A DNA stretch of 63,483 bases, filler included, from 5 parts of 5 records of this genome joined end to end with filler, not necessarily neighbours in it; one strand, 5' to 3'; positions 1 through 63,483 are shown, counted from the first letter of the whole stretch. Numbers and translations: made by a program. The notes: a model not told the origin generated them from the sequence alone.

Positions 1-225
1 GTAGCCTCGTCCACTACCAATAAACTGCCTGCTTTCACGCCCTTTGCAGCCGTAGCGACCGTTCCAGCGAAACTTTCTCCACATTTCTTTTGGCTTCGCT
101 GTAAGCCCGGCGTTTGAGGCCAGTATTCATCATCAAGGAGCGCAGCGGTCCCGGATGCCGGGCTACGCGCCCGCGCGAGTAATACCATCCAATCCCAACA
201 CCCCAAACCATAGAAGGATCGAATC

Positions 226-1206
226 ATGGAAGTGCTCATCGTTCACGCTCATCACGAAGCCAAGAGTTTTTCTTCAGCACTGAAAGACCAAGCGATCAGG
301 ACGCTCGAAGCGGCGGGGCACAACGTCGTCGTCTCAGATTTGTATGCAATGGGCTTCGACCCTGTGTCGGACCGTCGCAATTTCTCTTCTACCAAGGACG
401 CGGACTATCTGAAGCAACAGGCCGAGGAATCGCACGCTTCCGAAGTGGACGGATTTGCTCCGGAAGTTGAAAACGAGATTCGCAAACTAGAGAAAGCGGA
501 CGCCGTCATCTTCAGTTATCCACTGTGGTGGTTCGGCACACCGGCAATCCTGAAGGGCTGGATCGACCGCGTTCTGGTTGCTGGTCGGGTGTACGGAGGC
601 GCAAAGCTTTATGAAAACGGAGTTGGCGGCAGCAAGAAACGTGGCATGGTGCTGATGACCACCGGCGGCGGACCGCAGGCATACGACGGCTGGGGGCTGA
701 ATCCGTCGCTAGACATCATTCTTGCACCGATCCAGCACGGAACTTTCTGGTTCAACGGAATCCGGCCGCTGGAGCCCTTCGTGGCTTGGTCGCCGGCACG
801 CATTGGGCAAGAAAGCCGTGAGGAGTACTTGAGAACGCTTGCGGGCAGGTTAGAAAACTTGTTCGACGAAGAGCCGCAAAAGTTGCCGCCGATGGCTGAC
901 TTTCCGAACTGGGGACACGACACAAAGAAGCGTTTCTTGGCAGTAGTCAGCCGAAAACGCCAGCCCGATGCCCGCTACCGCGAATTGGTTCCGGCGGAGC
1001 TAGAGGAATTGAAGCGACTGAAGCGCGAGGGACACCTGCTCCAATACGATCTCGCTCCGCCGACCGCGACGGACTGGCGAGCGTTCCTGAAGTTTCGAGC
1101 CGACGATGAGGCCGCTGTTGAATCGCTCCTGGGCGATCTGCCGCTTGCTGAATACTTAACGCACACGATCACCGAAATCGCTCCGGTTGCCGTGGACGAA
1201 AATTAA
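226..1206 (+). CDS. NAD(P)H-dependent quinone oxidoreductase (flavodoxin-2 fold) with C-terminal muconolactone-isomerase-like extension
   Basis: Motifs HAHHEAKSFS, SDLYAMGFDP, YPLWWFGTPAILKGWIDRV and TTGG are typical of the NQO/KefF/MdaB family; about 90 extra residues end in LLGDLPLAEYL. AGAAGGA RBS upstream. Confidence 0.85.
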   Translation: MEVLIVHAHHEAKSFSSALKDQAIRTLEAAGHNVVVSDLYAMGFDPVSDRRNFSSTKDADYLKQQAEESHASEVDGFAPEVENEIRKLEKADAVIFSYPLWWFGTPAILKGWIDRVLVAGRVYGGAKLYENGVGGSKKRGMVLMTTGGGPQAYDGWGLNPSLDIILAPIQHGTFWFNGIRPLEPFVAWSPARIGQESREEYLRTLAGRLENLFDEEPQKLPPMADFPNWGHDTKKRFLAVVSRKRQPDARYRELVPAELEELKRLKREGHLLQYDLAPPTATDWRAFLKFRADDEAAVESLLGDLPLAEYLTHTITEIAPVAVDEN

Positions 1207-1317
1207 ATCTGGGCAGTTTGGAGTTTCTCCAGAGCGACCTGTAAGACTCGGACGACCGCCTGGTATTCCCTTTTGAATCCGCCATCCGGCCATTGAAAAG
1301 GGAAACTTGCCGTGAAT

Positions 1318-4300
1318 ATGATCAAAGCCTCAGTCAGCCAACCCATTACCATCGCAGTCGGCGTCATCCTGTCGCTGATGGCCGGAATGGTCGCACTTCG
1401 CAACGTGCCGATCCGCATGGCTCCCGAAGTTGACTCGGTGGTCATTGCCGTCGGCACCGCTTGGGAAAACGCTTCGGCCGAAGAGATCGAGTCTGATGTC
1501 ATCGAAGAACAAGAGAAGTACCTGGGCGACGTCGCCAATCTAACTTCGATGACCAGTATCGCTCGTTCAGGTCGAGGTGCGATTCGGTTGCAGTTTCGCA
1601 CCGGCACCGATATCGACGAAGCGATGGCTGAAGTCGATCAGAAGCTAAGCGAAGTGCCACGCTACCCTTTGGGAGTCGATGAACCGGAGGTTGAAGCGGT
1701 CGATCCCGAAAGCGTCGACTACATCGCGTGGGTTGGACTCAGTAGTGATGATCCGAACTTTGACGTAACTACCTTGTTCGACTTCATGGACCGCCGCATG
1801 AGGCCCGTGTTCGAGCGAATTCCTGGCATTTCCCAAGTTGGCATGTTGGGCGCTCGCGAATCGGAAGTGCAAGTAGTCGTGGACCCAATCGCACTCGCCG
1901 CCCGCGGACTGACTTACGCCGATCTGATCGAAGCGCTCGAGGTCAATAATGCGAACTACTCTGCGGGCAAAGTCACCGACGGGAAGAACGATATCCGCGT
2001 AAGGACCCTCGGCCGGTTCAAGGACGCCGATTCAGTACAGGATCTTGTTCTGCGTCGCGACGAAGCAGGTCCGATCTACGTCCGCGATGTCGCCAGCGTC
2101 CAAACCGGTTACAAAGAAATGACCGAGTGGGTGCGGGCTCGCGGGAACTTGATGCCCTTCTTCAATTTCCAGCTTGAGACCGGCGGCAACATGCTGGACA
2201 CGATGTCGGAACTTCAAGCCGAGATCGCGAGCATGAATGGCTCAGGAGGCTTGCTGGCTCAGCAGGCGAACATTTTGCAAGCCGAAGGCCGGTTAGCCCC
2301 AGACGCACGGCTCGAACTCGTCCAAACCTGGGACTCTTCCACGTATGTCAAAGATTCACTGGCTCTGGTGCAAAGCAACATTCTGGCCGGAGGCGTGCTC
2401 GCAACCATCGTCCTTCTGCTATTCCTGCGTAGCGTTCGCACCGTCGGCATTATCGCAGTCGCAATTCCGCTGTCCGTGATCGGCACCATTGTGATTCTGT
2501 TGTCGCTCGGTCGCAGCGTGAATATCATCTCTCTAGCAGGCATGGCTTTCGCTGTCGGGATGGTCGTGGACAATGCAATCGTAGTCATTGAGAACATCTT
2601 TCGGCATTTGCAAACCGGCAGCTCTCCGAAGAAAGCGGCCTACGAAGGTACCAAAGAAGTTGCCGGTGCCGTTTTGGCTTCAACCTTAACTACGTTGGTC
2701 GTATTTGCTCCGGTTCTTTTGATTGAAGAAGCTGCTGGGCAGTTGTTCCGTGACATCGCCTTGGCCATCATGGCTGCGGTTGGGCTGAGTTTGATCGTCT
2801 CGCTGACCGTCATTCCCTCAGCGGCGGGTGTTCTTCTCAAGCCAATGAAACCGAAGAAAGAAGACTTGGAAGAACTTCGCAAGTCTGGTGAGTTGGTCGC
2901 TCTGAAGCCGCAGTCAAAAAGCCGGCTCGCTCGTGCGGTCACTGCGATGATCAATACCACTCGAAGAGTGACCGACGTGCCAAGGATTCTTGGCGGAGTC
3001 GTCGGTTTCTTGATCGGCGGTTGGGTGCGACGAATCGTAACGGCCACCGCTTTCATTGCAGTGACTGCAGTTGGAATTTACCTGCTGGTTCCACCGCTGG
3101 ACTACCTACCCAAAGGAAATCGCAATTTAGTTTTCAGCGTGATGGTGCCTCCGCCAGGGTACAGCGTCGATCAACTGTTCAAAGTTGGACAACGAATCGA
3201 ACCCAAGATCGCTCCAGCGTGGGAATCTGCCGGTGACCGCTTCGCAATCGAGGAAGTGCGTAGAGGGTGGCCGAATCCGATGAGTGACCATGGTATCGAA
3301 CTACCACTGGGCACCGAAGACGGCGCGAGTGTCGATGCACCGCTGCTGGACCACTACTTTATGGTTGCTCGCGAAGGTCGCATTTTCCAGGCGGCAATTC
3401 CGGTGGACGCAACGAAAACGCCCGACGCACTGCCACTGCTTGAAAACGCGATGGGCGGCGGTGCGGCTCCCGACACACCCTACTTCTCGTTCCAATTCCC
3501 GTTGTTCCGCACCGGCGGTACGACCGGAGCGGCAATCAAGATTGACGTCGTGGGCGATTCACTCGACGAAGTCGTCGACGCAGCCGGAGCTCTGATGGGC
3601 GATCTTGTAAGTGACTATGGTCCGCAGAGTACGAACCCTTCACCAAGCAACTTTACATTGCCTACGCCTGAGATTCGCGTCACACCGATCGATGAACGTC
3701 TGCAAGACGCTGGACTCACCCGCCGCGACGTCGGCTTGGCAACGCAAGCGTCGGGTGATGGAATCCTCATTCCGCGACGATTCGAACGCGGTGGCGAGCT
3801 TAAGGATTTGAAGATCATCAATGAGGAGGCTCTCGGCGAGGCTCCGGTGCATTCAATGATGAATGCACCAGTGGCAACCCGCCGCGACGGAGTCATTGAC
3901 CTAGCCAGCGTTGCGGACGTTGACCGCGTGCGAGTGCAAGATCAGATTCGCCACGTGGATCGCCAACGGGCTGTCACGCTTGAATTGACTCCACCAGCCG
4001 ACGTGCCGCTTGCGGCAGTGGTCGATCAGTTGAACCAGAAAGTTGCCGAGCTTCGCGACTCTGGTGCGATTCCTCCGAGTGTGGATGTGAACTTCGCTGG
4101 GTCGGCAGGCAGTCTGTCGGAGATCAAGACGGCACTGATTGGTGACGGTTCGTTGGTCGGAACGCTTGGCAGTTCGCTGTTCCTCGCTTTTGCGATCGTT
4201 TACTTGCTGATGGTCGTCCTGTTTCAAAGCTGGACATATCCGCTGGTCATCATGATCAGTGTTCCACTGGCGACGCTTGGCGGCTTCATTGGTTTGTCGC

Positions 4301-4776
4301 TCGTGCACAGTTGGACGGCGGCTGACCGTTACTTGCCAGTGCAGAATATGGACGTCCTCACAATTCTTGGTTTTGTGATCCTTGCGGGCGTGGTCGTCAA
4401 CAATGCCATTCTGATCGTCCACCAAGCACTCAACTTTCGTCGCGGCGGCGTTGATGAGGACGGTGTTGATAGCGACGGCAACGCGGTGAGTACGGACGCT
4501 AATCAAGCAATCGTTCGTTCGGTGCAAAGTCGTGTGCGTCCTATTTTGATGAGTACTCTGACCAGTGTCGGCGGCATGCTTCCCCTCGTTTTCTTAACCG
4601 GCCCCGGCAGCGAGCTTTATCGCGGTCTCGGCGCAGTCATTACAGGTGGTCTACTCGTATCGACCATCTTCACCGTCTTCCTCGTTCCCGTCGTACTCAG
4701 TATGGTTTTTGACCTCGGAAGTAAACGCGGCAAAGAAGAAGCGACCACCGATGGCGATGCGTCAATGGCCGCTTAG
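1318..4776 (+). CDS. RND efflux transporter permease (AcrB/AcrD/AcrF family)
   Basis: About 1150 aa with two large periplasmic loops and 12 TM-like segments; GMVVDNAIVVIENI and RVRPILMST motifs. Start GTG 1312 or ATG 1318. Confidence 0.95.
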   Translation: MIKASVSQPITIAVGVILSLMAGMVALRNVPIRMAPEVDSVVIAVGTAWENASAEEIESDVIEEQEKYLGDVANLTSMTSIARSGRGAIRLQFRTGTDIDEAMAEVDQKLSEVPRYPLGVDEPEVEAVDPESVDYIAWVGLSSDDPNFDVTTLFDFMDRRMRPVFERIPGISQVGMLGARESEVQVVVDPIALAARGLTYADLIEALEVNNANYSAGKVTDGKNDIRVRTLGRFKDADSVQDLVLRRDEAGPIYVRDVASVQTGYKEMTEWVRARGNLMPFFNFQLETGGNMLDTMSELQAEIASMNGSGGLLAQQANILQAEGRLAPDARLELVQTWDSSTYVKDSLALVQSNILAGGVLATIVLLLFLRSVRTVGIIAVAIPLSVIGTIVILLSLGRSVNIISLAGMAFAVGMVVDNAIVVIENIFRHLQTGSSPKKAAYEGTKEVAGAVLASTLTTLVVFAPVLLIEEAAGQLFRDIALAIMAAVGLSLIVSLTVIPSAAGVLLKPMKPKKEDLEELRKSGELVALKPQSKSRLARAVTAMINTTRRVTDVPRILGGVVGFLIGGWVRRIVTATAFIAVTAVGIYLLVPPLDYLPKGNRNLVFSVMVPPPGYSVDQLFKVGQRIEPKIAPAWESAGDRFAIEEVRRGWPNPMSDHGIELPLGTEDGASVDAPLLDHYFMVAREGRIFQAAIPVDATKTPDALPLLENAMGGGAAPDTPYFSFQFPLFRTGGTTGAAIKIDVVGDSLDEVVDAAGALMGDLVSDYGPQSTNPSPSNFTLPTPEIRVTPIDERLQDAGLTRRDVGLATQASGDGILIPRRFERGGELKDLKIINEEALGEAPVHSMMNAPVATRRDGVIDLASVADVDRVRVQDQIRHVDRQRAVTLELTPPADVPLAAVVDQLNQKVAELRDSGAIPPSVDVNFAGSAGSLSEIKTALIGDGSLVGTLGSSLFLAFAIVYLLMVVLFQSWTYPLVIMISVPLATLGGFIGLSLVHSWTAADRYLPVQNMDVLTILGFVILAGVVVNNAILIVHQALNFRRGGVDEDGVDSDGNAVSTDANQAIVRSVQSRVRPILMSTLTSVGGMLPLVFLTGPGSELYRGLGAVITGGLLVSTIFTVFLVPVVLSMVFDLGSKRGKEEATTDGDASMAA

Positions 4777-4988
4777 AAGATTGGGACAGATTCAGTGAGG
4801 TGAGTGGCGACCTGAAAGCTCTTGTCGGCCGCAACTATCCGGGCGAGACTTCTGTGAGAGACCTGTGCGCTAAGAGAAATTGAGGGGCACCCGTTTAACG
4901 CAACTTGCGGTTGTAAGAAATGGCCGAGTAAAATGCTTCAGTAGTTCGCTAGAAATTGACTTGAACAATTGTAAATCGGGACGTCGCG

Positions 4989-5393
4989 ATGATACAAAGA
5001 AACTTGACTTTGTCGAATCGCAATGCTGCAGAGGTCAAACGAATTGTGCATTCGGCATTCCGGTCGAGGGCATGCGAGGTGATGGTTACCGGCGACGAAA
5101 ATGTTGTCGAATTCAGCGGTTTCCGAGGTGCTTCTAACCTGCTTAAAGGGTTTGGCAAGATTGCGATTGACGATGTCGACGGAAAGACAACGGTGCGGCT
5201 CGAGATTAACGAGATGCTGGCGACCACGCTTTGCACAATTCTGTTCATCGTTTTTCTGGTCGCTGCGTTCTTCACCGTCGGCATGACCCTGGCGTTGTAC
5301 TTGATCTTGCGTGACAGTGCCAGCACAAGCGTCGTAACTGAGTTCGACCGAGTGTTCGAAGAGACTTCGCGTGAGCTGGGCAACGATTTGTAG
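4989..5393 (+). CDS. hypothetical membrane protein
   Basis: 134-aa ORF with a long hydrophobic C-terminal stretch, filling the gap between flanking genes. Confidence 0.55.
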   Translation: MIQRNLTLSNRNAAEVKRIVHSAFRSRACEVMVTGDENVVEFSGFRGASNLLKGFGKIAIDDVDGKTTVRLEINEMLATTLCTILFIVFLVAAFFTVGMTLALYLILRDSASTSVVTEFDRVFEETSRELGNDL

Positions 5394-5465
5394 GGCGGTT
5401 AGCCAGTTTCTCCGAGCGTCGCGGCATGAAAACGGCAAACCGGCGAGAGTTTGGCTAGCTGCCGC

Positions 5466-6407
5466 TTAAGCGTTGTCTCTGATCACTTCGATAAGCTCGA
5501 GCATCGATTCGCTTAGAAGGCGACCGCGTCGCCACATAAATACGATCTGGCGGTCGCCAAGCTGCTCGCGGAGCGACGTTACGTAGAGTGATTTGCAGAG
5601 CTGGCCGTCGATCCGGCCAGCAAGTATGCCCACACCAATTCCGCTTGAAGCGCAGGCCACAGTGAACCCACTGTTGTCGGTCTCTACGGCAATCTGTGCC
5701 TCCAGCCCAGCGGAATGCAGTGCTTGGTCGAGTGCGTCACGGCCGTGTGTGCCTGGCAATGTCACGACGAGGTCGTGTTGTACGAGCTCTTCTAAAGTGG
5801 TTGACTTCGTCTTTGCAAACGGGTGCGACTTTTTCGCAGCCGCTATAAACTCCACCTTGTAAGCGGGCTCGTAGGTTAGAAGCGGGTTTTCCTTTTGAAA
5901 GCCAGGTGCGAGAGTCAGTGCAAGATCGGCATCGCCGGAGAGCAGCAACTCTTCGGCACGGGTGTTGTTGCCGTGTCGCAGAATTAGTTGCGATCGGTTG
6001 CTCCTTCGAAACTGTTCGATGTGTGGAGCAAGATCTTCGAGCAGCATTCGAACGCCGCTGACAATTCGGATCGGCTGTTCGCCTTGCTCGGCGGTCGCGA
6101 GTGAGAATGTAGACTGCGTTCGAACCAAAATCTCGTCGATGGCTCCGTACAATCTCTTCGCGGCTGAAGTTGGCGATACTTGGCGACCGGATTTTTCGAA
6201 CAACTTCGTATCGTATATTCGCTCCAAGCTGCGAATTTGTTGCCAAACGCTGGGGACGGAAAGGTTGGTTTTCTTGGCCGCGGCAGCATAACCACCTTCA
6301 TCCATGACGTATTTGAACGTCCGCAATTGTTGAAGCGATATCTCTTGCAACCGGCCGTTGTCTAGCAGCTCGTCAGGATTGTTGGTGTCTTTCGGCCGCC
6401 GCGCCAT
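5466..6407 (-). CDS. LysR-family transcriptional regulator
   Basis: N-terminal HTH (LQQLRTF...AAAKKTNLSVPSVWQQIRSLE...LFEKSGR) plus a substrate-binding domain; divergent from an MFS gene. Confidence 0.95.
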   Translation of the reverse strand: MARRPKDTNNPDELLDNGRLQEISLQQLRTFKYVMDEGGYAAAAKKTNLSVPSVWQQIRSLERIYDTKLFEKSGRQVSPTSAAKRLYGAIDEILVRTQSTFSLATAEQGEQPIRIVSGVRMLLEDLAPHIEQFRRSNRSQLILRHGNNTRAEELLLSGDADLALTLAPGFQKENPLLTYEPAYKVEFIAAAKKSHPFAKTKSTTLEELVQHDLVVTLPGTHGRDALDQALHSAGLEAQIAVETDNSGFTVACASSGIGVGILAGRIDGQLCKSLYVTSLREQLGDRQIVFMWRRGRLLSESMLELIEVIRDNA

Positions 6408-6435
6408 GCTTTTGCTCTCGCTAATGCAATTTCAA

Positions 6436-6456
6436 GTTTGTTTTATTGTAACAAAC
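6436..6456. promoter_or_regulatory. dyad GTTTGTT-N7-AACAAAC, candidate LysR operator
   Basis: Perfect 7-bp inverted repeat in the short divergent lysR/MFS intergenic region. Confidence 0.4.
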
Positions 6457-6506
6457 GAAGATGGCGATAGAATGACGCCACGCGAAAATGCACTTAAACA
6501 TCTCCT

Positions 6507-7967
6507 GTGGCGGAAACATTGCAGATGGACAACACGGCTGCAACTAGACAGCGGTACTTCTTGGTGTTCTTGTTGTTCCTGCACACGGTGAACACCTACA
6601 TGGACCGCGTCTGCATATCGTCCGCAAAAGGGGCCATGCAAGACGACATCAGCGGTTTAGATGACCAAATGATGGGGTACGTGTTTGGTATATTCGCAAT
6701 CGGATACGCGTTGTTCCAAATTCCTGCCGGTTGGTTCAGCGACCGAGCCGGACCGAGACGAGCGTTAACGATCGTTGTCATTATCTGGAGCATCTTTACG
6801 GCGCTCAGTGGCGCGGTGTATACCGCAATTTCGCTGCTGGTTGTGCGGTTCCTGTTTGGTGCTGGCGAAGCTGGTGCCTATCCCGGTGCGACTCGTGCTC
6901 TCTACAGTTGGTTGCCGGCCAAAGAGCGCGGATTCGGCCAGGGTATCTTTCACTCCGGTGCACGCGTCGGAGCAGCAGCATCGTTGGCGATTATGCCCAC
7001 GATAATCGAGGCGATAGGATGGCGTTACACGTTCTTTGCCAACGCTGCGATTGGGCTGGTATGGGGCGGAGTGTGGTGGATCTGGTACCGAAACGAGCCC
7101 TCGGAGCATAAGAAAGTCAACGCGGCGGAAGCTGATTTGATTCGCCGTGGAATTGAAGAAGAGCAAGATGCCGAGCAGGATGCGATTCCATACATCCACG
7201 TCGTGACGAGCGCAAATGTCTTGCTGGCAATGATGCAATATGCGGCTAGCAACATTACGTTTTTCATCAGTATCACGTGGCTACAAGGCTACATTCTTGA
7301 CACCTGGGGGAAGGAGAAGGCCTGGGCGGCATCGATTCCGCTGCTCGCCGGCGCGGTTGCCTTGTGGGCGAGTGGCTACGTAGTGACACGTCTACACAAA
7401 ATGGGGTACCACACTCTCTCCCGAAGACTCCCCGCAATGACTGGGTACGTTATTGGGGCTGTCGGGTTATTCCTGACCGCACAGACGGTTACATCGGATT
7501 CGATTTGGCCATTCATTACGTGCTTCACGATTGCAATCTTCGGCGTTGAGATGACGCTTAGTCCAAGTTGGGCTTTTTGCATGGACATTGGTGGAACCCG
7601 CAGCGGTGCAGTTTCGGCAGCGATGAACATGATCGGAAACATGGGCGCAGCCCTAAGTGCCGTCTTGTTCCCATTCTTTGTTGCATACGTCACGATACCG
7701 TATCTTGCCGACGCCCCTGGGACTCCCGCCGCGTTCTTTATTTTCGCCGCGTGCGTGAACGTCTTAGCCGTAGTTGCGTGGATGTTCATGACTCCACGGC
7801 GGAAGCTCAAGGCGGTGTCGCCGCAAGCATTGAAGTTGCGATTGATCGCATTCATCCTGCTGATCGTCGTCGTCGTGAGTGCGTTGGTTTACACCAAGTT
7901 CGTGTTCAAGGCTCCCGAAAAGGAAGAGAAAAAGCAGGCCCTTTCGGCGCAGTCGTTTTACGTTTGA
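6507..7967 (+). CDS. MFS transporter, anion:cation symporter (glucarate/galactonate-like)
   Basis: NTYMDRVCIS, GYALFQIPAGWFSDRAGPRR and RFLFGAGEAGAYP motifs; 12+ TM segments; alternative ATG at 6525. Confidence 0.9.
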   Translation: MAETLQMDNTAATRQRYFLVFLLFLHTVNTYMDRVCISSAKGAMQDDISGLDDQMMGYVFGIFAIGYALFQIPAGWFSDRAGPRRALTIVVIIWSIFTALSGAVYTAISLLVVRFLFGAGEAGAYPGATRALYSWLPAKERGFGQGIFHSGARVGAAASLAIMPTIIEAIGWRYTFFANAAIGLVWGGVWWIWYRNEPSEHKKVNAAEADLIRRGIEEEQDAEQDAIPYIHVVTSANVLLAMMQYAASNITFFISITWLQGYILDTWGKEKAWAASIPLLAGAVALWASGYVVTRLHKMGYHTLSRRLPAMTGYVIGAVGLFLTAQTVTSDSIWPFITCFTIAIFGVEMTLSPSWAFCMDIGGTRSGAVSAAMNMIGNMGAALSAVLFPFFVAYVTIPYLADAPGTPAAFFIFAACVNVLAVVAWMFMTPRRKLKAVSPQALKLRLIAFILLIVVVVSALVYTKFVFKAPEKEEKKQALSAQSFYV

Positions 7968-8105
7968 AGCTGTTTTCATCTTCGGATTCATCGGCTAGGC
8001 TAGGTGGATCGTCGGTACGTGTTGCGTCGCGATTCGATCGAACCGGAGACGGTGTTTTCTGCCCACAGACCGCATGCAGTTGCCAGCCAAAAAGACAAAC
8101 TAAGA

Positions 8106-9083
8106 ATGGATGTTGAACTGCGAACATTTCGTAACACGGACTTTAGTGAGTTAGTTCGTGTTTGGAATTCGCACCATCGCGATCTCGGTGAGCATTGCCA
8201 AATCCAAGGGCTTCACCTCGAACTGTCTTGTCTGTCGAAACCCTATTTCGACGAAACAGACTGTCTTATCGCGACTCTCGAACGCAAGGTAGTCGGATTT
8301 GCCGTACTGGGGTACGCTGCCAACGGTAGCATGGATGACTTGAATGCTGGATCGGCCAACATTGCGGCAATGTGCGTTGAGGCCGAGGGCGATGGAAGAG
8401 TTGCAAACCGTGACATCGTCGCGCGGTCGTTAATTGACGGCCTTACCAAGTTGGCGAAGTCGCGGGGGGCTGAACGATTGTCGTTCCGCGCAAGCTTTCC
8501 ATCTGTGGGCCTGTTTCTGGGGCTTGGGCCGGGAGGATCGATGATTGGCCTGACCAATGCCGAAAGCGACACGTTGGGTTGGTTGACCAATGACGGCTTC
8601 CGTGCCGTCGAAGAACTCTCTCTCTGGCATTTGGACCTGGCAAGTTTCCGACCCCCGGTCGATCGGCAGCAGATGCAAATTCGGCGCAAGGTGCAGGTCA
8701 ATCGTGATGTCGATGAGCCGCTTTTGCCGTGGTGGCAAGCGTGCATGTTGGGACACACTGACCCAACAAGCCTCCAAATGAGCTTGCGGGCAGAACGTCG
8801 CGTTGCCGGCGAAGTGCTATTTTGGACCGTGGCACCGGAACTGAAGACCGACCCGAACACTTATCTGTGGCTGTGGCCGCCAGCGGTCGAAAGCGACGGC
8901 GATAGCGCGGGGCACTTATTGTTCCTGATAGCTGAAAGTTTGAGAGAGTTTAGCAGCGAGCGGCTGGATACGGCGGTGGCGGTTTCAGCGGGCCACCAGA
9001 CGCAACTCAATGATATCTATCGAAAGCTTGGATTCGGCAGCGTCGAGAGTGGTCAGCTCTTGGAGAAGTCGCTGGAAGTTTGA
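8106..9083 (+). CDS. GNAT-fold putative N-acetyltransferase
   Basis: N-terminus LRTFRNTDFSELVRVWN, VVGFAVL strand and C-terminal IYRKLGF motif; probably two GNAT folds. ATG 8106 chosen as start. Confidence 0.6.
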   Translation: MDVELRTFRNTDFSELVRVWNSHHRDLGEHCQIQGLHLELSCLSKPYFDETDCLIATLERKVVGFAVLGYAANGSMDDLNAGSANIAAMCVEAEGDGRVANRDIVARSLIDGLTKLAKSRGAERLSFRASFPSVGLFLGLGPGGSMIGLTNAESDTLGWLTNDGFRAVEELSLWHLDLASFRPPVDRQQMQIRRKVQVNRDVDEPLLPWWQACMLGHTDPTSLQMSLRAERRVAGEVLFWTVAPELKTDPNTYLWLWPPAVESDGDSAGHLLFLIAESLREFSSERLDTAVAVSAGHQTQLNDIYRKLGFGSVESGQLLEKSLEV

Positions 9084-9164
9084 TCGGCGATACAGCCCCT
9101 CAACCTTCGAAGACGGGGCTCAACGGTTATCCGCCGACAAGCAAGCGCGAACGACCTGATCGAG

Positions 9165-10346
9165 TTAGCCGTTCTGTGGAATCCGCCCCGAGATGGCAGA
9201 TCTTTCCGGATTGTCCGCCAGCATCGGAAAGAATCGCTTCAGGCCCAAGATGGGGCGTTCTAGGCAGTACCAACTTATCACTGCCGCACCAAACGCCAGC
9301 GCAAACATGGTGAGCGGATACAGGACACACGCTACGTTGCGACTCGCGAACTGCTGTTCAAACAGCTCAACTGAAACCACTCCAGCAAGTAGCGGGATGA
9401 GAGGGTTTTGAAAGACGTACATTGCGTAAGAGTACTTGCCGAGGCTCCGCATCATTTTCAAATTCATGACCCTAGCCAATGGACTTGTGTCTTTGGACGA
9501 GATCAACGCGAGAAGAAAGCCGGCCCAGATCAAAGCCCAGACGGTGTGCGGAATTGTCAGCAGGCGACCACTGCTCAGCTTCATCGCAACACCGACGACC
9601 GAAAATAGCACGACGCAGCACAGTCCAATTGCGACTCCACGTCTGAGGATTGCCGTTTGGCGGGCCGCGATGGCTAAAGCGGCACCTAGCAGCAACGCGT
9701 CGCAACGAAATACGCTCAGTACGTCTGGAGCGAGATCATTTGTTGTGAGAGCTGTGAAAGCAACCCGCCCGAGCGCTGCGAGGCCTGCTACTCCCAAAGC
9801 GACCAAGAGCAGTCGTTTGTTTGGAAGTAGTAGGACGACCAGTGGCCAAAGCAGATAGAAGTGCTCCTCCACAGCCAACGACCAGAAGTGGTCGAGGTAG
9901 CCAAAGCACCAACTGTTCTCGATCGTCATCTGTACATTGGTTAGGTAGGTCCACAGGTAGAACTGGCGATCCGCACCTTCGGCAAAGACTCCGCGAAAAG
10001 CTGGTGTTGCGGAAAGCAGGAGGAGGGCGGCGAGTGAAATGTAGTACAGTGGAAAAATGCGCAGCGAGCGACGAACCAGAAAGTTCCTTAGTATCGTGCC
10101 CAGTCCAGCAGATCTAGCGCTCCTGGCGGCGTCCACAAGCAGCCCTGTGATCAAGAAGCCGCTGAGCACGAAGAAGAGATCAACGCCGCGTTCTCCAAAG
10201 TAAAATGCACTGCGAAGGAAACCACCGACTAGCGAATCCTGCGGCAGCGACTTGGTGAATCGGTAGCACGTGACGATCAGAATCGCCAATCCACGCAAGC
10301 CATCTAGCTGCGTAATGTGCTTACTCGGTTCCCAGATTCGATCCAT
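9165..10346 (-). CDS. acyltransferase family 3 (OafA-like membrane O-acyltransferase)
   Basis: LDGLRGLAILIV, GVDLFFVLSGFLIT, RRSLRIFP, HFWSLAVEEHFYLLWP and LGKYSYAMY motifs. Confidence 0.93.
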   Translation of the reverse strand: MDRIWEPSKHITQLDGLRGLAILIVTCYRFTKSLPQDSLVGGFLRSAFYFGERGVDLFFVLSGFLITGLLVDAARSARSAGLGTILRNFLVRRSLRIFPLYYISLAALLLLSATPAFRGVFAEGADRQFYLWTYLTNVQMTIENSWCFGYLDHFWSLAVEEHFYLLWPLVVLLLPNKRLLLVALGVAGLAALGRVAFTALTTNDLAPDVLSVFRCDALLLGAALAIAARQTAILRRGVAIGLCCVVLFSVVGVAMKLSSGRLLTIPHTVWALIWAGFLLALISSKDTSPLARVMNLKMMRSLGKYSYAMYVFQNPLIPLLAGVVSVELFEQQFASRNVACVLYPLTMFALAFGAAVISWYCLERPILGLKRFFPMLADNPERSAISGRIPQNG

Positions 10347-10641
10347 TGTGGTCAGCTATTCGGATTCGGACGTTCGGCGAAACACTAATGACGTGCTTTA
10401 AACGCTAGGTTGCCGCTTTGCATCCACGGCTTCCCTTCGGCCCCAATTTCTGACCTCCCAAACAATTGCTGCGGCATCTTCGTTACAGGCAGCACAATCG
10501 GTCAGAGATGTTGCCAACGAGCGAGCGACTACGACAAGATCCGCTTGCGCATGAAAAAAGCCCTGATGGAAACCATGGCCATAGTGCCACGGTCTATCAT
10601 CAGAGCTTGGACGCATTAAACCCGCGAGGGGCTGATTGAGT

Positions 10642-11361
10642 CTATCGATTCAACGGCTGGTTGGATGGTGGCATTGCGATTTGCACGCCGCCAGTTTGAG
10701 TACCAACCGGAGGGGTTTGCCCTGGCTGAGCTCCCGCTTGTGGAGCGGGTTGCCCGGTAGGTTCTACACCAGCTCCAGCAATTGCTCGGTTGAGAGCAGC
10801 GGAGTCTTCGAAGTCGAGTACGAGTGGGGTTTCTAGTCCCTCGATATCAAGTGCGATGCCAGAGATCCGCCAAGCACCTTCTTCCATCCGAACTTCACAG
10901 ACAATTTCATTGTTGGTTGGAGTTGGGACGTCAGCCGTAGGTGGATCGATCCAGGTACTTTCTACAAGTGCGACGTCGGTTACACCCTCTTCGAAGGTGA
11001 CGCGTCCAATGGTGAATTTACCTTCAGGTGCACCCGGGGGCTGAAGCACGAAGAGCGACTTGGCAAGTTCTTCTCTTGCCTTAAGCGTCAAGACAGCGTT
11101 TGCTGCTTGTTCGTTGCCACGGCGAAGGCTATCCAGGAATATGGCGACAGTTTCACCGGCTGGCAGTGTTGCACCGTTCTGGACGATGTTCACTTTCATC
11201 GGTGGAGCTGTTGGCGTTGCAGCAGCTTGTGTGTTGGCGGCAGGTGTATTCTGAGCTGTCGGCTCGGTTGCTGAATCAGCACCGCCACCGCAGCCAGCGA
11301 CCGCGCCAGTCAGAGCTGCAATAGCTGCGAGTCCTTTCCAAGAAGTGATTCGCGTCGACAT
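10642..11361 (-). CDS. hypothetical lipoprotein
   Basis: From ATG 11361: signal peptide with lipobox AVAGC, an Ala/Pro/Thr linker, then a globular domain ending WRISGI. Confidence 0.7.
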   Translation of the reverse strand: MSTRITSWKGLAAIAALTGAVAGCGGGADSATEPTAQNTPAANTQAAATPTAPPMKVNIVQNGATLPAGETVAIFLDSLRRGNEQAANAVLTLKAREELAKSLFVLQPPGAPEGKFTIGRVTFEEGVTDVALVESTWIDPPTADVPTPTNNEIVCEVRMEEGAWRISGIALDIEGLETPLVLDFEDSAALNRAIAGAGVEPTGQPAPQAGAQPGQTPPVGTQTGGVQIAMPPSNQPLNR

Positions 11362-11728
11362 TTTTGGTTTCCTGTTCTGAAATTCGAAGTGAGCCTTCCG
11401 GCCCGACCAGGGTAACGTGGTCAGTTGATTCGTATTTGTCGAGGTTCTCACCAGGGGCTTCACACGTTGAACGCCAGGGTGATTCGTCTCGACGACCTTG
11501 CGAACGCCTTTCGGAACTCGCACAGTGATTGCTTCTAATGCTTTTACAGACTGGCGGTTGGCCGGGTCAACGCCGAAATAGTTCACGCGTGTTAGTGCCG
11601 ACAACCGTGCTTAACCTCACTGCAGAATTGCTAGCTTTGGTTGCGATGGCAAGTGCGAACCCGTCGGTGCGGAGGCGTCTCTTCTGTTTGGCAGTTGGGA
11701 AGCCGGGTGGCATGCTGATGAGAGTGGA

Positions 11729-12115
11729 ATGGCTAATCTGATTACGAACAAGCATAAGAAGCTCGAGCACGCTCGAAAGCCAACGGCGTTTTTGAAACGT
11801 CTATCCGCGCGACGTCTGCGAAGAAAGGCCCAACTTGAAATCGCAAGCACGAAGCGGCCTCCCGCCGCTCGATCAGCAAAGCTAGAAAAACGCAAACGAG
11901 CGGGGTACTGTCCGGTTTGCCTTGCCCGTCTGGCTAAGAATGCGCGAGGCACGCGTCACATCCGGGCTTGCCGGCAGTGTTCAGCACAAATCGCCCCTGA
12001 GTTGCGATGTGATCGTTGCGGAACGTATCGTGTTTGGCGTGGCGAGAAAGAATGCCGCTGCAAGGGCTGCGGGAACGTTGTCTCGGGGGAGTCAAGCGTT
12101 TCAAGTTGCCGCTGA
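11729..12115 (+). CDS. small basic protein with four CxxC motifs (double zinc-ribbon-like)
   Basis: CPVC, CRQC, CDRC and CKGC motifs; Lys/Arg-rich N-terminus; fills an intergenic gap. Confidence 0.55.
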   Translation: MANLITNKHKKLEHARKPTAFLKRLSARRLRRKAQLEIASTKRPPAARSAKLEKRKRAGYCPVCLARLAKNARGTRHIRACRQCSAQIAPELRCDRCGTYRVWRGEKECRCKGCGNVVSGESSVSSCR

Positions 12116-12250
12116 TGAAGTTCTACGCGTAATGAAATTGCAGCTTCCTTGCACCCCGCGGTCGTTTTCGCGGGGCTCTCAACCCTGTCGATTCCCGGGT
12201 GCCCAGAACCCTGTGACTCGGCCCTGAGCCGCTGGCTGTGTTCGAAGCTA

Positions 12251-13903
12251 CTAGCTGTGTTCGAACCAGAGATGCTGACGCCAGTTCTGATCGTCGGTCT
12301 CTGGATGGTCGCTGCGAAAGTGGACTCCGCGCGACTCCTCGCGGGCAAGGGCGGCGCGGGTCACCAAATGTGCGACAGTCAGCAGGTTCTGGAGCTCCCA
12401 GCCCTGTTCGGTTGCGAAAGTGGGCTGCAAGACATATTCGCTGTACTGCGCGATCTTGTCGATCGCCTTCAGAAGTTCGGCGCGGTTTCGCTGCACACCA
12501 ACACTGCGTTGCATCAGACTCTGAACCGCGTTTCGAATATCTGCAATATCCAGCAGCTTGCTGGAGGGGCGGGAGCTGACGTCGTTTTCAATTGGCAACG
12601 CGGAATAGTCATCGGGCGTCTCCCGGGCAGCTTGACCGGCCAACTCGCCAGCGCGAGCACCAAACACGACTCCTTCCAGAAGGCTGTTCGACGCCAGGCG
12701 GTTTGCGCCGTGCAGCCCCGAACTGGTCACTTCCCCGGCTGCCCAGAGTCCATCTAAACTGCTACGGCCATCTGTGTCGACAGCGATGCCACCAACCATG
12801 TAGTGAGCGCCCGGTCGCACCGGAATAGGGTCTTTTGTCGCGTCCAAGCTAAACTCCCGGCAAGCGGCGCAGAAGCCTGGGAACCCTTCTCGGACTTTCT
12901 CCGCGTCCATATGCTGAAGCGTCAGGTAAACACTCGGGTGCTGCGTCTTGGCCATCTGCTCAACGATTGCTTGGCTGACGACGTCCCGAGGAGCTAACTC
13001 CATACGATGATCGTAGTCTTCCATGAAACGCTGGCCGTTGCAGTCCAGCAAGTACGCTCCTGCACCTCGGACAGCTTCTGTGATCAAAGTACGTGAGCTT
13101 CCGGCGATGTAGAGGACCGTGGGGTGGAACTGCATGAATTCCATGTCACGTATCCGTGCTCCAGCGCGGTAGGCGATTGCATGCCCGTCACCGGTGGCGA
13201 CGACCGGATTAGTCGTCTCCCGATAAACCTGCCCGCAGCCACCGGTGCAAATAAGCGTCTGCTTGGCCCAGACGATCACAGGCGGTTGTTCGTTGCGAGA
13301 AATGACCGCTCCGTAGCACCGCTGCTGGTCACTGATCAGGTCGATGGTGAACGCCTGTTCCCAGATGTCTACGTTTTCTAGTTCGCGAGTTCGTTTAATG
13401 ACGGCCCGCATAATTTCTTTACCGGTCGCATCGCCAAGGGCGTGGATGATCCGTTGATGGCTATGACCACCTTCGCGGCCAAGCAACAGTTCGCCGCCGC
13501 GCGTATCAAAGTTCGTGCCCCATTGGATTAGCTCTTCGATGCGTCCCGGAGCATCACGAACGACTTTGTCGACGATATCACGATGGCAGAGATTCCCGCC
13601 GGCAGCCAGAGTGTCGTCGACGTGGTTTTCAAACTTGTCTTCTGGGCCCCAAACGCTGGCGATACCGCCCTGCGCGTAAGAGCTATTGCTTTCTTGAATG
13701 ACGTCTTTGGTGACCACCAGAGTACGGCAGTCCTCGCCGCAGGCATTCGCAGCCCGAAGTCCAGCCAACCCGCCGCCAATGATCAATACGTCAACGAAAT
13801 AGTGCGGCTGGCGTTTCGGATGAAAACCAACCAAGTAACGAGGCGTCTTCAGACCAGTTAATGCGGCTCTTGCATCCACAGGAATCGACGCGGAGGTTGA
13901 CAT
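12251..13903 (-). CDS. nadB: L-aspartate oxidase
   Basis: IIGGGLAG FAD motif, SNSSYAQGGIA, EGGHSHQRIIH, QFHPT, LHGANRLASNSLLEG, REESRGVHFRSD. Confidence 0.97.
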   Translation of the reverse strand: MSTSASIPVDARAALTGLKTPRYLVGFHPKRQPHYFVDVLIIGGGLAGLRAANACGEDCRTLVVTKDVIQESNSSYAQGGIASVWGPEDKFENHVDDTLAAGGNLCHRDIVDKVVRDAPGRIEELIQWGTNFDTRGGELLLGREGGHSHQRIIHALGDATGKEIMRAVIKRTRELENVDIWEQAFTIDLISDQQRCYGAVISRNEQPPVIVWAKQTLICTGGCGQVYRETTNPVVATGDGHAIAYRAGARIRDMEFMQFHPTVLYIAGSSRTLITEAVRGAGAYLLDCNGQRFMEDYDHRMELAPRDVVSQAIVEQMAKTQHPSVYLTLQHMDAEKVREGFPGFCAACREFSLDATKDPIPVRPGAHYMVGGIAVDTDGRSSLDGLWAAGEVTSSGLHGANRLASNSLLEGVVFGARAGELAGQAARETPDDYSALPIENDVSSRPSSKLLDIADIRNAVQSLMQRSVGVQRNRAELLKAIDKIAQYSEYVLQPTFATEQGWELQNLLTVAHLVTRAALAREESRGVHFRSDHPETDDQNWRQHLWFEHS

Positions 13904-14067
13904 GGCAGGCCGGAAAGCAGTTGGAGTTGTGCGGCGCGGGCGAACGGGCGAACTGGAAATCTTAACCGGTGGCGCTACTAACGGGAAACAGGCCAGCAGT
14001 GAAAATCCTGCTTGGCCTGTCGTGAGGTGCTTCGATTATGTGGCGAGATGCGGTTAGTCTGCGGCGG

Positions 14068-17000
14068 CTATTGGGCTTCCACCAAGATTGCCCAGTCGCT
14101 GTGTTTGCCCCCAAGTGCATCCGTCGTCACAGAGTTGTCTCCCTGAGGCGGATTGCCCAAGTCGACCGTGCTTCCGCCCGTGACCAAGCTGATCGAGCCA
14201 GTCTGGAGAGTTCCGCCGGTGCGCGGGTTGTACCATCGCACTTGGAATTCGCCATTCGCGTTGCTGAGATCCAACTTCACTGGACCAGCTTCGGCGATGT
14301 AGACAACGTATTGCTTGCCCACGTCGGCGAGACAGTACTTCGAGTTGCCGTGTTCTGCATTGCCGACCAACTCGTCGGCAGGGTCGACATCAGCGACATT
14401 TACGTGCTGACGCATGAACTCAAGAGCGAGTCGGCAGTAGTCCCACGAACGATCGCGACTCCGCCAGTCTTCACACACAAGGTCGTTTTCGACGTACTTG
14501 TATCCAAAGTAGTACTCAACTCCGCCGCCGCCACCCATGAGCGTTCCCCATAGGGTTTGTTTGCGGACGGCGTGTTCGGTGTATGTCATTTTGCCCGAGT
14601 TGTCTTTGCCGTCGTAGCCCTTGTAACCGAGGTCGGGACATTGGGCATGAGCGGCTGTGCCGGATTCGTCAAAGGCAACCACCCACGGCTTGTTCGCCTC
14701 GGTTGAAGCTTCAACCCATTTGACGGTTTGAACGTGAGTGTCGGCGATCGAGCTGTTTTGGAGACTCAAGCCAGTCAGTTTTGATGCGTCGCCCAACAGC
14801 GGCTTGTACTGTTTGTCCTGCTGCCCTGGGAAGGTGTGCATGACGCGATTATGGTCGTATGGGTCGACGAAATCGATGAAGTCGAGCATGTCGTTGACCT
14901 GAGTGGTCGTCTGCGTGTTCTCTTCGCCCAGGTTCCAGTTCAACGCTAAGTTATGCCCGAATCGAGCGACTAGTTCACGAATGTACAACCGTCGCTGTGG
15001 TCCGAGGTCTCCGCCGTCGAGCGACTCAGGGACTCCGACGATCTTGTCGCTGGTGCCCTTCCGGTGATCGTCGCTCTCGTTTTCCTGCATCTTAAAGTGC
15101 AGGTACATTCCTTTGTGCGTACCATGTTCGAAGACAATTGCCCATTGATCCAGTTTACTGCAGTCATAGTGCATTTTGTCGTTTCGCTGAATGAATGGCC
15201 AGACGTTGTCGCCATCGCCACCAGCGTTGTATGTCAAGAACGAAAACGCATTGCATCCTTTACCGCTGAGGTAGTTGATCGCACCGATCAGCCCCTTGCC
15301 TTTGCCGTCTGCCCAGGTCGGATCTGCACTGGTCCAATCACCCAGATGCGGCTTGAACGACTTCAGTGGAACCTTGGCAGGCTTTCCGGCGACGGTGCCA
15401 TCAAAGTCCTCGTAACCCAGCAGCGTTTCTGGTGCGTCAGCGCCTGCCTTCACAAAGTAGGCTTTCGAACCCAAGTGTTGAAGGTACCGCTTGCCGACAT
15501 ACGCCAAGCGACCGTGTGCTCGCAAGTCGACACCGGTCTTGTCCGTTGCGGCGATTTCAAAGGTGCCGGTCTTGCCATCACATGCACTGACTTTCTTGGC
15601 CTTGGCGTCAGGGTAGAGAGCGCATCCCTTGCCCTGAGCAAAATGGGTTGTGTAGGTCCATTTGCCGGTTAGCTCGGGTGCGAAGTGTGCTCGCCAAACC
15701 GTACCGGATTCAGCGGATGAGTTTGCGGCGTTGCCATCTGCGGCAAAGTAGCCGGGGACAAGATGCTTCACACCAGAGGAGTGAACAAATTCAACCTGGT
15801 AACGCAAGTCGGTGAATGGGTTTGGTGCATTGTCCTGCTCGTGAGCGAACGGGCCGTCGACATCGACGGTGACCTTGTGCCACTGCTTCAATTCTCCTGA
15901 AACCGTAACGGCACCTGAACCATCGGGCTTACGTGGTTTCTGCAGTGGAGCGTCGCTGACGTTGACCGTTGGGGCGACAATTTTCTTTGCGGCTGGCGTG
16001 GGAGCCTGACGAGCGAGTTCGGCGGACGTCGCTTTGCGAGTTGCTTCGTCGGCAGGCCTGAAGGCAACGGCGGACCAGCGTGCACGACTGAATTCGTCGC
16101 CGTCCTTGGAAGCGATTTGCGATGCGACTCCAATGATTGCACCGGAGGTGATTTCAACACCTTTGAAGGTTACATGGTATTTCGGCCCTTCCTCGAACAT
16201 TTCGGTCGAGAGTGGACAAGTGAAATCGCCGATTTTCTCGCTGTCTACTGTTACTGAATAAGTGCTACTTCCATCATTCTCGCCGACGGCACGCAAGGTC
16301 ACGTCGTACTTGCCGGACGGATAAGGGAAAGTTGCTTTGGTCGACGCCTCTTTGTTGCGGTCTGGATTGATTGCCATCCACTTTCTGTCGTGCAGATAGT
16401 AGCCTGTACCGTCCACGGGAAAGGCGGCGGGCAGCATCAGAAGGCTTCCTTTGCCGAGCGACTTCTTCGACGCGGCTTGGGCAACTTGCTTTGCTGTTCG
16501 CTCTGGCACTGCAACTAAAGGATATGTCTGTGGGCGATCGCCTGAATGAACCACTGGGGCAACTCCAACACCATCGGGGCGATCAAAGTTGCGATCCTTC
16601 GTCATGATCCACTTATCGAATTCGAAGCCATCCTCCCGCATCGAGAATGCGATAACGTGCTCTCCCGGTGTCTCGACGTCCAAGAATATCTTGTGAGGCT
16701 CGCCGCAGTGCTGTTTCTCGGTCCGTTGTTTACTTTCCCAGAACCACTGTTGTTTGCCTGCGCACCACTGGAGGCGCTGACCTGAGCTTGGCCAGTTGCC
16801 GTCCAAGCCAACGTGCAGACCGTTATCTTCCGAGCCAGTCGAGTGGGCTCGGACCCAAACGTAGTACCGCCCCGGTGTACTGAAGTGCACTTTGTACTCA
16901 AGGACGGCCATCTTGCCAGCCTCAGGGGAGAAGTTGACGCCCCTGGTCAGCTTGTCGGCGTGGGTCCGTCGAGTATCGGGAAGGATCTCCAGATAGGCTC

Positions 17001-17256
17001 CATTGCTGGCACCGCCAACGTGCGATGGGTCACCATCGGGTTTGACTTCGGGCGTTCGACTGGAAGTCGTAAGGTGCCAGGAACGGACGTCCATCTGAGA
17101 CTGACGGAAGAAGTGCTCGGCTTCTACTGCGACGATCCCACCTGTCTCCTTGAAGACGGTTGGCTCAAGAGCGAGCGTGGGCGCAGCTGACGAGAGCAGG
17201 GAGATACATCCGAGAGCGAAACAGCAATATTTCATAACCGCACCGTGATTCAGCAT
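14068..17256 (-). CDS. large secreted multidomain protein (beta-sandwich modules + DUF5060 + putative glycoside-hydrolase barrel + collagen-binding-like C-terminal domain)
   Basis: Signal peptide; EAEHF module; [10 protein letters not shown]...PGYFAADG...WRAHFAP (DUF5060-like); NWNLGEEN and FDESG acidic motifs; [10 protein letters not shown]-terminal domain. Confidence 0.75.
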
Positions 17257-17825
17257 CTTGCAAAGCTAGTCCCCAGCCAACACCCTGGCCGCTTCCGGTC
17301 GGTAACGGCTCTTAGAATCGCACAGGGCTAGTGAATGGGCAAACAAATAACCCTCGGCCAATCAACTCAGGGGCCAATTAACCCGACGACACGAGGGACT
17401 TTCGCAGAGTTTACCCGAGCGAGCATTAGATTGAAATTAATCAATCTCTAAATTTCGTTCGTCCGTGCCGAATGAAGTCCTGGCCGCAATCTCCGCGACT
17501 TTGGGGGGCTGACGTTCCCTCGAGGTCGACTGTGGCGCGGGATAGCAAGCTGAAGAAGCGAGCTTGGCCGTGACGCGTCGAGAACGGAAGCCGCAAGTCC
17601 GCTCGTTCTTCTGCCACTGGTTCTGCGGCATTCCGCGGTGCATTAGCGGCATAATCGTTTCAGCTTGTCACTTCCGAAGGCGAGATTGCTTGGATCGGCA
17701 ACCGAGCAAGCAATTCCTGCTACCCAATGATCCCGGCGGGGTACCCTCTCTCGGCGAAGTCCTGGTCAGCTTGCTGAGTCGGCTGTCGCGTCGCAAACCT
17801 CTTATTGACTGGAAGCGAAACGCAC

Positions 17826-18362
17826 ATGAATGCCCCTGCCCTAAGCAAGCGATCTTCCATTAGCCAGCCCCGCCGTCTGTACGGTGCGTTTCAGTCCGAG
17901 CGCAATCTGTCATCGGCAGACAAGGCACGGCCGGAAGCTGGTTCCTCTTTCGCGGCCAGCTATGATCCTGGTGAAGTCAAAGCTGAACTGGCATCACTGT
18001 GTCGCCGCTACGGCGCGAGGCACATTTCAACCTGGACAATGAATCCGTCCACCAATCGCGAACCGGTTGTTGCGACAGTTGATGAATCAGAAGTTTTGCA
18101 TCCCGCTTGGACGGCGGACGTGGAGGATAACTCCGAAGTAGCCCTGCGAACTAGAAATCGAACGACTCGCACGATTGATACTGAGCCAGCCTTGGTTGTC
18201 GTGTCTCAGGTGCTGCCTTATGACAACTCCCAGGTCGTGAGCTTCGTCTTTCCAAAGTCTCACCTCGTCGACAACGTCGAACTCCTGCACGAGGGACTCG
18301 ACCACGCGACTGCCCGAGTCGCAATCGTTGCACTTCGCAAAGAACTGCACCGCCAGGGGTAG
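17826..18362 (+). CDS. hypothetical protein
   Basis: About 178-aa ORF convergent with tetR; no recognisable motif. Confidence 0.45.
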   Translation: MNAPALSKRSSISQPRRLYGAFQSERNLSSADKARPEAGSSFAASYDPGEVKAELASLCRRYGARHISTWTMNPSTNREPVVATVDESEVLHPAWTADVEDNSEVALRTRNRTTRTIDTEPALVVVSQVLPYDNSQVVSFVFPKSHLVDNVELLHEGLDHATARVAIVALRKELHRQG

Positions 18363-18390
18363 CCTTTAGGTACGTCTTGGACGGCAGTCG

Positions 18391-19038
18391 TTAGGCCAAT
18401 TCGGGCGTTACCAAGTAGCCGTAGAGTGTGTCGGCGCATTGGTCGGCGAAGCGCTGGCCTTTGGGTTTGAAGAGCGTGCCAGGTGCTTCGTCCTCAAAGA
18501 GCCCCTTCTCAATCATGATCGAATTGAAAAAGTAGCACGCAAACGCAGTCGCCGTTGCAATGTCTTGCCGCCGTACTTCAGCTCTAAAGTAGTCAAGAAT
18601 CTGGCGAATAGAGTCCTGAGAAGCGTCCTCGTACGCTTGCCAGGCAGTGCCACTAGCGATTTCGGGATTCAGTCTCACGTGCAAGTGAACAGCCCTCAAC
18701 AGGTGAGCCTCCCGCTTTAGAAGCTTCCACGAGTGGCGAAAGACTTTACGAAGTGCAGATCGCAAATCGTCATCCGCATCGAGTTCAATTCGCCCGCTTC
18801 CTGCCATCCAATCTTCCAGGTGTTTCTGGTAGATCTCCAGCAGAACAGGTAGCAACGCTTCCTTGTTCTTAAACCGCTGGTAGACCGTGCCAACAGCAAC
18901 GCCCGCCTCCTTGGCGAGAGCAGCGACGGTCACTTTGTCAAATGCCTGGTCACGCAGCAGTGTGTCCAAAGCACACACTATTTTTTCGCGGGCGGCGCGC
19001 GAGCGTGCTTGCTGAGCTGGCTTTTCCCCTGAGTTCAT
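18391..19038 (-). CDS. TetR/AcrR-family transcriptional regulator
   Basis: QQARSRAAREKI...VTVAALAKEAGVAVGTVYQRFKNKEALL HTH; ATG 19038. Confidence 0.93.
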   Translation of the reverse strand: MNSGEKPAQQARSRAAREKIVCALDTLLRDQAFDKVTVAALAKEAGVAVGTVYQRFKNKEALLPVLLEIYQKHLEDWMAGSGRIELDADDDLRSALRKVFRHSWKLLKREAHLLRAVHLHVRLNPEIASGTAWQAYEDASQDSIRQILDYFRAEVRRQDIATATAFACYFFNSIMIEKGLFEDEAPGTLFKPKGQRFADQCADTLYGYLVTPELA

Positions 19039-19227
19039 GCTGCTGTCCTTCGAGTTGTAGGCAATATCTAAGCGTATTGCATGCGAGTTGGGGTGCCAAG
19101 CTGTGCTGCGTGTCGGGTTCTTTACCAATCGAAGCAATCTGCCACTGCGATTTCGTGTCTGCTCGACTGTAGAGAGCTTCAGGCATTTTCCGTTGCAGTC
19201 TTTACATACAAAATCGCCTCGCTAAAC

Positions 19228-19247
19228 TGAAGGTGAATTCGGGTTCA
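19228..19247. promoter_or_regulatory. interrupted palindrome TGAA-N3-GAATTC-N3-TTCA, candidate TetR operator
   Basis: Dyad symmetry just upstream of the CPBP gene, between the divergent tetR and CPBP genes. Confidence 0.5.
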
Positions 19248-20116
19248 TGTTAGCAGTTTGGAGTTCAGCAATGGTAAACGAAGCGAGTCACACTGGTTCA
19301 ATTGAGGGTAAGGGTGAACAGTCGCACTGGAGCTGGTTGAGTACCTGCAAGTCCATCGCCGTGCCCGTCGCTTGCTTTCTGGTCTACGAAGCGATCCTGC
19401 GTTCCTTGGTGAAGTTCCCTGATGATGCCGACTGGAGCCTTGCGTTCTTTTCATTAGGGCTGGCGGCTTTGATATTGGTCTGGACGGTTGCCAAACGACA
19501 ATTTGAGCAAGCCGGTTGGCGCACTCCGCAGGGCCTCTCTTCGCTCTGGGTTGCTGGGCCGCTTTGGTTGGGGGTGATTTCTCCCCTGGCTATCGCGATT
19601 TCGTTCTTCGGTGAACATCCTGAGAAAGTCCTTCCTCTCGCGATGACTTCGGTGCTCGTGGCGTTCAACGAGGAGACGCTCTTCCGTGGCTTTATGCTCG
19701 GCGGGTTGCGACGATCGCTAGCCGCCGTTCCGGCAGCGTTTCTTTCATCGCTCGCCTTTGGTGCGATGCACTATCTCAATTTGCTGGAAGGAGCAGATTT
19801 CACCTTCGTCACCGGACAAGCCTGTGCCGCCGCAGGCGTGGGGCTAATCATGTCGGCGATGACGATTCGTTCCGAGAGTATCGTGCCCGCGATGTTGTTC
19901 CACACCGCGATGGATTTCGTCGGTCTCGGGGCATTGGAAGGCTACGATAATGCCATGCAACAATCGCAGCTCGCGACGCAGATGGTTGTTACAGGCGTGC
20001 TATTCGGCGCCTGGGGACTATTCTGGTGCTGGCGAATCGACCGACGCGATGCACGTCAAGGCGTCACCACCGAGACAGACGTGTCAAACTTGACTTCCGC
20101 GTCGGCACAACACTAG
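19247..20116 (+). CDS. CPBP (CAAX/Abi) family intramembrane metalloprotease
   Basis: FNEETLFRG, FGAMH and MLFHTAMD motifs; multi-TM; alternative start ATG 19271. Confidence 0.9.
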   Translation: MLAVWSSAMVNEASHTGSIEGKGEQSHWSWLSTCKSIAVPVACFLVYEAILRSLVKFPDDADWSLAFFSLGLAALILVWTVAKRQFEQAGWRTPQGLSSLWVAGPLWLGVISPLAIAISFFGEHPEKVLPLAMTSVLVAFNEETLFRGFMLGGLRRSLAAVPAAFLSSLAFGAMHYLNLLEGADFTFVTGQACAAAGVGLIMSAMTIRSESIVPAMLFHTAMDFVGLGALEGYDNAMQQSQLATQMVVTGVLFGAWGLFWCWRIDRRDARQGVTTETDVSNLTSASAQH

Positions 20117-20158
20117 AGCTGGGGGAGAATTAGACTGACTAGTGCATTGGGCCAAAGG

Positions 20159-21472
20159 TCATTGGGCCGCGGATGCGGCAGCACCGGTTTCTCGGATGCA
20201 ATACAGCGTTTCTTGGGTGCGTAGTATCAGGCGGTCGCCAGCGATGGCGGGTGTCGACATGGTGAAGTCGCCGAGTGGGTTGACGCGAAGTAGCTTGTAC
20301 TCGTCACTGGCCTGCAAGACGTACGTGTCCCCTTGTTCGCTCAGGCAAAAGACACGGTCGTTGTAGGCCCAAGGGCTCGACGTAATCGTAGGACTCTGGT
20401 TGCCGAGCCGGTGCTTGTAGACAGTCTTTCCGTTGGAAGCGTCCAGCTTGGTGATGATGCCTTTGTCATCCAGGACGTAGATCCCGCCTTTGTATGCGAC
20501 GGGGGTTGGGATGTAAGTTCCTGTTCTGGGAGCGGTCCAACTGATAAAATCACTAACCTTGTCGCCGGTCGCTTGAATCTCGCCAGTAGCTCCTGGCTTG
20601 ATCGCAAATATGGGGCTTCGTTTTCCGCCGTTGAGAATCAAGTGCTCGCCGACTGCGAAAGAGCTCGCCGCCGGGGCGACCGTCATTCCCTTCATCCTCC
20701 AAAGCTCTTCGCCACTGGTGTCGTAGCTGATCGCAACTCCAGGTTGCATGGTGACGATCTCGGTTCGAAGCTTGTTGTGCCATACATACGGAGTCACCCA
20801 GCCAGACTTCGGCGCAGGGCCAGGTGAGCTCTTAAGCTCGGCGGGTTTGCGAGTCGTTCTCCAGCGCTCGGTGCCGTCGGAGGTATTGAATGCGGCGATG
20901 AAGGCATTTTCTTCGTTGTCGTTGACGATGATTAATTGATCGTCGCAGAGAACCGGAGAGCTCCCGGTGCCGAATTCCAAGTAGATGGGATAGGCCTTCA
21001 GCTTCGTCGTCCAGGCTCGAGTGCCGTCCATGTTGTATGCGTACAGCCCGAGGCCAGCGATGTAGACGTAAACACGCTTGCCATCGGTTACAGGAGTTTC
21101 AGAGGCGAAGCTATTCTTTCGGTGCCGTCCGCCAGCGGGGTGCCCAGCATAGAATTCATCTTTCCAAAGGGGTTCGCCGGTGTCTAGGTCGAGGCAGTAG
21201 ATCCAGAAGTGCAAGTTGACCTCGGATGCCAGCTCGAAGTCACGCTCCTGCACTTTCTTCATCAGCTCTTCGCCGCTCAGTCCTTGCTTGGTAAGTTCAG
21301 CGACGTATTCATTGCTGTAATCGGTCCCAGCTTGTGGTGGCTTGGACTCTCCGTCCGTGATGGCTGTTGTCACGAAGATTTTGCCACCAGAGACGATTGG
21401 CGAAGACCACCCTCGTCCCGGCAAATCAACGGACCATTCAATGTTCTCACGACTTGGGTTCTCACGACTTGG
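20159..21472 (-). CDS. PQQ-binding-like beta-propeller repeat protein (5'-truncated by contig end)
   Basis: PGRGWSSPIV, NSFASETPVTDG, GTGSSPV, YIPTPV and STPAIAGDRLILRT repeats typical of Planctomycete BamB/PQQ-like propellers. Confidence 0.88.
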   Translation of the reverse strand, partial: PSRENPSRENIEWSVDLPGRGWSSPIVSGGKIFVTTAITDGESKPPQAGTDYSNEYVAELTKQGLSGEELMKKVQERDFELASEVNLHFWIYCLDLDTGEPLWKDEFYAGHPAGGRHRKNSFASETPVTDGKRVYVYIAGLGLYAYNMDGTRAWTTKLKAYPIYLEFGTGSSPVLCDDQLIIVNDNEENAFIAAFNTSDGTERWRTTRKPAELKSSPGPAPKSGWVTPYVWHNKLRTEIVTMQPGVAISYDTSGEELWRMKGMTVAPAASSFAVGEHLILNGGKRSPIFAIKPGATGEIQATGDKVSDFISWTAPRTGTYIPTPVAYKGGIYVLDDKGIITKLDASNGKTVYKHRLGNQSPTITSSPWAYNDRVFCLSEQGDTYVLQASDEYKLLRVNPLGDFTMSTPAIAGDRLILRTQETLYCIRETGAAASAAQ

Positions 21473-21572
21473 NNNNNNNNNNNNNNNNNNNNNNNNNNNN
21501 NNNNNNNNNNNNNNNNTTAATTAATTAANNNNNNNNNNNNNNNNNNNNNNNNNNNNNNNNNNNNNNNNNNNN
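21473..21572. other. artificial contig spacer
   Basis: N44-TTAATTAATTAA-N44. Confidence 0.99.
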
Positions 21573-21602
21573 TGCCGGGTCACTTCTCAATGGAAATCAA
21601 CA
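21573..21602 (-). mobile_element. IS21-family terminal inverted repeat at the contig edge
   Basis: Minus strand reads TGTTGATTTCCATTGAGAAGTGACCCGG, which resembles alphaproteobacterial IS21 ends; it starts exactly where IS110 transposase homology breaks. Confidence 0.6.
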
Positions 21603-22056
21603 ATCTGGATACAATGTCGTGGGTTTTGGAGAGCTCTTGAAGGTCGTTCGTGCCAGACAGCAGCGGATCATGGTAGAACTGCTCGTTCCCGATCTCCATC
21701 ATGTGCAAAATGACCTGGGCGTCCTTCGGGTCGTTCTTGTCCCAACTGTTATTGAGAGCTTCCCGGGTCCGCGCCAAAGCAACTGAAGAGACCAACCTCG
21801 TCTCAAAACCTGCGGCGCTCAGATGAAAAGCCAGGGCGCGGTGATAATTGCCGGTTGCCTCAAATGCCACACGGACCGGGCGGCCATAGTCTGACAGCGC
21901 TCCGATCAGCCGAGTGAAGTCATCAAGCCGGTTCAAAACCGTTAAACGGCGACGGCGCGTCTTGCCCGGCACAGCAATCAAAGCCTCATGTCGCGTCTTC
22001 GAGATATCGATCGCCACCAAAACGGGCTCGGTCTGTGGGATACTGGCATCGGTCAT
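21603..22056 (-). pseudogene. IS110-family transposase, N-terminal DEDD (RuvC-like) domain only
   Basis: LVAIDISK, VAFEATGNY and KNDPKDA motifs; interrupted after DIVSR. Confidence 0.88.
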
Positions 22057-22194
22057 AGTCGGTCTCCTCTGCAGTGTGATTTGTGCAAAACCACTTTAGA
22101 GACCTGAGGCACGGCTATGACCACCAGTGCGTGCTACTTGGGGGCTGCACAGGTGGTCATAGCCTCTCAATCAACGTCGTTCCGCAGGTGTTAC
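22057..22194 (-). ncRNA. structured non-coding end of IS110 (candidate bridge/seek RNA region)
   Basis: 13-bp perfect inverted repeat (22113-22125/22152-22164) and a second stem GGTCTC/GAGACC (22061-22066/22099-22104), upstream of the IS110 recombinase. Confidence 0.45.
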
Positions 22195-22537
22195 GGCAGC
22201 GAATTCATTTCCCTCGATCTTGACCTGTGGGCCTACGCAAATGACGTCACGCTCGACTTCTTACGGCCCGGAAAGTCGACTGATAATGGCTTCATCGAAG
22301 CCTTCAGTAGAAAGTTCCGGGCGGAACGTTTGAACGCCCATTGGTTCCTGACGCTTGCAGATGCCCGTAAAAAGATGGAGGGTTGGCGTAGACACTACAA
22401 TGAGGATCGTCCTCATTCGGTGATCGGGTACAACGTTCCGATCGGGCTATATAATCACGGTGGTATCCCAAGCCCGTCACCGTGAAAGAAGCCGGAAAAC
22501 TCCAACCTCCGGCGATCCAGACTTCGGGCTCGGTGCA
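22195..22537 (+). pseudogene. IS3-family OrfB (DDE integrase) C-terminal remnant with right end
   Basis: GSEFISLDLDLWAY...RPGKSTDNGFIEAF...WRRHYNEDRPHS; stop at 22485; IR-like end ...GGCTCGGTGCA. Confidence 0.85.
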
Positions 22538-22652
22538 TCATCCTAGGGACACCGCACTGAAACGGACAAAAATCGGGTCTCAGGTCACCGCTAACAATAG
22601 CGGCTAATATGGTCTAAAATATAACTGAGTTAAAGAAACTGGAGGAAATTTC

Positions 22653-23006
22653 TTGGTGGATCGGATTGACACCCTGGTAATGGCATTAGAAAATCGAATA
22701 ACGCCCCTTGAACGAGAGGTCGCAGCAAAGAAAAACGAGGATAATCAGAAGGAAGTCACAACAACTTATATTCAAGAAACACCACTACGTTTGTTCAGAT
22801 CATTCTTATTAACACTTTATGCCCATGACCCCGAACTTCCTATTCGTCGTTTCTTGAAACTTGCACGTAGTCAAGAACTGGAAGTGTTAGAGCGAGCGAA
22901 TTTGCCTCAGACAATCGTTGAACCTATACAGTTGAGAATCGAAGAACTAATGTTGTTAGCTCTCCCAACGGATGAAGAGCTCGACGGTTTCGACAAAATT
23001 ACTTAA
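22653..23006 (+). CDS. hypothetical protein
   Basis: GGAGG RBS; 117-aa ORF with helical character; no recognisable motif. Confidence 0.55.
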   Translation: MVDRIDTLVMALENRITPLEREVAAKKNEDNQKEVTTTYIQETPLRLFRSFLLTLYAHDPELPIRRFLKLARSQELEVLERANLPQTIVEPIQLRIEELMLLALPTDEELDGFDKIT

Positions 23007-23179
23007 GTCCTAAAATTCGAGATGCTTGAGATAGTTGAAGTGTCTCGAAGGGTTTAAGCAAAGCGCCAATTATTTTCTTTAATAAATGTTCTGAAAGATT
23101 GTACCGTTAGTCAAATTTAATCGCCGCTTACGTAAAATGTAATCTTCTAAACTTATATAGTAATGCCTCAAAGAGTATC

Positions 23180-23914
23180 CTATTTTAATAATATAACAGG
23201 CAACGAGAATACATATCCAGCTCCACGTACAGTTTTGATTATTTTTGGATTCATTGGCGTTGTTTCAAGTTTCTTGCGCAATCGAGCGATCAGAATATCG
23301 ATAGTACGATCCGTGTACTCCCAATTACGTCCTGTTGTGGCAATCATCAGATCCTCCCTGGAAAGCACTTTGCCAGATTGCTCTGCCAAATGTTTCAGCA
23401 ACGTACTTTCTGTAGAAGAAAGAACTACTTCTTTACCACCACCGGATGTTAGCCTGTACGTTTCTGGGTCGAACTGCCAAGTACCAAATGAAATTGCGCT
23501 GGCATTCTCGTTTTGTGGCAACGTCCGAGCTTCGGCAGTTCGCGATCTGGAACGACGTAAAACACTTCTCACCCGTGCGACTACACTTCTAGGTTCAAAG
23601 GGTTTGGTTACATAATCGTCTGCGCCAAGTTCAAGACCGAGAACTTCATCAACGGTTTCGCTCTTTCGCGATATCACTATTATCGGGATCTGACTGGTCA
23701 TGCGCAGTTCACGCATCACATCCAAACCATTGCCATCGGGTAAGGACACATCCAGCAAGACGAGATCTATGTGATCGTTGCTTAAGATGGATCTCATTTC
23801 CGCAACGGAGTGCGCACAAAAAACTTCAAATCCATCGCTCGCCAAATATAGCTCAAGCACCTTTGAGATGTCGGAGTCATCATCAACGACCAGCACTGTT
23901 TTGCCGTAGTTCAA
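23180..23914 (-). CDS. OmpR/PhoB-family response regulator
   Basis: REC domain (VVDDD, LLDVSLP, ADDYVTKPF) plus winged helix (DRTIDILIARLRKKL, IKTVRGAGY); likely TTG start at 23914 after GGAG. Confidence 0.95.
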   Translation of the reverse strand: MNYGKTVLVVDDDSDISKVLELYLASDGFEVFCAHSVAEMRSILSNDHIDLVLLDVSLPDGNGLDVMRELRMTSQIPIIVISRKSETVDEVLGLELGADDYVTKPFEPRSVVARVRSVLRRSRSRTAEARTLPQNENASAISFGTWQFDPETYRLTSGGGKEVVLSSTESTLLKHLAEQSGKVLSREDLMIATTGRNWEYTDRTIDILIARLRKKLETTPMNPKIIKTVRGAGYVFSLPVILLK

Positions 23915-24450
23915 CGCAGTCTCCCACAGGTCAGCTACAATTTTGCAACAAACCCAAAACGATTCGAAACTATCTTTAAGGCATGTTTTCAATCATTTTA
24001 AAGCTGAAGATTGAACGGATCAATCGCACGGGCCATGAATTCACACGAATAAGATACGGAGCTAAAAAAATGACAAATACTCTGTTGATTTGCTTGTGTG
24101 CTTTTTTTTGGTAGTTCATTCGTCTGATTTTCAACTTGCGACGAACGGAGCAACGAGAAAACCCAGAACACAAAAATGGAGGTAAACTCCTTAAGAAAAC
24201 CCCATCACCACGACCTGAACTAATCTAGACGCCTACTCTGAATGTTCAGACACGGTTTCATGTGAGGTCAAGTTCTAGACAATGCGGCGTTGATCATAAC
24301 AAGAACTGGCGATTGGAAGACATCAAGGTGCAGAAGACACCGTTGACCAGGTATACGTCAGCACCACATCGCAAGATGCGAAGTCAGTCATAGTCGATAG
24401 AGCATCGGAGCCCATCCTCCCCAAGTGCGGTGCCTTATCGCTATGACAAA

Positions 24451-24495
24451 GCTAAAAACCGACCCTGTTATGCGACAGGGTCGGCGATTTTTAGC
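24451..24495. terminator. bidirectional intrinsic terminator-like hairpin
   Basis: Stem CCGACCCTGT/ACAGGGTCGG flanked by an A5 tract and a T5 tract. Confidence 0.65.
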
Positions 24496-24664
24496 GCAAT
24501 CAATACAAATGTTTGATCGCTAATGTTTTTTTAGCATTGGCCTGTCGATCTTCGAAAGAGAAGTTGGCACTGCCGACGAAAGAACATCAGCCAGCCTGTT
24601 TCAACTGACAAATTAGTCAGGGACACAATCGAGAGGATAGTGACTTAAGTGTCATTAATTCCAG

Positions 24665-25006
24665 ATGGGCGAAGATAACACGAAACCACCACAGAAAATT
24701 GCGCAGAAATTTCAAGTTCTTCAGCTTGAATATTCTTGGCGCATAGAAAAACGGCTACAGGAGATTGAAAATTCCTGGCGATCCTATCGAGATCACTTTG
24801 ACCAAGAAAAACTAGCGACACTCGTAAACGAAGTCCATAGATTGGCAGGCTCTGCTCCCACTTATGGCTTCGAACTGCTTGGTAAATTGGCTGCAGAAGC
24901 GGAAGATTCTCTCGAGAAACTGCAAAACAGTCAATCGAATGATACTGAGGTTGAAGCTGTTATTTTACAACTCGTCGCATACAAATCCATCGCACCTGAG
25001 AAGTAA
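24665..25006 (+). CDS. stand-alone Hpt (histidine phosphotransfer) protein
   Basis: VHRLAGSAPTYGF motif in a 113-aa helical protein. Confidence 0.88.
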   Translation: MGEDNTKPPQKIAQKFQVLQLEYSWRIEKRLQEIENSWRSYRDHFDQEKLATLVNEVHRLAGSAPTYGFELLGKLAAEAEDSLEKLQNSQSNDTEVEAVILQLVAYKSIAPEK

Positions 25007-25020
25007 GAACGATTTCTGCT

Positions 25021-27066
25021 GTGAGAATAGCGAGTTTTACCATCTTCCGAGAAATGAGGAGTGCATTGTTAGCCATGCAACAGTTAGATGCTCCTGAAGG
25101 TAGGTCTTTCAATATCGCCTCTCAATTCGCAAAGCTTCCATTCGGCATTCAGTCGGTTCTCGTTGTACTAGTTTACTTTTTGCTTGCAGTCGGTGGTATT
25201 ATTCTCACGCGAGAAACAGGGAGGATTGCCTGGATATGGTTGCCTAATGCGGCGTTACTTGCAGTTGTTCTAGAGCTCGAACCTCCGCACCAGGCTAAAT
25301 TGATGGTCGCTGGCTTTGCTGGTAACCTTCTTGCCAATATCACAGTTGGTGATAGCCTTTCCAACGCAATTATCTTGTCTACCTTCAATACATTGGAAAT
25401 TTCAATTTGCATTTTGTGTCTACAAAAAGCTTGTCCGCATATTGATCTTGGGCGCCCCAAACATTTGTTGAATTTCGCGTTGATTGCCGGCGGTCTAGCG
25501 CCAGCTATCGTCGGTCTACTGGCATCTACATACCTAAACCGTCTATTTGAAGCACCGTTCTGGCCAGTCTTTATTAATTGGTACGGCGCAGACGCATTAG
25601 GCATGCTTTTGATCGCACCGTTCGTTCTTGCGAGAATACCCAATAATCAACGTACAACAGAGAAGGAAAGTCTCACTAAACCTGTAACGTTTGCGATCTT
25701 GTTGCTCTGTGGCCTAGTTACTTTTGCGGTATTTTACCAATCGTCATATCCGTTACTTTTCCTGGTGATGTTGCCGCTAGCGCTCGCTGCATTTACGACC
25801 GGTGTTATCGGAACAGCACTTGCCACCTCAGTAGTTGCGCTCATTGCAATTGGTTTTACCATCTATGGCACTGGACCTTTTGCACTTATGCAGAGCGAAC
25901 TCAATATCAAGGTTCTTGTTCTTCAGATTTTTCTAGTATCCTGCGTGCTCTTCGGCCTGAGTACTGCGGCTGTATTGACCCAGCAACGATTATTGAAGCT
26001 AAAACTCGTCACGCTGACGAAAGCCGCGCAGCAGGCAAACGAAGCTAAGAGTGAGTTTTTGGCGACTGTAAATCATGAACTACGCACACCGCTAACCTCG
26101 ATACATGGCGCTCTAGGGCTGCTCGGAGGCGGCGCTGGTGGTGAACTTCCCGCCAAGGCCCGGAAGTTGCTAGCTATAACCGAAAGTAACTGTGATCGGC
26201 TGATCCTGCTGGTGAACGATATTCTGGAAATGGAAAAAATTGAGTCCGGAAAATTTTCTCTTACCATTACAATGAAGTTATTGCGAAGTTCTCTGGAAGA
26301 GCTCATCTACACAAATCAAAGTTACCTCCCGCAAAAGCAGATCTCGATTGTCCTTATAGACAGAGCACCAAAAGCAACAGTTAAAGTAGATGAACCGAGG
26401 TTTCAGCAAGCTTTGGCCAACCTTGTTGCTAATGCAATCAAATTTTCACCCGAACAATCCATTGTTCAAGTGATTGCGAGATACAATGGGAATAAAGTTA
26501 GAATTAGTGTCATCGATGAAGGGCCTGGGATACCCGACCACTTTGTACACAAGGTTTTTCAAAAATTTGAACAGGCTGATAGCGGAAGTACGCGAACGAC
26601 CACCGGCACCGGGCTTGGTCTCAGCATTTCGAAAGCTCTAATCGAACTCATGGACGGAACGATCGATTTCCGGCCGAACAGCTCGGGAGGCACAGAATTC
26701 TTCATAGATATTCCAGTAGTCGAAGCCGAAGAAGTTCAGGAAAATTTGCCTAAGATGCTGATTTTCACATCAGATAAGGCAAATGCGTTAGAAGTTTCGT
26801 CCCTTGCGTTTCATGCAGACTGGTATGCTGATATCGTTTCTACGGTCCCTGGTCTCGAATGGTTGATCAAATCGACCTCGTACGATGCCATCGTTGTCGA
26901 CAACTTGCTCCTCAAAGATGGAACGACCGAGCAAGCATTACGCGTTGCCGTAACCGCAGCTGTCGGTGCAAAGGAACTCCCCATATTCTCCCAGGACGAA
27001 GTGGAAACTTTTCTTGAGGAAACTCCCCAGAAAAAGCTCGAAAGATTAAAAACACAACCAGCCTGA
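25021..27066 (+). CDS. MASE1-domain sensor histidine kinase with degenerate C-terminal receiver-like domain
   Basis: Multi-TM MASE1 region (IWLPNA, WYGADALG); H-box FLATVNHELRTPL; NLVANAIKFS, DEGPGI and GTGLGL boxes. Confidence 0.92.
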   Translation: MRIASFTIFREMRSALLAMQQLDAPEGRSFNIASQFAKLPFGIQSVLVVLVYFLLAVGGIILTRETGRIAWIWLPNAALLAVVLELEPPHQAKLMVAGFAGNLLANITVGDSLSNAIILSTFNTLEISICILCLQKACPHIDLGRPKHLLNFALIAGGLAPAIVGLLASTYLNRLFEAPFWPVFINWYGADALGMLLIAPFVLARIPNNQRTTEKESLTKPVTFAILLLCGLVTFAVFYQSSYPLLFLVMLPLALAAFTTGVIGTALATSVVALIAIGFTIYGTGPFALMQSELNIKVLVLQIFLVSCVLFGLSTAAVLTQQRLLKLKLVTLTKAAQQANEAKSEFLATVNHELRTPLTSIHGALGLLGGGAGGELPAKARKLLAITESNCDRLILLVNDILEMEKIESGKFSLTITMKLLRSSLEELIYTNQSYLPQKQISIVLIDRAPKATVKVDEPRFQQALANLVANAIKFSPEQSIVQVIARYNGNKVRISVIDEGPGIPDHFVHKVFQKFEQADSGSTRTTTGTGLGLSISKALIELMDGTIDFRPNSSGGTEFFIDIPVVEAEEVQENLPKMLIFTSDKANALEVSSLAFHADWYADIVSTVPGLEWLIKSTSYDAIVVDNLLLKDGTTEQALRVAVTAAVGAKELPIFSQDEVETFLEETPQKKLERLKTQPA

Positions 27067-27091
27067 ACTCAGAGCGTGAAGCAAACACAAG

Positions 27092-28240
27092 ATGAAGCAA
27101 CGGCCTAAACCACTTTCTACCGATTTTCTCGAGAAGGAACTTCTTGAGCGTATTGGAACCGACAGAGCTATATTTGATTTTTTTCGAGATAGTTCTCGAA
27201 GTGGTATCTTGTATAGTGACTTGGAAGGGCCCGGTAATGAATGGGTTAGCGACCAATTTTGGATAGCACTGGGTCTCGATCCATCCGCAAATAACCTATT
27301 CGCCGATACTTGGAGAAACTACCTTCTGCCGGAAGATCACGGCAAAGCACTAGCCTTTTTCCAAAGACCAGACGAAGATCCCCAAAACTGTTCAAGTCAA
27401 ACACTACGATTTCGCCACAGTCAAGGGTCAATTGTCACAATGCAGAGCCGGACTTTTATTGTCAGAAATAATGATGGCAAGCCTATTAGGATGCTTTCTG
27501 TCTTTACGAATATAAGCAAACTTAAACAAATTAAGGATAGCTTTCGCAGAGCCAATGAAGAGATACGAGACATTGCATACGCGGCTTCACACGATTTGAA
27601 AGCTCCACTCAAGAGCATTTCCGGACAACTGCAGCTACTTGAAAGTCTCTGTATGGATGCACTGCCACCTTTGACAAAAACGTTGATGGAAAACATACAA
27701 ACGTCGCTAGATCGGATGTCATCCACAATCGATGGTCTTCTCGACTATTCACAAACAGCGACACACGAAGTCAGCAAAAGGCAGTTTTTTCTTCGTGATC
27801 TTGTCACCGACATTCTCGAAGACCATCACGGAGACTTGAAAAGCATACCTGCCCTGGTCACAAGCGACTGCGATTGCTCAATCTATTCCAGTTCTGATCT
27901 TACCAGGCAAATTCTGAATAGCTTTGTCGACAACGCAATCAAGTACAGGCGCAGAGACGAGGGATTGACGCTAAAGATCCTGGGAAGGGAACGCGAAACC
28001 GGTTGGCTAATTAGTGTCGAAGACAATGGCATAGGCATCGAAGAACGATATCAGGATCGCGTTTTTGAACTGTTGCAACGACTACATACGCAAGAAGAGA
28101 TTTCTGGTGCCGGACTTGGCTTATGCATTGCCAGGAAATCAGCTGAGCACCTCGGTGGAAAGATTTGGTTTCACTCCGATCCAGGTATTGGCAGCACGTT
28201 CTATGTCTTCCTTCCCAAAGAGAGAGCGTATGTCGGGTAA
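27092..28240 (+). CDS. cytoplasmic PAS-domain histidine kinase (Cph1/bacteriophytochrome-like transmitter)
   Basis: PAS/PAC domain, H-box YAASHDLKAPL, DNAIKY, DNGIGI and GAGLGL boxes. Confidence 0.92.
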   Translation: MKQRPKPLSTDFLEKELLERIGTDRAIFDFFRDSSRSGILYSDLEGPGNEWVSDQFWIALGLDPSANNLFADTWRNYLLPEDHGKALAFFQRPDEDPQNCSSQTLRFRHSQGSIVTMQSRTFIVRNNDGKPIRMLSVFTNISKLKQIKDSFRRANEEIRDIAYAASHDLKAPLKSISGQLQLLESLCMDALPPLTKTLMENIQTSLDRMSSTIDGLLDYSQTATHEVSKRQFFLRDLVTDILEDHHGDLKSIPALVTSDCDCSIYSSSDLTRQILNSFVDNAIKYRRRDEGLTLKILGRERETGWLISVEDNGIGIEERYQDRVFELLQRLHTQEEISGAGLGLCIARKSAEHLGGKIWFHSDPGIGSTFYVFLPKERAYVG

Positions 28241-28670
28241 ACTACTGAACACGATCGTTCTCATTGACGATAGTGAAATCGACATTTTTACCAATCAACT
28301 CATGATCGAATGCAGCGGTTTTGCAGAACGTGTTGAGCTTTTCTCCTATGCTGGTGATGCTCTCAACTACTTAAATCAAGCCAATATAGGCGATATAGAT
28401 TTTATTTTCCTGGATTTGAGTATGCCAAAAATGAACGGGTTTGAGTTTTTGGTTCAATTTGAAAAATTTAGACAGTCTAAGCATTCAAAATCGGTCCTTG
28501 TCATGCTGACGTCTTCGACGGTAGCGAAGGACCGTGACACTCTGAACAATTTTTCCGGAACGAATGTTTTTCGGAACAAACCACTAAACATGAAAAAGCT
28601 GGAGCAATTGACGAAAGAGCATTTTGGCAACCGTATCAACTCAATGAACCGAAACCTTTTCAGAACCTAA
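28230..28670 (+). CDS. single-domain response regulator
   Basis: LIDDS, IFLDLSMPKMNGFEF, LTSS and NKPL motifs; ATG overlaps the end of the kinase gene. Confidence 0.9.
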   Translation: MSGKLLNTIVLIDDSEIDIFTNQLMIECSGFAERVELFSYAGDALNYLNQANIGDIDFIFLDLSMPKMNGFEFLVQFEKFRQSKHSKSVLVMLTSSTVAKDRDTLNNFSGTNVFRNKPLNMKKLEQLTKEHFGNRINSMNRNLFRT

Positions 28671-28682
28671 GGCACGCGTACC

Positions 28683-29144
28683 TTGCACGACGTTAATCCT
28701 GAAACATTCGAAGAGACACACGACGACTTTGGGAAATCTCAGACCACAGGTCTGACAGCAGTTATTATTGATGACTGCCGTCCTGATCTCAATTTGCAAC
28801 GCTTGGCCCTTCAGGCGAACGGAAGTTTTCAGCAAATAGTAGAGTTCAACAGTCCCTTGAAGGCGCTTAGCGCTTTTGTGTCTAGATCCGTTACAGCGGA
28901 CTTGATTCTGTTGGATTATCGCATGCCATGGATGATCGGTCCGGAATTCATTACCGAATATGAGCGCAACGTGAGCAATATCAAGCCGAGACCTCATATC
29001 GTGATGTTCTCAGCAATGCCGGCAATGGAACTTCGGAACCAAAAGAGTAAATCATGCTTACTTTTAGGGGTTTACCCAAAGCCGATTACGCTCAATGCTA
29101 TCGAGCTCATCGTGGAAAAACTGGGTATCCATTCGATTGATTAG
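28683..29144 (+). CDS. single-domain response regulator
   Basis: IIDDC, ILLDYRMP, MFSA and PKPI motifs. Confidence 0.85.
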   Translation: MHDVNPETFEETHDDFGKSQTTGLTAVIIDDCRPDLNLQRLALQANGSFQQIVEFNSPLKALSAFVSRSVTADLILLDYRMPWMIGPEFITEYERNVSNIKPRPHIVMFSAMPAMELRNQKSKSCLLLGVYPKPITLNAIELIVEKLGIHSID

Positions 29145-29212
29145 ATACCGTGAGATAAGCTCGAACTTCGCTCCCACGCAGCTTCAGTGTCGAATAGTGG
29201 ATTTTTCTAACC

Positions 29213-29581
29213 ATGATCAAAGCTCTTTACGTCGACGACGATACCGACATATCAACGATTGTCGAGATGTGCTTGGAAATGAACGAAAATTTTGAAGTCC
29301 TCTGCGTCAATTCCGGAAACCAAGCACTAGTAAAAAGCGAGGCTTGGCAACCAGACATAATTTTGTTGGATTATATGATGCCAGAAATGGACGGTCCTGA
29401 GACTTTTCTGCGGCTTAAGCAAAATCCTGCGACAAAAGATATTCCTGTGGTGTTCGTCACCGCGAAAACAATGCAAGAGGATGTTTCAAAACTTCTCGAG
29501 CTTGGAGCAAAAGGAGTGATTTCCAAACCTTTCGATCCACTCAGTCTTGCTACAGAAATTCAGGCGTTCTTGCGTGAATAA
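29213..29581 (+). CDS. single-domain (CheY-like) response regulator
   Basis: YVDDD, LLDYMMPEMDG, FVTAK and SKPF motifs. Confidence 0.93.
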   Translation: MIKALYVDDDTDISTIVEMCLEMNENFEVLCVNSGNQALVKSEAWQPDIILLDYMMPEMDGPETFLRLKQNPATKDIPVVFVTAKTMQEDVSKLLELGAKGVISKPFDPLSLATEIQAFLRE

Positions 29582-29607
29582 TTTAGGCCAGGTGAGTGGC
29601 TGCGGAA

Positions 29608-32319
29608 TTAGGCGCAGCGCTTTCTTTCTTTTATTTCGTCAACGATAACTGCAAAACGATTAACAAAGTCTCCGGGCCTATTCCTTGATTTAACCAGTAT
29701 ATCATCAACATATATGTGATGAATATTTTCGTCTCTTGCTGTCACTACAACAATTTTTGTTTTTTCCGGATTAGGCACATAACTTATTAGGTCAAGACCT
29801 TCGCCATCTTTCAGCATTCTGTCAATTATTATTAAGTCAAAAGTGTATTCTTCCAGAAGCCGTCTTGCTTCAAGTATTGTTCTCGCATGCACTAGCTCAA
29901 GCTCACCGTCCATTCCCGTTCCGAGCACAATATGGAAATCAGTGTCATCTTCCAGATGAAGTGCGCGTACTTTCGCCCTTGCGGTCGATAGCGTTCCGTT
30001 GTCACTCGTCTGACTGATGATCATGTTCTTGAGCGGAAACTCTACCCAAAAGACGGTTCCGGTGCCGATGACGGTGTTAAATCCGATTTCACCATGCATC
30101 CCTTCGACAATCCGTTTCGTAATGTTCAAACCAAGGCCTGTACCACTTTGCCTCCTGGCGACTCCGCTTTCTGCCTGTGAGAACGGTTCGAATATATAAG
30201 CTTTGAAACTCTCGGGAATACCGTCCCCTTCATCCTCCACTTCCAACCTTACACGCTGTCCGGAATGAGAAGTCCGGACGATTACTTTTCCCTGTACCTT
30301 GGTAAATTTAACAGCATTTGATATGAGATTGCTTAGAATTTGTTGGAGCTTATCTGCATCCAGTTCTACGATAAGATCTTTTGAGACCAATTCTGATTTC
30401 AACTCGATCTCTGCATCACTTGCATATCCTTGGTTTAGTTCGATTGCGTTTTGGACTTCTTTATTGAAATTCAAGTTCTTAAACTCGTAATGCGTCTTTT
30501 CTGTTTGCAATTTTTCAAAGTCGAGAATGTCATTCACAAGAACGATCAAGCGTTCTGTATTTTTCTGGGCCATGGTAATCAACTGCCGCACTTTCGGTGC
30601 AAGATCTTTTGGTGCCATCGTGTCAATAAGCGACAATGAACCCCGAATAGAGGTCAATGGTGTGCGGAGCTCGTGACTAACAGTTGACACAAATTCTCCT
30701 CGTAAACGTTCAACTTCCTTGCGTTCACTGATATCGCGAATAATTCCGGAATATTTAGTCTTGCCATCGACTTGTACGACATTGATCGCGAGTTCAATCG
30801 GAAAGACCCTGCCCCACCTATCAACAGCTTCAAGTTCCCTCAATTTGTCGATAACTTTGCCACCGTTGCCTTCACGGAACCTCTGTAGATAGTTGTCATG
30901 GCTCCTTGCAATCTCGGGCTTCATGAGCCTCGAAACGTTTGAGCCAATAATCTCCTCGGCATTGTATCCGAATATTCGTTCGCAACTGGGGTTAAACTCG
31001 ATAATTTTACCTGCATCATTTATCAGGATCAGTCCGTCGACAACATTGTTTACAATGGCCGCTGAGCGTTGCCGGCCTTCGATCAGTTTCAAATTACGAC
31101 TTTGAATAGCTTCGGCCAATTCTCCTATTTCGTCGCTTCTCTGCGTTGGAAGGTCGTTCAAGCGGTCATCAGGGCCAGAAAAGCGAACCCGGTTAGTCAA
31201 AGCAGACAGAGGAAGCATCATACGCCGAGCAAAGACTGTCGCAATGACAGTACTTAAGCCAATCAGTAATAGTCCCAGCAAAATAAACTGGACAAGATTT
31301 TGATTGGCGGTCGCAAAATATTCCTCTCGCGGAACTGCTACAAAAACCCCCAGGTTTGCTGAGGCCTGGTCAAAGACGCTGTCTTGACGGACATAATAGC
31401 CAACGGTTCCACTGGTCGCGAAAAAACCGTCTTTCCCCGAAACCATGACATTGTTCAAGATCGGTGGAATTGGTCTTGTCAGTTTGTCATGGAGTTCCAA
31501 TCGGTACGTCTTTTGATGGCTATCAATGCCATGCTCCATAAAGTCACCAAGGTCGTTGATCACAAAGGTATGCCGTTTCGGGGCAATTTCCTGGAACGCG
31601 TTCTGAAGCATTTTCTCATAATTGACGTTTATTATGAGGAAGCCGAAGCGCGAGCCATCCGACGCATCAATCGGGTACATGCCGCGTAGCGTAGGCGTTT
31701 GGTTTCCGTCATCACTCCCCCGCTCCCTGTTGTAGGTCACATTGGAAAAAGTGACTTGGCCCTTCGGAGCGAGCATTGCCTGTTGATAGTATGGTTCATC
31801 AGACTTTCGCTGAAGTTCTTCTTTCGGAGTAGTCTCGTAACCGCCCGCGCCAATTTCGACACGAACCAATTCGCGACCATCATCAGCAGCGCTTATATAG
31901 CGGAACTGAAAGTAATCGCTGCGGCCTCTGAGGACTGCTCGAAAAATCGTCGCCAAACGAGAGCGCCATTGGTCAGTCGTAGAACCGTCCGTTGGGTCAA
32001 TGTCACCGTTTTGAATGCTTCTAATAAGCCCTTGGATCGGAGGTGTTTGAGAAATAGTCACCAGGTCGTTGGCAATTATGTGATAATCTAAATAAAAACG
32101 TTGTGAGAGAATCTGAGCTTCGGTCTGTAGGTTAACTTGGGCCAGTCTATCCGACTCGGTACGAATTTTCAGAAAGGAAATGGTCCCGATGGCGAACGTG
32201 GAAATGGCAACGCAACAAGCCGTCAACGCCATAATCCGGTAGCTTAATCCGTTGCGGCGCTGGATGTGAGGCCGATCTGAAGTCGACCCTCGATACATGG
32301 AAGTCGTATTATCAGCCAT
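29608..32319 (-). CDS. hybrid sensor kinase: TM-Cache-like-TM-HAMP-PAS-HisKA-HATPase-REC
   Basis: Two TM helices flanking a periplasmic domain; HAMP (RSDEIGELA); FixL-like PAS (SHDNYLQRF); FVSTVSHELRTPL; NLISNAVKF; GTGLGL; C-terminal REC (LEDD, IIDRML). Confidence 0.93.
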   Translation of the reverse strand: MADNTTSMYRGSTSDRPHIQRRNGLSYRIMALTACCVAISTFAIGTISFLKIRTESDRLAQVNLQTEAQILSQRFYLDYHIIANDLVTISQTPPIQGLIRSIQNGDIDPTDGSTTDQWRSRLATIFRAVLRGRSDYFQFRYISAADDGRELVRVEIGAGGYETTPKEELQRKSDEPYYQQAMLAPKGQVTFSNVTYNRERGSDDGNQTPTLRGMYPIDASDGSRFGFLIINVNYEKMLQNAFQEIAPKRHTFVINDLGDFMEHGIDSHQKTYRLELHDKLTRPIPPILNNVMVSGKDGFFATSGTVGYYVRQDSVFDQASANLGVFVAVPREEYFATANQNLVQFILLGLLLIGLSTVIATVFARRMMLPLSALTNRVRFSGPDDRLNDLPTQRSDEIGELAEAIQSRNLKLIEGRQRSAAIVNNVVDGLILINDAGKIIEFNPSCERIFGYNAEEIIGSNVSRLMKPEIARSHDNYLQRFREGNGGKVIDKLRELEAVDRWGRVFPIELAINVVQVDGKTKYSGIIRDISERKEVERLRGEFVSTVSHELRTPLTSIRGSLSLIDTMAPKDLAPKVRQLITMAQKNTERLIVLVNDILDFEKLQTEKTHYEFKNLNFNKEVQNAIELNQGYASDAEIELKSELVSKDLIVELDADKLQQILSNLISNAVKFTKVQGKVIVRTSHSGQRVRLEVEDEGDGIPESFKAYIFEPFSQAESGVARRQSGTGLGLNITKRIVEGMHGEIGFNTVIGTGTVFWVEFPLKNMIISQTSDNGTLSTARAKVRALHLEDDTDFHIVLGTGMDGELELVHARTILEARRLLEEYTFDLIIIDRMLKDGEGLDLISYVPNPEKTKIVVVTARDENIHHIYVDDILVKSRNRPGDFVNRFAVIVDEIKERKRCA

Positions 32320-32342
32320 GACGTACCTTTGTTGTCGCGCGG

Positions 32343-33659
32343 TTATAGTTCGAACTGCGATGCCATTGATTTGGAATATTCTTTCACGCAGTTACGACCA
32401 TTGGCCTTCGCTTCGTAAAGTGCAACGTCAGCAAGGGTGATAAGTGCCTCGCTGCCACGTTCCGCATCGCAGCCTACAAGACCACAGCTAAAAGTTACAT
32501 GAAAGGTTTTTTCACCTGCAGAAAACTCAAAACGTTGAAATTCCTCTCGAATACGATCGAAAATTCTAACGGCCTGACACGGAATAGCGTCGAGCAGGAC
32601 GACTGCGAACTCCTCACCTCCGTATCGACCTACAATGTCTATGTTTCGTAAAGAACTCTTCAGATGACTTGCAAAAGTCTGGATAACGGTGTCTCCCACT
32701 TGGTGACCATACCTATCGTTGATCGACTTGAAATGGTCGAGATCGAGTAGGGCAACAGTAAATGCATTTCCCGTCCGGGCACTACGGTGCAGTTCTGCAA
32801 CAAGCTTTTCCTTGAAACTGACATGGTTTAGAAGGCCGGTTAGACCATCCCGAACCATGATCTGGCGCAGGTCGACCGCCCGTTCAGCCCTCATGCGAAC
32901 CATCTTGACCAAATATCCCACATCGACGGGTTTCTTAATGAAATCATCCCCGCCAACTTGGCGCGCCTTCTCCTGGATGCTTCTGTTTCCTACAGAGGAC
33001 AAAAAAAGGATGGGCAAAGAGGTATGTTGGGGATCCAAGCGAATCGCCTTCGCAACATCCAGTCCACTCGCTTGAGGCATATCGATATCCATGATCAGAA
33101 GGTCAGGACTGAACTCGGCAATTACTACTTCTGCCTGAAGTGGATTGGCCAGAACCGCGACTCTGAGGCCGCATTCTTCCAGCGCCAACGCGTATACAGA
33201 TGAGGTCAACTCGTCATCATCAATTATTAGCACTCTGGCGTCGGGAACATCGCTTCGTTGAGTTACCTCCAAGCTTGAAAGTATCTCAACCGCGTTGAGC
33301 CGACTGGCGATCAATCCGCTTGCTCCCATACGCACAGCGTCGATTTTGAAAGAAAAGTCACGATTGTCAGTAATCAACAACACCCTGCAATCGTCATGCA
33401 AAGAACGGCAAATGGCAAGATGGTGATCTGCTTCGGGATTAATAAAAGCTGCAATGCATTTTTGGGGATCTTTACATTCTGTCCAGCTCACAACATTCAA
33501 CCCGAGACCCTCCAGAAATTTGACTGTCTGCTCAATGCGATCTGGTGTCTCCAATACGATAACTGCCCGGTTATCTGAAAATGTCTCTTTAGGGCTTTGC
33601 ACCTTAACTGGCAGAGCCGTGATGGCGCTCTGGTCATCTTCGGTATTGTGAGCTTTCAT
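32343..33659 (-). CDS. diguanylate cyclase response regulator (degenerate REC-REC-GGDEF, PleD-like)
   Basis: Intact second REC, DGLTGLLN, DLDHFKSINDRYGH, I-site RNID and active site RYGGEEF. Confidence 0.95.
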   Translation of the reverse strand: MKAHNTEDDQSAITALPVKVQSPKETFSDNRAVIVLETPDRIEQTVKFLEGLGLNVVSWTECKDPQKCIAAFINPEADHHLAICRSLHDDCRVLLITDNRDFSFKIDAVRMGASGLIASRLNAVEILSSLEVTQRSDVPDARVLIIDDDELTSSVYALALEECGLRVAVLANPLQAEVVIAEFSPDLLIMDIDMPQASGLDVAKAIRLDPQHTSLPILFLSSVGNRSIQEKARQVGGDDFIKKPVDVGYLVKMVRMRAERAVDLRQIMVRDGLTGLLNHVSFKEKLVAELHRSARTGNAFTVALLDLDHFKSINDRYGHQVGDTVIQTFASHLKSSLRNIDIVGRYGGEEFAVVLLDAIPCQAVRIFDRIREEFQRFEFSAGEKTFHVTFSCGLVGCDAERGSEALITLADVALYEAKANGRNCVKEYSKSMASQFEL

Positions 33660-33680
33660 TACGGGATCCGTTCCGAAAAT

Positions 33681-34028
33681 TCAGGTATCTTGAGACTTTA
33701 CCCAGTCCGGCATTGGAACTCCGTCGGTCAGCGTTCCGTCGATTTGGTCAATCAAGTTGTTGACCGCCTCGATGACTAAACTAATGTCAGCGCCTTGCTC
33801 GACTAGGTCCTCAACCTTTTTCGCTGGCAACGAGAGTTGCTCGCAGTTAAATAGTCGAGCGCTTCCTACTATTCTATGCGCAATAAAACGAAGCGGTTCT
33901 AGGCCGGTATCTGCAAAGTCGCCACGCGCAATATTAGCGTTCGTGATCAACTCCCTCTTATCCCGGTCGAGGCGTTGTTCGAAAGCGGCCACGAGTTGGG
34001 CCGCTTTTGCTTCAAAGGCATTGGACAT
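33681..34028 (-). CDS. stand-alone Hpt protein
   Basis: AHRIVGSARLF motif; 115 aa. Confidence 0.82.
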   Translation of the reverse strand: MSNAFEAKAAQLVAAFEQRLDRDKRELITNANIARGDFADTGLEPLRFIAHRIVGSARLFNCEQLSLPAKKVEDLVEQGADISLVIEAVNNLIDQIDGTLTDGVPMPDWVKSQDT

Positions 34029-34194
34029 TCTTAAACTCGTGCACAGATGTTTCCCTGAGCGTCACCGAGTGGAGTTAAAATACCTTTATCAACCAAACCA
34101 AATAAAAGTATTATTTTCTATATCATGCGAATAATTTTCCGCTTCTAAGGAATACGTATTCTGTTCCTTGATATGTTTAACAGGGGAAATTTTG

Positions 34195-34994
34195 AGCGTG
34201 TCGCAAAGTTGGTCGAGTTAACCCTACCTTGAGATTTAGCTTTTGAAAGAGCGCTCCCGTATTTGGAGTTCTGCGGTATAGTTCTCATTGTCGTCGCGGA
34301 CAAACTGAAGCGTCAGGCAAATGCTGACTTCAAGGGCGACAGTTTGAGGCGTGGTTTTACTCATTCAGGCAGTGTCCTGGTATTTGCGCTATCCGCTCAG
34401 TTATCGGGATTTGGAGGAGATGTTCCTGGAACGAGGGTTCCGGGTTGACCATAGCACCATCAACAGATGGGGCCTGACATATGCGCCATTGATAGAGTAG
34501 GACTGCGCCGGTTGCGAAAAATCGCGTTGCGGATCCATCTGGATAGATAAGAACTATGTGAAAATCCGGGGCTAATGGCGCTATTTGTGTCAGGCCATCG
34601 ACAAACACAGCAATCCAGTGGATTTCCTGCTCACAGCAAAACGTGATCATTGTGCTGCCGAGCGTTTCTTCCGCAAGATGTTACAAAATGAACCGCTGCT
34701 TTCGCCTGGCAAGATCGGTACAGCCGGCGCCAATACGTTTCCCGCCAAGATTACAACCTCTGTCGATGAAGGCTGGCTCCGAGCTGACCCGGTTCATTAC
34801 GTCATCAAGCATCACCAACAAGGCATCGAAAGCGACCATTCCCGTGTGAAGAAGAATATGCCGAAGGTCGGTGGAGCGTTCGCGAACAGAATGATCTGCT
34901 TGCCGCGATCTTCGGAATTGAATTATTTAACGGGACCTAAAATTCACTCCCGAATCGGGAGTCATCTGTTCATCGACGAAACTTGCGGCACGCT
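34195..34994 (+). mobile_element. degenerate IS6-family element (transposase pseudogene)
   Basis: Fragments WYLRYPLSYRDLEEMFLERG, VDHSTINRW, VDFLLTAKRD and IESDH broken by stops and frameshifts; imperfect IRs AGCGTGTCGCAAAGTT / AACTTGCGGCACGCT; 800 bp. Confidence 0.88.
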
Positions 34995-35138
34995 TTCCAG
35001 ATGTCTTCAGAGCGAACAGAAACCCACACGAATGGAACGACAAGCGCCCTTGGGCTCTGATGAAATAGCTTGATTTGAAACAGATCAAGATCCCGGTGCA
35101 GGTCGATGGCAATGATCATCGCTGGATCCAAGTTCTCA

Positions 35139-35483
35139 CTAAATCTTTCGGCCAAACAATGACGATTGCTCTGGTCGAATTTCTCTGACAAGATTCTCTA
35201 AGATCATAAGGCGTTTTTCGATCTCACCACGATAGGCATCTCGTTCCCATCCATTAGCAGCAGACGCTTGCAATAGCGCTTCAAGTGATGTGGCAGCCGC
35301 ATTCACGTTCATAAAGCCGATAGTGCCACTGCTGCCTTTTATCTTGTGCAAAACACCCATTGTGTTAGCATCTGGCGGACCGCTGGACGGGCCTTGTCTA
35401 TAAAGCTTAGTTAACTCGTTCATCATCTCCTTGAGTGTTTCGCAATGGTGAGCGATTAAAACGTCGAGCTTACTCAAACTCAT
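35139..35483 (-). CDS. stand-alone Hpt protein
   Basis: LHKIKGSSGTIGF motif; AAGGAGAG RBS before ATG 35483. Confidence 0.88.
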   Translation of the reverse strand: MSLSKLDVLIAHHCETLKEMMNELTKLYRQGPSSGPPDANTMGVLHKIKGSSGTIGFMNVNAAATSLEALLQASAANGWERDAYRGEIEKRLMILENLVREIRPEQSSLFGRKI

Positions 35484-35519
35484 GTTTCTCTCCTTGCGAC
35501 ATAACTGCAAGTTAGGATT

Positions 35520-36596
35520 TTAGTTTTCAATACCAAGCAGACTCTTTACCCTCTCTGTAACGGTACTGAGCAACGCCAAAGCCTGTTCTGATATCCCACG
35601 AATGGTTTCGTTCCGTCGGAAAACTTGCACCTTTGTGTTGGTCGACATTTCGGCCGGATCCCGAATGGCAATTCTGGCCAACTGAGAGCGTTCTACGGGC
35701 TTGAACGTGTTCTGGAACTCTTCCGGCAATCTGTCTGAAACAGGTAAAATCTCCTCAATCGAACCTTCAATTGAAACCTGGCCAGAACTGACAAGAACCG
35801 CTTCACCAACTTCTACAGGAAAGAGATGCCGGGATGGCAGATAGGCTAGAACATAGCGATCTCCGGTATAAATAGAGAGCATTCGCTCGCCAGTGAGGAA
35901 AACCTCACCTTGCGAAGGCAAACCGCTGCTGGTGATCCCCGATACTGGCGCGTTGATTAAGCCATCTCCATAGTGACGACCAAGACGCTCCAAGGCCATC
36001 TGTGCACTTTCAAGTGCGGGCTTCAGCGCCGCCATTGCTGTCTGCTCACTGGCAACACGGGCTTTCAATCTGATGAGTAACTCCTGCGCCGCATTGCTCT
36101 CTGTTAAAATATCGAGCAATCGGTCGGCGGCGGCCAATCCCTTGTCGCTTAGTTGTTCGTAAGATGCTCGAAGGTTTTCGGCGTGAGACGCTCGTTCTAC
36201 TGCAATCGGTAACAGGTTGCTTGCAACCTCTATTTCCTCTTTTTTCTCAATATCGCGTTGGCGCAGTTCCGCGAGCCGTAAGCTGAGTTCGGCGAGACGG
36301 TCGGCAATTTCGATCGAGTTAAAGATTAAAAGAGGCTCACCTTCTTCAATTTTCTGTCCGATCCGCACGAAGACCTCATCGAGCCGCCCAGCATACTCTG
36401 CCTCAATATCAACGCGGTCCTGTACCACAACACCATCGGCCCTGAAGATGATGTAGTCACCAACGACATAGTTGAGGATCGCAATCACAAGAACGATAAG
36501 AAGGAAAAAGTAAACCCACCGGCTGTTGCCTCTGACTTGCTTCCTACGGTCGTTCACATGAGTATCGGTTCTCTCACGCCTCTTGAGCCGCCGCAT
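35520..36596 (-). CDS. HlyD/membrane-fusion-protein family periplasmic adaptor
   Basis: Single N-terminal TM, lipoyl half-motifs (GRLDEVFVRIGQKIEEGEPLL; INAPVSG) and a long coiled coil. Confidence 0.85.
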   Translation of the reverse strand: MRRLKRRERTDTHVNDRRKQVRGNSRWVYFFLLIVLVIAILNYVVGDYIIFRADGVVVQDRVDIEAEYAGRLDEVFVRIGQKIEEGEPLLIFNSIEIADRLAELSLRLAELRQRDIEKKEEIEVASNLLPIAVERASHAENLRASYEQLSDKGLAAADRLLDILTESNAAQELLIRLKARVASEQTAMAALKPALESAQMALERLGRHYGDGLINAPVSGITSSGLPSQGEVFLTGERMLSIYTGDRYVLAYLPSRHLFPVEVGEAVLVSSGQVSIEGSIEEILPVSDRLPEEFQNTFKPVERSQLARIAIRDPAEMSTNTKVQVFRRNETIRGISEQALALLSTVTERVKSLLGIEN

Positions 36597-36597
36597 T

Positions 36598-37860
36598 CTA
36601 TATCCCCCTCACATCATGCACCTTTTGAGGAACATAGCTGTCACGATAAGAACTATCGCGAAGCCATTCATCGAGATAAGCACCTAGACGGATGAAACGC
36701 ATAAGAATTCCATTGTAAAATGTATAAGCAACGACATAAGGCAAAAGTCTGATGCTGTTTACATAAGGTGTCGTATAGGCGGCCACCAGGAAGACAAATA
36801 AGTCTAGAAGTATCAATACTATTTTTACTGACAAGAGAAGAACGATTGCAAAGCTCCCATACTGGATAAACAGCCAAGCAACATAAAACGGCATAAGAGC
36901 CGCGCCAATAACGTTGAAAACCAAAAACTCAAACTGATGCAACATCTCTGAAATTCGGAATCTTGGATCAAAGGGGTTGAACTCAAAGACGTATTTACGG
37001 AAACGCAGGCGAATAGCATCCCTCTCCCACCTGAACCGCTGCCGGACCAGACCGGAGAGTTTCACCGGCACGTCTGTGTAGCAGACCGCATCGACACGAA
37101 AGCCAATCTTCCAACCGTAGGACCTAAGCCGGAGAGTAGCATCAAGATCCTCTCCACCTCCGGCATCTGCACCGCCGGTTTCCTCAAGAGCGCTCTTGCG
37201 AAACGCTGAAAAACCTCCTGAACTGCAAGTAACCTGATCCAGCACAAGAGCACTCTGTTTGCCGAGAGAAAGTGTAACCAGATATTCAATGGCCTGGACG
37301 GTTGCAAGGAGACTAGCCTCCGGATTGCGTACTTGAATATTGCCTGCAACACTGCCAATGGTCGGGTCTTCAAAGGGTTCAACGATTCGGCGGATAGCGT
37401 CCCGGTCGAGAGAACAGTCGCAATCGATGTTGACCAATATGTCCCCGGTTGCTAGCCGCTCGCACACGTTCAAGCCGGCAGATTTCCCTCCACGCAAATC
37501 TGTGGCGTATGCTTTGTCGATCTCTCCCTTGGCTAGAAGGCTGCGTAACACTTCCCTGGTGCTGTCTGTTGATCCGTCGCTGAATGCGACGATCTCATCG
37601 GGTTGTCTGGACTGTTCCTTCAAGGAGGCTATGCATCTTGGGAATGCGTCTGCTTCGTTATGGCCAGCTACGATTACCGTCACCTTATATCTGTGGGAGG
37701 CTTCGAGTGCTCGCTGTTTCGGTCTGTTCATGAAGGCGCCGACCGTGAAAAGGAGAAAGTAGCGGGGGATTTCGAAAATGATCACGATCGCAAAGAGAAG
37801 GTACATACTGACCGTGCTTTGCGAGAAGAGATAGGCTAGGCTCTCAGAGACTGGGTTCAT
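36598..37860 (-). CDS. processive GT2 polysaccharide synthase (PgaC/IcaA/NodC/HAS-like)
   Basis: D,D,D,QxxRW signature (SDGSTD, IDCD, GEDLD, QRFRW); GGKS, QAIEY and CSSGGFSAFR motifs; N- and C-terminal TM helices. Confidence 0.92.
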   Translation of the reverse strand: MNPVSESLAYLFSQSTVSMYLLFAIVIIFEIPRYFLLFTVGAFMNRPKQRALEASHRYKVTVIVAGHNEADAFPRCIASLKEQSRQPDEIVAFSDGSTDSTREVLRSLLAKGEIDKAYATDLRGGKSAGLNVCERLATGDILVNIDCDCSLDRDAIRRIVEPFEDPTIGSVAGNIQVRNPEASLLATVQAIEYLVTLSLGKQSALVLDQVTCSSGGFSAFRKSALEETGGADAGGGEDLDATLRLRSYGWKIGFRVDAVCYTDVPVKLSGLVRQRFRWERDAIRLRFRKYVFEFNPFDPRFRISEMLHQFEFLVFNVIGAALMPFYVAWLFIQYGSFAIVLLLSVKIVLILLDLFVFLVAAYTTPYVNSIRLLPYVVAYTFYNGILMRFIRLGAYLDEWLRDSSYRDSYVPQKVHDVRGI

Positions 37861-39737
37861 GAAAAGAGATCCTCCAAGCCAAACACGGTCATCCGCGCCT
37901 GCAAGTCGACTTTTAGTCCCGACTGTGACGCCTCGAGATACTGCGGTAGGTTTGCTCGGGCGTTCTCCGGAGAAACTCGATTGATGAGTACGTAATCATG
38001 GACTTCCCCATGATAGGTGACGGAGTTTTCGCCGAAATAATTCTTAATGTTCTCAAGCAACTGGACTCTGGAATTCTCAACCATCCGGATGCCATGTTCA
38101 GAAATCATTCTGCGCCGCTCCGGAAAGCCGACAGTGAGCAAAGAAAATGGTGTTTCCTTGTCTGAGAACTCTCGAGCGGCTTTGTTTAACTGAATGACTA
38201 ACTCTAACGGCAGTTCTGCGAAGCGCAACTTTGTCTGAAGTCCATCAATCACGATGGGCCCTTCCTCGACGAACGCAATACCCTTTTCTGACAAACTGTA
38301 CGTGAAGACGTCTTTAGTTTCGATCACCTCTCCGTCGGTGTGAAAGCCGCAGTCCATACATTGAAATCCGACGGCTGCATCGCTGGAAGTTGCACCACAA
38401 GCCTGGCAACGGATGATTATGCCAGGCTTGTCATAGTCGACCCCGAAGTGTCTTAGTTCTCGGGAGCATTTGGGGCACACGAGGTCCGAGCCTTGGCGGA
38501 AGTCTTCCTCCGAGGCCTGATAAGCGCATTTGAAATGATGAATGAACTTGGACTCTTTCAGGTTTGGCGACCTGCAACTGAAACATTCCTCACGAACGTT
38601 CATCCTAACGGATCGACACCCGCTGCAGATATGGAATCTGTCAAAGAAGGTGCTTCTCGTTAAGCCAAGTTCATTCAGACCTGTTGTAGCACCGACAACT
38701 TCGTTGGAAGCGAGACAAATGTTGAAGTCAATGCCACTTGTTTTGTTGGCCTTGTAGTGTGGTTTTAGACTGTTTTTGCGCACGTAGGTTGAAGCAGCTA
38801 TCTTATCGGAGAGAGACTTGCTTTGCCGAACATGAAGATGGACAGACAACCGTGCTTCTGAAAAGTCGCGGATAGTCTCTTCAATGGTGCGAGGAATAGA
38901 TCCTCTCGGAAGCGAGGGGACAGAGACGTCTGCGCAAGATCCCAGGCTCCCAGTTTCATCAATGATGGGAAGGAGACATAGGTCTCCGATCTCCCACAAT
39001 TCGTGTAATTCCTCCACCTCGGCTGGCTCGCTCACGACTACAGCTTCATACTTACCGCCAGAAGCCAGATAATTTCGTGTCGCGACGGACACTCCGGCCG
39101 GACCAATATCTTCCGGCCACCTAAGACCTAGAAGACTGACGGAACCAAAATTGACTCGGAATTGGTCGCTGACAGTGTGGTGCTGAAGGGAAGACTGCTC
39201 GGTCTGTTGTTGCTGGATGGCCGCGAACTCGTTGCTCGCAGAAACAGAGTCCTCGTGTATAAATTCACCGCCCTCATTTGTGTTCGCCGAAGGTGACAAC
39301 TGTTTGATAGGGGTGGTTGTGTCTCGTATTTTTTCTTGGCTTAGGTCGATAAAATTCAGAACTTCATCGATGTCAAATGGCTTGGGAAAGACTTTCTCGA
39401 ATTGCTCGCAGCTGTTCTTGTCTTCAAGCAATGCCGCGGGATCGGCAGTCATGGCGACAAATATCGGTGCAGCCTTGCCACTTGCCTGGCGCCGGAATTC
39501 CGCAACGACCTCTGAACCATTAAGGCCAGGCATGTGAAAGTCCATCAGGGCTAAAGAATAGGTTTTGTCGAGAAGTCTCCTTAAAGCTTCCGAACCGTCC
39601 CTGGCGACATCAGCATCGTATCCTTTCGACGTAAGAAGAAGTTTGAGAATGTCTTGCGTGACAGGTGAGTCTTCCGCAATTAAGACCTTCTTATCGATAC
39701 CCACCAGATTTTCCTTGTCTTGTCCGGTTTTTGACAT
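37857..39737 (-). CDS. response regulator with TackOD1-like 11-Cys output domain and C-terminal degenerate GGDEF-like fold
   Basis: N-terminal REC (AEDS, MDFHMP, MTA, PKPF); five CxxC plus one HxxC; C-terminal PFSLLTV...HG...YVL alpha/beta region. Start ATG 39737 or 39767. Confidence 0.8.
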   Translation of the reverse strand: MSKTGQDKENLVGIDKKVLIAEDSPVTQDILKLLLTSKGYDADVARDGSEALRRLLDKTYSLALMDFHMPGLNGSEVVAEFRRQASGKAAPIFVAMTADPAALLEDKNSCEQFEKVFPKPFDIDEVLNFIDLSQEKIRDTTTPIKQLSPSANTNEGGEFIHEDSVSASNEFAAIQQQQTEQSSLQHHTVSDQFRVNFGSVSLLGLRWPEDIGPAGVSVATRNYLASGGKYEAVVVSEPAEVEELHELWEIGDLCLLPIIDETGSLGSCADVSVPSLPRGSIPRTIEETIRDFSEARLSVHLHVRQSKSLSDKIAASTYVRKNSLKPHYKANKTSGIDFNICLASNEVVGATTGLNELGLTRSTFFDRFHICSGCRSVRMNVREECFSCRSPNLKESKFIHHFKCAYQASEEDFRQGSDLVCPKCSRELRHFGVDYDKPGIIIRCQACGATSSDAAVGFQCMDCGFHTDGEVIETKDVFTYSLSEKGIAFVEEGPIVIDGLQTKLRFAELPLELVIQLNKAAREFSDKETPFSLLTVGFPERRRMISEHGIRMVENSRVQLLENIKNYFGENSVTYHGEVHDYVLINRVSPENARANLPQYLEASQSGLKVDLQARMTVFGLEDLFS

Positions 39738-40039
39738 GTGGATTTGTCCGCTCCTGCCGACGCTCATTCGAAGAAGTTATAATGCGACCTCTCTTCCATT
39801 TTTTCGGACACAACTGTGGCGGTATATTGTTAATCGCGGTCAAATAAATACGTTTAACAAGAATAAAATAGAAAGAATATTGATATAAATCACAATATAA
39901 TTTCAACTTTCTAGAAATATATAAATAAAAATTGAGAAGATATGGATTAAAATTTAAAAAAACTAATTAAATAATGATCAAAGTTTATTAATATTATTTT
40001 TATACTGTAAAAGCAGAAAGATCGTGTTGATTGCCTAGA

Positions 40040-41395
40040 ATGAGGAAAGCCAGGACACGCAGATCCCTTCCGAGGGCAAAACCCGCCGTCCGGCCCGTCG
40101 CAACCGGGGCAACCTGCCGAAGGACCTACCGCGCATCGAGCGTGTGATCGAGCCCGACAACCTGCAATGTCCCTGCGGCTGTGGTGAGATGCACAAGATT
40201 GGCGAGGATCGCACGGAGCGGCTCGACATCGTGCCCGCACAGCTGCGCGTGATCGTCACCGTCCGCCCCAAATACGCCTGCCGCGCCTGTACCGACGGCG
40301 TCACCCAGATGCCGGCACCGGCGCATCTCATCGAAGGCGGTCTGCCGACGGAAGGCGCCATTGCGCATGTTCTGGTTGCCAAGTACGCAGACCATTTGCC
40401 CTTGCACCGGCAGAGCCAGATCCTTGCCCGGTCGGGCATCGATATCCATCGCAGCACGCTGGCGGATTGGGTCGGCACCGCCGCGTTCCACCTCGCCCCG
40501 GTGTTCGACCGGCTGGCCGAGCATCTGAAGGTGTCGACCAAGCTGTTCATGGACGAGACCACGGCGCCGGTGCTGGATCCGGGCCGCGGCAAGACGAAAA
40601 CCGGATATCTATGGGCCTTGGCCCGAGACGACCGGGCCTGGGGCGGGGACGATCCACCCGGCGTGGTCTTCTTCTATGCGCCTGACCGCCGCGGAGAGAA
40701 CGCGGAGAAAATCCTTCGTGGCTTCGACGGGGTCCTGCAACTCGACGGCTACCAGGGCTACAACTGCCTGACGCGCCCGTCCCGCAAGGGTGGCTATCCG
40801 ATCCGCGTGGCCCATTGCTGGGCGCACGCACGGCGGAAACTGAAGGAGGTGTTCGATAGAGACGGCTCCGAGATCGCCGCCGAAGGCTTGCGCCGGATCG
40901 CCGACTTCTACAGGGTCGAGGCCGATATCCGCGGAACGGCGCCCGGGCAGCGGCTCTCGGCCCGGCAGGCCCGCACCGCGCCTCTGGTCGCCGCCTTTGG
41001 CGAATGGCTGCAAGAGCAACGCCGCCGGGTCTCCGCCAAGTCCCGTCTCGGCGAGAAGCTTGCCTACATCCATCGTCACTGGGACGGTTTGCAGACCTTC
41101 CTCCACGACGGCCGTGTCGAGATTGATAGCAACAGTGTCGAGAATTTGATCCGGCCAATTGCATTGAACAGGAAAAATGCATTGTTCGCCGGCCATGACG
41201 AGGGCGGCCGCACCTGGGGCCGCATCGCATCGCTCATCGAGACCGCGAAAATCAACAACGTCGAACCCTTCGCCTATCTCAAGGCCACCCTCGAAGCCAT
41301 TGCTGGCGGTCATCCGAAAAGCAGGATCGACGAACTCCTGCCGTGGAACTTCACCCCGTCAAGATGAAACCCGGTGGGCCGCAGACGGCGCTTAC
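40040..41395 (+). mobile_element. IS66-family element, 5'-truncated (TnpC transposase plus right end)
   Basis: CPCGCG, KYADHLPLHRQ, FMDETT, CWAHARRK and DSNSVENLIRPI motifs; stop at 41367; terminus GGCGCTTAC (reverse complement GTAAGCG); no tnpA or tnpB; abrupt rise in GC. Confidence 0.92.
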
Positions 41396-41425
41396 GGAGA
41401 AACTCCCTCTCGATCCAACATGATC

Positions 41426-41525
41426 NNNNNNNNNNNNNNNNNNNNNNNNNNNNNNNNNNNNNNNNNNNNTTAATTAATTAANNNNNNNNNNNNNNNNNNN
41501 NNNNNNNNNNNNNNNNNNNNNNNNN
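41426..41525. other. artificial contig spacer
   Basis: N44-TTAATTAATTAA-N44. Confidence 0.99.
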
Positions 41526-41802
41526 GGACGAAGTCATCTTCGAAGAGTTCAAGGGTACGGGCAACTCCGAGATCGTGCTGGATCGCAAGGTCGCGGACAA
41601 GCGCGTCTTCCCGGCGCTCGACATTCTCAAGTCCGGTACGCGGAAAGAGGACCTTCTGGTGGACAAGAACGATCTTCAGAAGACCTTCGTTCTGCGCCGC
41701 ATCCTGAACCCGATGGGCACGACCGACGCCGTCGAATTCCTGATCTCCAAGTTGAAGCAGACGAAGACGAACTCGGAATTCTTCGACTCCATGAACAGCT
41801 GA
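41526..41802 (+). CDS. rho: transcription termination factor Rho, C-terminal part
   Basis: [44 protein letters not shown]. Confidence 0.97.
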
Positions 41803-41809
41803 GGCTGGC

Positions 41810-43096
41810 GTGGATACGATCTTCGCGCTGGCCAGTGCGCCGGGGCGTGCCGGCGTTTCCATCCTGCGGCTTTCCGGGCCGCGGGCTTGGGACGTCGTGG
41901 GCGACCTCGCCGCGCCGATTCCGGAGCCGAGGCGCGCCGCCTTGCGGCGGGTGTCCGACGGACAGGGTGGCTACCTCGACGAAGCGCTGATCCTCGTCTT
42001 CGAAGAGGGCCGAAGCTTCACGGGTGAGCGCGTGGCAGAGTTCCACCTGCACGGAAGTATCGCCGTCCAGCGCGCTGTCCTTCGACAGATCGCCGAAATC
42101 CCGGGCCTGCGGATGGCGGACCCCGGCGAATTCACGCGCCGCGCCCTGGAAAACGGGCGAATGGATTTGACGCAGGTCGAGGGCCTCTCCGATCTCATCG
42201 ATGCGGAAACCGAACTGCAGCGCCAACAAGCCCTTCGGGTCCTTTCCGGGGATTTGGGACGTCGCGTCGGGCAGTGGCGCCGAAACCTCATCCGCGCGGC
42301 CTCTCTTCTGGAGGCTACCATCGACTTCGCTGACGAAGATGTCCCCGTGGATGTCTCCGACGAAGTGCGGGATCTGTTGTCCACGGTCTCTGCCGAAGTA
42401 TCCCGCGAATTGGCGGGCCTGTCGGTGGCCGAAAGGATCAGGACCGGGTTCGAAGTCGCGATCGTGGGCCCTCCCAACGCCGGAAAATCCACCCTTCTGA
42501 ACCACTTGGCGGGCCGAGAAGCCGCGATCACATCCGAGATCGCCGGCACGACCCGAGACGTGATCGAGGTCCGGATGGATATTCAAGGCCTGCCCGTTGT
42601 CATTCTGGACACGGCGGGCGTCCGGGATACGGAAGACAAAGTCGAAGCCCTGGGCGTCGAACGCGCCTTGCAGCGGGCGGAAAGTGCCGACCTTCGTGTC
42701 TTCCTGGTCCCCCGGGGCGAAGAGCCCGTGGCACAGGTCCGCGAGGGTGATCTTGTGCTCGAAGCAAAACTCGACACGCCCACAGCGGGTCGGAAAGGTG
42801 TATCCGGCAAGACTGGAACCGGTGTCGCCGACCTGCAGCGCCATATCCACGAGACCTTGTCCAACCGGGTTCTGGGTGTCGGCCTGTCCTCCAGAGAACG
42901 GCACCGCACCATGCTGGACGAAGGCAATAAATTGCTCCTGGACGCCTTGGCGCTTTTGGAGCACGGCCCCGACCTATATGATCTGGTCAGCGAGAACGTC
43001 CGAGTCGCGGCACGTCGGATGGAAAGCCTGCTGGGTCATGTGGACGTCGAAAGCCTTCTGGACGAAATTTTCTCCAGCTTTTGTATCGGAAAGTAA
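41810..43096 (+). CDS. mnmE: tRNA modification GTPase
   Basis: DTIFALAS, SFTGE, GPPNAGKS, GTTRD, DTAG and C-terminal FCIGK. Confidence 0.98.
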   Translation: MDTIFALASAPGRAGVSILRLSGPRAWDVVGDLAAPIPEPRRAALRRVSDGQGGYLDEALILVFEEGRSFTGERVAEFHLHGSIAVQRAVLRQIAEIPGLRMADPGEFTRRALENGRMDLTQVEGLSDLIDAETELQRQQALRVLSGDLGRRVGQWRRNLIRAASLLEATIDFADEDVPVDVSDEVRDLLSTVSAEVSRELAGLSVAERIRTGFEVAIVGPPNAGKSTLLNHLAGREAAITSEIAGTTRDVIEVRMDIQGLPVVILDTAGVRDTEDKVEALGVERALQRAESADLRVFLVPRGEEPVAQVREGDLVLEAKLDTPTAGRKGVSGKTGTGVADLQRHIHETLSNRVLGVGLSSRERHRTMLDEGNKLLLDALALLEHGPDLYDLVSENVRVAARRMESLLGHVDVESLLDEIFSSFCIGK

Positions 43097-43099
43097 GGA

Positions 43100-44977
43100 G
43101 TGTTTCACGTGAAACATCTTTCATTCGATGTTGTGGTCGTCGGCGGGGGTCACGCTGGGACGGAAGCCGCCGCCGCCGCGGCGCGGATGGGTGCGCGGAC
43201 TGCGCTCATCACCCTGAGGCAATCGGACGTGGGTGTCATGTCCTGCAATCCTGCGATCGGCGGGCTGGGCAAAGGGCATCTTGTCCGGGAAATCGACGCC
43301 TTGGATGGTATCATGGGGCGGGTCGCTGACGCGGCCGGCATCCAGTTTCGCCTGCTCAACAGGCGAAAAGGCCCGGCCGTTCAGGGCCCACGGGCCCAGG
43401 CGGACCGAACCCTCTACGCCGTTGCGATGAAATCGGCATTGGCTTCCATCGAGAATCTGACTGTCGTCGTTGGAGAGGTCGTGGACTTTGTCCTCACAGG
43501 CCAGAGGCTTACAGGGGTTGTCCTGGCGGATGAGACCAAAATCGATGCGCGCGCGGTCGTCCTGACGAGCGGAACCTTCCTGAACGGTGTGATCCACATC
43601 GGCGACCAGCAGACGCCGGGCGGGCGCATGGGGGATAAACCATCCAACCGTTTGGCGGACCGACTTGGCGAGCTGGATCTCCCCAAAGGGCGGTTGAAGA
43701 CAGGGACGCCGCCCCGCTTGGACGGGAAGACCATCGCATGGGACCGCCTCGACATGCAGCCCGGTGATGAGGACCCTGTCATGTTCAGCTTCCTGAACAG
43801 GGCTCCGGAGGCGCGACAAATCTCCTGCGGGATTACCCATACATCCGAGCGCACCCACGACATCATTCGCAGCAACCTCAATCGCTCGGCTATGTATGGC
43901 GGTCATATCGAGGGCGTGGGTCCGCGGTATTGCCCTTCCATCGAAGACAAGGTCGTGCGCTTCGCGGAGAAGACGTCGCACCAAGTGTTTCTCGAACCGG
44001 AGAGCCTGACGAACTCGACGATCTATCCGAACGGAATCTCGACGTCTCTGCCGAAGGACGTTCAAGAGGCTTATGTCCGCACGATTGTGGGTCTTGAGAA
44101 CGTCGAGATCCTGCAGTTGGGCTATGCGATCGAGTATGATTACGTCGATCCACGAGCGCTGGACGCTACCCTGGCTCTTCGACAAATCGACGGTTTATAC
44201 CTCGCTGGGCAAATCAACGGCACAACCGGGTACGAAGAAGCGGCTGCGCAGGGGCTTATCGCGGGCTTGAATGCCGCTGCGAACAGTCTTTCCAAAGACG
44301 CGGTCCTTCTGAAGCGGTCCGACAGCTACATCGGCGTGATGCTGGATGATCTTACAACGCGGGGAGTTTCGGAGCCTTATCGGATGTTCACCAGCCGCGC
44401 GGAATTCCGTCTGAGCCTCCGCGCCGACAATGCGGACCAGCGGTTGACGCCTGTCGGTATCACGGCTGGGTGTGTTTCAGAGCGGCGCGAGGTTGCCTTT
44501 TCTGACAAGATGGAGCGCCTCGCGCGTGGGCGCGAACTCCTGGAGGCTACGATGATCTCTGCCGGGGATCTCGCTGAAATGGGCGCAGCGATCAATGCCG
44601 AAGGTCCGCGGCGTACCGCTTACAACGCTCTGTCGATCCAGAATGTGACGGTCGCGGGGCTGGACGCGGTCGCGGGCACCTTGTCTTCGATCGACGAAGA
44701 TATTGCGGAGCAGCTTCAAAAAGAAGCGCTCTATGCGAACTACATAGACCGTCAAATGCGGGACGTGGAAACGCTGCGTCGGGATGAAAACGAGAGGATT
44801 CCCAAGGACTTCGACTATGACGCCTTGTCCAGCCTGTCCACCGAGTTGAAAATGAAACTGAAGTCGGTTCGTCCGGACTCCTTGGCGCAAGCCGGTCGAA
44901 TTGACGGAATGACCCCGGCGGCTCTGACCCTTATCCTGGCCAAACTACGGCGTTCGCAGCGGAGCCGTATCGCGTGA
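43100..44977 (+). CDS. mnmG: tRNA uridine 5-carboxymethylaminomethyl modification enzyme
   Basis: [30 protein letters not shown] and [16 protein letters not shown] motifs; start GTG 43100 or 43109. Confidence 0.98.
43101..43116. promoter_or_regulatory. parS centromere site
   Basis: Perfect consensus TGTTTCACGTGAAACA. Confidence 0.95.
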
Positions 44978-45594
44978 CGCCCTCTCTGACAGCTGCCTTC
45001 CCGGATGTTTCACGTGAAACACTAGCGCGGCTCGAACACTACATCGCGCTCTTGCATCGATGGAATCCGGCCATCAACCTCGTTTCCCCGAGCACGCTTT
45101 CTGAGGTCGTGCAAAGGCATATCATCGATTCCGCGCAGGTTTACGCTCTTGCAGGAACGGGCTGGGATCGGTGGGCTGACTTGGGTTCCGGTGGCGGCTT
45201 TCCGGGCATGGTTGTTGCCATTCTGTCGCAGGGCTCGGACGGGGATAAAACGGTGACGCTGGTCGAATCGGACCGGCGCAAGGCGACGTTTCTGAGGACC
45301 GTGGCGCGCGAGACCGGAACGCGCGCAGATGTCGTTGCGGAGCGGATCGAGGCCGCGTCACCGCTTTCCGCTGATATCGTCTCCGCGCGGGCATTGGCGC
45401 CCCTGACCAAGCTTCTGGGATATGCATTGCCGCACCTTGGTCAGGACGGAGTGCTCTTGTTTCACAAGGGTGCCGAGTGGAAAAAGGAAGTCGAAGAGGC
45501 GCGGTCCCAATGGCGTTTTTCCCTGGAATCGCATAGAAGTCAGACCAATTCCGAAGCCGTCGTTCTGGAAATAAGAGACCTGTCCCATGTCTGA
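44974..45594 (+). CDS. rsmG: 16S rRNA m7G527 methyltransferase
   Basis: [24 protein letters not shown] and SARALA motifs; synteny with mnmG. Confidence 0.97.
45006..45021. promoter_or_regulatory. parS centromere site (inside rsmG)
   Basis: Perfect consensus TGTTTCACGTGAAACA. Confidence 0.95.
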
Positions 45595-46390
45595 CCCGAC
45601 CCGCCCTGCCGGACCCAAGATCATCGCCGTGGCGAACCAAAAAGGGGGCGTTGGCAAGACGACGACGACGATCAACCTCGGCGCCGCTCTGTGCGAAATC
45701 GGGTACAAGGTCCTCGTGGTCGATCTCGACCCGCAGGGGAACGCGTCGACCGGGCTTGGCGTCGACGATCGTCCCTATACCACATACGATCTGCTGCTCG
45801 ACGACGTGGAGCTTGAACAAGTGATCCTGCCGACGGGGACAGAGAACCTGTCGCTGATCCCCGCGACGGTCGATCTCAGCTCCGCGGATATCGAGTTGTT
45901 TTCCAACGAAAAGCGCAGTTTCCTTCTGCACGACTCCCTGCGTCAGCACAGGATCGACGATTACAACTTCGATATCATCCTGATCGATTGCCCGCCCTCG
46001 TTGAACCTTCTCACGGTCAACGCAATGGTCGCGGCCCATTCCGTCCTCGTCCCCCTGCAGAGCGAGTTCTTCGCGCTCGAGGGCCTGTCCCAGCTCATGT
46101 TGACGATCCGCGAGGTTCGCCAAAGTGCGAACCCGGATCTTCGGATCGAGGGGATCGTCTTGACGATGTACGATGCCCGCAACAACCTGTCCCAGCAGGT
46201 CGAAGCCGATGCGCGCGCCAATCTGGGCGATCTCGTGTTCCGGACCGTGATCCCGCGGAACGTGCGGGTGTCCGAGGCACCGTCCTATGCTCTGCCGGTT
46301 CTGGCCTATGACAGCCAGTCCAAGGGCGCCGCGGCCTATCGCGCCTTGGCCCAAGAGCTTCTTGCAAAGAAAGAACAACGTGCCGCCTAG
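45587..46390 (+). CDS. parA: chromosome partitioning ATPase
   Basis: NQKGGVGKTTT, DLDPQGNAS, IDCPPSL and IPRNVRVSEAPS motifs. Confidence 0.97.
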   Translation: MSDPTRPAGPKIIAVANQKGGVGKTTTTINLGAALCEIGYKVLVVDLDPQGNASTGLGVDDRPYTTYDLLLDDVELEQVILPTGTENLSLIPATVDLSSADIELFSNEKRSFLLHDSLRQHRIDDYNFDIILIDCPPSLNLLTVNAMVAAHSVLVPLQSEFFALEGLSQLMLTIREVRQSANPDLRIEGIVLTMYDARNNLSQQVEADARANLGDLVFRTVIPRNVRVSEAPSYALPVLAYDSQSKGAAAYRALAQELLAKKEQRAA

Positions 46391-46409
46391 GCCGGAGGAA
46401 GGAAAACAC

Positions 46410-47315
46410 ATGGCAGAACGCAAAGATCAGCGGCGCGGATTGGGGCGTGGCCTGTCGGCGTTGATGGCGGATGTGGGCCCAGCGGCTCAGGGTGCACCGT
46501 CCGAAAGCCCCCGTCGTCCGGACAGGGTCGTTCCGGTCGAGCTGATTTCGCCCAACCCCGACCAACCGCGGCGGTCCTTCACGCAGTCGCAGCTGGACGA
46601 TCTTGCCAATTCCATCCGCACCAAAGGGGTGATCCAACCGCTGATCGTGCGCCCCGATCCGGCTGCGCCGGAGCGGTTTCAGATCGTCGCAGGGGAACGG
46701 CGTTGGCGCGCGGCGCAAATGGCGCAGTTGCACGAGCTGCCGGTTATCGTGCGCGAGTTTGATGACACCGAAGTGCTCGAGATCGCGATCATCGAAAACA
46801 TCCAGCGGGCCGATCTGAACGCCATCGAAGAGGCTGCGGGCTATCGCCAGCTTATGTTCAAGTTCGGCCATACGCAGGAAAAGCTCGCCGAAGCTCTTGG
46901 GAAGAGCCGCAGTCATATCGCGAACCTCCTGCGCCTTCTGAACCTTCCGGACGCGGTTCAGGAGATGGTCACCGCCGGAGAGTTGAGCGCCGGTCATGCC
47001 CGGACCCTTGTCACCGCCCGTGATCCCGAGAATCTGGCCAAAGCCATCGTGGAAAAGGGGCTGTCCGTCCGCGAGGCGGAGCGTCTGGCCAAGGGTGGCG
47101 ATACGCCTGCTCCGCCGCGAAAGACCGCATCGACCGGGCAGAGCCTGGACAAGGATGCGGACACCAAAGCGCTCGAGGCGGATCTCAGCGCGGCGCTTGG
47201 CATGAAGGTGTTTATCGACCACAAGCCCGGTCAGGAAAAAGGCCGCGTGTCCATCGCATACGACACGCTCGAGGATCTCGACACGCTGTGCGGTCTGCTC
47301 AGCCGTCCGAACTGA
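46410..47315 (+). CDS. parB: chromosome partitioning protein
   Basis: GLGRGLSAL, NPDQPRR, AGERRWRAA, ENIQRADL and HTH GKSRSHIANLLRLL. Confidence 0.97.
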   Translation: MAERKDQRRGLGRGLSALMADVGPAAQGAPSESPRRPDRVVPVELISPNPDQPRRSFTQSQLDDLANSIRTKGVIQPLIVRPDPAAPERFQIVAGERRWRAAQMAQLHELPVIVREFDDTEVLEIAIIENIQRADLNAIEEAAGYRQLMFKFGHTQEKLAEALGKSRSHIANLLRLLNLPDAVQEMVTAGELSAGHARTLVTARDPENLAKAIVEKGLSVREAERLAKGGDTPAPPRKTASTGQSLDKDADTKALEADLSAALGMKVFIDHKPGQEKGRVSIAYDTLEDLDTLCGLLSRPN

Positions 47316-47318
47316 CCG

Positions 47319-48434
47319 TTACGGCAAGAGCTCGGCAAGGATGGCGTTCAGAACCATGCGCCCTTTGGCCGTGGTTCTGAGTCCGCCGTCCACCTCTTCC
47401 AGCAGGTCGAGATTTTTCAGATCGGTCAGCTTCGTCTCTGGCGCGGCTGTCGGATCGAGGTCCCGCAAACGCACCAGATCCAGTGGTTCAGAGATCCTGA
47501 GACCCATCATCAAGTATTCAGCCGCCATATCTGCGCGAGATAGCGTCTCGCGGCTTTCCTCGCCGCTTCCGGCTTCGGCCTTTGCAAGCCAGTCGCCGGG
47601 CATACGATAGGCCACCCGCCCCTGACGGTGCTCTCCGACGGACAGACGGCCATGCGCGCCGGGACCGACGCCGACCCAATCCCCTTGCCGCCAATAGATC
47701 AGGTTGTGCCGCGATTGCGCGCCGGGGCGGGCGTGGTTCGAGACCTCGTAGGCGGCGAAGCCAGCCTCGCCACACAGATCCTGCGTCAGTTCGTACATAT
47801 CCGCCGCAAGATCGTCGCCGGGCAGGCCGCGCAACCGACCGACCTGCGCCCGGTCCCAGAAGGCGGTTCCGGGCTCGATCGTCAGTTGGTAGAGCGAGAG
47901 GTGGTCAGCGGCCATGTCCAGCGCCTCGCGCAGTTCGCTCCGCCAGTCCTCCAGCCCCTGCCCCTGCCGAGCATAGATGAGGTCGAAACTCACCCGATCG
48001 AACTCCGACCGGGCGACCTCGACGGCCTTCCGGGCTTCGGCCACGTCGTGCAACCGGCCCAGCCGCCGCAAATCGTCTTCGCGCAGCGATTGCACGCCCA
48101 GCGACACCCGGTTCACACCGGCCTCGCGAAAGCCGCGAAACTTGGCCGCCTCGACCGAGCGCGGGTTCGCTTCCAGTGTGATCTCTATGTCGTTGGCAAA
48201 GGTCCATGCGTCGCGCGCCGCTTCGATCACCGCGTGGACGGTTTCCGGAGCCATCAGCGACGGGGTCCCACCACCGAAGAAGATCGAGGTCAACACCCGG
48301 CCCGGAAACTCTTCTCCGGCGCGACGGATCTCTGATGCCAGCGCCCGGGCCCAGCGGGATTGGTCGATGTGGCGCGTGACATGCGAGTTGAAGTCGCAAT
48401 AGGGGCATTTGGCCTCGCAAAAGGGCCAATGCAC
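47319..48434 (-). CDS. hemW: radical SAM heme chaperone (HemN-like), 5'-truncated
   Basis: HWPFCEAKCPYCDFN, FGGGTPS, YEVSNHA and HNLIYW motifs. Confidence 0.93.
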   Translation of the reverse strand: MHWPFCEAKCPYCDFNSHVTRHIDQSRWARALASEIRRAGEEFPGRVLTSIFFGGGTPSLMAPETVHAVIEAARDAWTFANDIEITLEANPRSVEAAKFRGFREAGVNRVSLGVQSLREDDLRRLGRLHDVAEARKAVEVARSEFDRVSFDLIYARQGQGLEDWRSELREALDMAADHLSLYQLTIEPGTAFWDRAQVGRLRGLPGDDLAADMYELTQDLCGEAGFAAYEVSNHARPGAQSRHNLIYWRQGDWVGVGPGAHGRLSVGEHRQGRVAYRMPGDWLAKAEAGSGEESRETLSRADMAAEYLMMGLRISEPLDLVRLRDLDPTAAPETKLTDLKNLDLLEEVDGGLRTTAKGRMVLNAILAELLP

Positions 48435-48534
48435 NNNNNNNNNNNNNNNNNNNNNNNNNNNNNNNNNNNNNNNNNNNNTTAATTAATTAANNNNNNNNNN
48501 NNNNNNNNNNNNNNNNNNNNNNNNNNNNNNNNNN
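48435..48534. other. artificial contig spacer
   Basis: N44-TTAATTAATTAA-N44. Confidence 0.99.
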
Positions 48535-48788
48535 GCACCAGGGAAGAAGAGGATGCCCTGGTGAGATTGCCCGCTGGCGGGAGTGAGAACGAGGGTGTCG
48601 TCACCGGTGGTGAAAACCACCCGGTCGTCTCGAAAAACGTCGAGCGTGGCGTCCCGATCCGCGGGTAGGACAATATGAAACCAGGTGAGAAAGCTCACGA
48701 TGGTGACCAGCAACGCTGTGAGAGACGTCCACCCGGTAATCCGGATTCGTCGAAGTCTTAGACGTTTACGCGCATCGGGTGGGGTCAT
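48535..48788 (-). CDS. membrane-anchored alpha/beta hydrolase, N-terminal part
   Basis: TM anchor followed by GILFFPGA; cut by the contig end. Confidence 0.6.
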
Positions 48789-48824
48789 CGAACTGCCTCG
48801 GGAATATGGAATACTGGGGACACC

Positions 48825-48998
48825 ATGAACATTGTCATCGTAGTCATCACTTCCCTTCTCTTCCTGGCATCATTCCCGATGTTTACCTACTCGTTCGTGG
48901 TTCCTGAAATGTGGGCACCATGGCTTTTCGCTGCGGGCGTGCTCACCGCATGTCTGTCGTTTGCCATCCCGATGTTCTTTTTGGGACGCCGTCGCTAA
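48825..48998 (+). CDS. small 2-TM membrane protein (57 aa, not in the ORF track)
   Basis: GGGGA RBS; MNIVIVVITSLLFLASFPMFTYSFVVPEMWAPWLFAAGVLTACLSFAIPMFFLGRRR. Confidence 0.7.
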   Translation: MNIVIVVITSLLFLASFPMFTYSFVVPEMWAPWLFAAGVLTACLSFAIPMFFLGRRR

Positions 48999-49495
48999 GA
49001 CGCATCAACACTGAGCACTCGGTTGGAAAAGTTTTCTAGCCGGTCGCGAATTCCGAGTGATTTGTGCGCAATGGTGTCGCTGGCATCAGGAATCTCCGCG
49101 GATTCTGCGGGAGTGATGCGAATCAGGGTCGAGCAAGCCAGGTCGGCGCACAAATAGGTTCCCACCGTATTTCCTCGCGCCCCTTCGTCACCGGCCTTCG
49201 GTGCGGTGAACAAACTCACCTGGGGTGCCGGCTGTTGGGTGTGGCATAAAGCGCAAATCGCGCTCCGACCGCCCGGCATTTGGCTCTCTGCGGCTTTGAC
49301 CATGAGGCCACGAAGTTCCTCACCGACCCAAAACACGAGGTACCCCTTCGTGTTGTGGTGCACATCACGCCAGCCGAGGAATTCCCGCTCGTCCCAGAGT
49401 GTCTCGTGCAAGCCAGGGAAGCTCATCACCTGGAGATCCTGAGGAGTCATGTTGATCATGCACGTGAGAATCTCGGGAGTGGTCACCTGGCGCAT
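48995..49495 (-). CDS. FBP domain protein (FusB-like C-terminal treble-clef zinc finger)
   Basis: FLGWRD, CALCH and GNTVGTYLCADLAC motifs. Confidence 0.85.
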   Translation of the reverse strand: MRQVTTPEILTCMINMTPQDLQVMSFPGLHETLWDEREFLGWRDVHHNTKGYLVFWVGEELRGLMVKAAESQMPGGRSAICALCHTQQPAPQVSLFTAPKAGDEGARGNTVGTYLCADLACSTLIRITPAESAEIPDASDTIAHKSLGIRDRLENFSNRVLSVDAS

Positions 49496-49523
49496 CAACC
49501 CATCCTAAAGCGCCCCGGACATG

Positions 49524-49558
49524 CGTGTGGGGCCACCAGAAACTGGCAGCCCCACACG
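49524..49558. terminator. hairpin downstream of csp
   Basis: Stem CGTGTGGGGC/GCCCCACACG. Confidence 0.5.
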
Positions 49559-49577
49559 GGATATGTCTTAGAAAAGA

Positions 49578-49781
49578 CTAGAGGGGACGGATGTTCTCCG
49601 CCTGTGGGCCTTTCTGGCCCTGGGTTACGTCGAACTCAACGCGCTGGTTCTCCTCCAGTGAGCGGTAACCGCTGGACTGGATGGCGGAGAAGTGGGCGAA
49701 GACGTCGGCGGTGCCATCATCAGGAGTGATGAAGCCATACCCTTTGTCACCGTTGAACCATTTAACGATTCCGGTTGTCAT
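49578..49781 (-). CDS. cold-shock protein (CspA family)
   Basis: [24 protein letters not shown] and GQKGPQA motifs; 67 aa. Confidence 0.97.
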
Positions 49782-50005
49782 GCTGTGTCTCTTTTCTTTG
49801 GTGCTGTGGTGCGTAGTTTCGACGCTCGAAACCAACGGTCGAAACTACCTCCAACTCCCACTCAAATAGAGCACGCCCACCCCGTAGGAGTAAGCAAAGA
49901 ATTGTCGGCTAACAAACGACATCTTTAGCGTAGTGGGAATATGGCGCCAGCGATAGCCCACGTGTTCTCAGCCAGGGGTGAGTCGGCGCTACTACTGTGG
50001 CGCTC

Positions 50006-50479
50006 ATGAGCAAAGAAACGGAATCTGTCTGGGATTACCCAAGGCCACCGCGACTGGAGCACTCGAGTGAACACGTCATCGTTACTCATCGGGGAGTCGT
50101 GGTCGCGGATACGACTCAGTCCATTCGAATTCTGGAAACCTCGCACCCGCCGACCTATTACCTACCGATGACGGATGTGAATCCCGATGTTCTTCAGGCG
50201 GTTGCCGGAACAACCTTCTGTGAATTCAAGGGCGTTGCCAGCTATGCCGACATCGTCGTTGCCGGGGATCGAATTCCCCGTGCGGCTTGGTGGTATGACA
50301 ACCCGACTCAAGGATTCGAAGACCTTAGCGGCTATCTTTCGCTGTACCCAGGGCGATTGGAGAGCTGCACTATTGATGGTGAAACAGTCACGGCTCAAGA
50401 GGGCGACTTTTATGGTGGTTGGATAACCTCCCGCATTACCGGGCCCTTCAAGGGTGCACCGGGAACATTGGGCTGGTAA
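50006..50479 (+). CDS. DUF427 domain protein
   Basis: ESVWDYPRPP, LETSHPPTYY, CEFKGVASY and FYGGWIT motifs. Confidence 0.9.
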   Translation: MSKETESVWDYPRPPRLEHSSEHVIVTHRGVVVADTTQSIRILETSHPPTYYLPMTDVNPDVLQAVAGTTFCEFKGVASYADIVVAGDRIPRAAWWYDNPTQGFEDLSGYLSLYPGRLESCTIDGETVTAQEGDFYGGWITSRITGPFKGAPGTLGW

Positions 50480-50498
50480 GACCTGCCAGAATAGGGCA

Positions 50499-50996
50499 GT
50501 GACCACTCTTCGCAGCCTCACCCTGGAGGATGTTCCCTCACTGGTGGCGATTAATAATTCCGGCGTGCCGGCCGTGCCCCCGTGTGACGAAGAGACAATG
50601 CGGCAACTCCTGGACCTCTCGAGCCTTGCCCTGGGCCTCATGGGTACTGACGGTGGCGAACTCCTGGGGTTCCTTTTGGCAATGGATTCAGGGCTCGATT
50701 ACGACAGCGAAAATTACCGGTTCTTTGAGCGCCATCACGACAACTATCTCTATATCGACCGGATTGTGTTATCCGATAATGCGCGAGGCCTCGGAGGCGG
50801 AACGACACTCTATGAGGCGGTGTTTGCGTGGGCCAAAGAAGCCGGGCGCGAGAGCATCACCTGTGAAGTCAATGTGGAGCCGCCTAACCCTGGCAGTCTG
50901 AGGTTTCATCGCAGGATGGGCTTTGAGGATGTCGATCAACAAGCCACCAAAGGTGGCTCTGTCGTGGTGCAACTACTTCAAGCACCTGTGGCGTAG
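50499..50996 (+). CDS. GNAT-family N-acetyltransferase
   Basis: YDSENYRFF, LYIDRIVL, ARGLGGG and CEVNVEPPNPGSLRFH motifs. Confidence 0.9.
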   Translation: MTTLRSLTLEDVPSLVAINNSGVPAVPPCDEETMRQLLDLSSLALGLMGTDGGELLGFLLAMDSGLDYDSENYRFFERHHDNYLYIDRIVLSDNARGLGGGTTLYEAVFAWAKEAGRESITCEVNVEPPNPGSLRFHRRMGFEDVDQQATKGGSVVVQLLQAPVA

Positions 50997-51007
50997 GAGA
51001 GTAACTC

Positions 51008-51835
51008 ATGGATTCACCAGGAACGCTGCCCACCTTGGCCATCGTTATCCCCGCGTATAACGAAGAGAAGACTATTAGGGCCTGTGTCTTGGCGGCACTG
51101 GGTCAGACCATTCCTGCTGATGACATCATCGTGGTCGATAACAAATCCACCGACGCCACCGACGTGATTTTGCGGGGTATGCAGAAAGAATTTCCCGATG
51201 CGCCGCTTCGGGTGTTGCATCAAGACGAGGCTCAGGGGATTACCCCCACGCGCAATATGGGATTCGATGCCGTGACGGCCGACATTATTGGGCGAATCGA
51301 CTCGGATTCTGTCTTGGAACCCAACTGGGTGGAAGAAACCAAAAAAGTATTTCTCGACCCCGCCATCGATGCTGCGACCGGACCGGTCATTTATTACGAC
51401 CTGCCCCTGCGTCGCTATATGGCTAAAGCTGATAACTCCGCCAGGAAAGCGATTTCACGCCTGGTCAAGCAGTATCACTTCCTCTTTGGCACCAACATGG
51501 CTCTTCGGCGCACTGCGTGGGAAGCAGTCCGAGACGACATCTGTTTAGACGCGGATCTTCATATGTTTGAAGATATTGATCTTTCGGTGCACCTTTTCGA
51601 TGACGGTTTCACCATCGTGTATTCCCCGACCATGGTGACCGGGATGTCGTCGCGGCGGGTAGATGATTCCCCCAAGGACTTCTTGTCCTACGTCAAGCGC
51701 TTTGACACAACCTATGACCACCACGGCTTACGCACCCGCCGCCTCCGGATTCCGCAGTGGGGTTATCTGGGTGTGTACCCCCTGGCCAAAGGCCTTCGCT
51801 GGAGCATGAAACTGCGGGAGAACTCAAGGCTCTAG
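51008..51835 (+). CDS. glycosyltransferase family 2
   Basis: IVIPAYNEE, VVDNKSTD, RIDSD and FEDID motifs. Confidence 0.9.
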   Translation: MDSPGTLPTLAIVIPAYNEEKTIRACVLAALGQTIPADDIIVVDNKSTDATDVILRGMQKEFPDAPLRVLHQDEAQGITPTRNMGFDAVTADIIGRIDSDSVLEPNWVEETKKVFLDPAIDAATGPVIYYDLPLRRYMAKADNSARKAISRLVKQYHFLFGTNMALRRTAWEAVRDDICLDADLHMFEDIDLSVHLFDDGFTIVYSPTMVTGMSSRRVDDSPKDFLSYVKRFDTTYDHHGLRTRRLRIPQWGYLGVYPLAKGLRWSMKLRENSRL

Positions 51836-51845
51836 ACTGTTGTGT

Positions 51846-51936
51846 GTACACGGGAGTCCGTATCGCTCGGACTGAGAGGGAACCGCGAGGTTTCGACCGT
51901 CGAACCTGATCTGGGTCATGCCAGCGAAGGGAGGAC
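51846..51936 (+). ncRNA. TPP riboswitch
   Basis: Consensus elements GGGAG...CTGAGA...GACCGTCGAACCTGATCTGGGTCATGCCAGCGAAGGGA, upstream of a YkoE-type S component. Confidence 0.95.
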
Positions 51937-51984
51937 ATCTCTATCCCGTGCCCTATCCAACAACAGTTGAGGAAAGGCACGACA

Positions 51985-52548
51985 ATGAATACACCAGTTA
52001 ACCGTTTTGCTTGGCGCCCACGAGATATTGTTCTCGCCAGCGTCGTCGGCGTTGTTTCTGGGGGCATTTTTGCCCTGTGGAACATCGCCAATGCACCCAT
52101 CTTGGAACCTTTAGGCGCACTCTTGCCTGGTTTCCAAGCCCTTGGCCACGGCGTGTGGCTGCTGGGTGGGTTGCTCACCGCGCTGATTGTGCGTCGCCCC
52201 GGTGCCGCGCTTTACGGTGAGGTTCTCGCCGCCACCGTATCGGCTCTGATTGGCACCCAGTGGGGTGTGATGACCCTGGTCTATGGCGTAGTTCAAGGGC
52301 TAGGAGCTGAAATCGTGTTTGCCCTCCTGGCGTATCGCGTCTGGAACGCAGCGGCGGCTATTGCCGCGGGTGCCGTTTCGGCAGCGGCTATGGCGACTCT
52401 GGATCTCACCCTCTATTACGCGGGTGCAGGAACAGGATTCTTCACCATCTATGCCATCTCGTCTGTAGTGTCCGGAGCGCTTTTGGCCGGACTCGGCAGT
52501 GTGGGAATCCGCCAGGGCTTGGTCAGGGCGGGTGCGCTACGAGCCTAA
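51985..52548 (+). CDS. ECF transporter S component (YkoE-like, thiamine/HMP)
   Basis: WRPRDIVLAS, RRPGAALYGE and QGLGAE motifs; about 6 TM; TPP riboswitch upstream. Confidence 0.9.
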   Translation: MNTPVNRFAWRPRDIVLASVVGVVSGGIFALWNIANAPILEPLGALLPGFQALGHGVWLLGGLLTALIVRRPGAALYGEVLAATVSALIGTQWGVMTLVYGVVQGLGAEIVFALLAYRVWNAAAAIAAGAVSAAAMATLDLTLYYAGAGTGFFTIYAISSVVSGALLAGLGSVGIRQGLVRAGALRA

Positions 52549-52571
52549 CAACGAGCAACGGTGCCGCTTCG

Positions 52572-54695
52572 GTGAAAGCCACTGAGTTTGGGTGGACTTT
52601 CCCCGGGCGGCATCGTCGCGCCCTGAGTGACATCGCGCTGAGTATCGAACCTGGCCAGCGAGTCCTCGTATTAGGTGCCTCCGGCTCGGGCAAGACCACC
52701 TTCGGTCTTGCCCTGGCCGGTTTGCTCCAGAGTCCTGATGACGGTGTGAGCACCGGATCCCTAAAAGTATCGGGATCCAGTCGCGTGGGACTCGTGCTGC
52801 AACAACCCGAAGACCAAACCGTCATGTCCAGGCTCCATGACGATGTTGCGTTTGGCTTAGAAAACACCGGGGTTGATCCAGCCTCGATGCAGCCCTTGAT
52901 TGATCAGGCGCTGAGTGATGTCTCAATCGACATGCCGGGGGATCACCCCACCCGGCACCTCTCTGGCGGTCAGCGCCAACGGGTCACACTGGCAGGCGCC
53001 CTAGCGATGACACCGGGCTTATTGGTTCTTGATGAACCCACTAGCGCGCTGGACCCTGACGGTGTTCGCGAGGTCATCTCTGCGGTAAGCGACCTAGCCC
53101 ATGATCGAAGCACCACGCTGGTAATTATTGACCACACCCCGTCGCACTGGTGGGGTCTTATCGATACGGTTATCACGCTTGCTGATGGGCACGTGGTTTC
53201 GATAACCCAGGCGCCACAGAGCGCCGAGGTCCCGCAGGAGCGAAAGGCACCACGTGCCGTTGTCTCACAGGGTCTGCAAACTGACGAATCTTCCCCTGAT
53301 GCCCTTGTCGCCGATGACGTGATCACCAGCAGGGATGGGACTACGCCTCTGGGCGATGCCCATTGCCTGCATGTGAACCCCGGCGAAATCCTTGCCATTA
53401 CCGGCCCTAATGGTTCTGGCAAGACAACACTGGCGATGACTCTTGCTGGAGTACTGCGCCCTCATGCGGGCAGCGTGACCTGGGGCCGTGACCTGCATGA
53501 CGCCACCTCGAAAGAGCTTGCCGAGATAGTGGGCGTCGTTCCTCAAAATCCGGCACACCTTTTTAGGGCCTCTCGGGTGGACGCAGAAATTGCGAGTGTG
53601 GTCGGTGCGGCACGCGCCGAGCGTGTTTTACAAGAGTGGGGGCTTTCGGGTCTGGCGAATGCGCACCCACTGAGCTTGAGCGGTGGGGAGAAACGTCGAC
53701 TCGGGTTGGCTGTGGCCACGGCGGCTTCGCTAAAACTATTAGTTCTTGATGAACCCAGCCAATCCTTGGATGATGCCTCCTGGCACCTTCTGATCTCCCA
53801 GATACGCGCCCTCCAGCAATCCGGGGTAGCCATTGTGATGGCCACACACGACCTTGCCTTGGTCGAAGCTCTGCAGGCTCGCAGCTATGAACTGACCCGT
53901 GTTGAGGCGGACTCTGTCCCCCCACCCGCGGCGGCCTCGCCATCGCCGCTTGCTCGTGCCAACCCGCTGGCTCTCGTGGCTGCCGCACTCATGCCAGCGG
54001 TGGCGTTGCTTTCCACCCTGGATGTGGTTTCTGCCTCCGTTGCGCTGGGGTGTGTGGCCTTGTTGATGATCGTGATGCGACCGCACATTCCCCAATGGGG
54101 TGTGCGCTTGGCTCCGATTGGGCTAGCAGCTCTCTTATCCGGCGTGACCATTGCCCTGTATGGGCAAAGCTCTGGTGAGGTGTTGTGGGCGTGGTGGCTG
54201 GTCAGCATTTCCCAGGGTTCTCTGACTCTTGCTCTGGCCACCACCCTGCGCATTCTGGCGATCGGCGTCCCCGCCGTTGTGGTTCTTTCCCGAGTGGATG
54301 CCACCCGTTTTGCCGATGCGCTCACACAGCAAGCGAAAGCGCCAGAAAATTTCGTCCTGGGTGCGCTGGCTGCCCTTCGCTTACTCGATGTGGTGAGTTC
54401 CGATCGTGAAATTCGAGGCTGGATGATGCGTGCCAGGGGTGTCGGCGATGGTTCTGCACTGCGTCATGCTGTGGGCACCGTGGTGGGGATCTTGGTCAGT
54501 GCGCTCTCGCGTTCCGAAACGCTGGCCCTCGCGATGCAGGCCCGCGGCTTTGCTGCTCAGCGCACCCGAACTCACTATCGCCAGTCTCGATGGACCCTCA
54601 GCGACACCTGGTGGGTCATTGGCGGTGCTGCTATTGGTGTTCTTTCCCTATTCGTCGCGGTGGTGACAGGAGCGTTTAATGCCGTCCTTGCCTAA
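52572..54695 (+). CDS. ECF double ATPase fused to transmembrane T component (YkoD-YkoC-like fusion)
   Basis: Two ABC domains (GASGSGKT/LSGGQ and GPNGSGKT/LSGGE), then TM helices and the motifs RARG and AMQARGF. Confidence 0.88.
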   Translation: MKATEFGWTFPGRHRRALSDIALSIEPGQRVLVLGASGSGKTTFGLALAGLLQSPDDGVSTGSLKVSGSSRVGLVLQQPEDQTVMSRLHDDVAFGLENTGVDPASMQPLIDQALSDVSIDMPGDHPTRHLSGGQRQRVTLAGALAMTPGLLVLDEPTSALDPDGVREVISAVSDLAHDRSTTLVIIDHTPSHWWGLIDTVITLADGHVVSITQAPQSAEVPQERKAPRAVVSQGLQTDESSPDALVADDVITSRDGTTPLGDAHCLHVNPGEILAITGPNGSGKTTLAMTLAGVLRPHAGSVTWGRDLHDATSKELAEIVGVVPQNPAHLFRASRVDAEIASVVGAARAERVLQEWGLSGLANAHPLSLSGGEKRRLGLAVATAASLKLLVLDEPSQSLDDASWHLLISQIRALQQSGVAIVMATHDLALVEALQARSYELTRVEADSVPPPAAASPSPLARANPLALVAAALMPAVALLSTLDVVSASVALGCVALLMIVMRPHIPQWGVRLAPIGLAALLSGVTIALYGQSSGEVLWAWWLVSISQGSLTLALATTLRILAIGVPAVVVLSRVDATRFADALTQQAKAPENFVLGALAALRLLDVVSSDREIRGWMMRARGVGDGSALRHAVGTVVGILVSALSRSETLALAMQARGFAAQRTRTHYRQSRWTLSDTWWVIGGAAIGVLSLFVAVVTGAFNAVLA

Positions 54696-55191
54696 GCCCA
54701 CCATTACGTTGATCGATGGCCGATCCGGTGCGGGTAAAACTCACTACGCGGCTTCGCTAGCGAGCGCCCGTGGCGCGCAGGTAGTGAGCCTGGATGAGGT
54801 GTATCCCGGGTGGGATGGGTTAGACGCTGGCAGCTGGCATATCTACACACAGGTTCTGCTTCCGATTTCTCAGGGACTACCTGCTCGCTACCAACGCTGG
54901 GATTGGGCTACCCACTCACCGGGTGAGTGGGTCACGATTGCGCACGACACCGAGTTAATCGTGGAAGGTTGTGGCGCCATTCGCCGGGAGGCACTACCCC
55001 TTGCCAGCGTGAGTGTCTATTTAGATGCTCCTGAGCAGGTGCGACACGAGCGCGCTGTACAACGCGACGGGGAGCGCTTTGAGGCACAGTGGCAACGATG
55101 GGCGTTGCAAGAACAACGCTTTCTGATGATTCACCACAGCGATCGCATCGCTGACACAGTGGAAAAAATTGGGGTGAGTAACGGGGCTTGA
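54679..55191 (+). CDS. P-loop kinase (uridine-kinase-like)
   Basis: LIDGRSGAGKT, LDEVYPGWDGL, LIVEGCGA and RAVQRDG motifs. Confidence 0.8.
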   Translation: MPSLPKPTITLIDGRSGAGKTHYAASLASARGAQVVSLDEVYPGWDGLDAGSWHIYTQVLLPISQGLPARYQRWDWATHSPGEWVTIAHDTELIVEGCGAIRREALPLASVSVYLDAPEQVRHERAVQRDGERFEAQWQRWALQEQRFLMIHHSDRIADTVEKIGVSNGA

Positions 55192-55245
55192 ACCCGCGGC
55201 CTCCTGGACCACAACCAGGCGCTCTACCAACTGAGCTATACCCAC
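55170..55245 (-). tRNA. tRNA-His (GTG)
   Basis: Cloverleaf with GTGGGTA/TACTCAC acceptor stem, AGCTCAGTTGGTAGAGC D arm, TTGTGGT anticodon loop, GTTCAAG T loop, C discriminator and encoded CCA; G-1 at 55246. Confidence 0.97.
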
Positions 55246-55282
55246 CATGGTTATCTCGCGTGCAGATAACTCTCCCAGTGTA

Positions 55283-55906
55283 TTACAGGTGTTCGGCCCA
55301 TTCGTCAGTTATGGACTCTCGAATCTTTTTTACCGCTGTTGTTTCGGGTCCCGGCGCATCGACGAAGACAGCCTGACGGTAATAAGCAAGTTCGCGGATG
55401 GATTCGAGAATGTCGGCTAAAGCTCGGTGCCCACCGTTCTTATCGGGGGAGTGGAAGTAGGACTTGGGGTACCAGTGCTTGGACAGTTCTTTCACCGTAG
55501 AGACATCAATGTTGCGGTAGTGAAGGTGCTCATGGAGCAGTGGTAACTCTTTTTGAAGGAACATGCGATCGGTTCCCACGGTATTACCGGCCAAAGGAGC
55601 CACGCCCGCTTCGGGCACATATTCCTTCACGTAGTCCAGGAGCACACTTTGGGCTTCCTCCAGGCTCATGCCCGAATCTAATTCGGTGATGAGTCCACTG
55701 GTCGTGTGCATATCGCGAACAAAATCTCCCATGGAATCCAGTGCTGCCTGAGGAGGCTTGATGACTAGGTCCACTCCGGGGTGGAGGACGTTGAGGTCAT
55801 AGTCGGTGATAACCACCGCAACCTCGACGAGCACATCGACTTCAGGGTTGAGTCCCGTCATTTCGCAATCGATCCACACCAAACGGTCATTACTGGGAGA
55901 TGCCAT
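55283..55906 (-). CDS. orn: oligoribonuclease
   Basis: LVWIDCEMTGL, MHTTSGL, LHYRNIDVSTVKEL and HRALADILESI motifs. Confidence 0.97.
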   Translation of the reverse strand: MASPSNDRLVWIDCEMTGLNPEVDVLVEVAVVITDYDLNVLHPGVDLVIKPPQAALDSMGDFVRDMHTTSGLITELDSGMSLEEAQSVLLDYVKEYVPEAGVAPLAGNTVGTDRMFLQKELPLLHEHLHYRNIDVSTVKELSKHWYPKSYFHSPDKNGGHRALADILESIRELAYYRQAVFVDAPGPETTAVKKIRESITDEWAEHL

Positions 55907-56072
55907 TGGGGCAGTCTAGCGTTTGCCTCCCACATCCTGGCGGTGAGCAGCAGCCCCATTGTCGATTTCATATAGCTGCCTCTTAGATTTTTCACCGGGG
56001 GATATCAGCTGGTGCCAAGACAGTGGCTGACATACTGGCTACGTTGATTTTCCCCACCAGAGAGACATATCT

Positions 56073-57359
56073 GTGAAGACTCGAACTAAGGTCATAATCG
56101 GCGTAGTCGCCGCTGTCGCTGTCATCGGCGCCGGAGCCGGTATCGCCGCAAGTTTTGCCCCGTCCACCGAGGGCACCTTCCTGACCGAGGAAGTTCAGAT
56201 CAGAGACGTTGACGTGACGGTTGCCGCGTCGGGTTCGGTGAGCCCGAGCAAAGAGCTGGGTCTTCAGTTCCCTGCGGCCGCCACCGCTACGTTGGAAACC
56301 CTCTTGGTGTCTGTGGGAGACACGGTGAGCGAGGGGCAGGTTCTCGCAAGCCTCAACACGAGTTCTCTCCAGGCCGCCGTTGTCGCTGCCGAAGCGTCTG
56401 TTGCCTCAGCCCTGTCTGCGGTAGCTAATGCCGAAACCTCGGGTGACTCAGCCAGGCAAGCCATTTCGGCTGCCGATCAAGCGATTACCGCTGCTGATTT
56501 AGCCATTGAAAATGTGGTGGATCAGTACCCCTCCACGGCATACCCTCAGCCCAACGACCACATAGCGTTACTCCAAGCGCAAAAGCAGAAAGTTACGGCA
56601 GAGGCTTCGTTGGAGACGGCGAGGCGTCAGCTTGAGGCTTATGTCCCCTTGAAAGCCTCTGCTCAGGCTTCTCTGCGATCAGCTCAGGCATCCCTGGACT
56701 CCGCGAACGTCAACCTAGCCAATGCCACCATGACGGCACCCTTTGCGGGCACCATCGTGGCCATTGCCTCGGAACTTGGCGAGCCTATTGGGACTACGTC
56801 TGTGGGCACGCAGGGGACCTCTGGATTTATTGTCTTAGCCGCGATCGATGAGTTCGTTGTTCAGGCTGATTTTGCGGAATCCGAAGTGGTGGGCATCACC
56901 GAAGGCCAGTCAGTGCGACTGGAATTTGATGCTATTCCTGATGAAGTTCGCGACGGGATAGTGACCGAAGTGGCGCTTTTTGGAAGCGTGGATCTCACGG
57001 GATCCTCCCTGACTACCTACGAAGTCACCATTAGCGTTCCCAATGCTCCTCAGGGATTGCGTGCAGGAATGACCGCCCAAGCAAGTATCACCACTGAAGA
57101 GCGCCTCGGCGTCGTCGCAGCACCAGTCACCGCTCTGATCGAACAGGGCGATGGCTACATCGTTCAGGTGGAAGATGCTGAGGGCGCTATTCGCTCCCTC
57201 CCGGTAGAAATTGGGATTCGCGGTGGCTACTACGTGGAGATCATTTCTGGCCTCGAGGCTGGCGATCGGGTTGTGACTGGCTCTGATGGAACGCTTCCCG
57301 CCACTGGCGCCGGCGGCTTTGGGGGACCCCCTGAGGGCGTGAGTGACGACAATGGCTGA
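56073..57359 (+). CDS. MacA-like periplasmic adaptor (membrane fusion protein)
   Basis: TM anchor, VSVGDTVSEGQVLA, coiled coil, APFAGTI, LRAGMTA and EIISGLEAGDRVV. Confidence 0.9.
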   Translation: MKTRTKVIIGVVAAVAVIGAGAGIAASFAPSTEGTFLTEEVQIRDVDVTVAASGSVSPSKELGLQFPAAATATLETLLVSVGDTVSEGQVLASLNTSSLQAAVVAAEASVASALSAVANAETSGDSARQAISAADQAITAADLAIENVVDQYPSTAYPQPNDHIALLQAQKQKVTAEASLETARRQLEAYVPLKASAQASLRSAQASLDSANVNLANATMTAPFAGTIVAIASELGEPIGTTSVGTQGTSGFIVLAAIDEFVVQADFAESEVVGITEGQSVRLEFDAIPDEVRDGIVTEVALFGSVDLTGSSLTTYEVTISVPNAPQGLRAGMTAQASITTEERLGVVAAPVTALIEQGDGYIVQVEDAEGAIRSLPVEIGIRGGYYVEIISGLEAGDRVVTGSDGTLPATGAGGFGGPPEGVSDDNG

Positions 57360-57823
57360 TCTCGTTGTTGAGCTCAACAACGTTCGACGCGAGTACCAAA
57401 CCGGTGAGGTTCCCACTGTCGCGTTAGCGGGAGTGAGCCTGAAGGTAGAGCGTGGTGAATTTGTTGCCATCGTGGGCCCCTCTGGTTCTGGTAAATCGAC
57501 GCTGATGAACCTGATCGGCTGTTTGGACCGTCCCACCGCGGGTAGCGTCAAGATTTCGGGTAAAGATATCTCCACTCTGGATGACAACGAATTGACTGCG
57601 TTGCGCTCCAAGGCCATCGGGTTCGTGTTTCAACAGTTTCAGCTTTTGCCCTTGACTTCGGCCGTGGACAATGTTGCTACCCCGCTGTTGTATCAGGGCC
57701 TACGGCCCGCTGAAGCGCGTCGCCGTGCTGCTGCAATGCTGTCTCGCTTAGGGCTGGGGGACCGGCTTGATTTTGACCGCGGCCGACTCTCGGGTGGTCA
57801 ACAACAGCGGGTGGCGATTTCTC
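57352..57823 (+). CDS. MacB/LolD-like ABC ATP-binding protein (3'-truncated)
   Basis: GPSGSGKSTL, IGFVFQQFQLL and LSGGQQQRVAI motifs. Confidence 0.92.
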
Positions 57824-57923
57824 NNNNNNNNNNNNNNNNNNNNNNNNNNNNNNNNNNNNNNNNNNNNTTAATTAATTAANNNNNNNNNNNNNNNNNNNNN
57901 NNNNNNNNNNNNNNNNNNNNNNN
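57824..57923. other. artificial contig spacer
   Basis: N44-TTAATTAATTAA-N44. Confidence 0.99.
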
Positions 57924-59174
57924 AAGTTTTTGCGCTTCTTTCAACCTGTTTTCGGTCTGAGAGGCCGGACGCAGGGCACCAGAGAGGCTAATCTCGCCAA
58001 AAACCACGGTTTCTGCGGGCAGGGCCACGTCTTCTCTGGCACTGAGGAGCGCGGCAGCGACGGCCAGATCTGCTGCAGGTTCCGAGATTTTCATGCCGCC
58101 TGCCACGTTAAGGTACACATCCAGCCCCGCAAACGGAATGCCGCATCGCGCCTCAAGCACCGCAAGGATCATTGCGAGCCGCCCCGAATCCCAGCCCACA
58201 ACCGTGCGCCGCGCTTGTGAATGCGGTGAGGGGGCGACCAACGCCTGAAGCTCCACCAACACGGGCCGCGTGCCTTCGATGCCCGCAAACACCACTGATC
58301 CGGCAGCAGGTTGCCCGCGTTCACTGAGGAAAAGCGCCGAGGGGTTGGTCACTTCGGACAATCCGCGCCCGGTCATTTCAAACACGCCAATTTCGTCAGC
58401 GGGACCAAAGCGGTTTTTTACGCTGCGCAGGATACGGAACTGATGGCCGCGCTCACCTTCGAAATAGAGTACGGTATCGACCATATGTTCGACCACACGG
58501 GGGCCTGCGATCTGGCCCTCTTTAGTGACGTGACCCACCAAAATGACCGAGGTGCCGGTGCGTTTGGCAAACGCGGTCAACTCATGGCTGGCGGCGCGGA
58601 CCTGGCTGACCGATCCCGGCGCGCTTTCGACGTTGTCGGCCCACATGGTTTGAATGGAATCGATGATCGCCAATTGCGGGCGCTCTGCGTCCAGCGTCGT
58701 CAGGATATCGCGCAGGTTGGTTTCGGCGGCCAGTTTCACCGGCGCATCGGCAAGGCCAAGGCGCTGCGCACGCATCCGCACCTGTGCGCTGGCCTCTTCG
58801 CCGCTGACATAGATGGTCTTGATGCCGTTTTTGGCAAAATGCGCCGCGGCCTGCAAAAGCAGGGTGGATTTGCCGATGCCCGGATCGCCGCCCACCAGAA
58901 TGGCCGAGGCAGGAACCAGCCCGCCACCCAATACGCGGTCCAGTTCGGCAATGCCGGAATGGCTGCGCTGCGGGGGTGCCTCTTCGGTGGCCAGATCCGT
59001 CAATTCCAGGGAGGAACCGCGCCGTGCGCCCAGCGATTTGCTGGGCGGTCCGGCAGAGATGCCTTTGTCTTCTTGAATGGTGTTCCACTCGCCGCAGCCG
59101 TCACAGCGCCCGGACCATTTGTTGAAACTGGCCCCGCAAGCGGTGCAGGAGAATGTCTTGCTCGATTTTGCCAT
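57924..59174 (-). CDS. radA: DNA repair protein RadA/Sms (3'-truncated)
   Basis: C4 zinc finger, GDPGIGKST, KNRFG and a Lon-like C-terminus. Confidence 0.98.
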
Positions 59175-59233
59175 ATCGTCTTGTGGCGGAGGTCATGCGC
59201 AGGGTCAAAGAAAAACCGCAGGGGCAGCGTGGA

Positions 59234-59689
59234 TCAATTGGCGGAGGCGGATTTTGCCAACAGGGTCTGGGTGCGCCAGGAGATCAGCAACGAGGCCAGT
59301 ATGCAGGCGGTGAACAGATACAGCCCCCATGCGGTTTCAATGCGGCCCAGCCCGATACCCTTGGTGAGCGTGATGTAAAGCGCGATCAGAAACACATCCG
59401 CCATCGCCAGTTTGCCCAGCACATGCAGCGCGGGCAGGCTGCGATTACTCAGCCATCCGAACTGCACAAGTGCGAGGCCTATTGTCTTGAGATATGGTGC
59501 AAAAAGCGCAAACACGGTCACCAGCAAGGCCAGAAAAATGTCGGAGGCCCAAAGCGATTGCAGCCCCGTCAGAACCGAGATTTCACTCAGCGAAAACAGC
59601 GGCAGTAAGCCTGCCCGCATCAAAGGGGCAGTCCAAGCAATGGGGTAAAGGACCAGCAAGGACAGGTTGAGGAATTTCAAAAGTGCCAT
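59234..59689 (-). CDS. paraquat-inducible protein A (PqiA)-like membrane protein
   Basis: Four TM segments; FAPYLK and LGKLAMADVFLIAL motifs. Confidence 0.8.
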   Translation of the reverse strand: MALLKFLNLSLLVLYPIAWTAPLMRAGLLPLFSLSEISVLTGLQSLWASDIFLALLVTVFALFAPYLKTIGLALVQFGWLSNRSLPALHVLGKLAMADVFLIALYITLTKGIGLGRIETAWGLYLFTACILASLLISWRTQTLLAKSASAN

Positions 59690-59730
59690 GGCAGAACAAA
59701 CCCTTTGGCACTGTGGCCGCGCCCGTGATG

Positions 59731-60765
59731 TTACCCGATATAGGTACGATTGTACCGCGCCCCAAGCGAGGTCAGGATTTCATAGCCGATGGTTCTGGCG
59801 AAACCGGCAACCGTATCAACGGATTGATGTTGCCCAAGCAGTTGCAATTGCGCTGGGGCGTGATCCAGCGCAGTTACATCAATGGTCAACATGTCCATAG
59901 AAACACGCCCCACCACGGGCAATTTCTGCCCTTCACAGGTGACAGTCGCGCTGCCGCCCATGGCGCGGATCAGCCCATCGGCATAGCCTGCGGCGACAGT
60001 CGCAATGCGGGTTGGCCGCTGCGCAACAAATGTATTGCCATAACCCACAGTTTCGCCCGGCTCCACGTCTCGGATTTGAATAACCGGCAGATCAAGCGTC
60101 ACGACAGGTGCAGCATCTACAAAGGGCAGGCCGCCATACAGGCCAACGCCGGGACGGGTCAGATCAAAATGGTAATCCCGGCCCAATAGGATACCGCCCG
60201 TGGCCGCAAGCGAAAGCGGCGCCTGAACCCCCTGGACCATCTCCTTGAAGCTGGCCAATTGCGCCGCATTCATCGGGTGATCCGGTTCATCCGCGCAGGC
60301 CAGATGCGACATCACCAATCGCAAATCCTGTGCCTCTGCAATGTCGCGCAGAGCGGCCCATTCGGCGGGCTCCATGCCAAGCCGGTTCATGCCGCTGTCC
60401 AGTTGCACGCCAAAATGGTGCCCCGGCAAGGCCTCGACCTGTGTCAGCAATTGATCTACCGAATTGATCATCGGCACCAGATCGGCCTGCTGTAACAGCG
60501 GCGCATCACCGTCCATATGACCCGACAGGATCAGGATCTCGGGGCCGGGGCCAAGCACGCGGCGCAGGGCTGCGCCTTCTTCGGCAGCCGCGACAAAGAA
60601 CTGCTGCGCCCCAGCGGCGGCGAGGGCCGGACCAACCCGTTCGATGCCAAGACCATAGGCATCTGCCTTGATCACGGCGGCGGTGGCGCAATCTGTGAGG
60701 CGGTTCAGGGCCTGCCAGTTGCTTGCAATGGCGGAAAGGTCGATGGTGAGATGCGCAGTTGTCAT
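59731..60765 (-). CDS. alr: alanine racemase
   Basis: [11 protein letters not shown] (PLP lysine), [21 protein letters not shown] and GRVSMD motifs. Confidence 0.97.
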
Positions 60766-60954
60766 GGGCATCTGCTGGCGCAAAACCTGCGGTGCGTCAA
60801 GCGATGGCAGGGCAAATACCGGCAAGCTGCCGGTTCGGCGCAGTATTTTCGCGTCAGGGTTATGCAGGCCGACCTCGCGTCAGCTTGACCGCCCCAGACT
60901 TTACAAACCAAGGGCGGGCAAAGCACAGTTGCCGCGAAAGGGGGCATTGAACCC

Positions 60955-61686
60955 ATGCTGCGACTGTCAATCATGTTCAAACATCCCGCGATCTGGATCA
61001 TGGCGCTGGCCTGCGTGCTGGCCTTTGCCGCGATGGCTTTGGCCGCGCCAGCTTGGGTTTGGTGGTTGGTGCCGCTGGGCATCGGGGCGCAATTGTTGAA
61101 TGAATACAATCTGCACCGCCATGTCTTTCACCTTGATCCGCCGCGCCGCCAATGGGCGTTTGATCTGCTTTATCAGGCGCATTATGGGCATCACGATTTC
61201 CCGACCAATCACGGGCTGTTCTTTGTGCCGATCTGGGTGGCTCTGCCGATGCTGGCGTTCAATTTCTTTGCGGTTTGGGGGATTGCCGCGCTCTTTGGGG
61301 CGGCGGATGCGATCTGGATTGCGGTCGCGATTGTGCCTGCGGGCGGGGTCTTGATGTTCATGGTCTATGAATGGTTTCACATGACCGCCCATCTGAACCT
61401 GCCCAAAACCGCCATTGAGCGGCACGTGACCCGGCTGCACAACCAGCATCATTTCCGCGACTTCAGCAAATGGTTCCACGTCAGCCCCGGCGGCGAGATT
61501 ATCGATCGCGCCATGGGCACCGACATCGACCGTGAGGCGCTCAAATCGCAGCAGCGGATCGAGTTTATCCGCACCCTTGGCATGTCACCGGACGATCCAC
61601 GCCTTATCGCGGCGCGGGCGCGTTTTGCGGGCAAATACGGGCTAAGCATGGCGGAAATAACCCAGGCGGCGCGGGTCTCGGCCTAG
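60955..61686 (+). CDS. sterol desaturase / fatty-acid hydroxylase family membrane protein
   Basis: His boxes EYNLHRHVFH, HYGHH, YEWFH and HNQHH. Confidence 0.9.
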   Translation: MLRLSIMFKHPAIWIMALACVLAFAAMALAAPAWVWWLVPLGIGAQLLNEYNLHRHVFHLDPPRRQWAFDLLYQAHYGHHDFPTNHGLFFVPIWVALPMLAFNFFAVWGIAALFGAADAIWIAVAIVPAGGVLMFMVYEWFHMTAHLNLPKTAIERHVTRLHNQHHFRDFSKWFHVSPGGEIIDRAMGTDIDREALKSQQRIEFIRTLGMSPDDPRLIAARARFAGKYGLSMAEITQAARVSA

Positions 61687-61769
61687 GCCAAAGCGCCGCA
61701 ACGTCACCAAAGCATTCCTTGCTCTGTCCCTTTGGCGCTCTAAGCTGAATTGGATATAGGGAGGACATC

Positions 61770-63095
61770 ATGAACAGATCAACACCATTGGCGGCCCTTG
61801 CGGCCAGCGCCAGCCTGATCGGGAGCGCCGCATTGGCCGAAAACCCCATAGATACACAATTGCCAAGCGCACCGGAACTGGCCGCCTATGGCGAGATGCC
61901 CGTGGGCGTGCGCCAGCTTGAGATGGTCAATGCGGACCAGATCAATATTCTGGCCATCGACCCTGCCGCACCCAAGCCGGACGCTTGGCCGCGCTATGAC
62001 CGGCCCTTGACGGTCGAGATGTGGTATCCCGCAGCCGCAGGGGCCAGCGGCGACACCACGCTCAAGGCGTTTCTGCGCGATGGCACAACCGAAGTGACAC
62101 TGACGGGCCGCGCCGTGCGCGATGCCGCACCTGCGCAGACAGACACGGCTTATCCGCTGGTATTGATCAGCCATGGCTATCCGGGCAACCGTTTCCTGCT
62201 GTCCCATCTGGCGGAGAACATCGCGTCAAAGGGCTATGTCGTGGCCTCGATCGACCATACGGACAGCACCTACCGGACGCAGGCGGCGTTTGGCTCTACG
62301 CTTGTGAACCGCTCGCTGGACCAGCTGTTCGTGCTTGAGGAAATGGCGCAGATGGCGACGGAGGGCGGTGATTTTGCCGGGCTATACGATGCAGGCAACA
62401 CCGGTTTGATCGGTTATTCTATGGGCGGTTACGGCGCAATCATCACCGCAGGTGGCGGTGTGACTGAAGCCTCGGTTGGGTATCCTTGGGGCGGGCCGCA
62501 CGGAACGCTTGGCATCCACCAAGCGGGCAGCGAGACCCATAACGCGCTGCCTGACGCACGGATCAAGACCGCCGTAGCCTTTGGCCCTTGGGGTATGAAC
62601 ACCGGGTTCTGGGATGCCGATGGACTGGCGGGGATCCAAATCCCGATGCTGTTCATCGCCGGATCGCAGGACGATGTTTCGCTTTATGAAAACGGTGTGC
62701 GGGCCATCTGGGACAACGCCAGCAATGTGGACCGCGCCTTGCTGACCTATGTCAATGGCGGCCACAACTCCGGTGCCCCGATGCCTGCGCCAAAGGAAAG
62801 CTATTACTTCAACGAAAGCAAAGGCTTTGACATCTCGGAGCACTACACCGATCCGGTCTGGGATTCGGCGCGGATGAACAACATTGCACAGCATTTTGTA
62901 ACCGCGTGGCTGGATTCCCATCTGAAAGGCGATGCCGAGAAAGCCGCCTATCTTGAGCTGACCGAGGATTCAAACGCGGGCGTGTGGTCGATGAACGAAG
63001 ACGGCACGGCCAAGGAAGATCACAGCTATTGGAAAGGTTTTGCCAAGGGCACGGCCAAGGGTCTGAAATACGAGGTCAAAAAGGCCGCTCAATAA
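61770..63095 (+). CDS. secreted alpha/beta hydrolase (predicted dienelactone-hydrolase / PAF-AH-like)
   Basis: Signal peptide, LISHGYPG, nucleophile elbow GYSMG, GSQDD and GGHN. Confidence 0.88.
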   Translation: MNRSTPLAALAASASLIGSAALAENPIDTQLPSAPELAAYGEMPVGVRQLEMVNADQINILAIDPAAPKPDAWPRYDRPLTVEMWYPAAAGASGDTTLKAFLRDGTTEVTLTGRAVRDAAPAQTDTAYPLVLISHGYPGNRFLLSHLAENIASKGYVVASIDHTDSTYRTQAAFGSTLVNRSLDQLFVLEEMAQMATEGGDFAGLYDAGNTGLIGYSMGGYGAIITAGGGVTEASVGYPWGGPHGTLGIHQAGSETHNALPDARIKTAVAFGPWGMNTGFWDADGLAGIQIPMLFIAGSQDDVSLYENGVRAIWDNASNVDRALLTYVNGGHNSGAPMPAPKESYYFNESKGFDISEHYTDPVWDSARMNNIAQHFVTAWLDSHLKGDAEKAAYLELTEDSNAGVWSMNEDGTAKEDHSYWKGFAKGTAKGLKYEVKKAAQ

Positions 63096-63100
63096 GCAAG

Positions 63101-63126
63101 AACGGCGGGCCCATCAGCCCGCCGTT
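63101..63126. terminator. intrinsic terminator-like hairpin between convergent genes
   Basis: AACGGCGGGC-ccatca-GCCCGCCGTT. Confidence 0.7.
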
Positions 63127-63145
63127 TCATACCGTTATCCTGACC

Positions 63146-63483
63146 TCAAAACCCTTCCGGGCTTTGCTGCCAAGGCTTTGCAAGATTGCCAAAGCGGGTG
63201 AACTCGCTTTCAAAGCTCAACTCAACCGTGCCAATTGGACCGTGGCGCTGCTTGCCAATGATCACCTCGGCCTTGGCGTGCAGGCGCGCCATGCGCTCTT
63301 GCCATTCGGCCATTTCATCAAGCCGTTCTTCGCCGGGCTTTTCCCGCTCGACGTAGTATTCTTCGCGGAACACAAACATCACAACATCCGCATCCTGTTC
63401 GATAGACCCCGATTCCCGCAGATCCGAAAGCTGCGGTCGCTTGTCTTCGCGGCTTTCCACCTGACGCGACAGCTGGGACAGGG
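63146..63483 (-). CDS. dnaB: replicative DNA helicase, C-terminal part
   Basis: [32 protein letters not shown] and KQRHGPIG motifs. Confidence 0.97.

Follow-up and report, generated by a model that had tools for sequence, protein, structure and literature searches.

What do a regulator with a TackOD1 domain, a membrane glycosyltransferase and a HlyD-type adaptor do together when their genes are found side by side, and how might their activity be switched? The question is raised by a plasmid-borne operon in a stretch of DNA of 63,483 nucleotides, filler included (hereafter the window), which consists of five contigs with paired 44-N spacers between them. The operon sits on the piece at 21573-41425, so that any gene said to be missing from its contig is missing from about 19.9 kb only.

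Layout of the operon

An earlier note made from the sequence had described four same-strand, tightly coupled genes here, and indeed all four lie on the minus strand, with the overlap and both gaps that it gave. They encode a REC–TackOD1 regulator (REG), a glycosyltransferase (GT2), a HlyD-type adaptor (MFP) and an Hpt protein. These genes, the regions of REG and the neighbouring genes are as follows:

37857-39767, minus strand: REG, open reading frame with Pfam REC and TackOD1 matches, 636 aa counted from the first ATG
39351-39686, minus strand: REC domain of REG, residues 28-139 (Pfam PF00072 Response_reg, 54.8 bits against a cut-off of 30.2)
39180-39308, minus strand: disordered linker of REG, residues ~154-196 (pLDDT <50 in the AF2 model)
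38829-39179, minus strand: mid domain of REG, residues 197-313, a small alpha/beta fold (pLDDT >90)
38292-38828, minus strand: TackOD1 multi-zinc-ribbon domain of REG, residues 314-492 (PF18551, 150.1 bits against a cut-off of 32)
37860-38291, minus strand: GGDEF*, predicted degenerate GGDEF-like domain of REG, residues 493-636 (Foldseek; Plesiomonas homologue)
36598-37860, minus strand: GT2, membrane-embedded processive-type glycosyltransferase, 420 aa (Pfam)
35520-36596, minus strand: MFP, HlyD-type periplasmic adaptor, 358 aa (Pfam)
35139-35483, minus strand: Hpt phosphotransfer protein, the operon's final gene, 114 aa (Pfam; ATG at 35483, stop at 35139)
34585-35073, plus strand: IS6/IS240-family transposase fragment (Pfam DDE_Tnp_IS240, profile positions 22-115 of 139)
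33681-34028, minus strand: second Hpt (Pfam), context outside the conserved core
32343-33659, minus strand: REC-GGDEF cyclase with RxxD and GGEEF (Pfam; PleD-like by NCBIfam), context
29608-32319, minus strand: hybrid PAS histidine kinase (Pfam), context outside the conserved core

The REG stop overlaps the GT2 ATG by 4 nt (ATGA, 37857-37860), 1 nt separates GT2 from MFP, and 36 nt lie between the MFP stop and the Hpt start. The Hpt ATG at 35483 is preceded by a Shine-Dalgarno-like AAGGAGAG; the ORF listing carries this frame further, to a TTG at 35510. The Hpt protein scores 31.2 bits with Pfam PF01627 (cut-off 24.6) and has the motif HKIKGSSG, with the conserved His of HxxKG. In a near-identical plasmid record REG starts 10 codons later than the first ATG of the window, and its counterpart in the Roseibium aggregatum plasmid NZ_CP128603.1 is annotated merely as 'response regulator'.

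Conservation of the gene set

Conserved co-occurrence of the three genes had been set beforehand as the test of whether they form a system, and it was borne out in a neighbourhood survey of 80 loci retrieved with REG. The order REG-GT2-MFP, with a contiguous GT2-MFP pair, occurs in 65 of these; the contig ends after REG-GT2 in 2 and directly after REG in a further 2, and one Microbulbifer locus has the same genes in another order. In 10 loci of one clade REG is accompanied by MFP without GT2 within 8 kb; here the regulator's obligatory partner could be the adaptor, or GT2 may have been relocated, the loci being seen to 8 kb. MFP is found in 72 of the 80 loci, which cover at least 12 alphaproteobacterial families as well as Microbulbifer and a Glaciecola MAG. 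The junctions are conserved too: in 57 of the 62 loci measured, the REG stop and GT2 start share 4 or 1 nt, and the spacing from GT2 to MFP is -4 to +7 nt in 56/59. With dozens of genera sharing it, the arrangement goes far beyond what chance would give.

Searches of plasmids with MFP, with GT2 (top full-length matches) and with the TackOD1 core converge on identical records, and GT2 is adjacent in 16 of 18 plasmid records with TackOD1. In Phyllobacterium, Methylocystis, Microbulbifer and Plesiomonas the place of REG, overlap included, is taken by REC-less TackOD1 proteins of ~460 aa, and a TackOD1-DUF2334-GT2 operon on a haloarchaeal plasmid begins with TackOD1 as a stand-alone protein. A Sinorhizobium medicae plasmid has a GT2-MFP pair, 33% identical, without a TackOD1 gene. 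A lone TackOD1+GT2 'fusion' protein was discounted, as it looks frame-shifted.

The signalling genes around this core are more variable. By tblastn, 44/80 loci have an Hpt homologue within 8 kb, a single-domain REC is a neighbour in 56/80, and kinase-like matches occur near REG in 55/80, from differing kinase families. A true GGDEF match within 8 kb is present in about 9 of the 80 only; the neighbouring diguanylate cyclase, which the earlier note had described as next door to the module, is thus outside the conserved system. In the window the IS6/IS240 fragment lies between the operon and the downstream signalling genes (29608-34028), whose products (second Hpt, REC-GGDEF cyclase and hybrid PAS histidine kinase) are candidate phosphodonors. 

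As for polysaccharide partners, the earlier observation that the contig lacks those of PNAG loci held: PgaA, PgaB, PgaD, IcaB, IcaC and IcaD are encoded neither on the 21573-41425 piece nor in the collinear annotated plasmid region, and none is conserved among the neighbours of the 80 loci. Nor is a deacetylase, TPR/porin or glycosidase gene conserved close by in those loci, and no nod genes were found near the operon in the collinear plasmid region or among the same neighbours. Just 1/80 loci has a TolC homologue within 8 kb, and one was also seen in one Methylocystis plasmid.

The synthase and its adaptor

GT2 matches Glycos_transf_2, Glyco_tranf_2_3 and Chitin_synth_2 in Pfam. Residues D95/D99 (SDGSTD), D146xD148, E237-D238 and Q274-R-F-R-W278 are invariant in 61 GT2 sequences (alignment A5), and hydrophobic segments, judged by eye from the sequence, flank the catalytic domain. 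With D, DxD, (T/G)ED and QxxRW, and a GT-A domain, expected in the cytoplasm, between hydrophobic segments, the protein is predicted to be a processive membrane synthase. The motifs pointed out earlier are all present, namely the processive signature, Q189xxE192Y193 and C212xxG215; QxxEY is identical in Escherichia coli PgaC and its EY is common to NodC, but Cx(x)G occurs in BcsA too and is not diagnostic. Orthologues of ~420 aa are 50-91% identical.

The suggestion that GT2 would fall outside any characterised clade was upheld. It scores below every NCBIfam equivalog cut-off, the nearest profiles being PgaC_IcaA (TIGR03937, 146.7 bits against 422.3) and NodC (TIGR04242, 78.4 against 550), with CelA far behind (18.3 against 699.1). 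In a tree with PgaC, NodC, HasA and BcsA as references (without IcaA, Alg8 or BgsA) it forms its own clade, separate from PgaC, NodC+HasA and BcsA with an SH-aLRT of 97. Two assignments were rejected: a PgaC/IcaA PNAG synthase, given the sub-threshold score and the absent pga/ica partner genes, and a NodC chitooligosaccharide synthase, given the score, the separation from Rhizobium etli NodC in the tree and the absence of nodA/nodB neighbours. A 'GlcNAc-type' product is a lead only.

MFP scores 28.9 bits with HlyD_3 (cut-off 22.2) and 29.6 with HlyD_D23, slightly below the cut-off of 30; it also stays under the NCBIfam cut-offs for RND_mfp, EmrA and type_I_hlyD. A single hydrophobic stretch at about residues 28-46, judged by eye, suggests one N-terminal membrane helix. 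Pfam and NCBIfam found no PilZ domain and no C-terminal extension in MFP, and no PilZ, extra or C-terminal domain in GT2, which ends at residue 420.

Could the product be a short oligosaccharide or glycolipid, made by NodC-like or GT21-like chemistry and moved with the aid of the adaptor, and not a secreted high-molecular-weight polymer? The NodC score, partial matches to Glyco_transf_21, HpnI and Chitin_synth_2, the NodC-like size with few membrane helices, and the lack of conserved deacetylase, TPR/porin and glycosidase genes would fit such chemistry. We nevertheless regard it as unlikely: PgaC_IcaA is the best profile, the QxxRW and ED motifs expected of a processive synthase never vary in alignment A5, pairing with an MFP recalls the polymer-making BgsBA, as far as the available part of its description goes, and the 80 loci share no conserved nodAB-like or lipid-pathway genes.

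The regulator

REG had been described as a REC-TackOD1 protein, and both domains are recognised by Pfam; that description overlooked the mid domain and the degenerate GGDEF-like C-terminus, and REC proves to be optional. Among the best 120 of 160 homologues, most are of ~570-630 aa and nearly all have REC and TackOD1. The AF2 model of REG has a mean pLDDT of 87.9.

In the receiver, E32, D33, D76, T107 and K129 are completely or almost completely conserved (alignments A1 and A2). The domain passes the PF00072 gathering threshold and has the acidic residues, Asp, Thr and Lys of a receiver; it would be phosphorylated, presumably on D76, which we take to be the phospho-acceptor from the general REC pattern. 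The linker that follows varies in sequence and length in alignment A1. The mid domain shows little or no variation at W217-P218, D270 and D280 in the alignments; it gave no Pfam match and no Atlas lead, is without a family name, and is present in REC-less relatives too. TackOD1 keeps C381, C384, C395, C398, H411-x-x-C414, C431, C434, C454, C457, C470 and C473, a layout which corresponds to the five CxxC plus HxxC pattern of PMC5847659.

The C-terminus is less readily identified. PF00990 finds no match in REG, only 2 of 74 C-termini of the family match it, at E 0.03, and sequence-profile tests for GGDEF on REG's own family did not reach significance. Structure comparison points to a GGDEF fold all the same. 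With fragment 197-636, 33 of the 39 Foldseek matches listed are GGDEF-domain proteins (E 4e-4 to 2.5e-2), and PelD 4euv is among the matches listed; E-values are modest, the best among the matches listed being 4.1e-4 and the only one at or below 0.001. Target-normalised TM is mostly 0.45-0.59 against stand-alone GGDEF-domain chains and lower against multidomain targets. The full model has PleD as its top match, and the homologue that occupies REG's place in the Plesiomonas operon passes the Pfam GGDEF threshold with 41.6 bits. The domain is thus modelled as a degenerate, non-catalytic GGDEF fold: GEVHD occupies the GG(D/E)EF position, and with neither a Pfam match nor an intact active site REG would not be a diguanylate cyclase.

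Motif comparison found no I-site in REG, where it would be an RxxD placed five residues before the (degenerate) GGDEF motif. Of the 150 best representatives of the family, 50 have an N-terminal extension (Pfam REC in 44), 82 have none and 18 are uncovered at the site. RxxD occurs in none of the 50 and in 47 of the 82; the other 35 extension-less forms lack it, some of them being fragments. Among these representatives, which are cluster representatives and not independent events, REC and I-site are mutually exclusive. REC-less relatives keep RxxD alongside a degenerate A-site, and Plesiomonas and Aeromonas homologues have it. The conserved unit is the mid domain with TackOD1 and GGDEF*, and REC is an optional addition to this REC-less core.

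A response regulator next to genes that it may control could also be a transcription factor, its zinc ribbons binding DNA and REC phosphorylation inducing the GT2-MFP-Hpt operon and possibly other genes. Zinc ribbons frequently bind nucleic acids, the PriA helicase has a similar 8-Cys insert (PMC5847659) and is a weak Foldseek match (prob 0.25), and response regulators often adjoin genes under their control. However, Pfam found no HTH or other DNA-binding family in REG, and the archaeal REC-wHTH-TackOD1 architecture (PMC5847659) suggests that DNA is bound by a part other than TackOD1. Forms of TackOD1 that lack REC or stand alone hold the same overlapping site upstream of GT2, and the overlap of 4 or 1 nt fits subunits made together, while still being compatible with a regulator. 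A degenerate GGDEF domain with an I-site, as in the relatives, is moreover typical of post-translational receptors. Regulation of transcription by REG is, on this evidence, improbable.

A proposed mechanism

Our preferred reading, which we hold to be rather probable, is that the operon specifies a minimal machine for synthase-dependent exopolysaccharide, which has a regulatory subunit of its own and is switched here by a His-Asp phosphorelay. We infer the synthesis and export of a polymer, the contact of REG with the synthase, the direction of control and the use of TolC. GT2 would draw on a nucleotide-sugar to build the sugar polymer at the inner membrane and thread the chain through its own membrane helices, and the adaptor would bridge the periplasm, probably passing the chain on to a channel of the outer membrane whose gene lies elsewhere, as with BgsA/BgsB/TolC; exit via TolC is assumed, because TolC is so seldom found near these loci. 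REG, with mid domain, TackOD1 and degenerate GGDEF, would be a cytoplasmic third subunit, produced in step with the synthase via the overlapping stop and start codons, and would probably dock on synthase or adaptor as an on/off switch. The alphaproteobacterial branch appears to have gained an N-terminal receiver and lacks the c-di-GMP I-site; the switch proposed there is therefore phosphorylation of D76, from hybrid kinase through Hpt to REC. In the REC-less relatives that retain RxxD it would probably be c-di-GMP.

That c-di-GMP from the neighbouring REC-GGDEF cyclase is the real activator, acting at a non-canonical site on REG, GT2 or MFP with REC only modulating, is very unlikely: the PleD-like cyclase has intact GGEEF and RxxD and is found 1.5 kb downstream on the operon's own strand, relatives of REG keep the I-site, and most synthase-dependent systems are under c-di-GMP control (available part of PMC13438883), but REG and all 50 representatives of its type lack RxxD, GT2 and MFP have no PilZ domain or C-terminal extension, few loci have a true GGDEF gene nearby, and an IS fragment separates cyclase and operon.

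Relation to known systems

The phosphorelay-switched machine proposed above has a close parallel in BgsA/BgsB(/TolC), which makes mixed-linkage beta-glucan in Sinorhizobium/Rhizobium and, in the available part of its description, likewise has a two-gene core of membrane GT2 and HlyD-type MFP, an outer-membrane partner encoded elsewhere and post-translational control. There, bgsBA requires TolC and is activated by c-di-GMP, and the synthase BgsA is described as having seven membrane helices plus a C-terminal domain of its own for binding c-di-GMP (PMC13438883). That description sets GT2 apart, with its 420 aa and no such domain; regulation would instead fall to REG, a distinct receiver-bearing protein with TackOD1 and GGDEF*. 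In gene and domain content, the operon agrees with a BgsBA-type module in its GT2 and HlyD-type MFP and differs in lacking the synthase-borne c-di-GMP domain. PgaABCD/IcaADBC provide the nearest named profile, and PgaC and GT2 have QxxEY, ED-x-D and QRxRW in common and both lack a BcsA-type insertion, but the operon has an MFP where those systems use a porin/deacetylase route.

PelD, PssE and BcsE are degenerate-GGDEF receptor subunits of polysaccharide synthases, and REG resembles them as a putatively dead GGDEF-fold protein devoted to one synthase; it differs in its TackOD1 zinc ribbons and novel mid domain, and its branch in the missing I-site and the added receiver. With PleD-type REC-(REC)-GGDEF proteins it has in common the receiver at the N-terminus and the GGDEF fold at the C-terminus, but its GGDEF lacks GG(D/E)EF and is missed by Pfam, TackOD1 is inserted between the domains, and REG is operon-locked to GT2 and MFP, whereas PleD-type proteins are soluble cyclases. 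Archaeal TackOD1 has been tied to type IV pilus loci, its function called obscure, and REC-TackOD1 and archaeal REC-wHTH-TackOD1 architectures are on record (Galperin et al. 2018, PMC5847659). The archaeal regulators have the Pfam domain and the pattern of 11 Cys and a His in common with REG, which differs in its link to a GT2 synthase and MFP and in its extra GGDEF-like domain.

Significance

We found no description of the REG-GT2-MFP system in print, and the trio, kept in many bacteria, is probably an undescribed way to switch polysaccharide secretion. More tentatively, and with somewhat less than even confidence, TackOD1-GGDEF* may be a new class of allosteric subunit, docking directly on the polysaccharide synthases of a distinct GT2 family, with or through MFP, whose inputs have been swapped: c-di-GMP at the I-site in REC-less forms, phosphorylation of a fused receiver in Alphaproteobacteria. 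If true, no earlier machine for synthase-dependent exopolysaccharide would have had a His-Asp phosphorelay, and not c-di-GMP, as its post-translational gate, which would make the operon the first of its kind, and it would give the 'obscure' TackOD1 domain a first function, which may reach as far as the archaea with their TackOD1-DUF2334-GT2 operon.

Operon and genomic surroundings

The locus on the piece at 21573-41425 is genuine and conserved, and it represents a regulatory variant, so far undescribed, of synthase-dependent polysaccharide secretion, the secretion itself being predicted. It comprises four genes, and open reading frames together with Pfam matches reproduce exactly the layout claimed in an earlier note, in coordinates, strand, overlap and the gaps of 1 and 36 nt. 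The genes and the insertion sequence (IS) remnants around them are:

37857-39767, minus strand: REG, regulator with a receiver (REC) and a TackOD1 domain (ORF and Pfam)
36598-37860, minus strand: GT2, membrane glycosyltransferase, its start overlapping the REG stop at ATGA
35520-36596, minus strand: MFP, HlyD-type periplasmic adaptor, 1 nt from GT2
35139-35483, minus strand: Hpt, phosphotransfer protein, 36 nt past MFP and with a good Shine-Dalgarno sequence
40144-41367: IS66-family transposase, just upstream of REG (Pfam)
34585-35073: IS6/IS240 transposase fragment (Pfam)

The piece has a G+C content of 44-50%, against 53-64% on the other pieces of the window, and IS fragments bound it and break it up. 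From 22653 to 40047 it is collinear, at ~97% identity, with plasmid ‘unnamed2’ of Roseibium aggregatum S1616 (NZ_CP128603.1), a marine-biofilm strain; the annotation of that record calls the four genes a response regulator, a glycosyltransferase, a hypothetical protein and an Hpt-domain protein, and nothing more. Since the operon is carried on plasmid-like DNA so nearly identical to that of a marine-biofilm bacterium, it is mobile among marine surface colonisers. In place of the stretch upstream of REG that holds the IS66 transposase (39768-41367, the transposase itself at 40144-41367), the S1616 plasmid encodes a 1299-aa CHASE-domain protein and a single receiver, and a likely upstream kinase may have been lost from, or moved in, the window strain.

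Further along, 23180-34028 forms a dense signalling island that is likewise collinear with the plasmid record:

within 23180-34028: OmpR-type regulator (Pfam and plasmid annotation)
24665-25006: Hpt
25021-27066: MASE1 kinase
27092-28240: PAS kinase
28065-29581: three single receivers
29608-32319: hybrid PAS kinase
last members of the island: REC-GGDEF protein and a further Hpt

An Rfam scan of 33000-41400 found no riboswitch and no other RNA family, and promoter-like and terminator-like sites were no commoner than in shuffled sequence. The window is made up of five separate contigs, and the joints between them (21473-21572, 41426-41525, 48435-48534 and 57824-57923) consist of paired 44-N runs with 12 bases between the two runs of each pair.

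Conservation of the gene trio

An alignment of REG homologues was used to scan one genome per species across 185,579 bacterial and archaeal species, giving 206 matching stretches, 181 of which encode a relative. The best 80 of these 181 loci were taken with 8-kb flanks, and their arrangements were determined by tblastn with the window proteins. The order REG-GT2-MFP on one strand is found in 65 of the 80, which is the conserved co-occurrence of the three genes that the earlier note had asked for. REG-GT2 is followed by the contig end in two loci, the contig ends directly after REG in two more, one Microbulbifer locus reads GT2-MFP-REG'-GT2, and ten have REG-MFP without a GT2 within 8 kb. Of 62 loci measured, 23 have a 4-nt and 34 a 1-nt overlap between the REG stop and the first start that GT2 could use, and the GT2-to-MFP spacing lies between -4 and +7 nt in 56/59.

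When every ORF in the 80 loci was clustered blind, the recurrent families were REG (78), MFP (72), GT2 (64), a single-domain receiver (48), Hpt (40) and kinases of various kinds, and all other clusters proved to be antisense shadows of these genes; no recurrent deacetylase, TPR/porin secretin or glycosidase emerged. The ten GT2-less loci (L015, L025, L033, L043, L046, L047, L060, L064, L071 and L077) are Rhodomicrobium-related, and in a tree of eight of them, the fragmentary L071 and L077 being left out, they form a single clade (support of 100; one change). In this clade a Porin_4 gene follows MFP in most loci, and glmU and glmS come next in at least seven. The clade warns that the adaptor may be the primary contact of REG.

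A local outer-membrane component was considered and set aside, with a TolC homologue near the operon in only 1/80 loci and Porin_4 after MFP only in the GT2-less clade. Among all regions examined, a TolC-type gene lies nearby in just L034 and L087 (9121-10575); in the latter, a Methylocystis iwaonis plasmid, it is a TolC-family outer-membrane gene two genes downstream of TackOD1-GT2-MFP, with a 197-aa protein without a Pfam match between it and the trio.

Reciprocal plasmid searches and variant loci

When 72,556 plasmids were searched separately with MFP, with the REG core (residues 197-636) and with GT2, the MFP query matched 11 records and the core query 18, and the best full-length GT2 matches came from the same records. 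Going by coordinates, a GT2 of the family lies within ~1.5 kb, in the same orientation, in 16 of the 18 records with TackOD1; the remaining two are Haladaptatus plasmids, one of which showed no glycosyltransferase gene within 5 kb.

Phyllobacterium and Methylocystis have a REC-less TackOD1 protein of ~460 aa overlapping the start of GT2-MFP, a form also present in Microbulbifer, and a Plesiomonas plasmid encodes TackOD1-GGDEF, GT2 and HlyD in succession. Two Microbulbifer loci (L058, 6425-11583; L061, 5167-10387) show a duplicated module, GT2-MFP and then REC-less TackOD1-GT2(-MFP). A Sinorhizobium medicae plasmid has GT2 and MFP side by side at 33% identity but no TackOD1 gene, so the regulator is not universal among more distant relatives. 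In a Halorussus halophilus plasmid (L090, 4950-7911), a 145-aa stand-alone TackOD1, a DUF2334 protein and a 496-aa GT2 form an overlapping operon and, going by this haloarchaeal arrangement, the TackOD1-GT2 link may be older than the bacterial form containing MFP.

A search for fused regulator-synthases yielded only the 782-aa metagenome protein P0241, in which TackOD1 and GT2 fall in one predicted protein. It was discounted as a true fusion, as its long Arg/Pro-rich stretches resemble frame-shift read-through; neighbouring genes joined by an assembly error are the probable explanation.

The synthase

Across 61 orthologues there is no variation in the catalytic motifs of processive GT2 enzymes. 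The window GT2 falls far below the NCBIfam cut-offs of the named families, scoring 146.7 bits for PgaC_IcaA (cut-off 422.3), 78.4 for NodC (cut-off 550) and 18.3 for CelA (cut-off 699.1), and its sequence matches in the PDB are weak (an archaeal GT2, 6yv7, HAS and BcsA). A phylogeny of the kind suggested in the earlier note gives the synthase its own place: in a tree of 32 rows with long branches and few references, none of them BgsA/BgsB, IcaA or Alg8, all 27 bacterial GT2s of the family form one clade (SH-aLRT 97). This clade takes in the S. medicae GT2, which lacks a TackOD1 gene beside it, and leaves outside E. coli PgaC, R. etli NodC and B. cereus HasA, E. coli BcsA and the Halorussus enzyme.

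The family shares QxxEY with PgaC, resembles NodC in its GED motif and lacks the BcsA-type insertion; because of this motif comparison, a GlcNAc-type donor is a lead, though no more than that. The DUF2334 protein of the archaeal operon, a domain that we take to be related to deacetylases, slightly favours the same donor. The motif RWERDA is specific to the family, which also has a conserved C-terminal tail, SYxDxYVPxKV. Residues 384-420 (36598-36711; RFxRLxAYxxEW...SYxDxYVPxKVHxVR) are among the best-conserved non-catalytic parts of the family and are absent from PgaC, NodC, HasA and BcsA; this extreme C-terminus is a candidate docking or gating element.

The regulator and its GGDEF-like domain

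An AlphaFold2 model of REG (77 sequences) reached a mean pLDDT of 87.9, and one of the 197-636 fragment 92.5. REC comes first and is followed by a disordered linker (154-196), a mid domain of small alpha/beta type, a helical lead-in with zinc ribbons (TackOD1) and a C-terminal alpha/beta domain; the receiver residues are intact in alignments. A Foldseek search of the PDB with 197-636 returned GGDEF-domain proteins in 33 of the 39 rows listed (DosC, a Thermotoga cyclase, FimX, SadC, PleD, WspR, PelD and others), over alignments of ~115-128 columns with E values of 4.1e-4 to 2.5e-2, one match only being at E <= 0.001, and with target-normalised TM mostly 0.45-0.59 for stand-alone GGDEF-domain chains and lower for multidomain targets. 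PleD is also the top match of the full-length model. An ESM Atlas search with residues 197-372 gave no usable match for the mid-domain fold.

At the sequence level, profiles fell short of significance: Pfam GGDEF matched 2/74 family C-termini, and a PDB profile search with the family C-terminus had an unrelated best match, with the FimX GGDEF at E 0.43. The Plesiomonas homologue, in the equivalent operon position, passes Pfam GGDEF (41.6 bits vs a cut-off of 23.8), and its alignment with the window fragment extends through TackOD1 and over most of the C-terminal domain. At the GG(D/E)EF position the window protein reads GEVHD, and it has no RxxD, the c-di-GMP I-site motif; in the Plesiomonas and Aeromonas proteins RxxD is retained, five residues ahead of a degenerate motif.

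Proposed exchange of regulatory inputs

A profile of the 197-636 core collected 2404 cluster representatives at E <= 1e-3 (944 at E <= 1e-30) in two length classes, ~560-620 aa and ~420-470 aa. The I-site was counted on the best 150, of which 18 do not cover the motif column. RxxD occurs in 0/50 representatives that are extended at the N-terminus by 110 residues or more, 44 of them Pfam REC, and in 47 of the 82 without such an extension, these counts being of cluster representatives rather than independent events, with some short ones being fragments. Eight of the 47 pass Pfam GGDEF, two pass GGDEF_2 and none has REC. The mutual exclusion of REC and I-site is complete in this sample.

We read this as one output module (mid domain, TackOD1 and degenerate GGDEF) taking c-di-GMP as its signal in some lineages and phosphorylation in others. 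The reading fits the neighbourhoods of REC-type REG genes in the 80 loci: they often include Hpt, a single receiver and kinases, and in only ~9 loci a true cyclase. The diguanylate cyclase next door, which the earlier note had pointed to beside the module, is accordingly not conserved and was dropped as a component.

Proposed mechanism and significance

GT2 would polymerise and translocate a glycan, and MFP would bridge to an outer-membrane channel encoded elsewhere, on the model of BgsA/BgsB/TolC, the rhizobial mixed-linkage glucan system for which such bridging is proposed (PMC13438883). REG would dock on the synthase or the adaptor and gate it, with a hybrid kinase and Hpt predicted to phosphorylate D76 of the receiver.

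Synthase-dependent polysaccharides, such as cellulose, alginate, PNAG, Pel and mixed-linkage glucan, play a central part in biofilms and, to our knowledge, those described are switched on by c-di-GMP. The present system would work like such c-di-GMP-gated machines. It belongs to none of the named families; PelD, PssE, BcsE and Alg44 are analogies. The switch appears to be a separate zinc-ribbon/dead-GGDEF protein, with a phosphorelay apparently standing in for the nucleotide signal in one large branch. No description of the REG-GT2-MFP trio was found in the literature searched, subscription-only papers aside, and one source calls the function of TackOD1 obscure and associates the domain in archaea with loci for type IV pili (PMC5847659).

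The locus thus points to a widespread, unstudied relative of synthase-dependent systems (181 hits with one genome for each of 185,579 species; 2404 cluster representatives of the regulator core) and offers a testable function for TackOD1, a domain of unknown function. It also presents a natural experiment in the exchange of regulatory inputs on a fixed output, and a compact regulator-synthase-adaptor module that could be moved into other hosts for a possibly new polymer.
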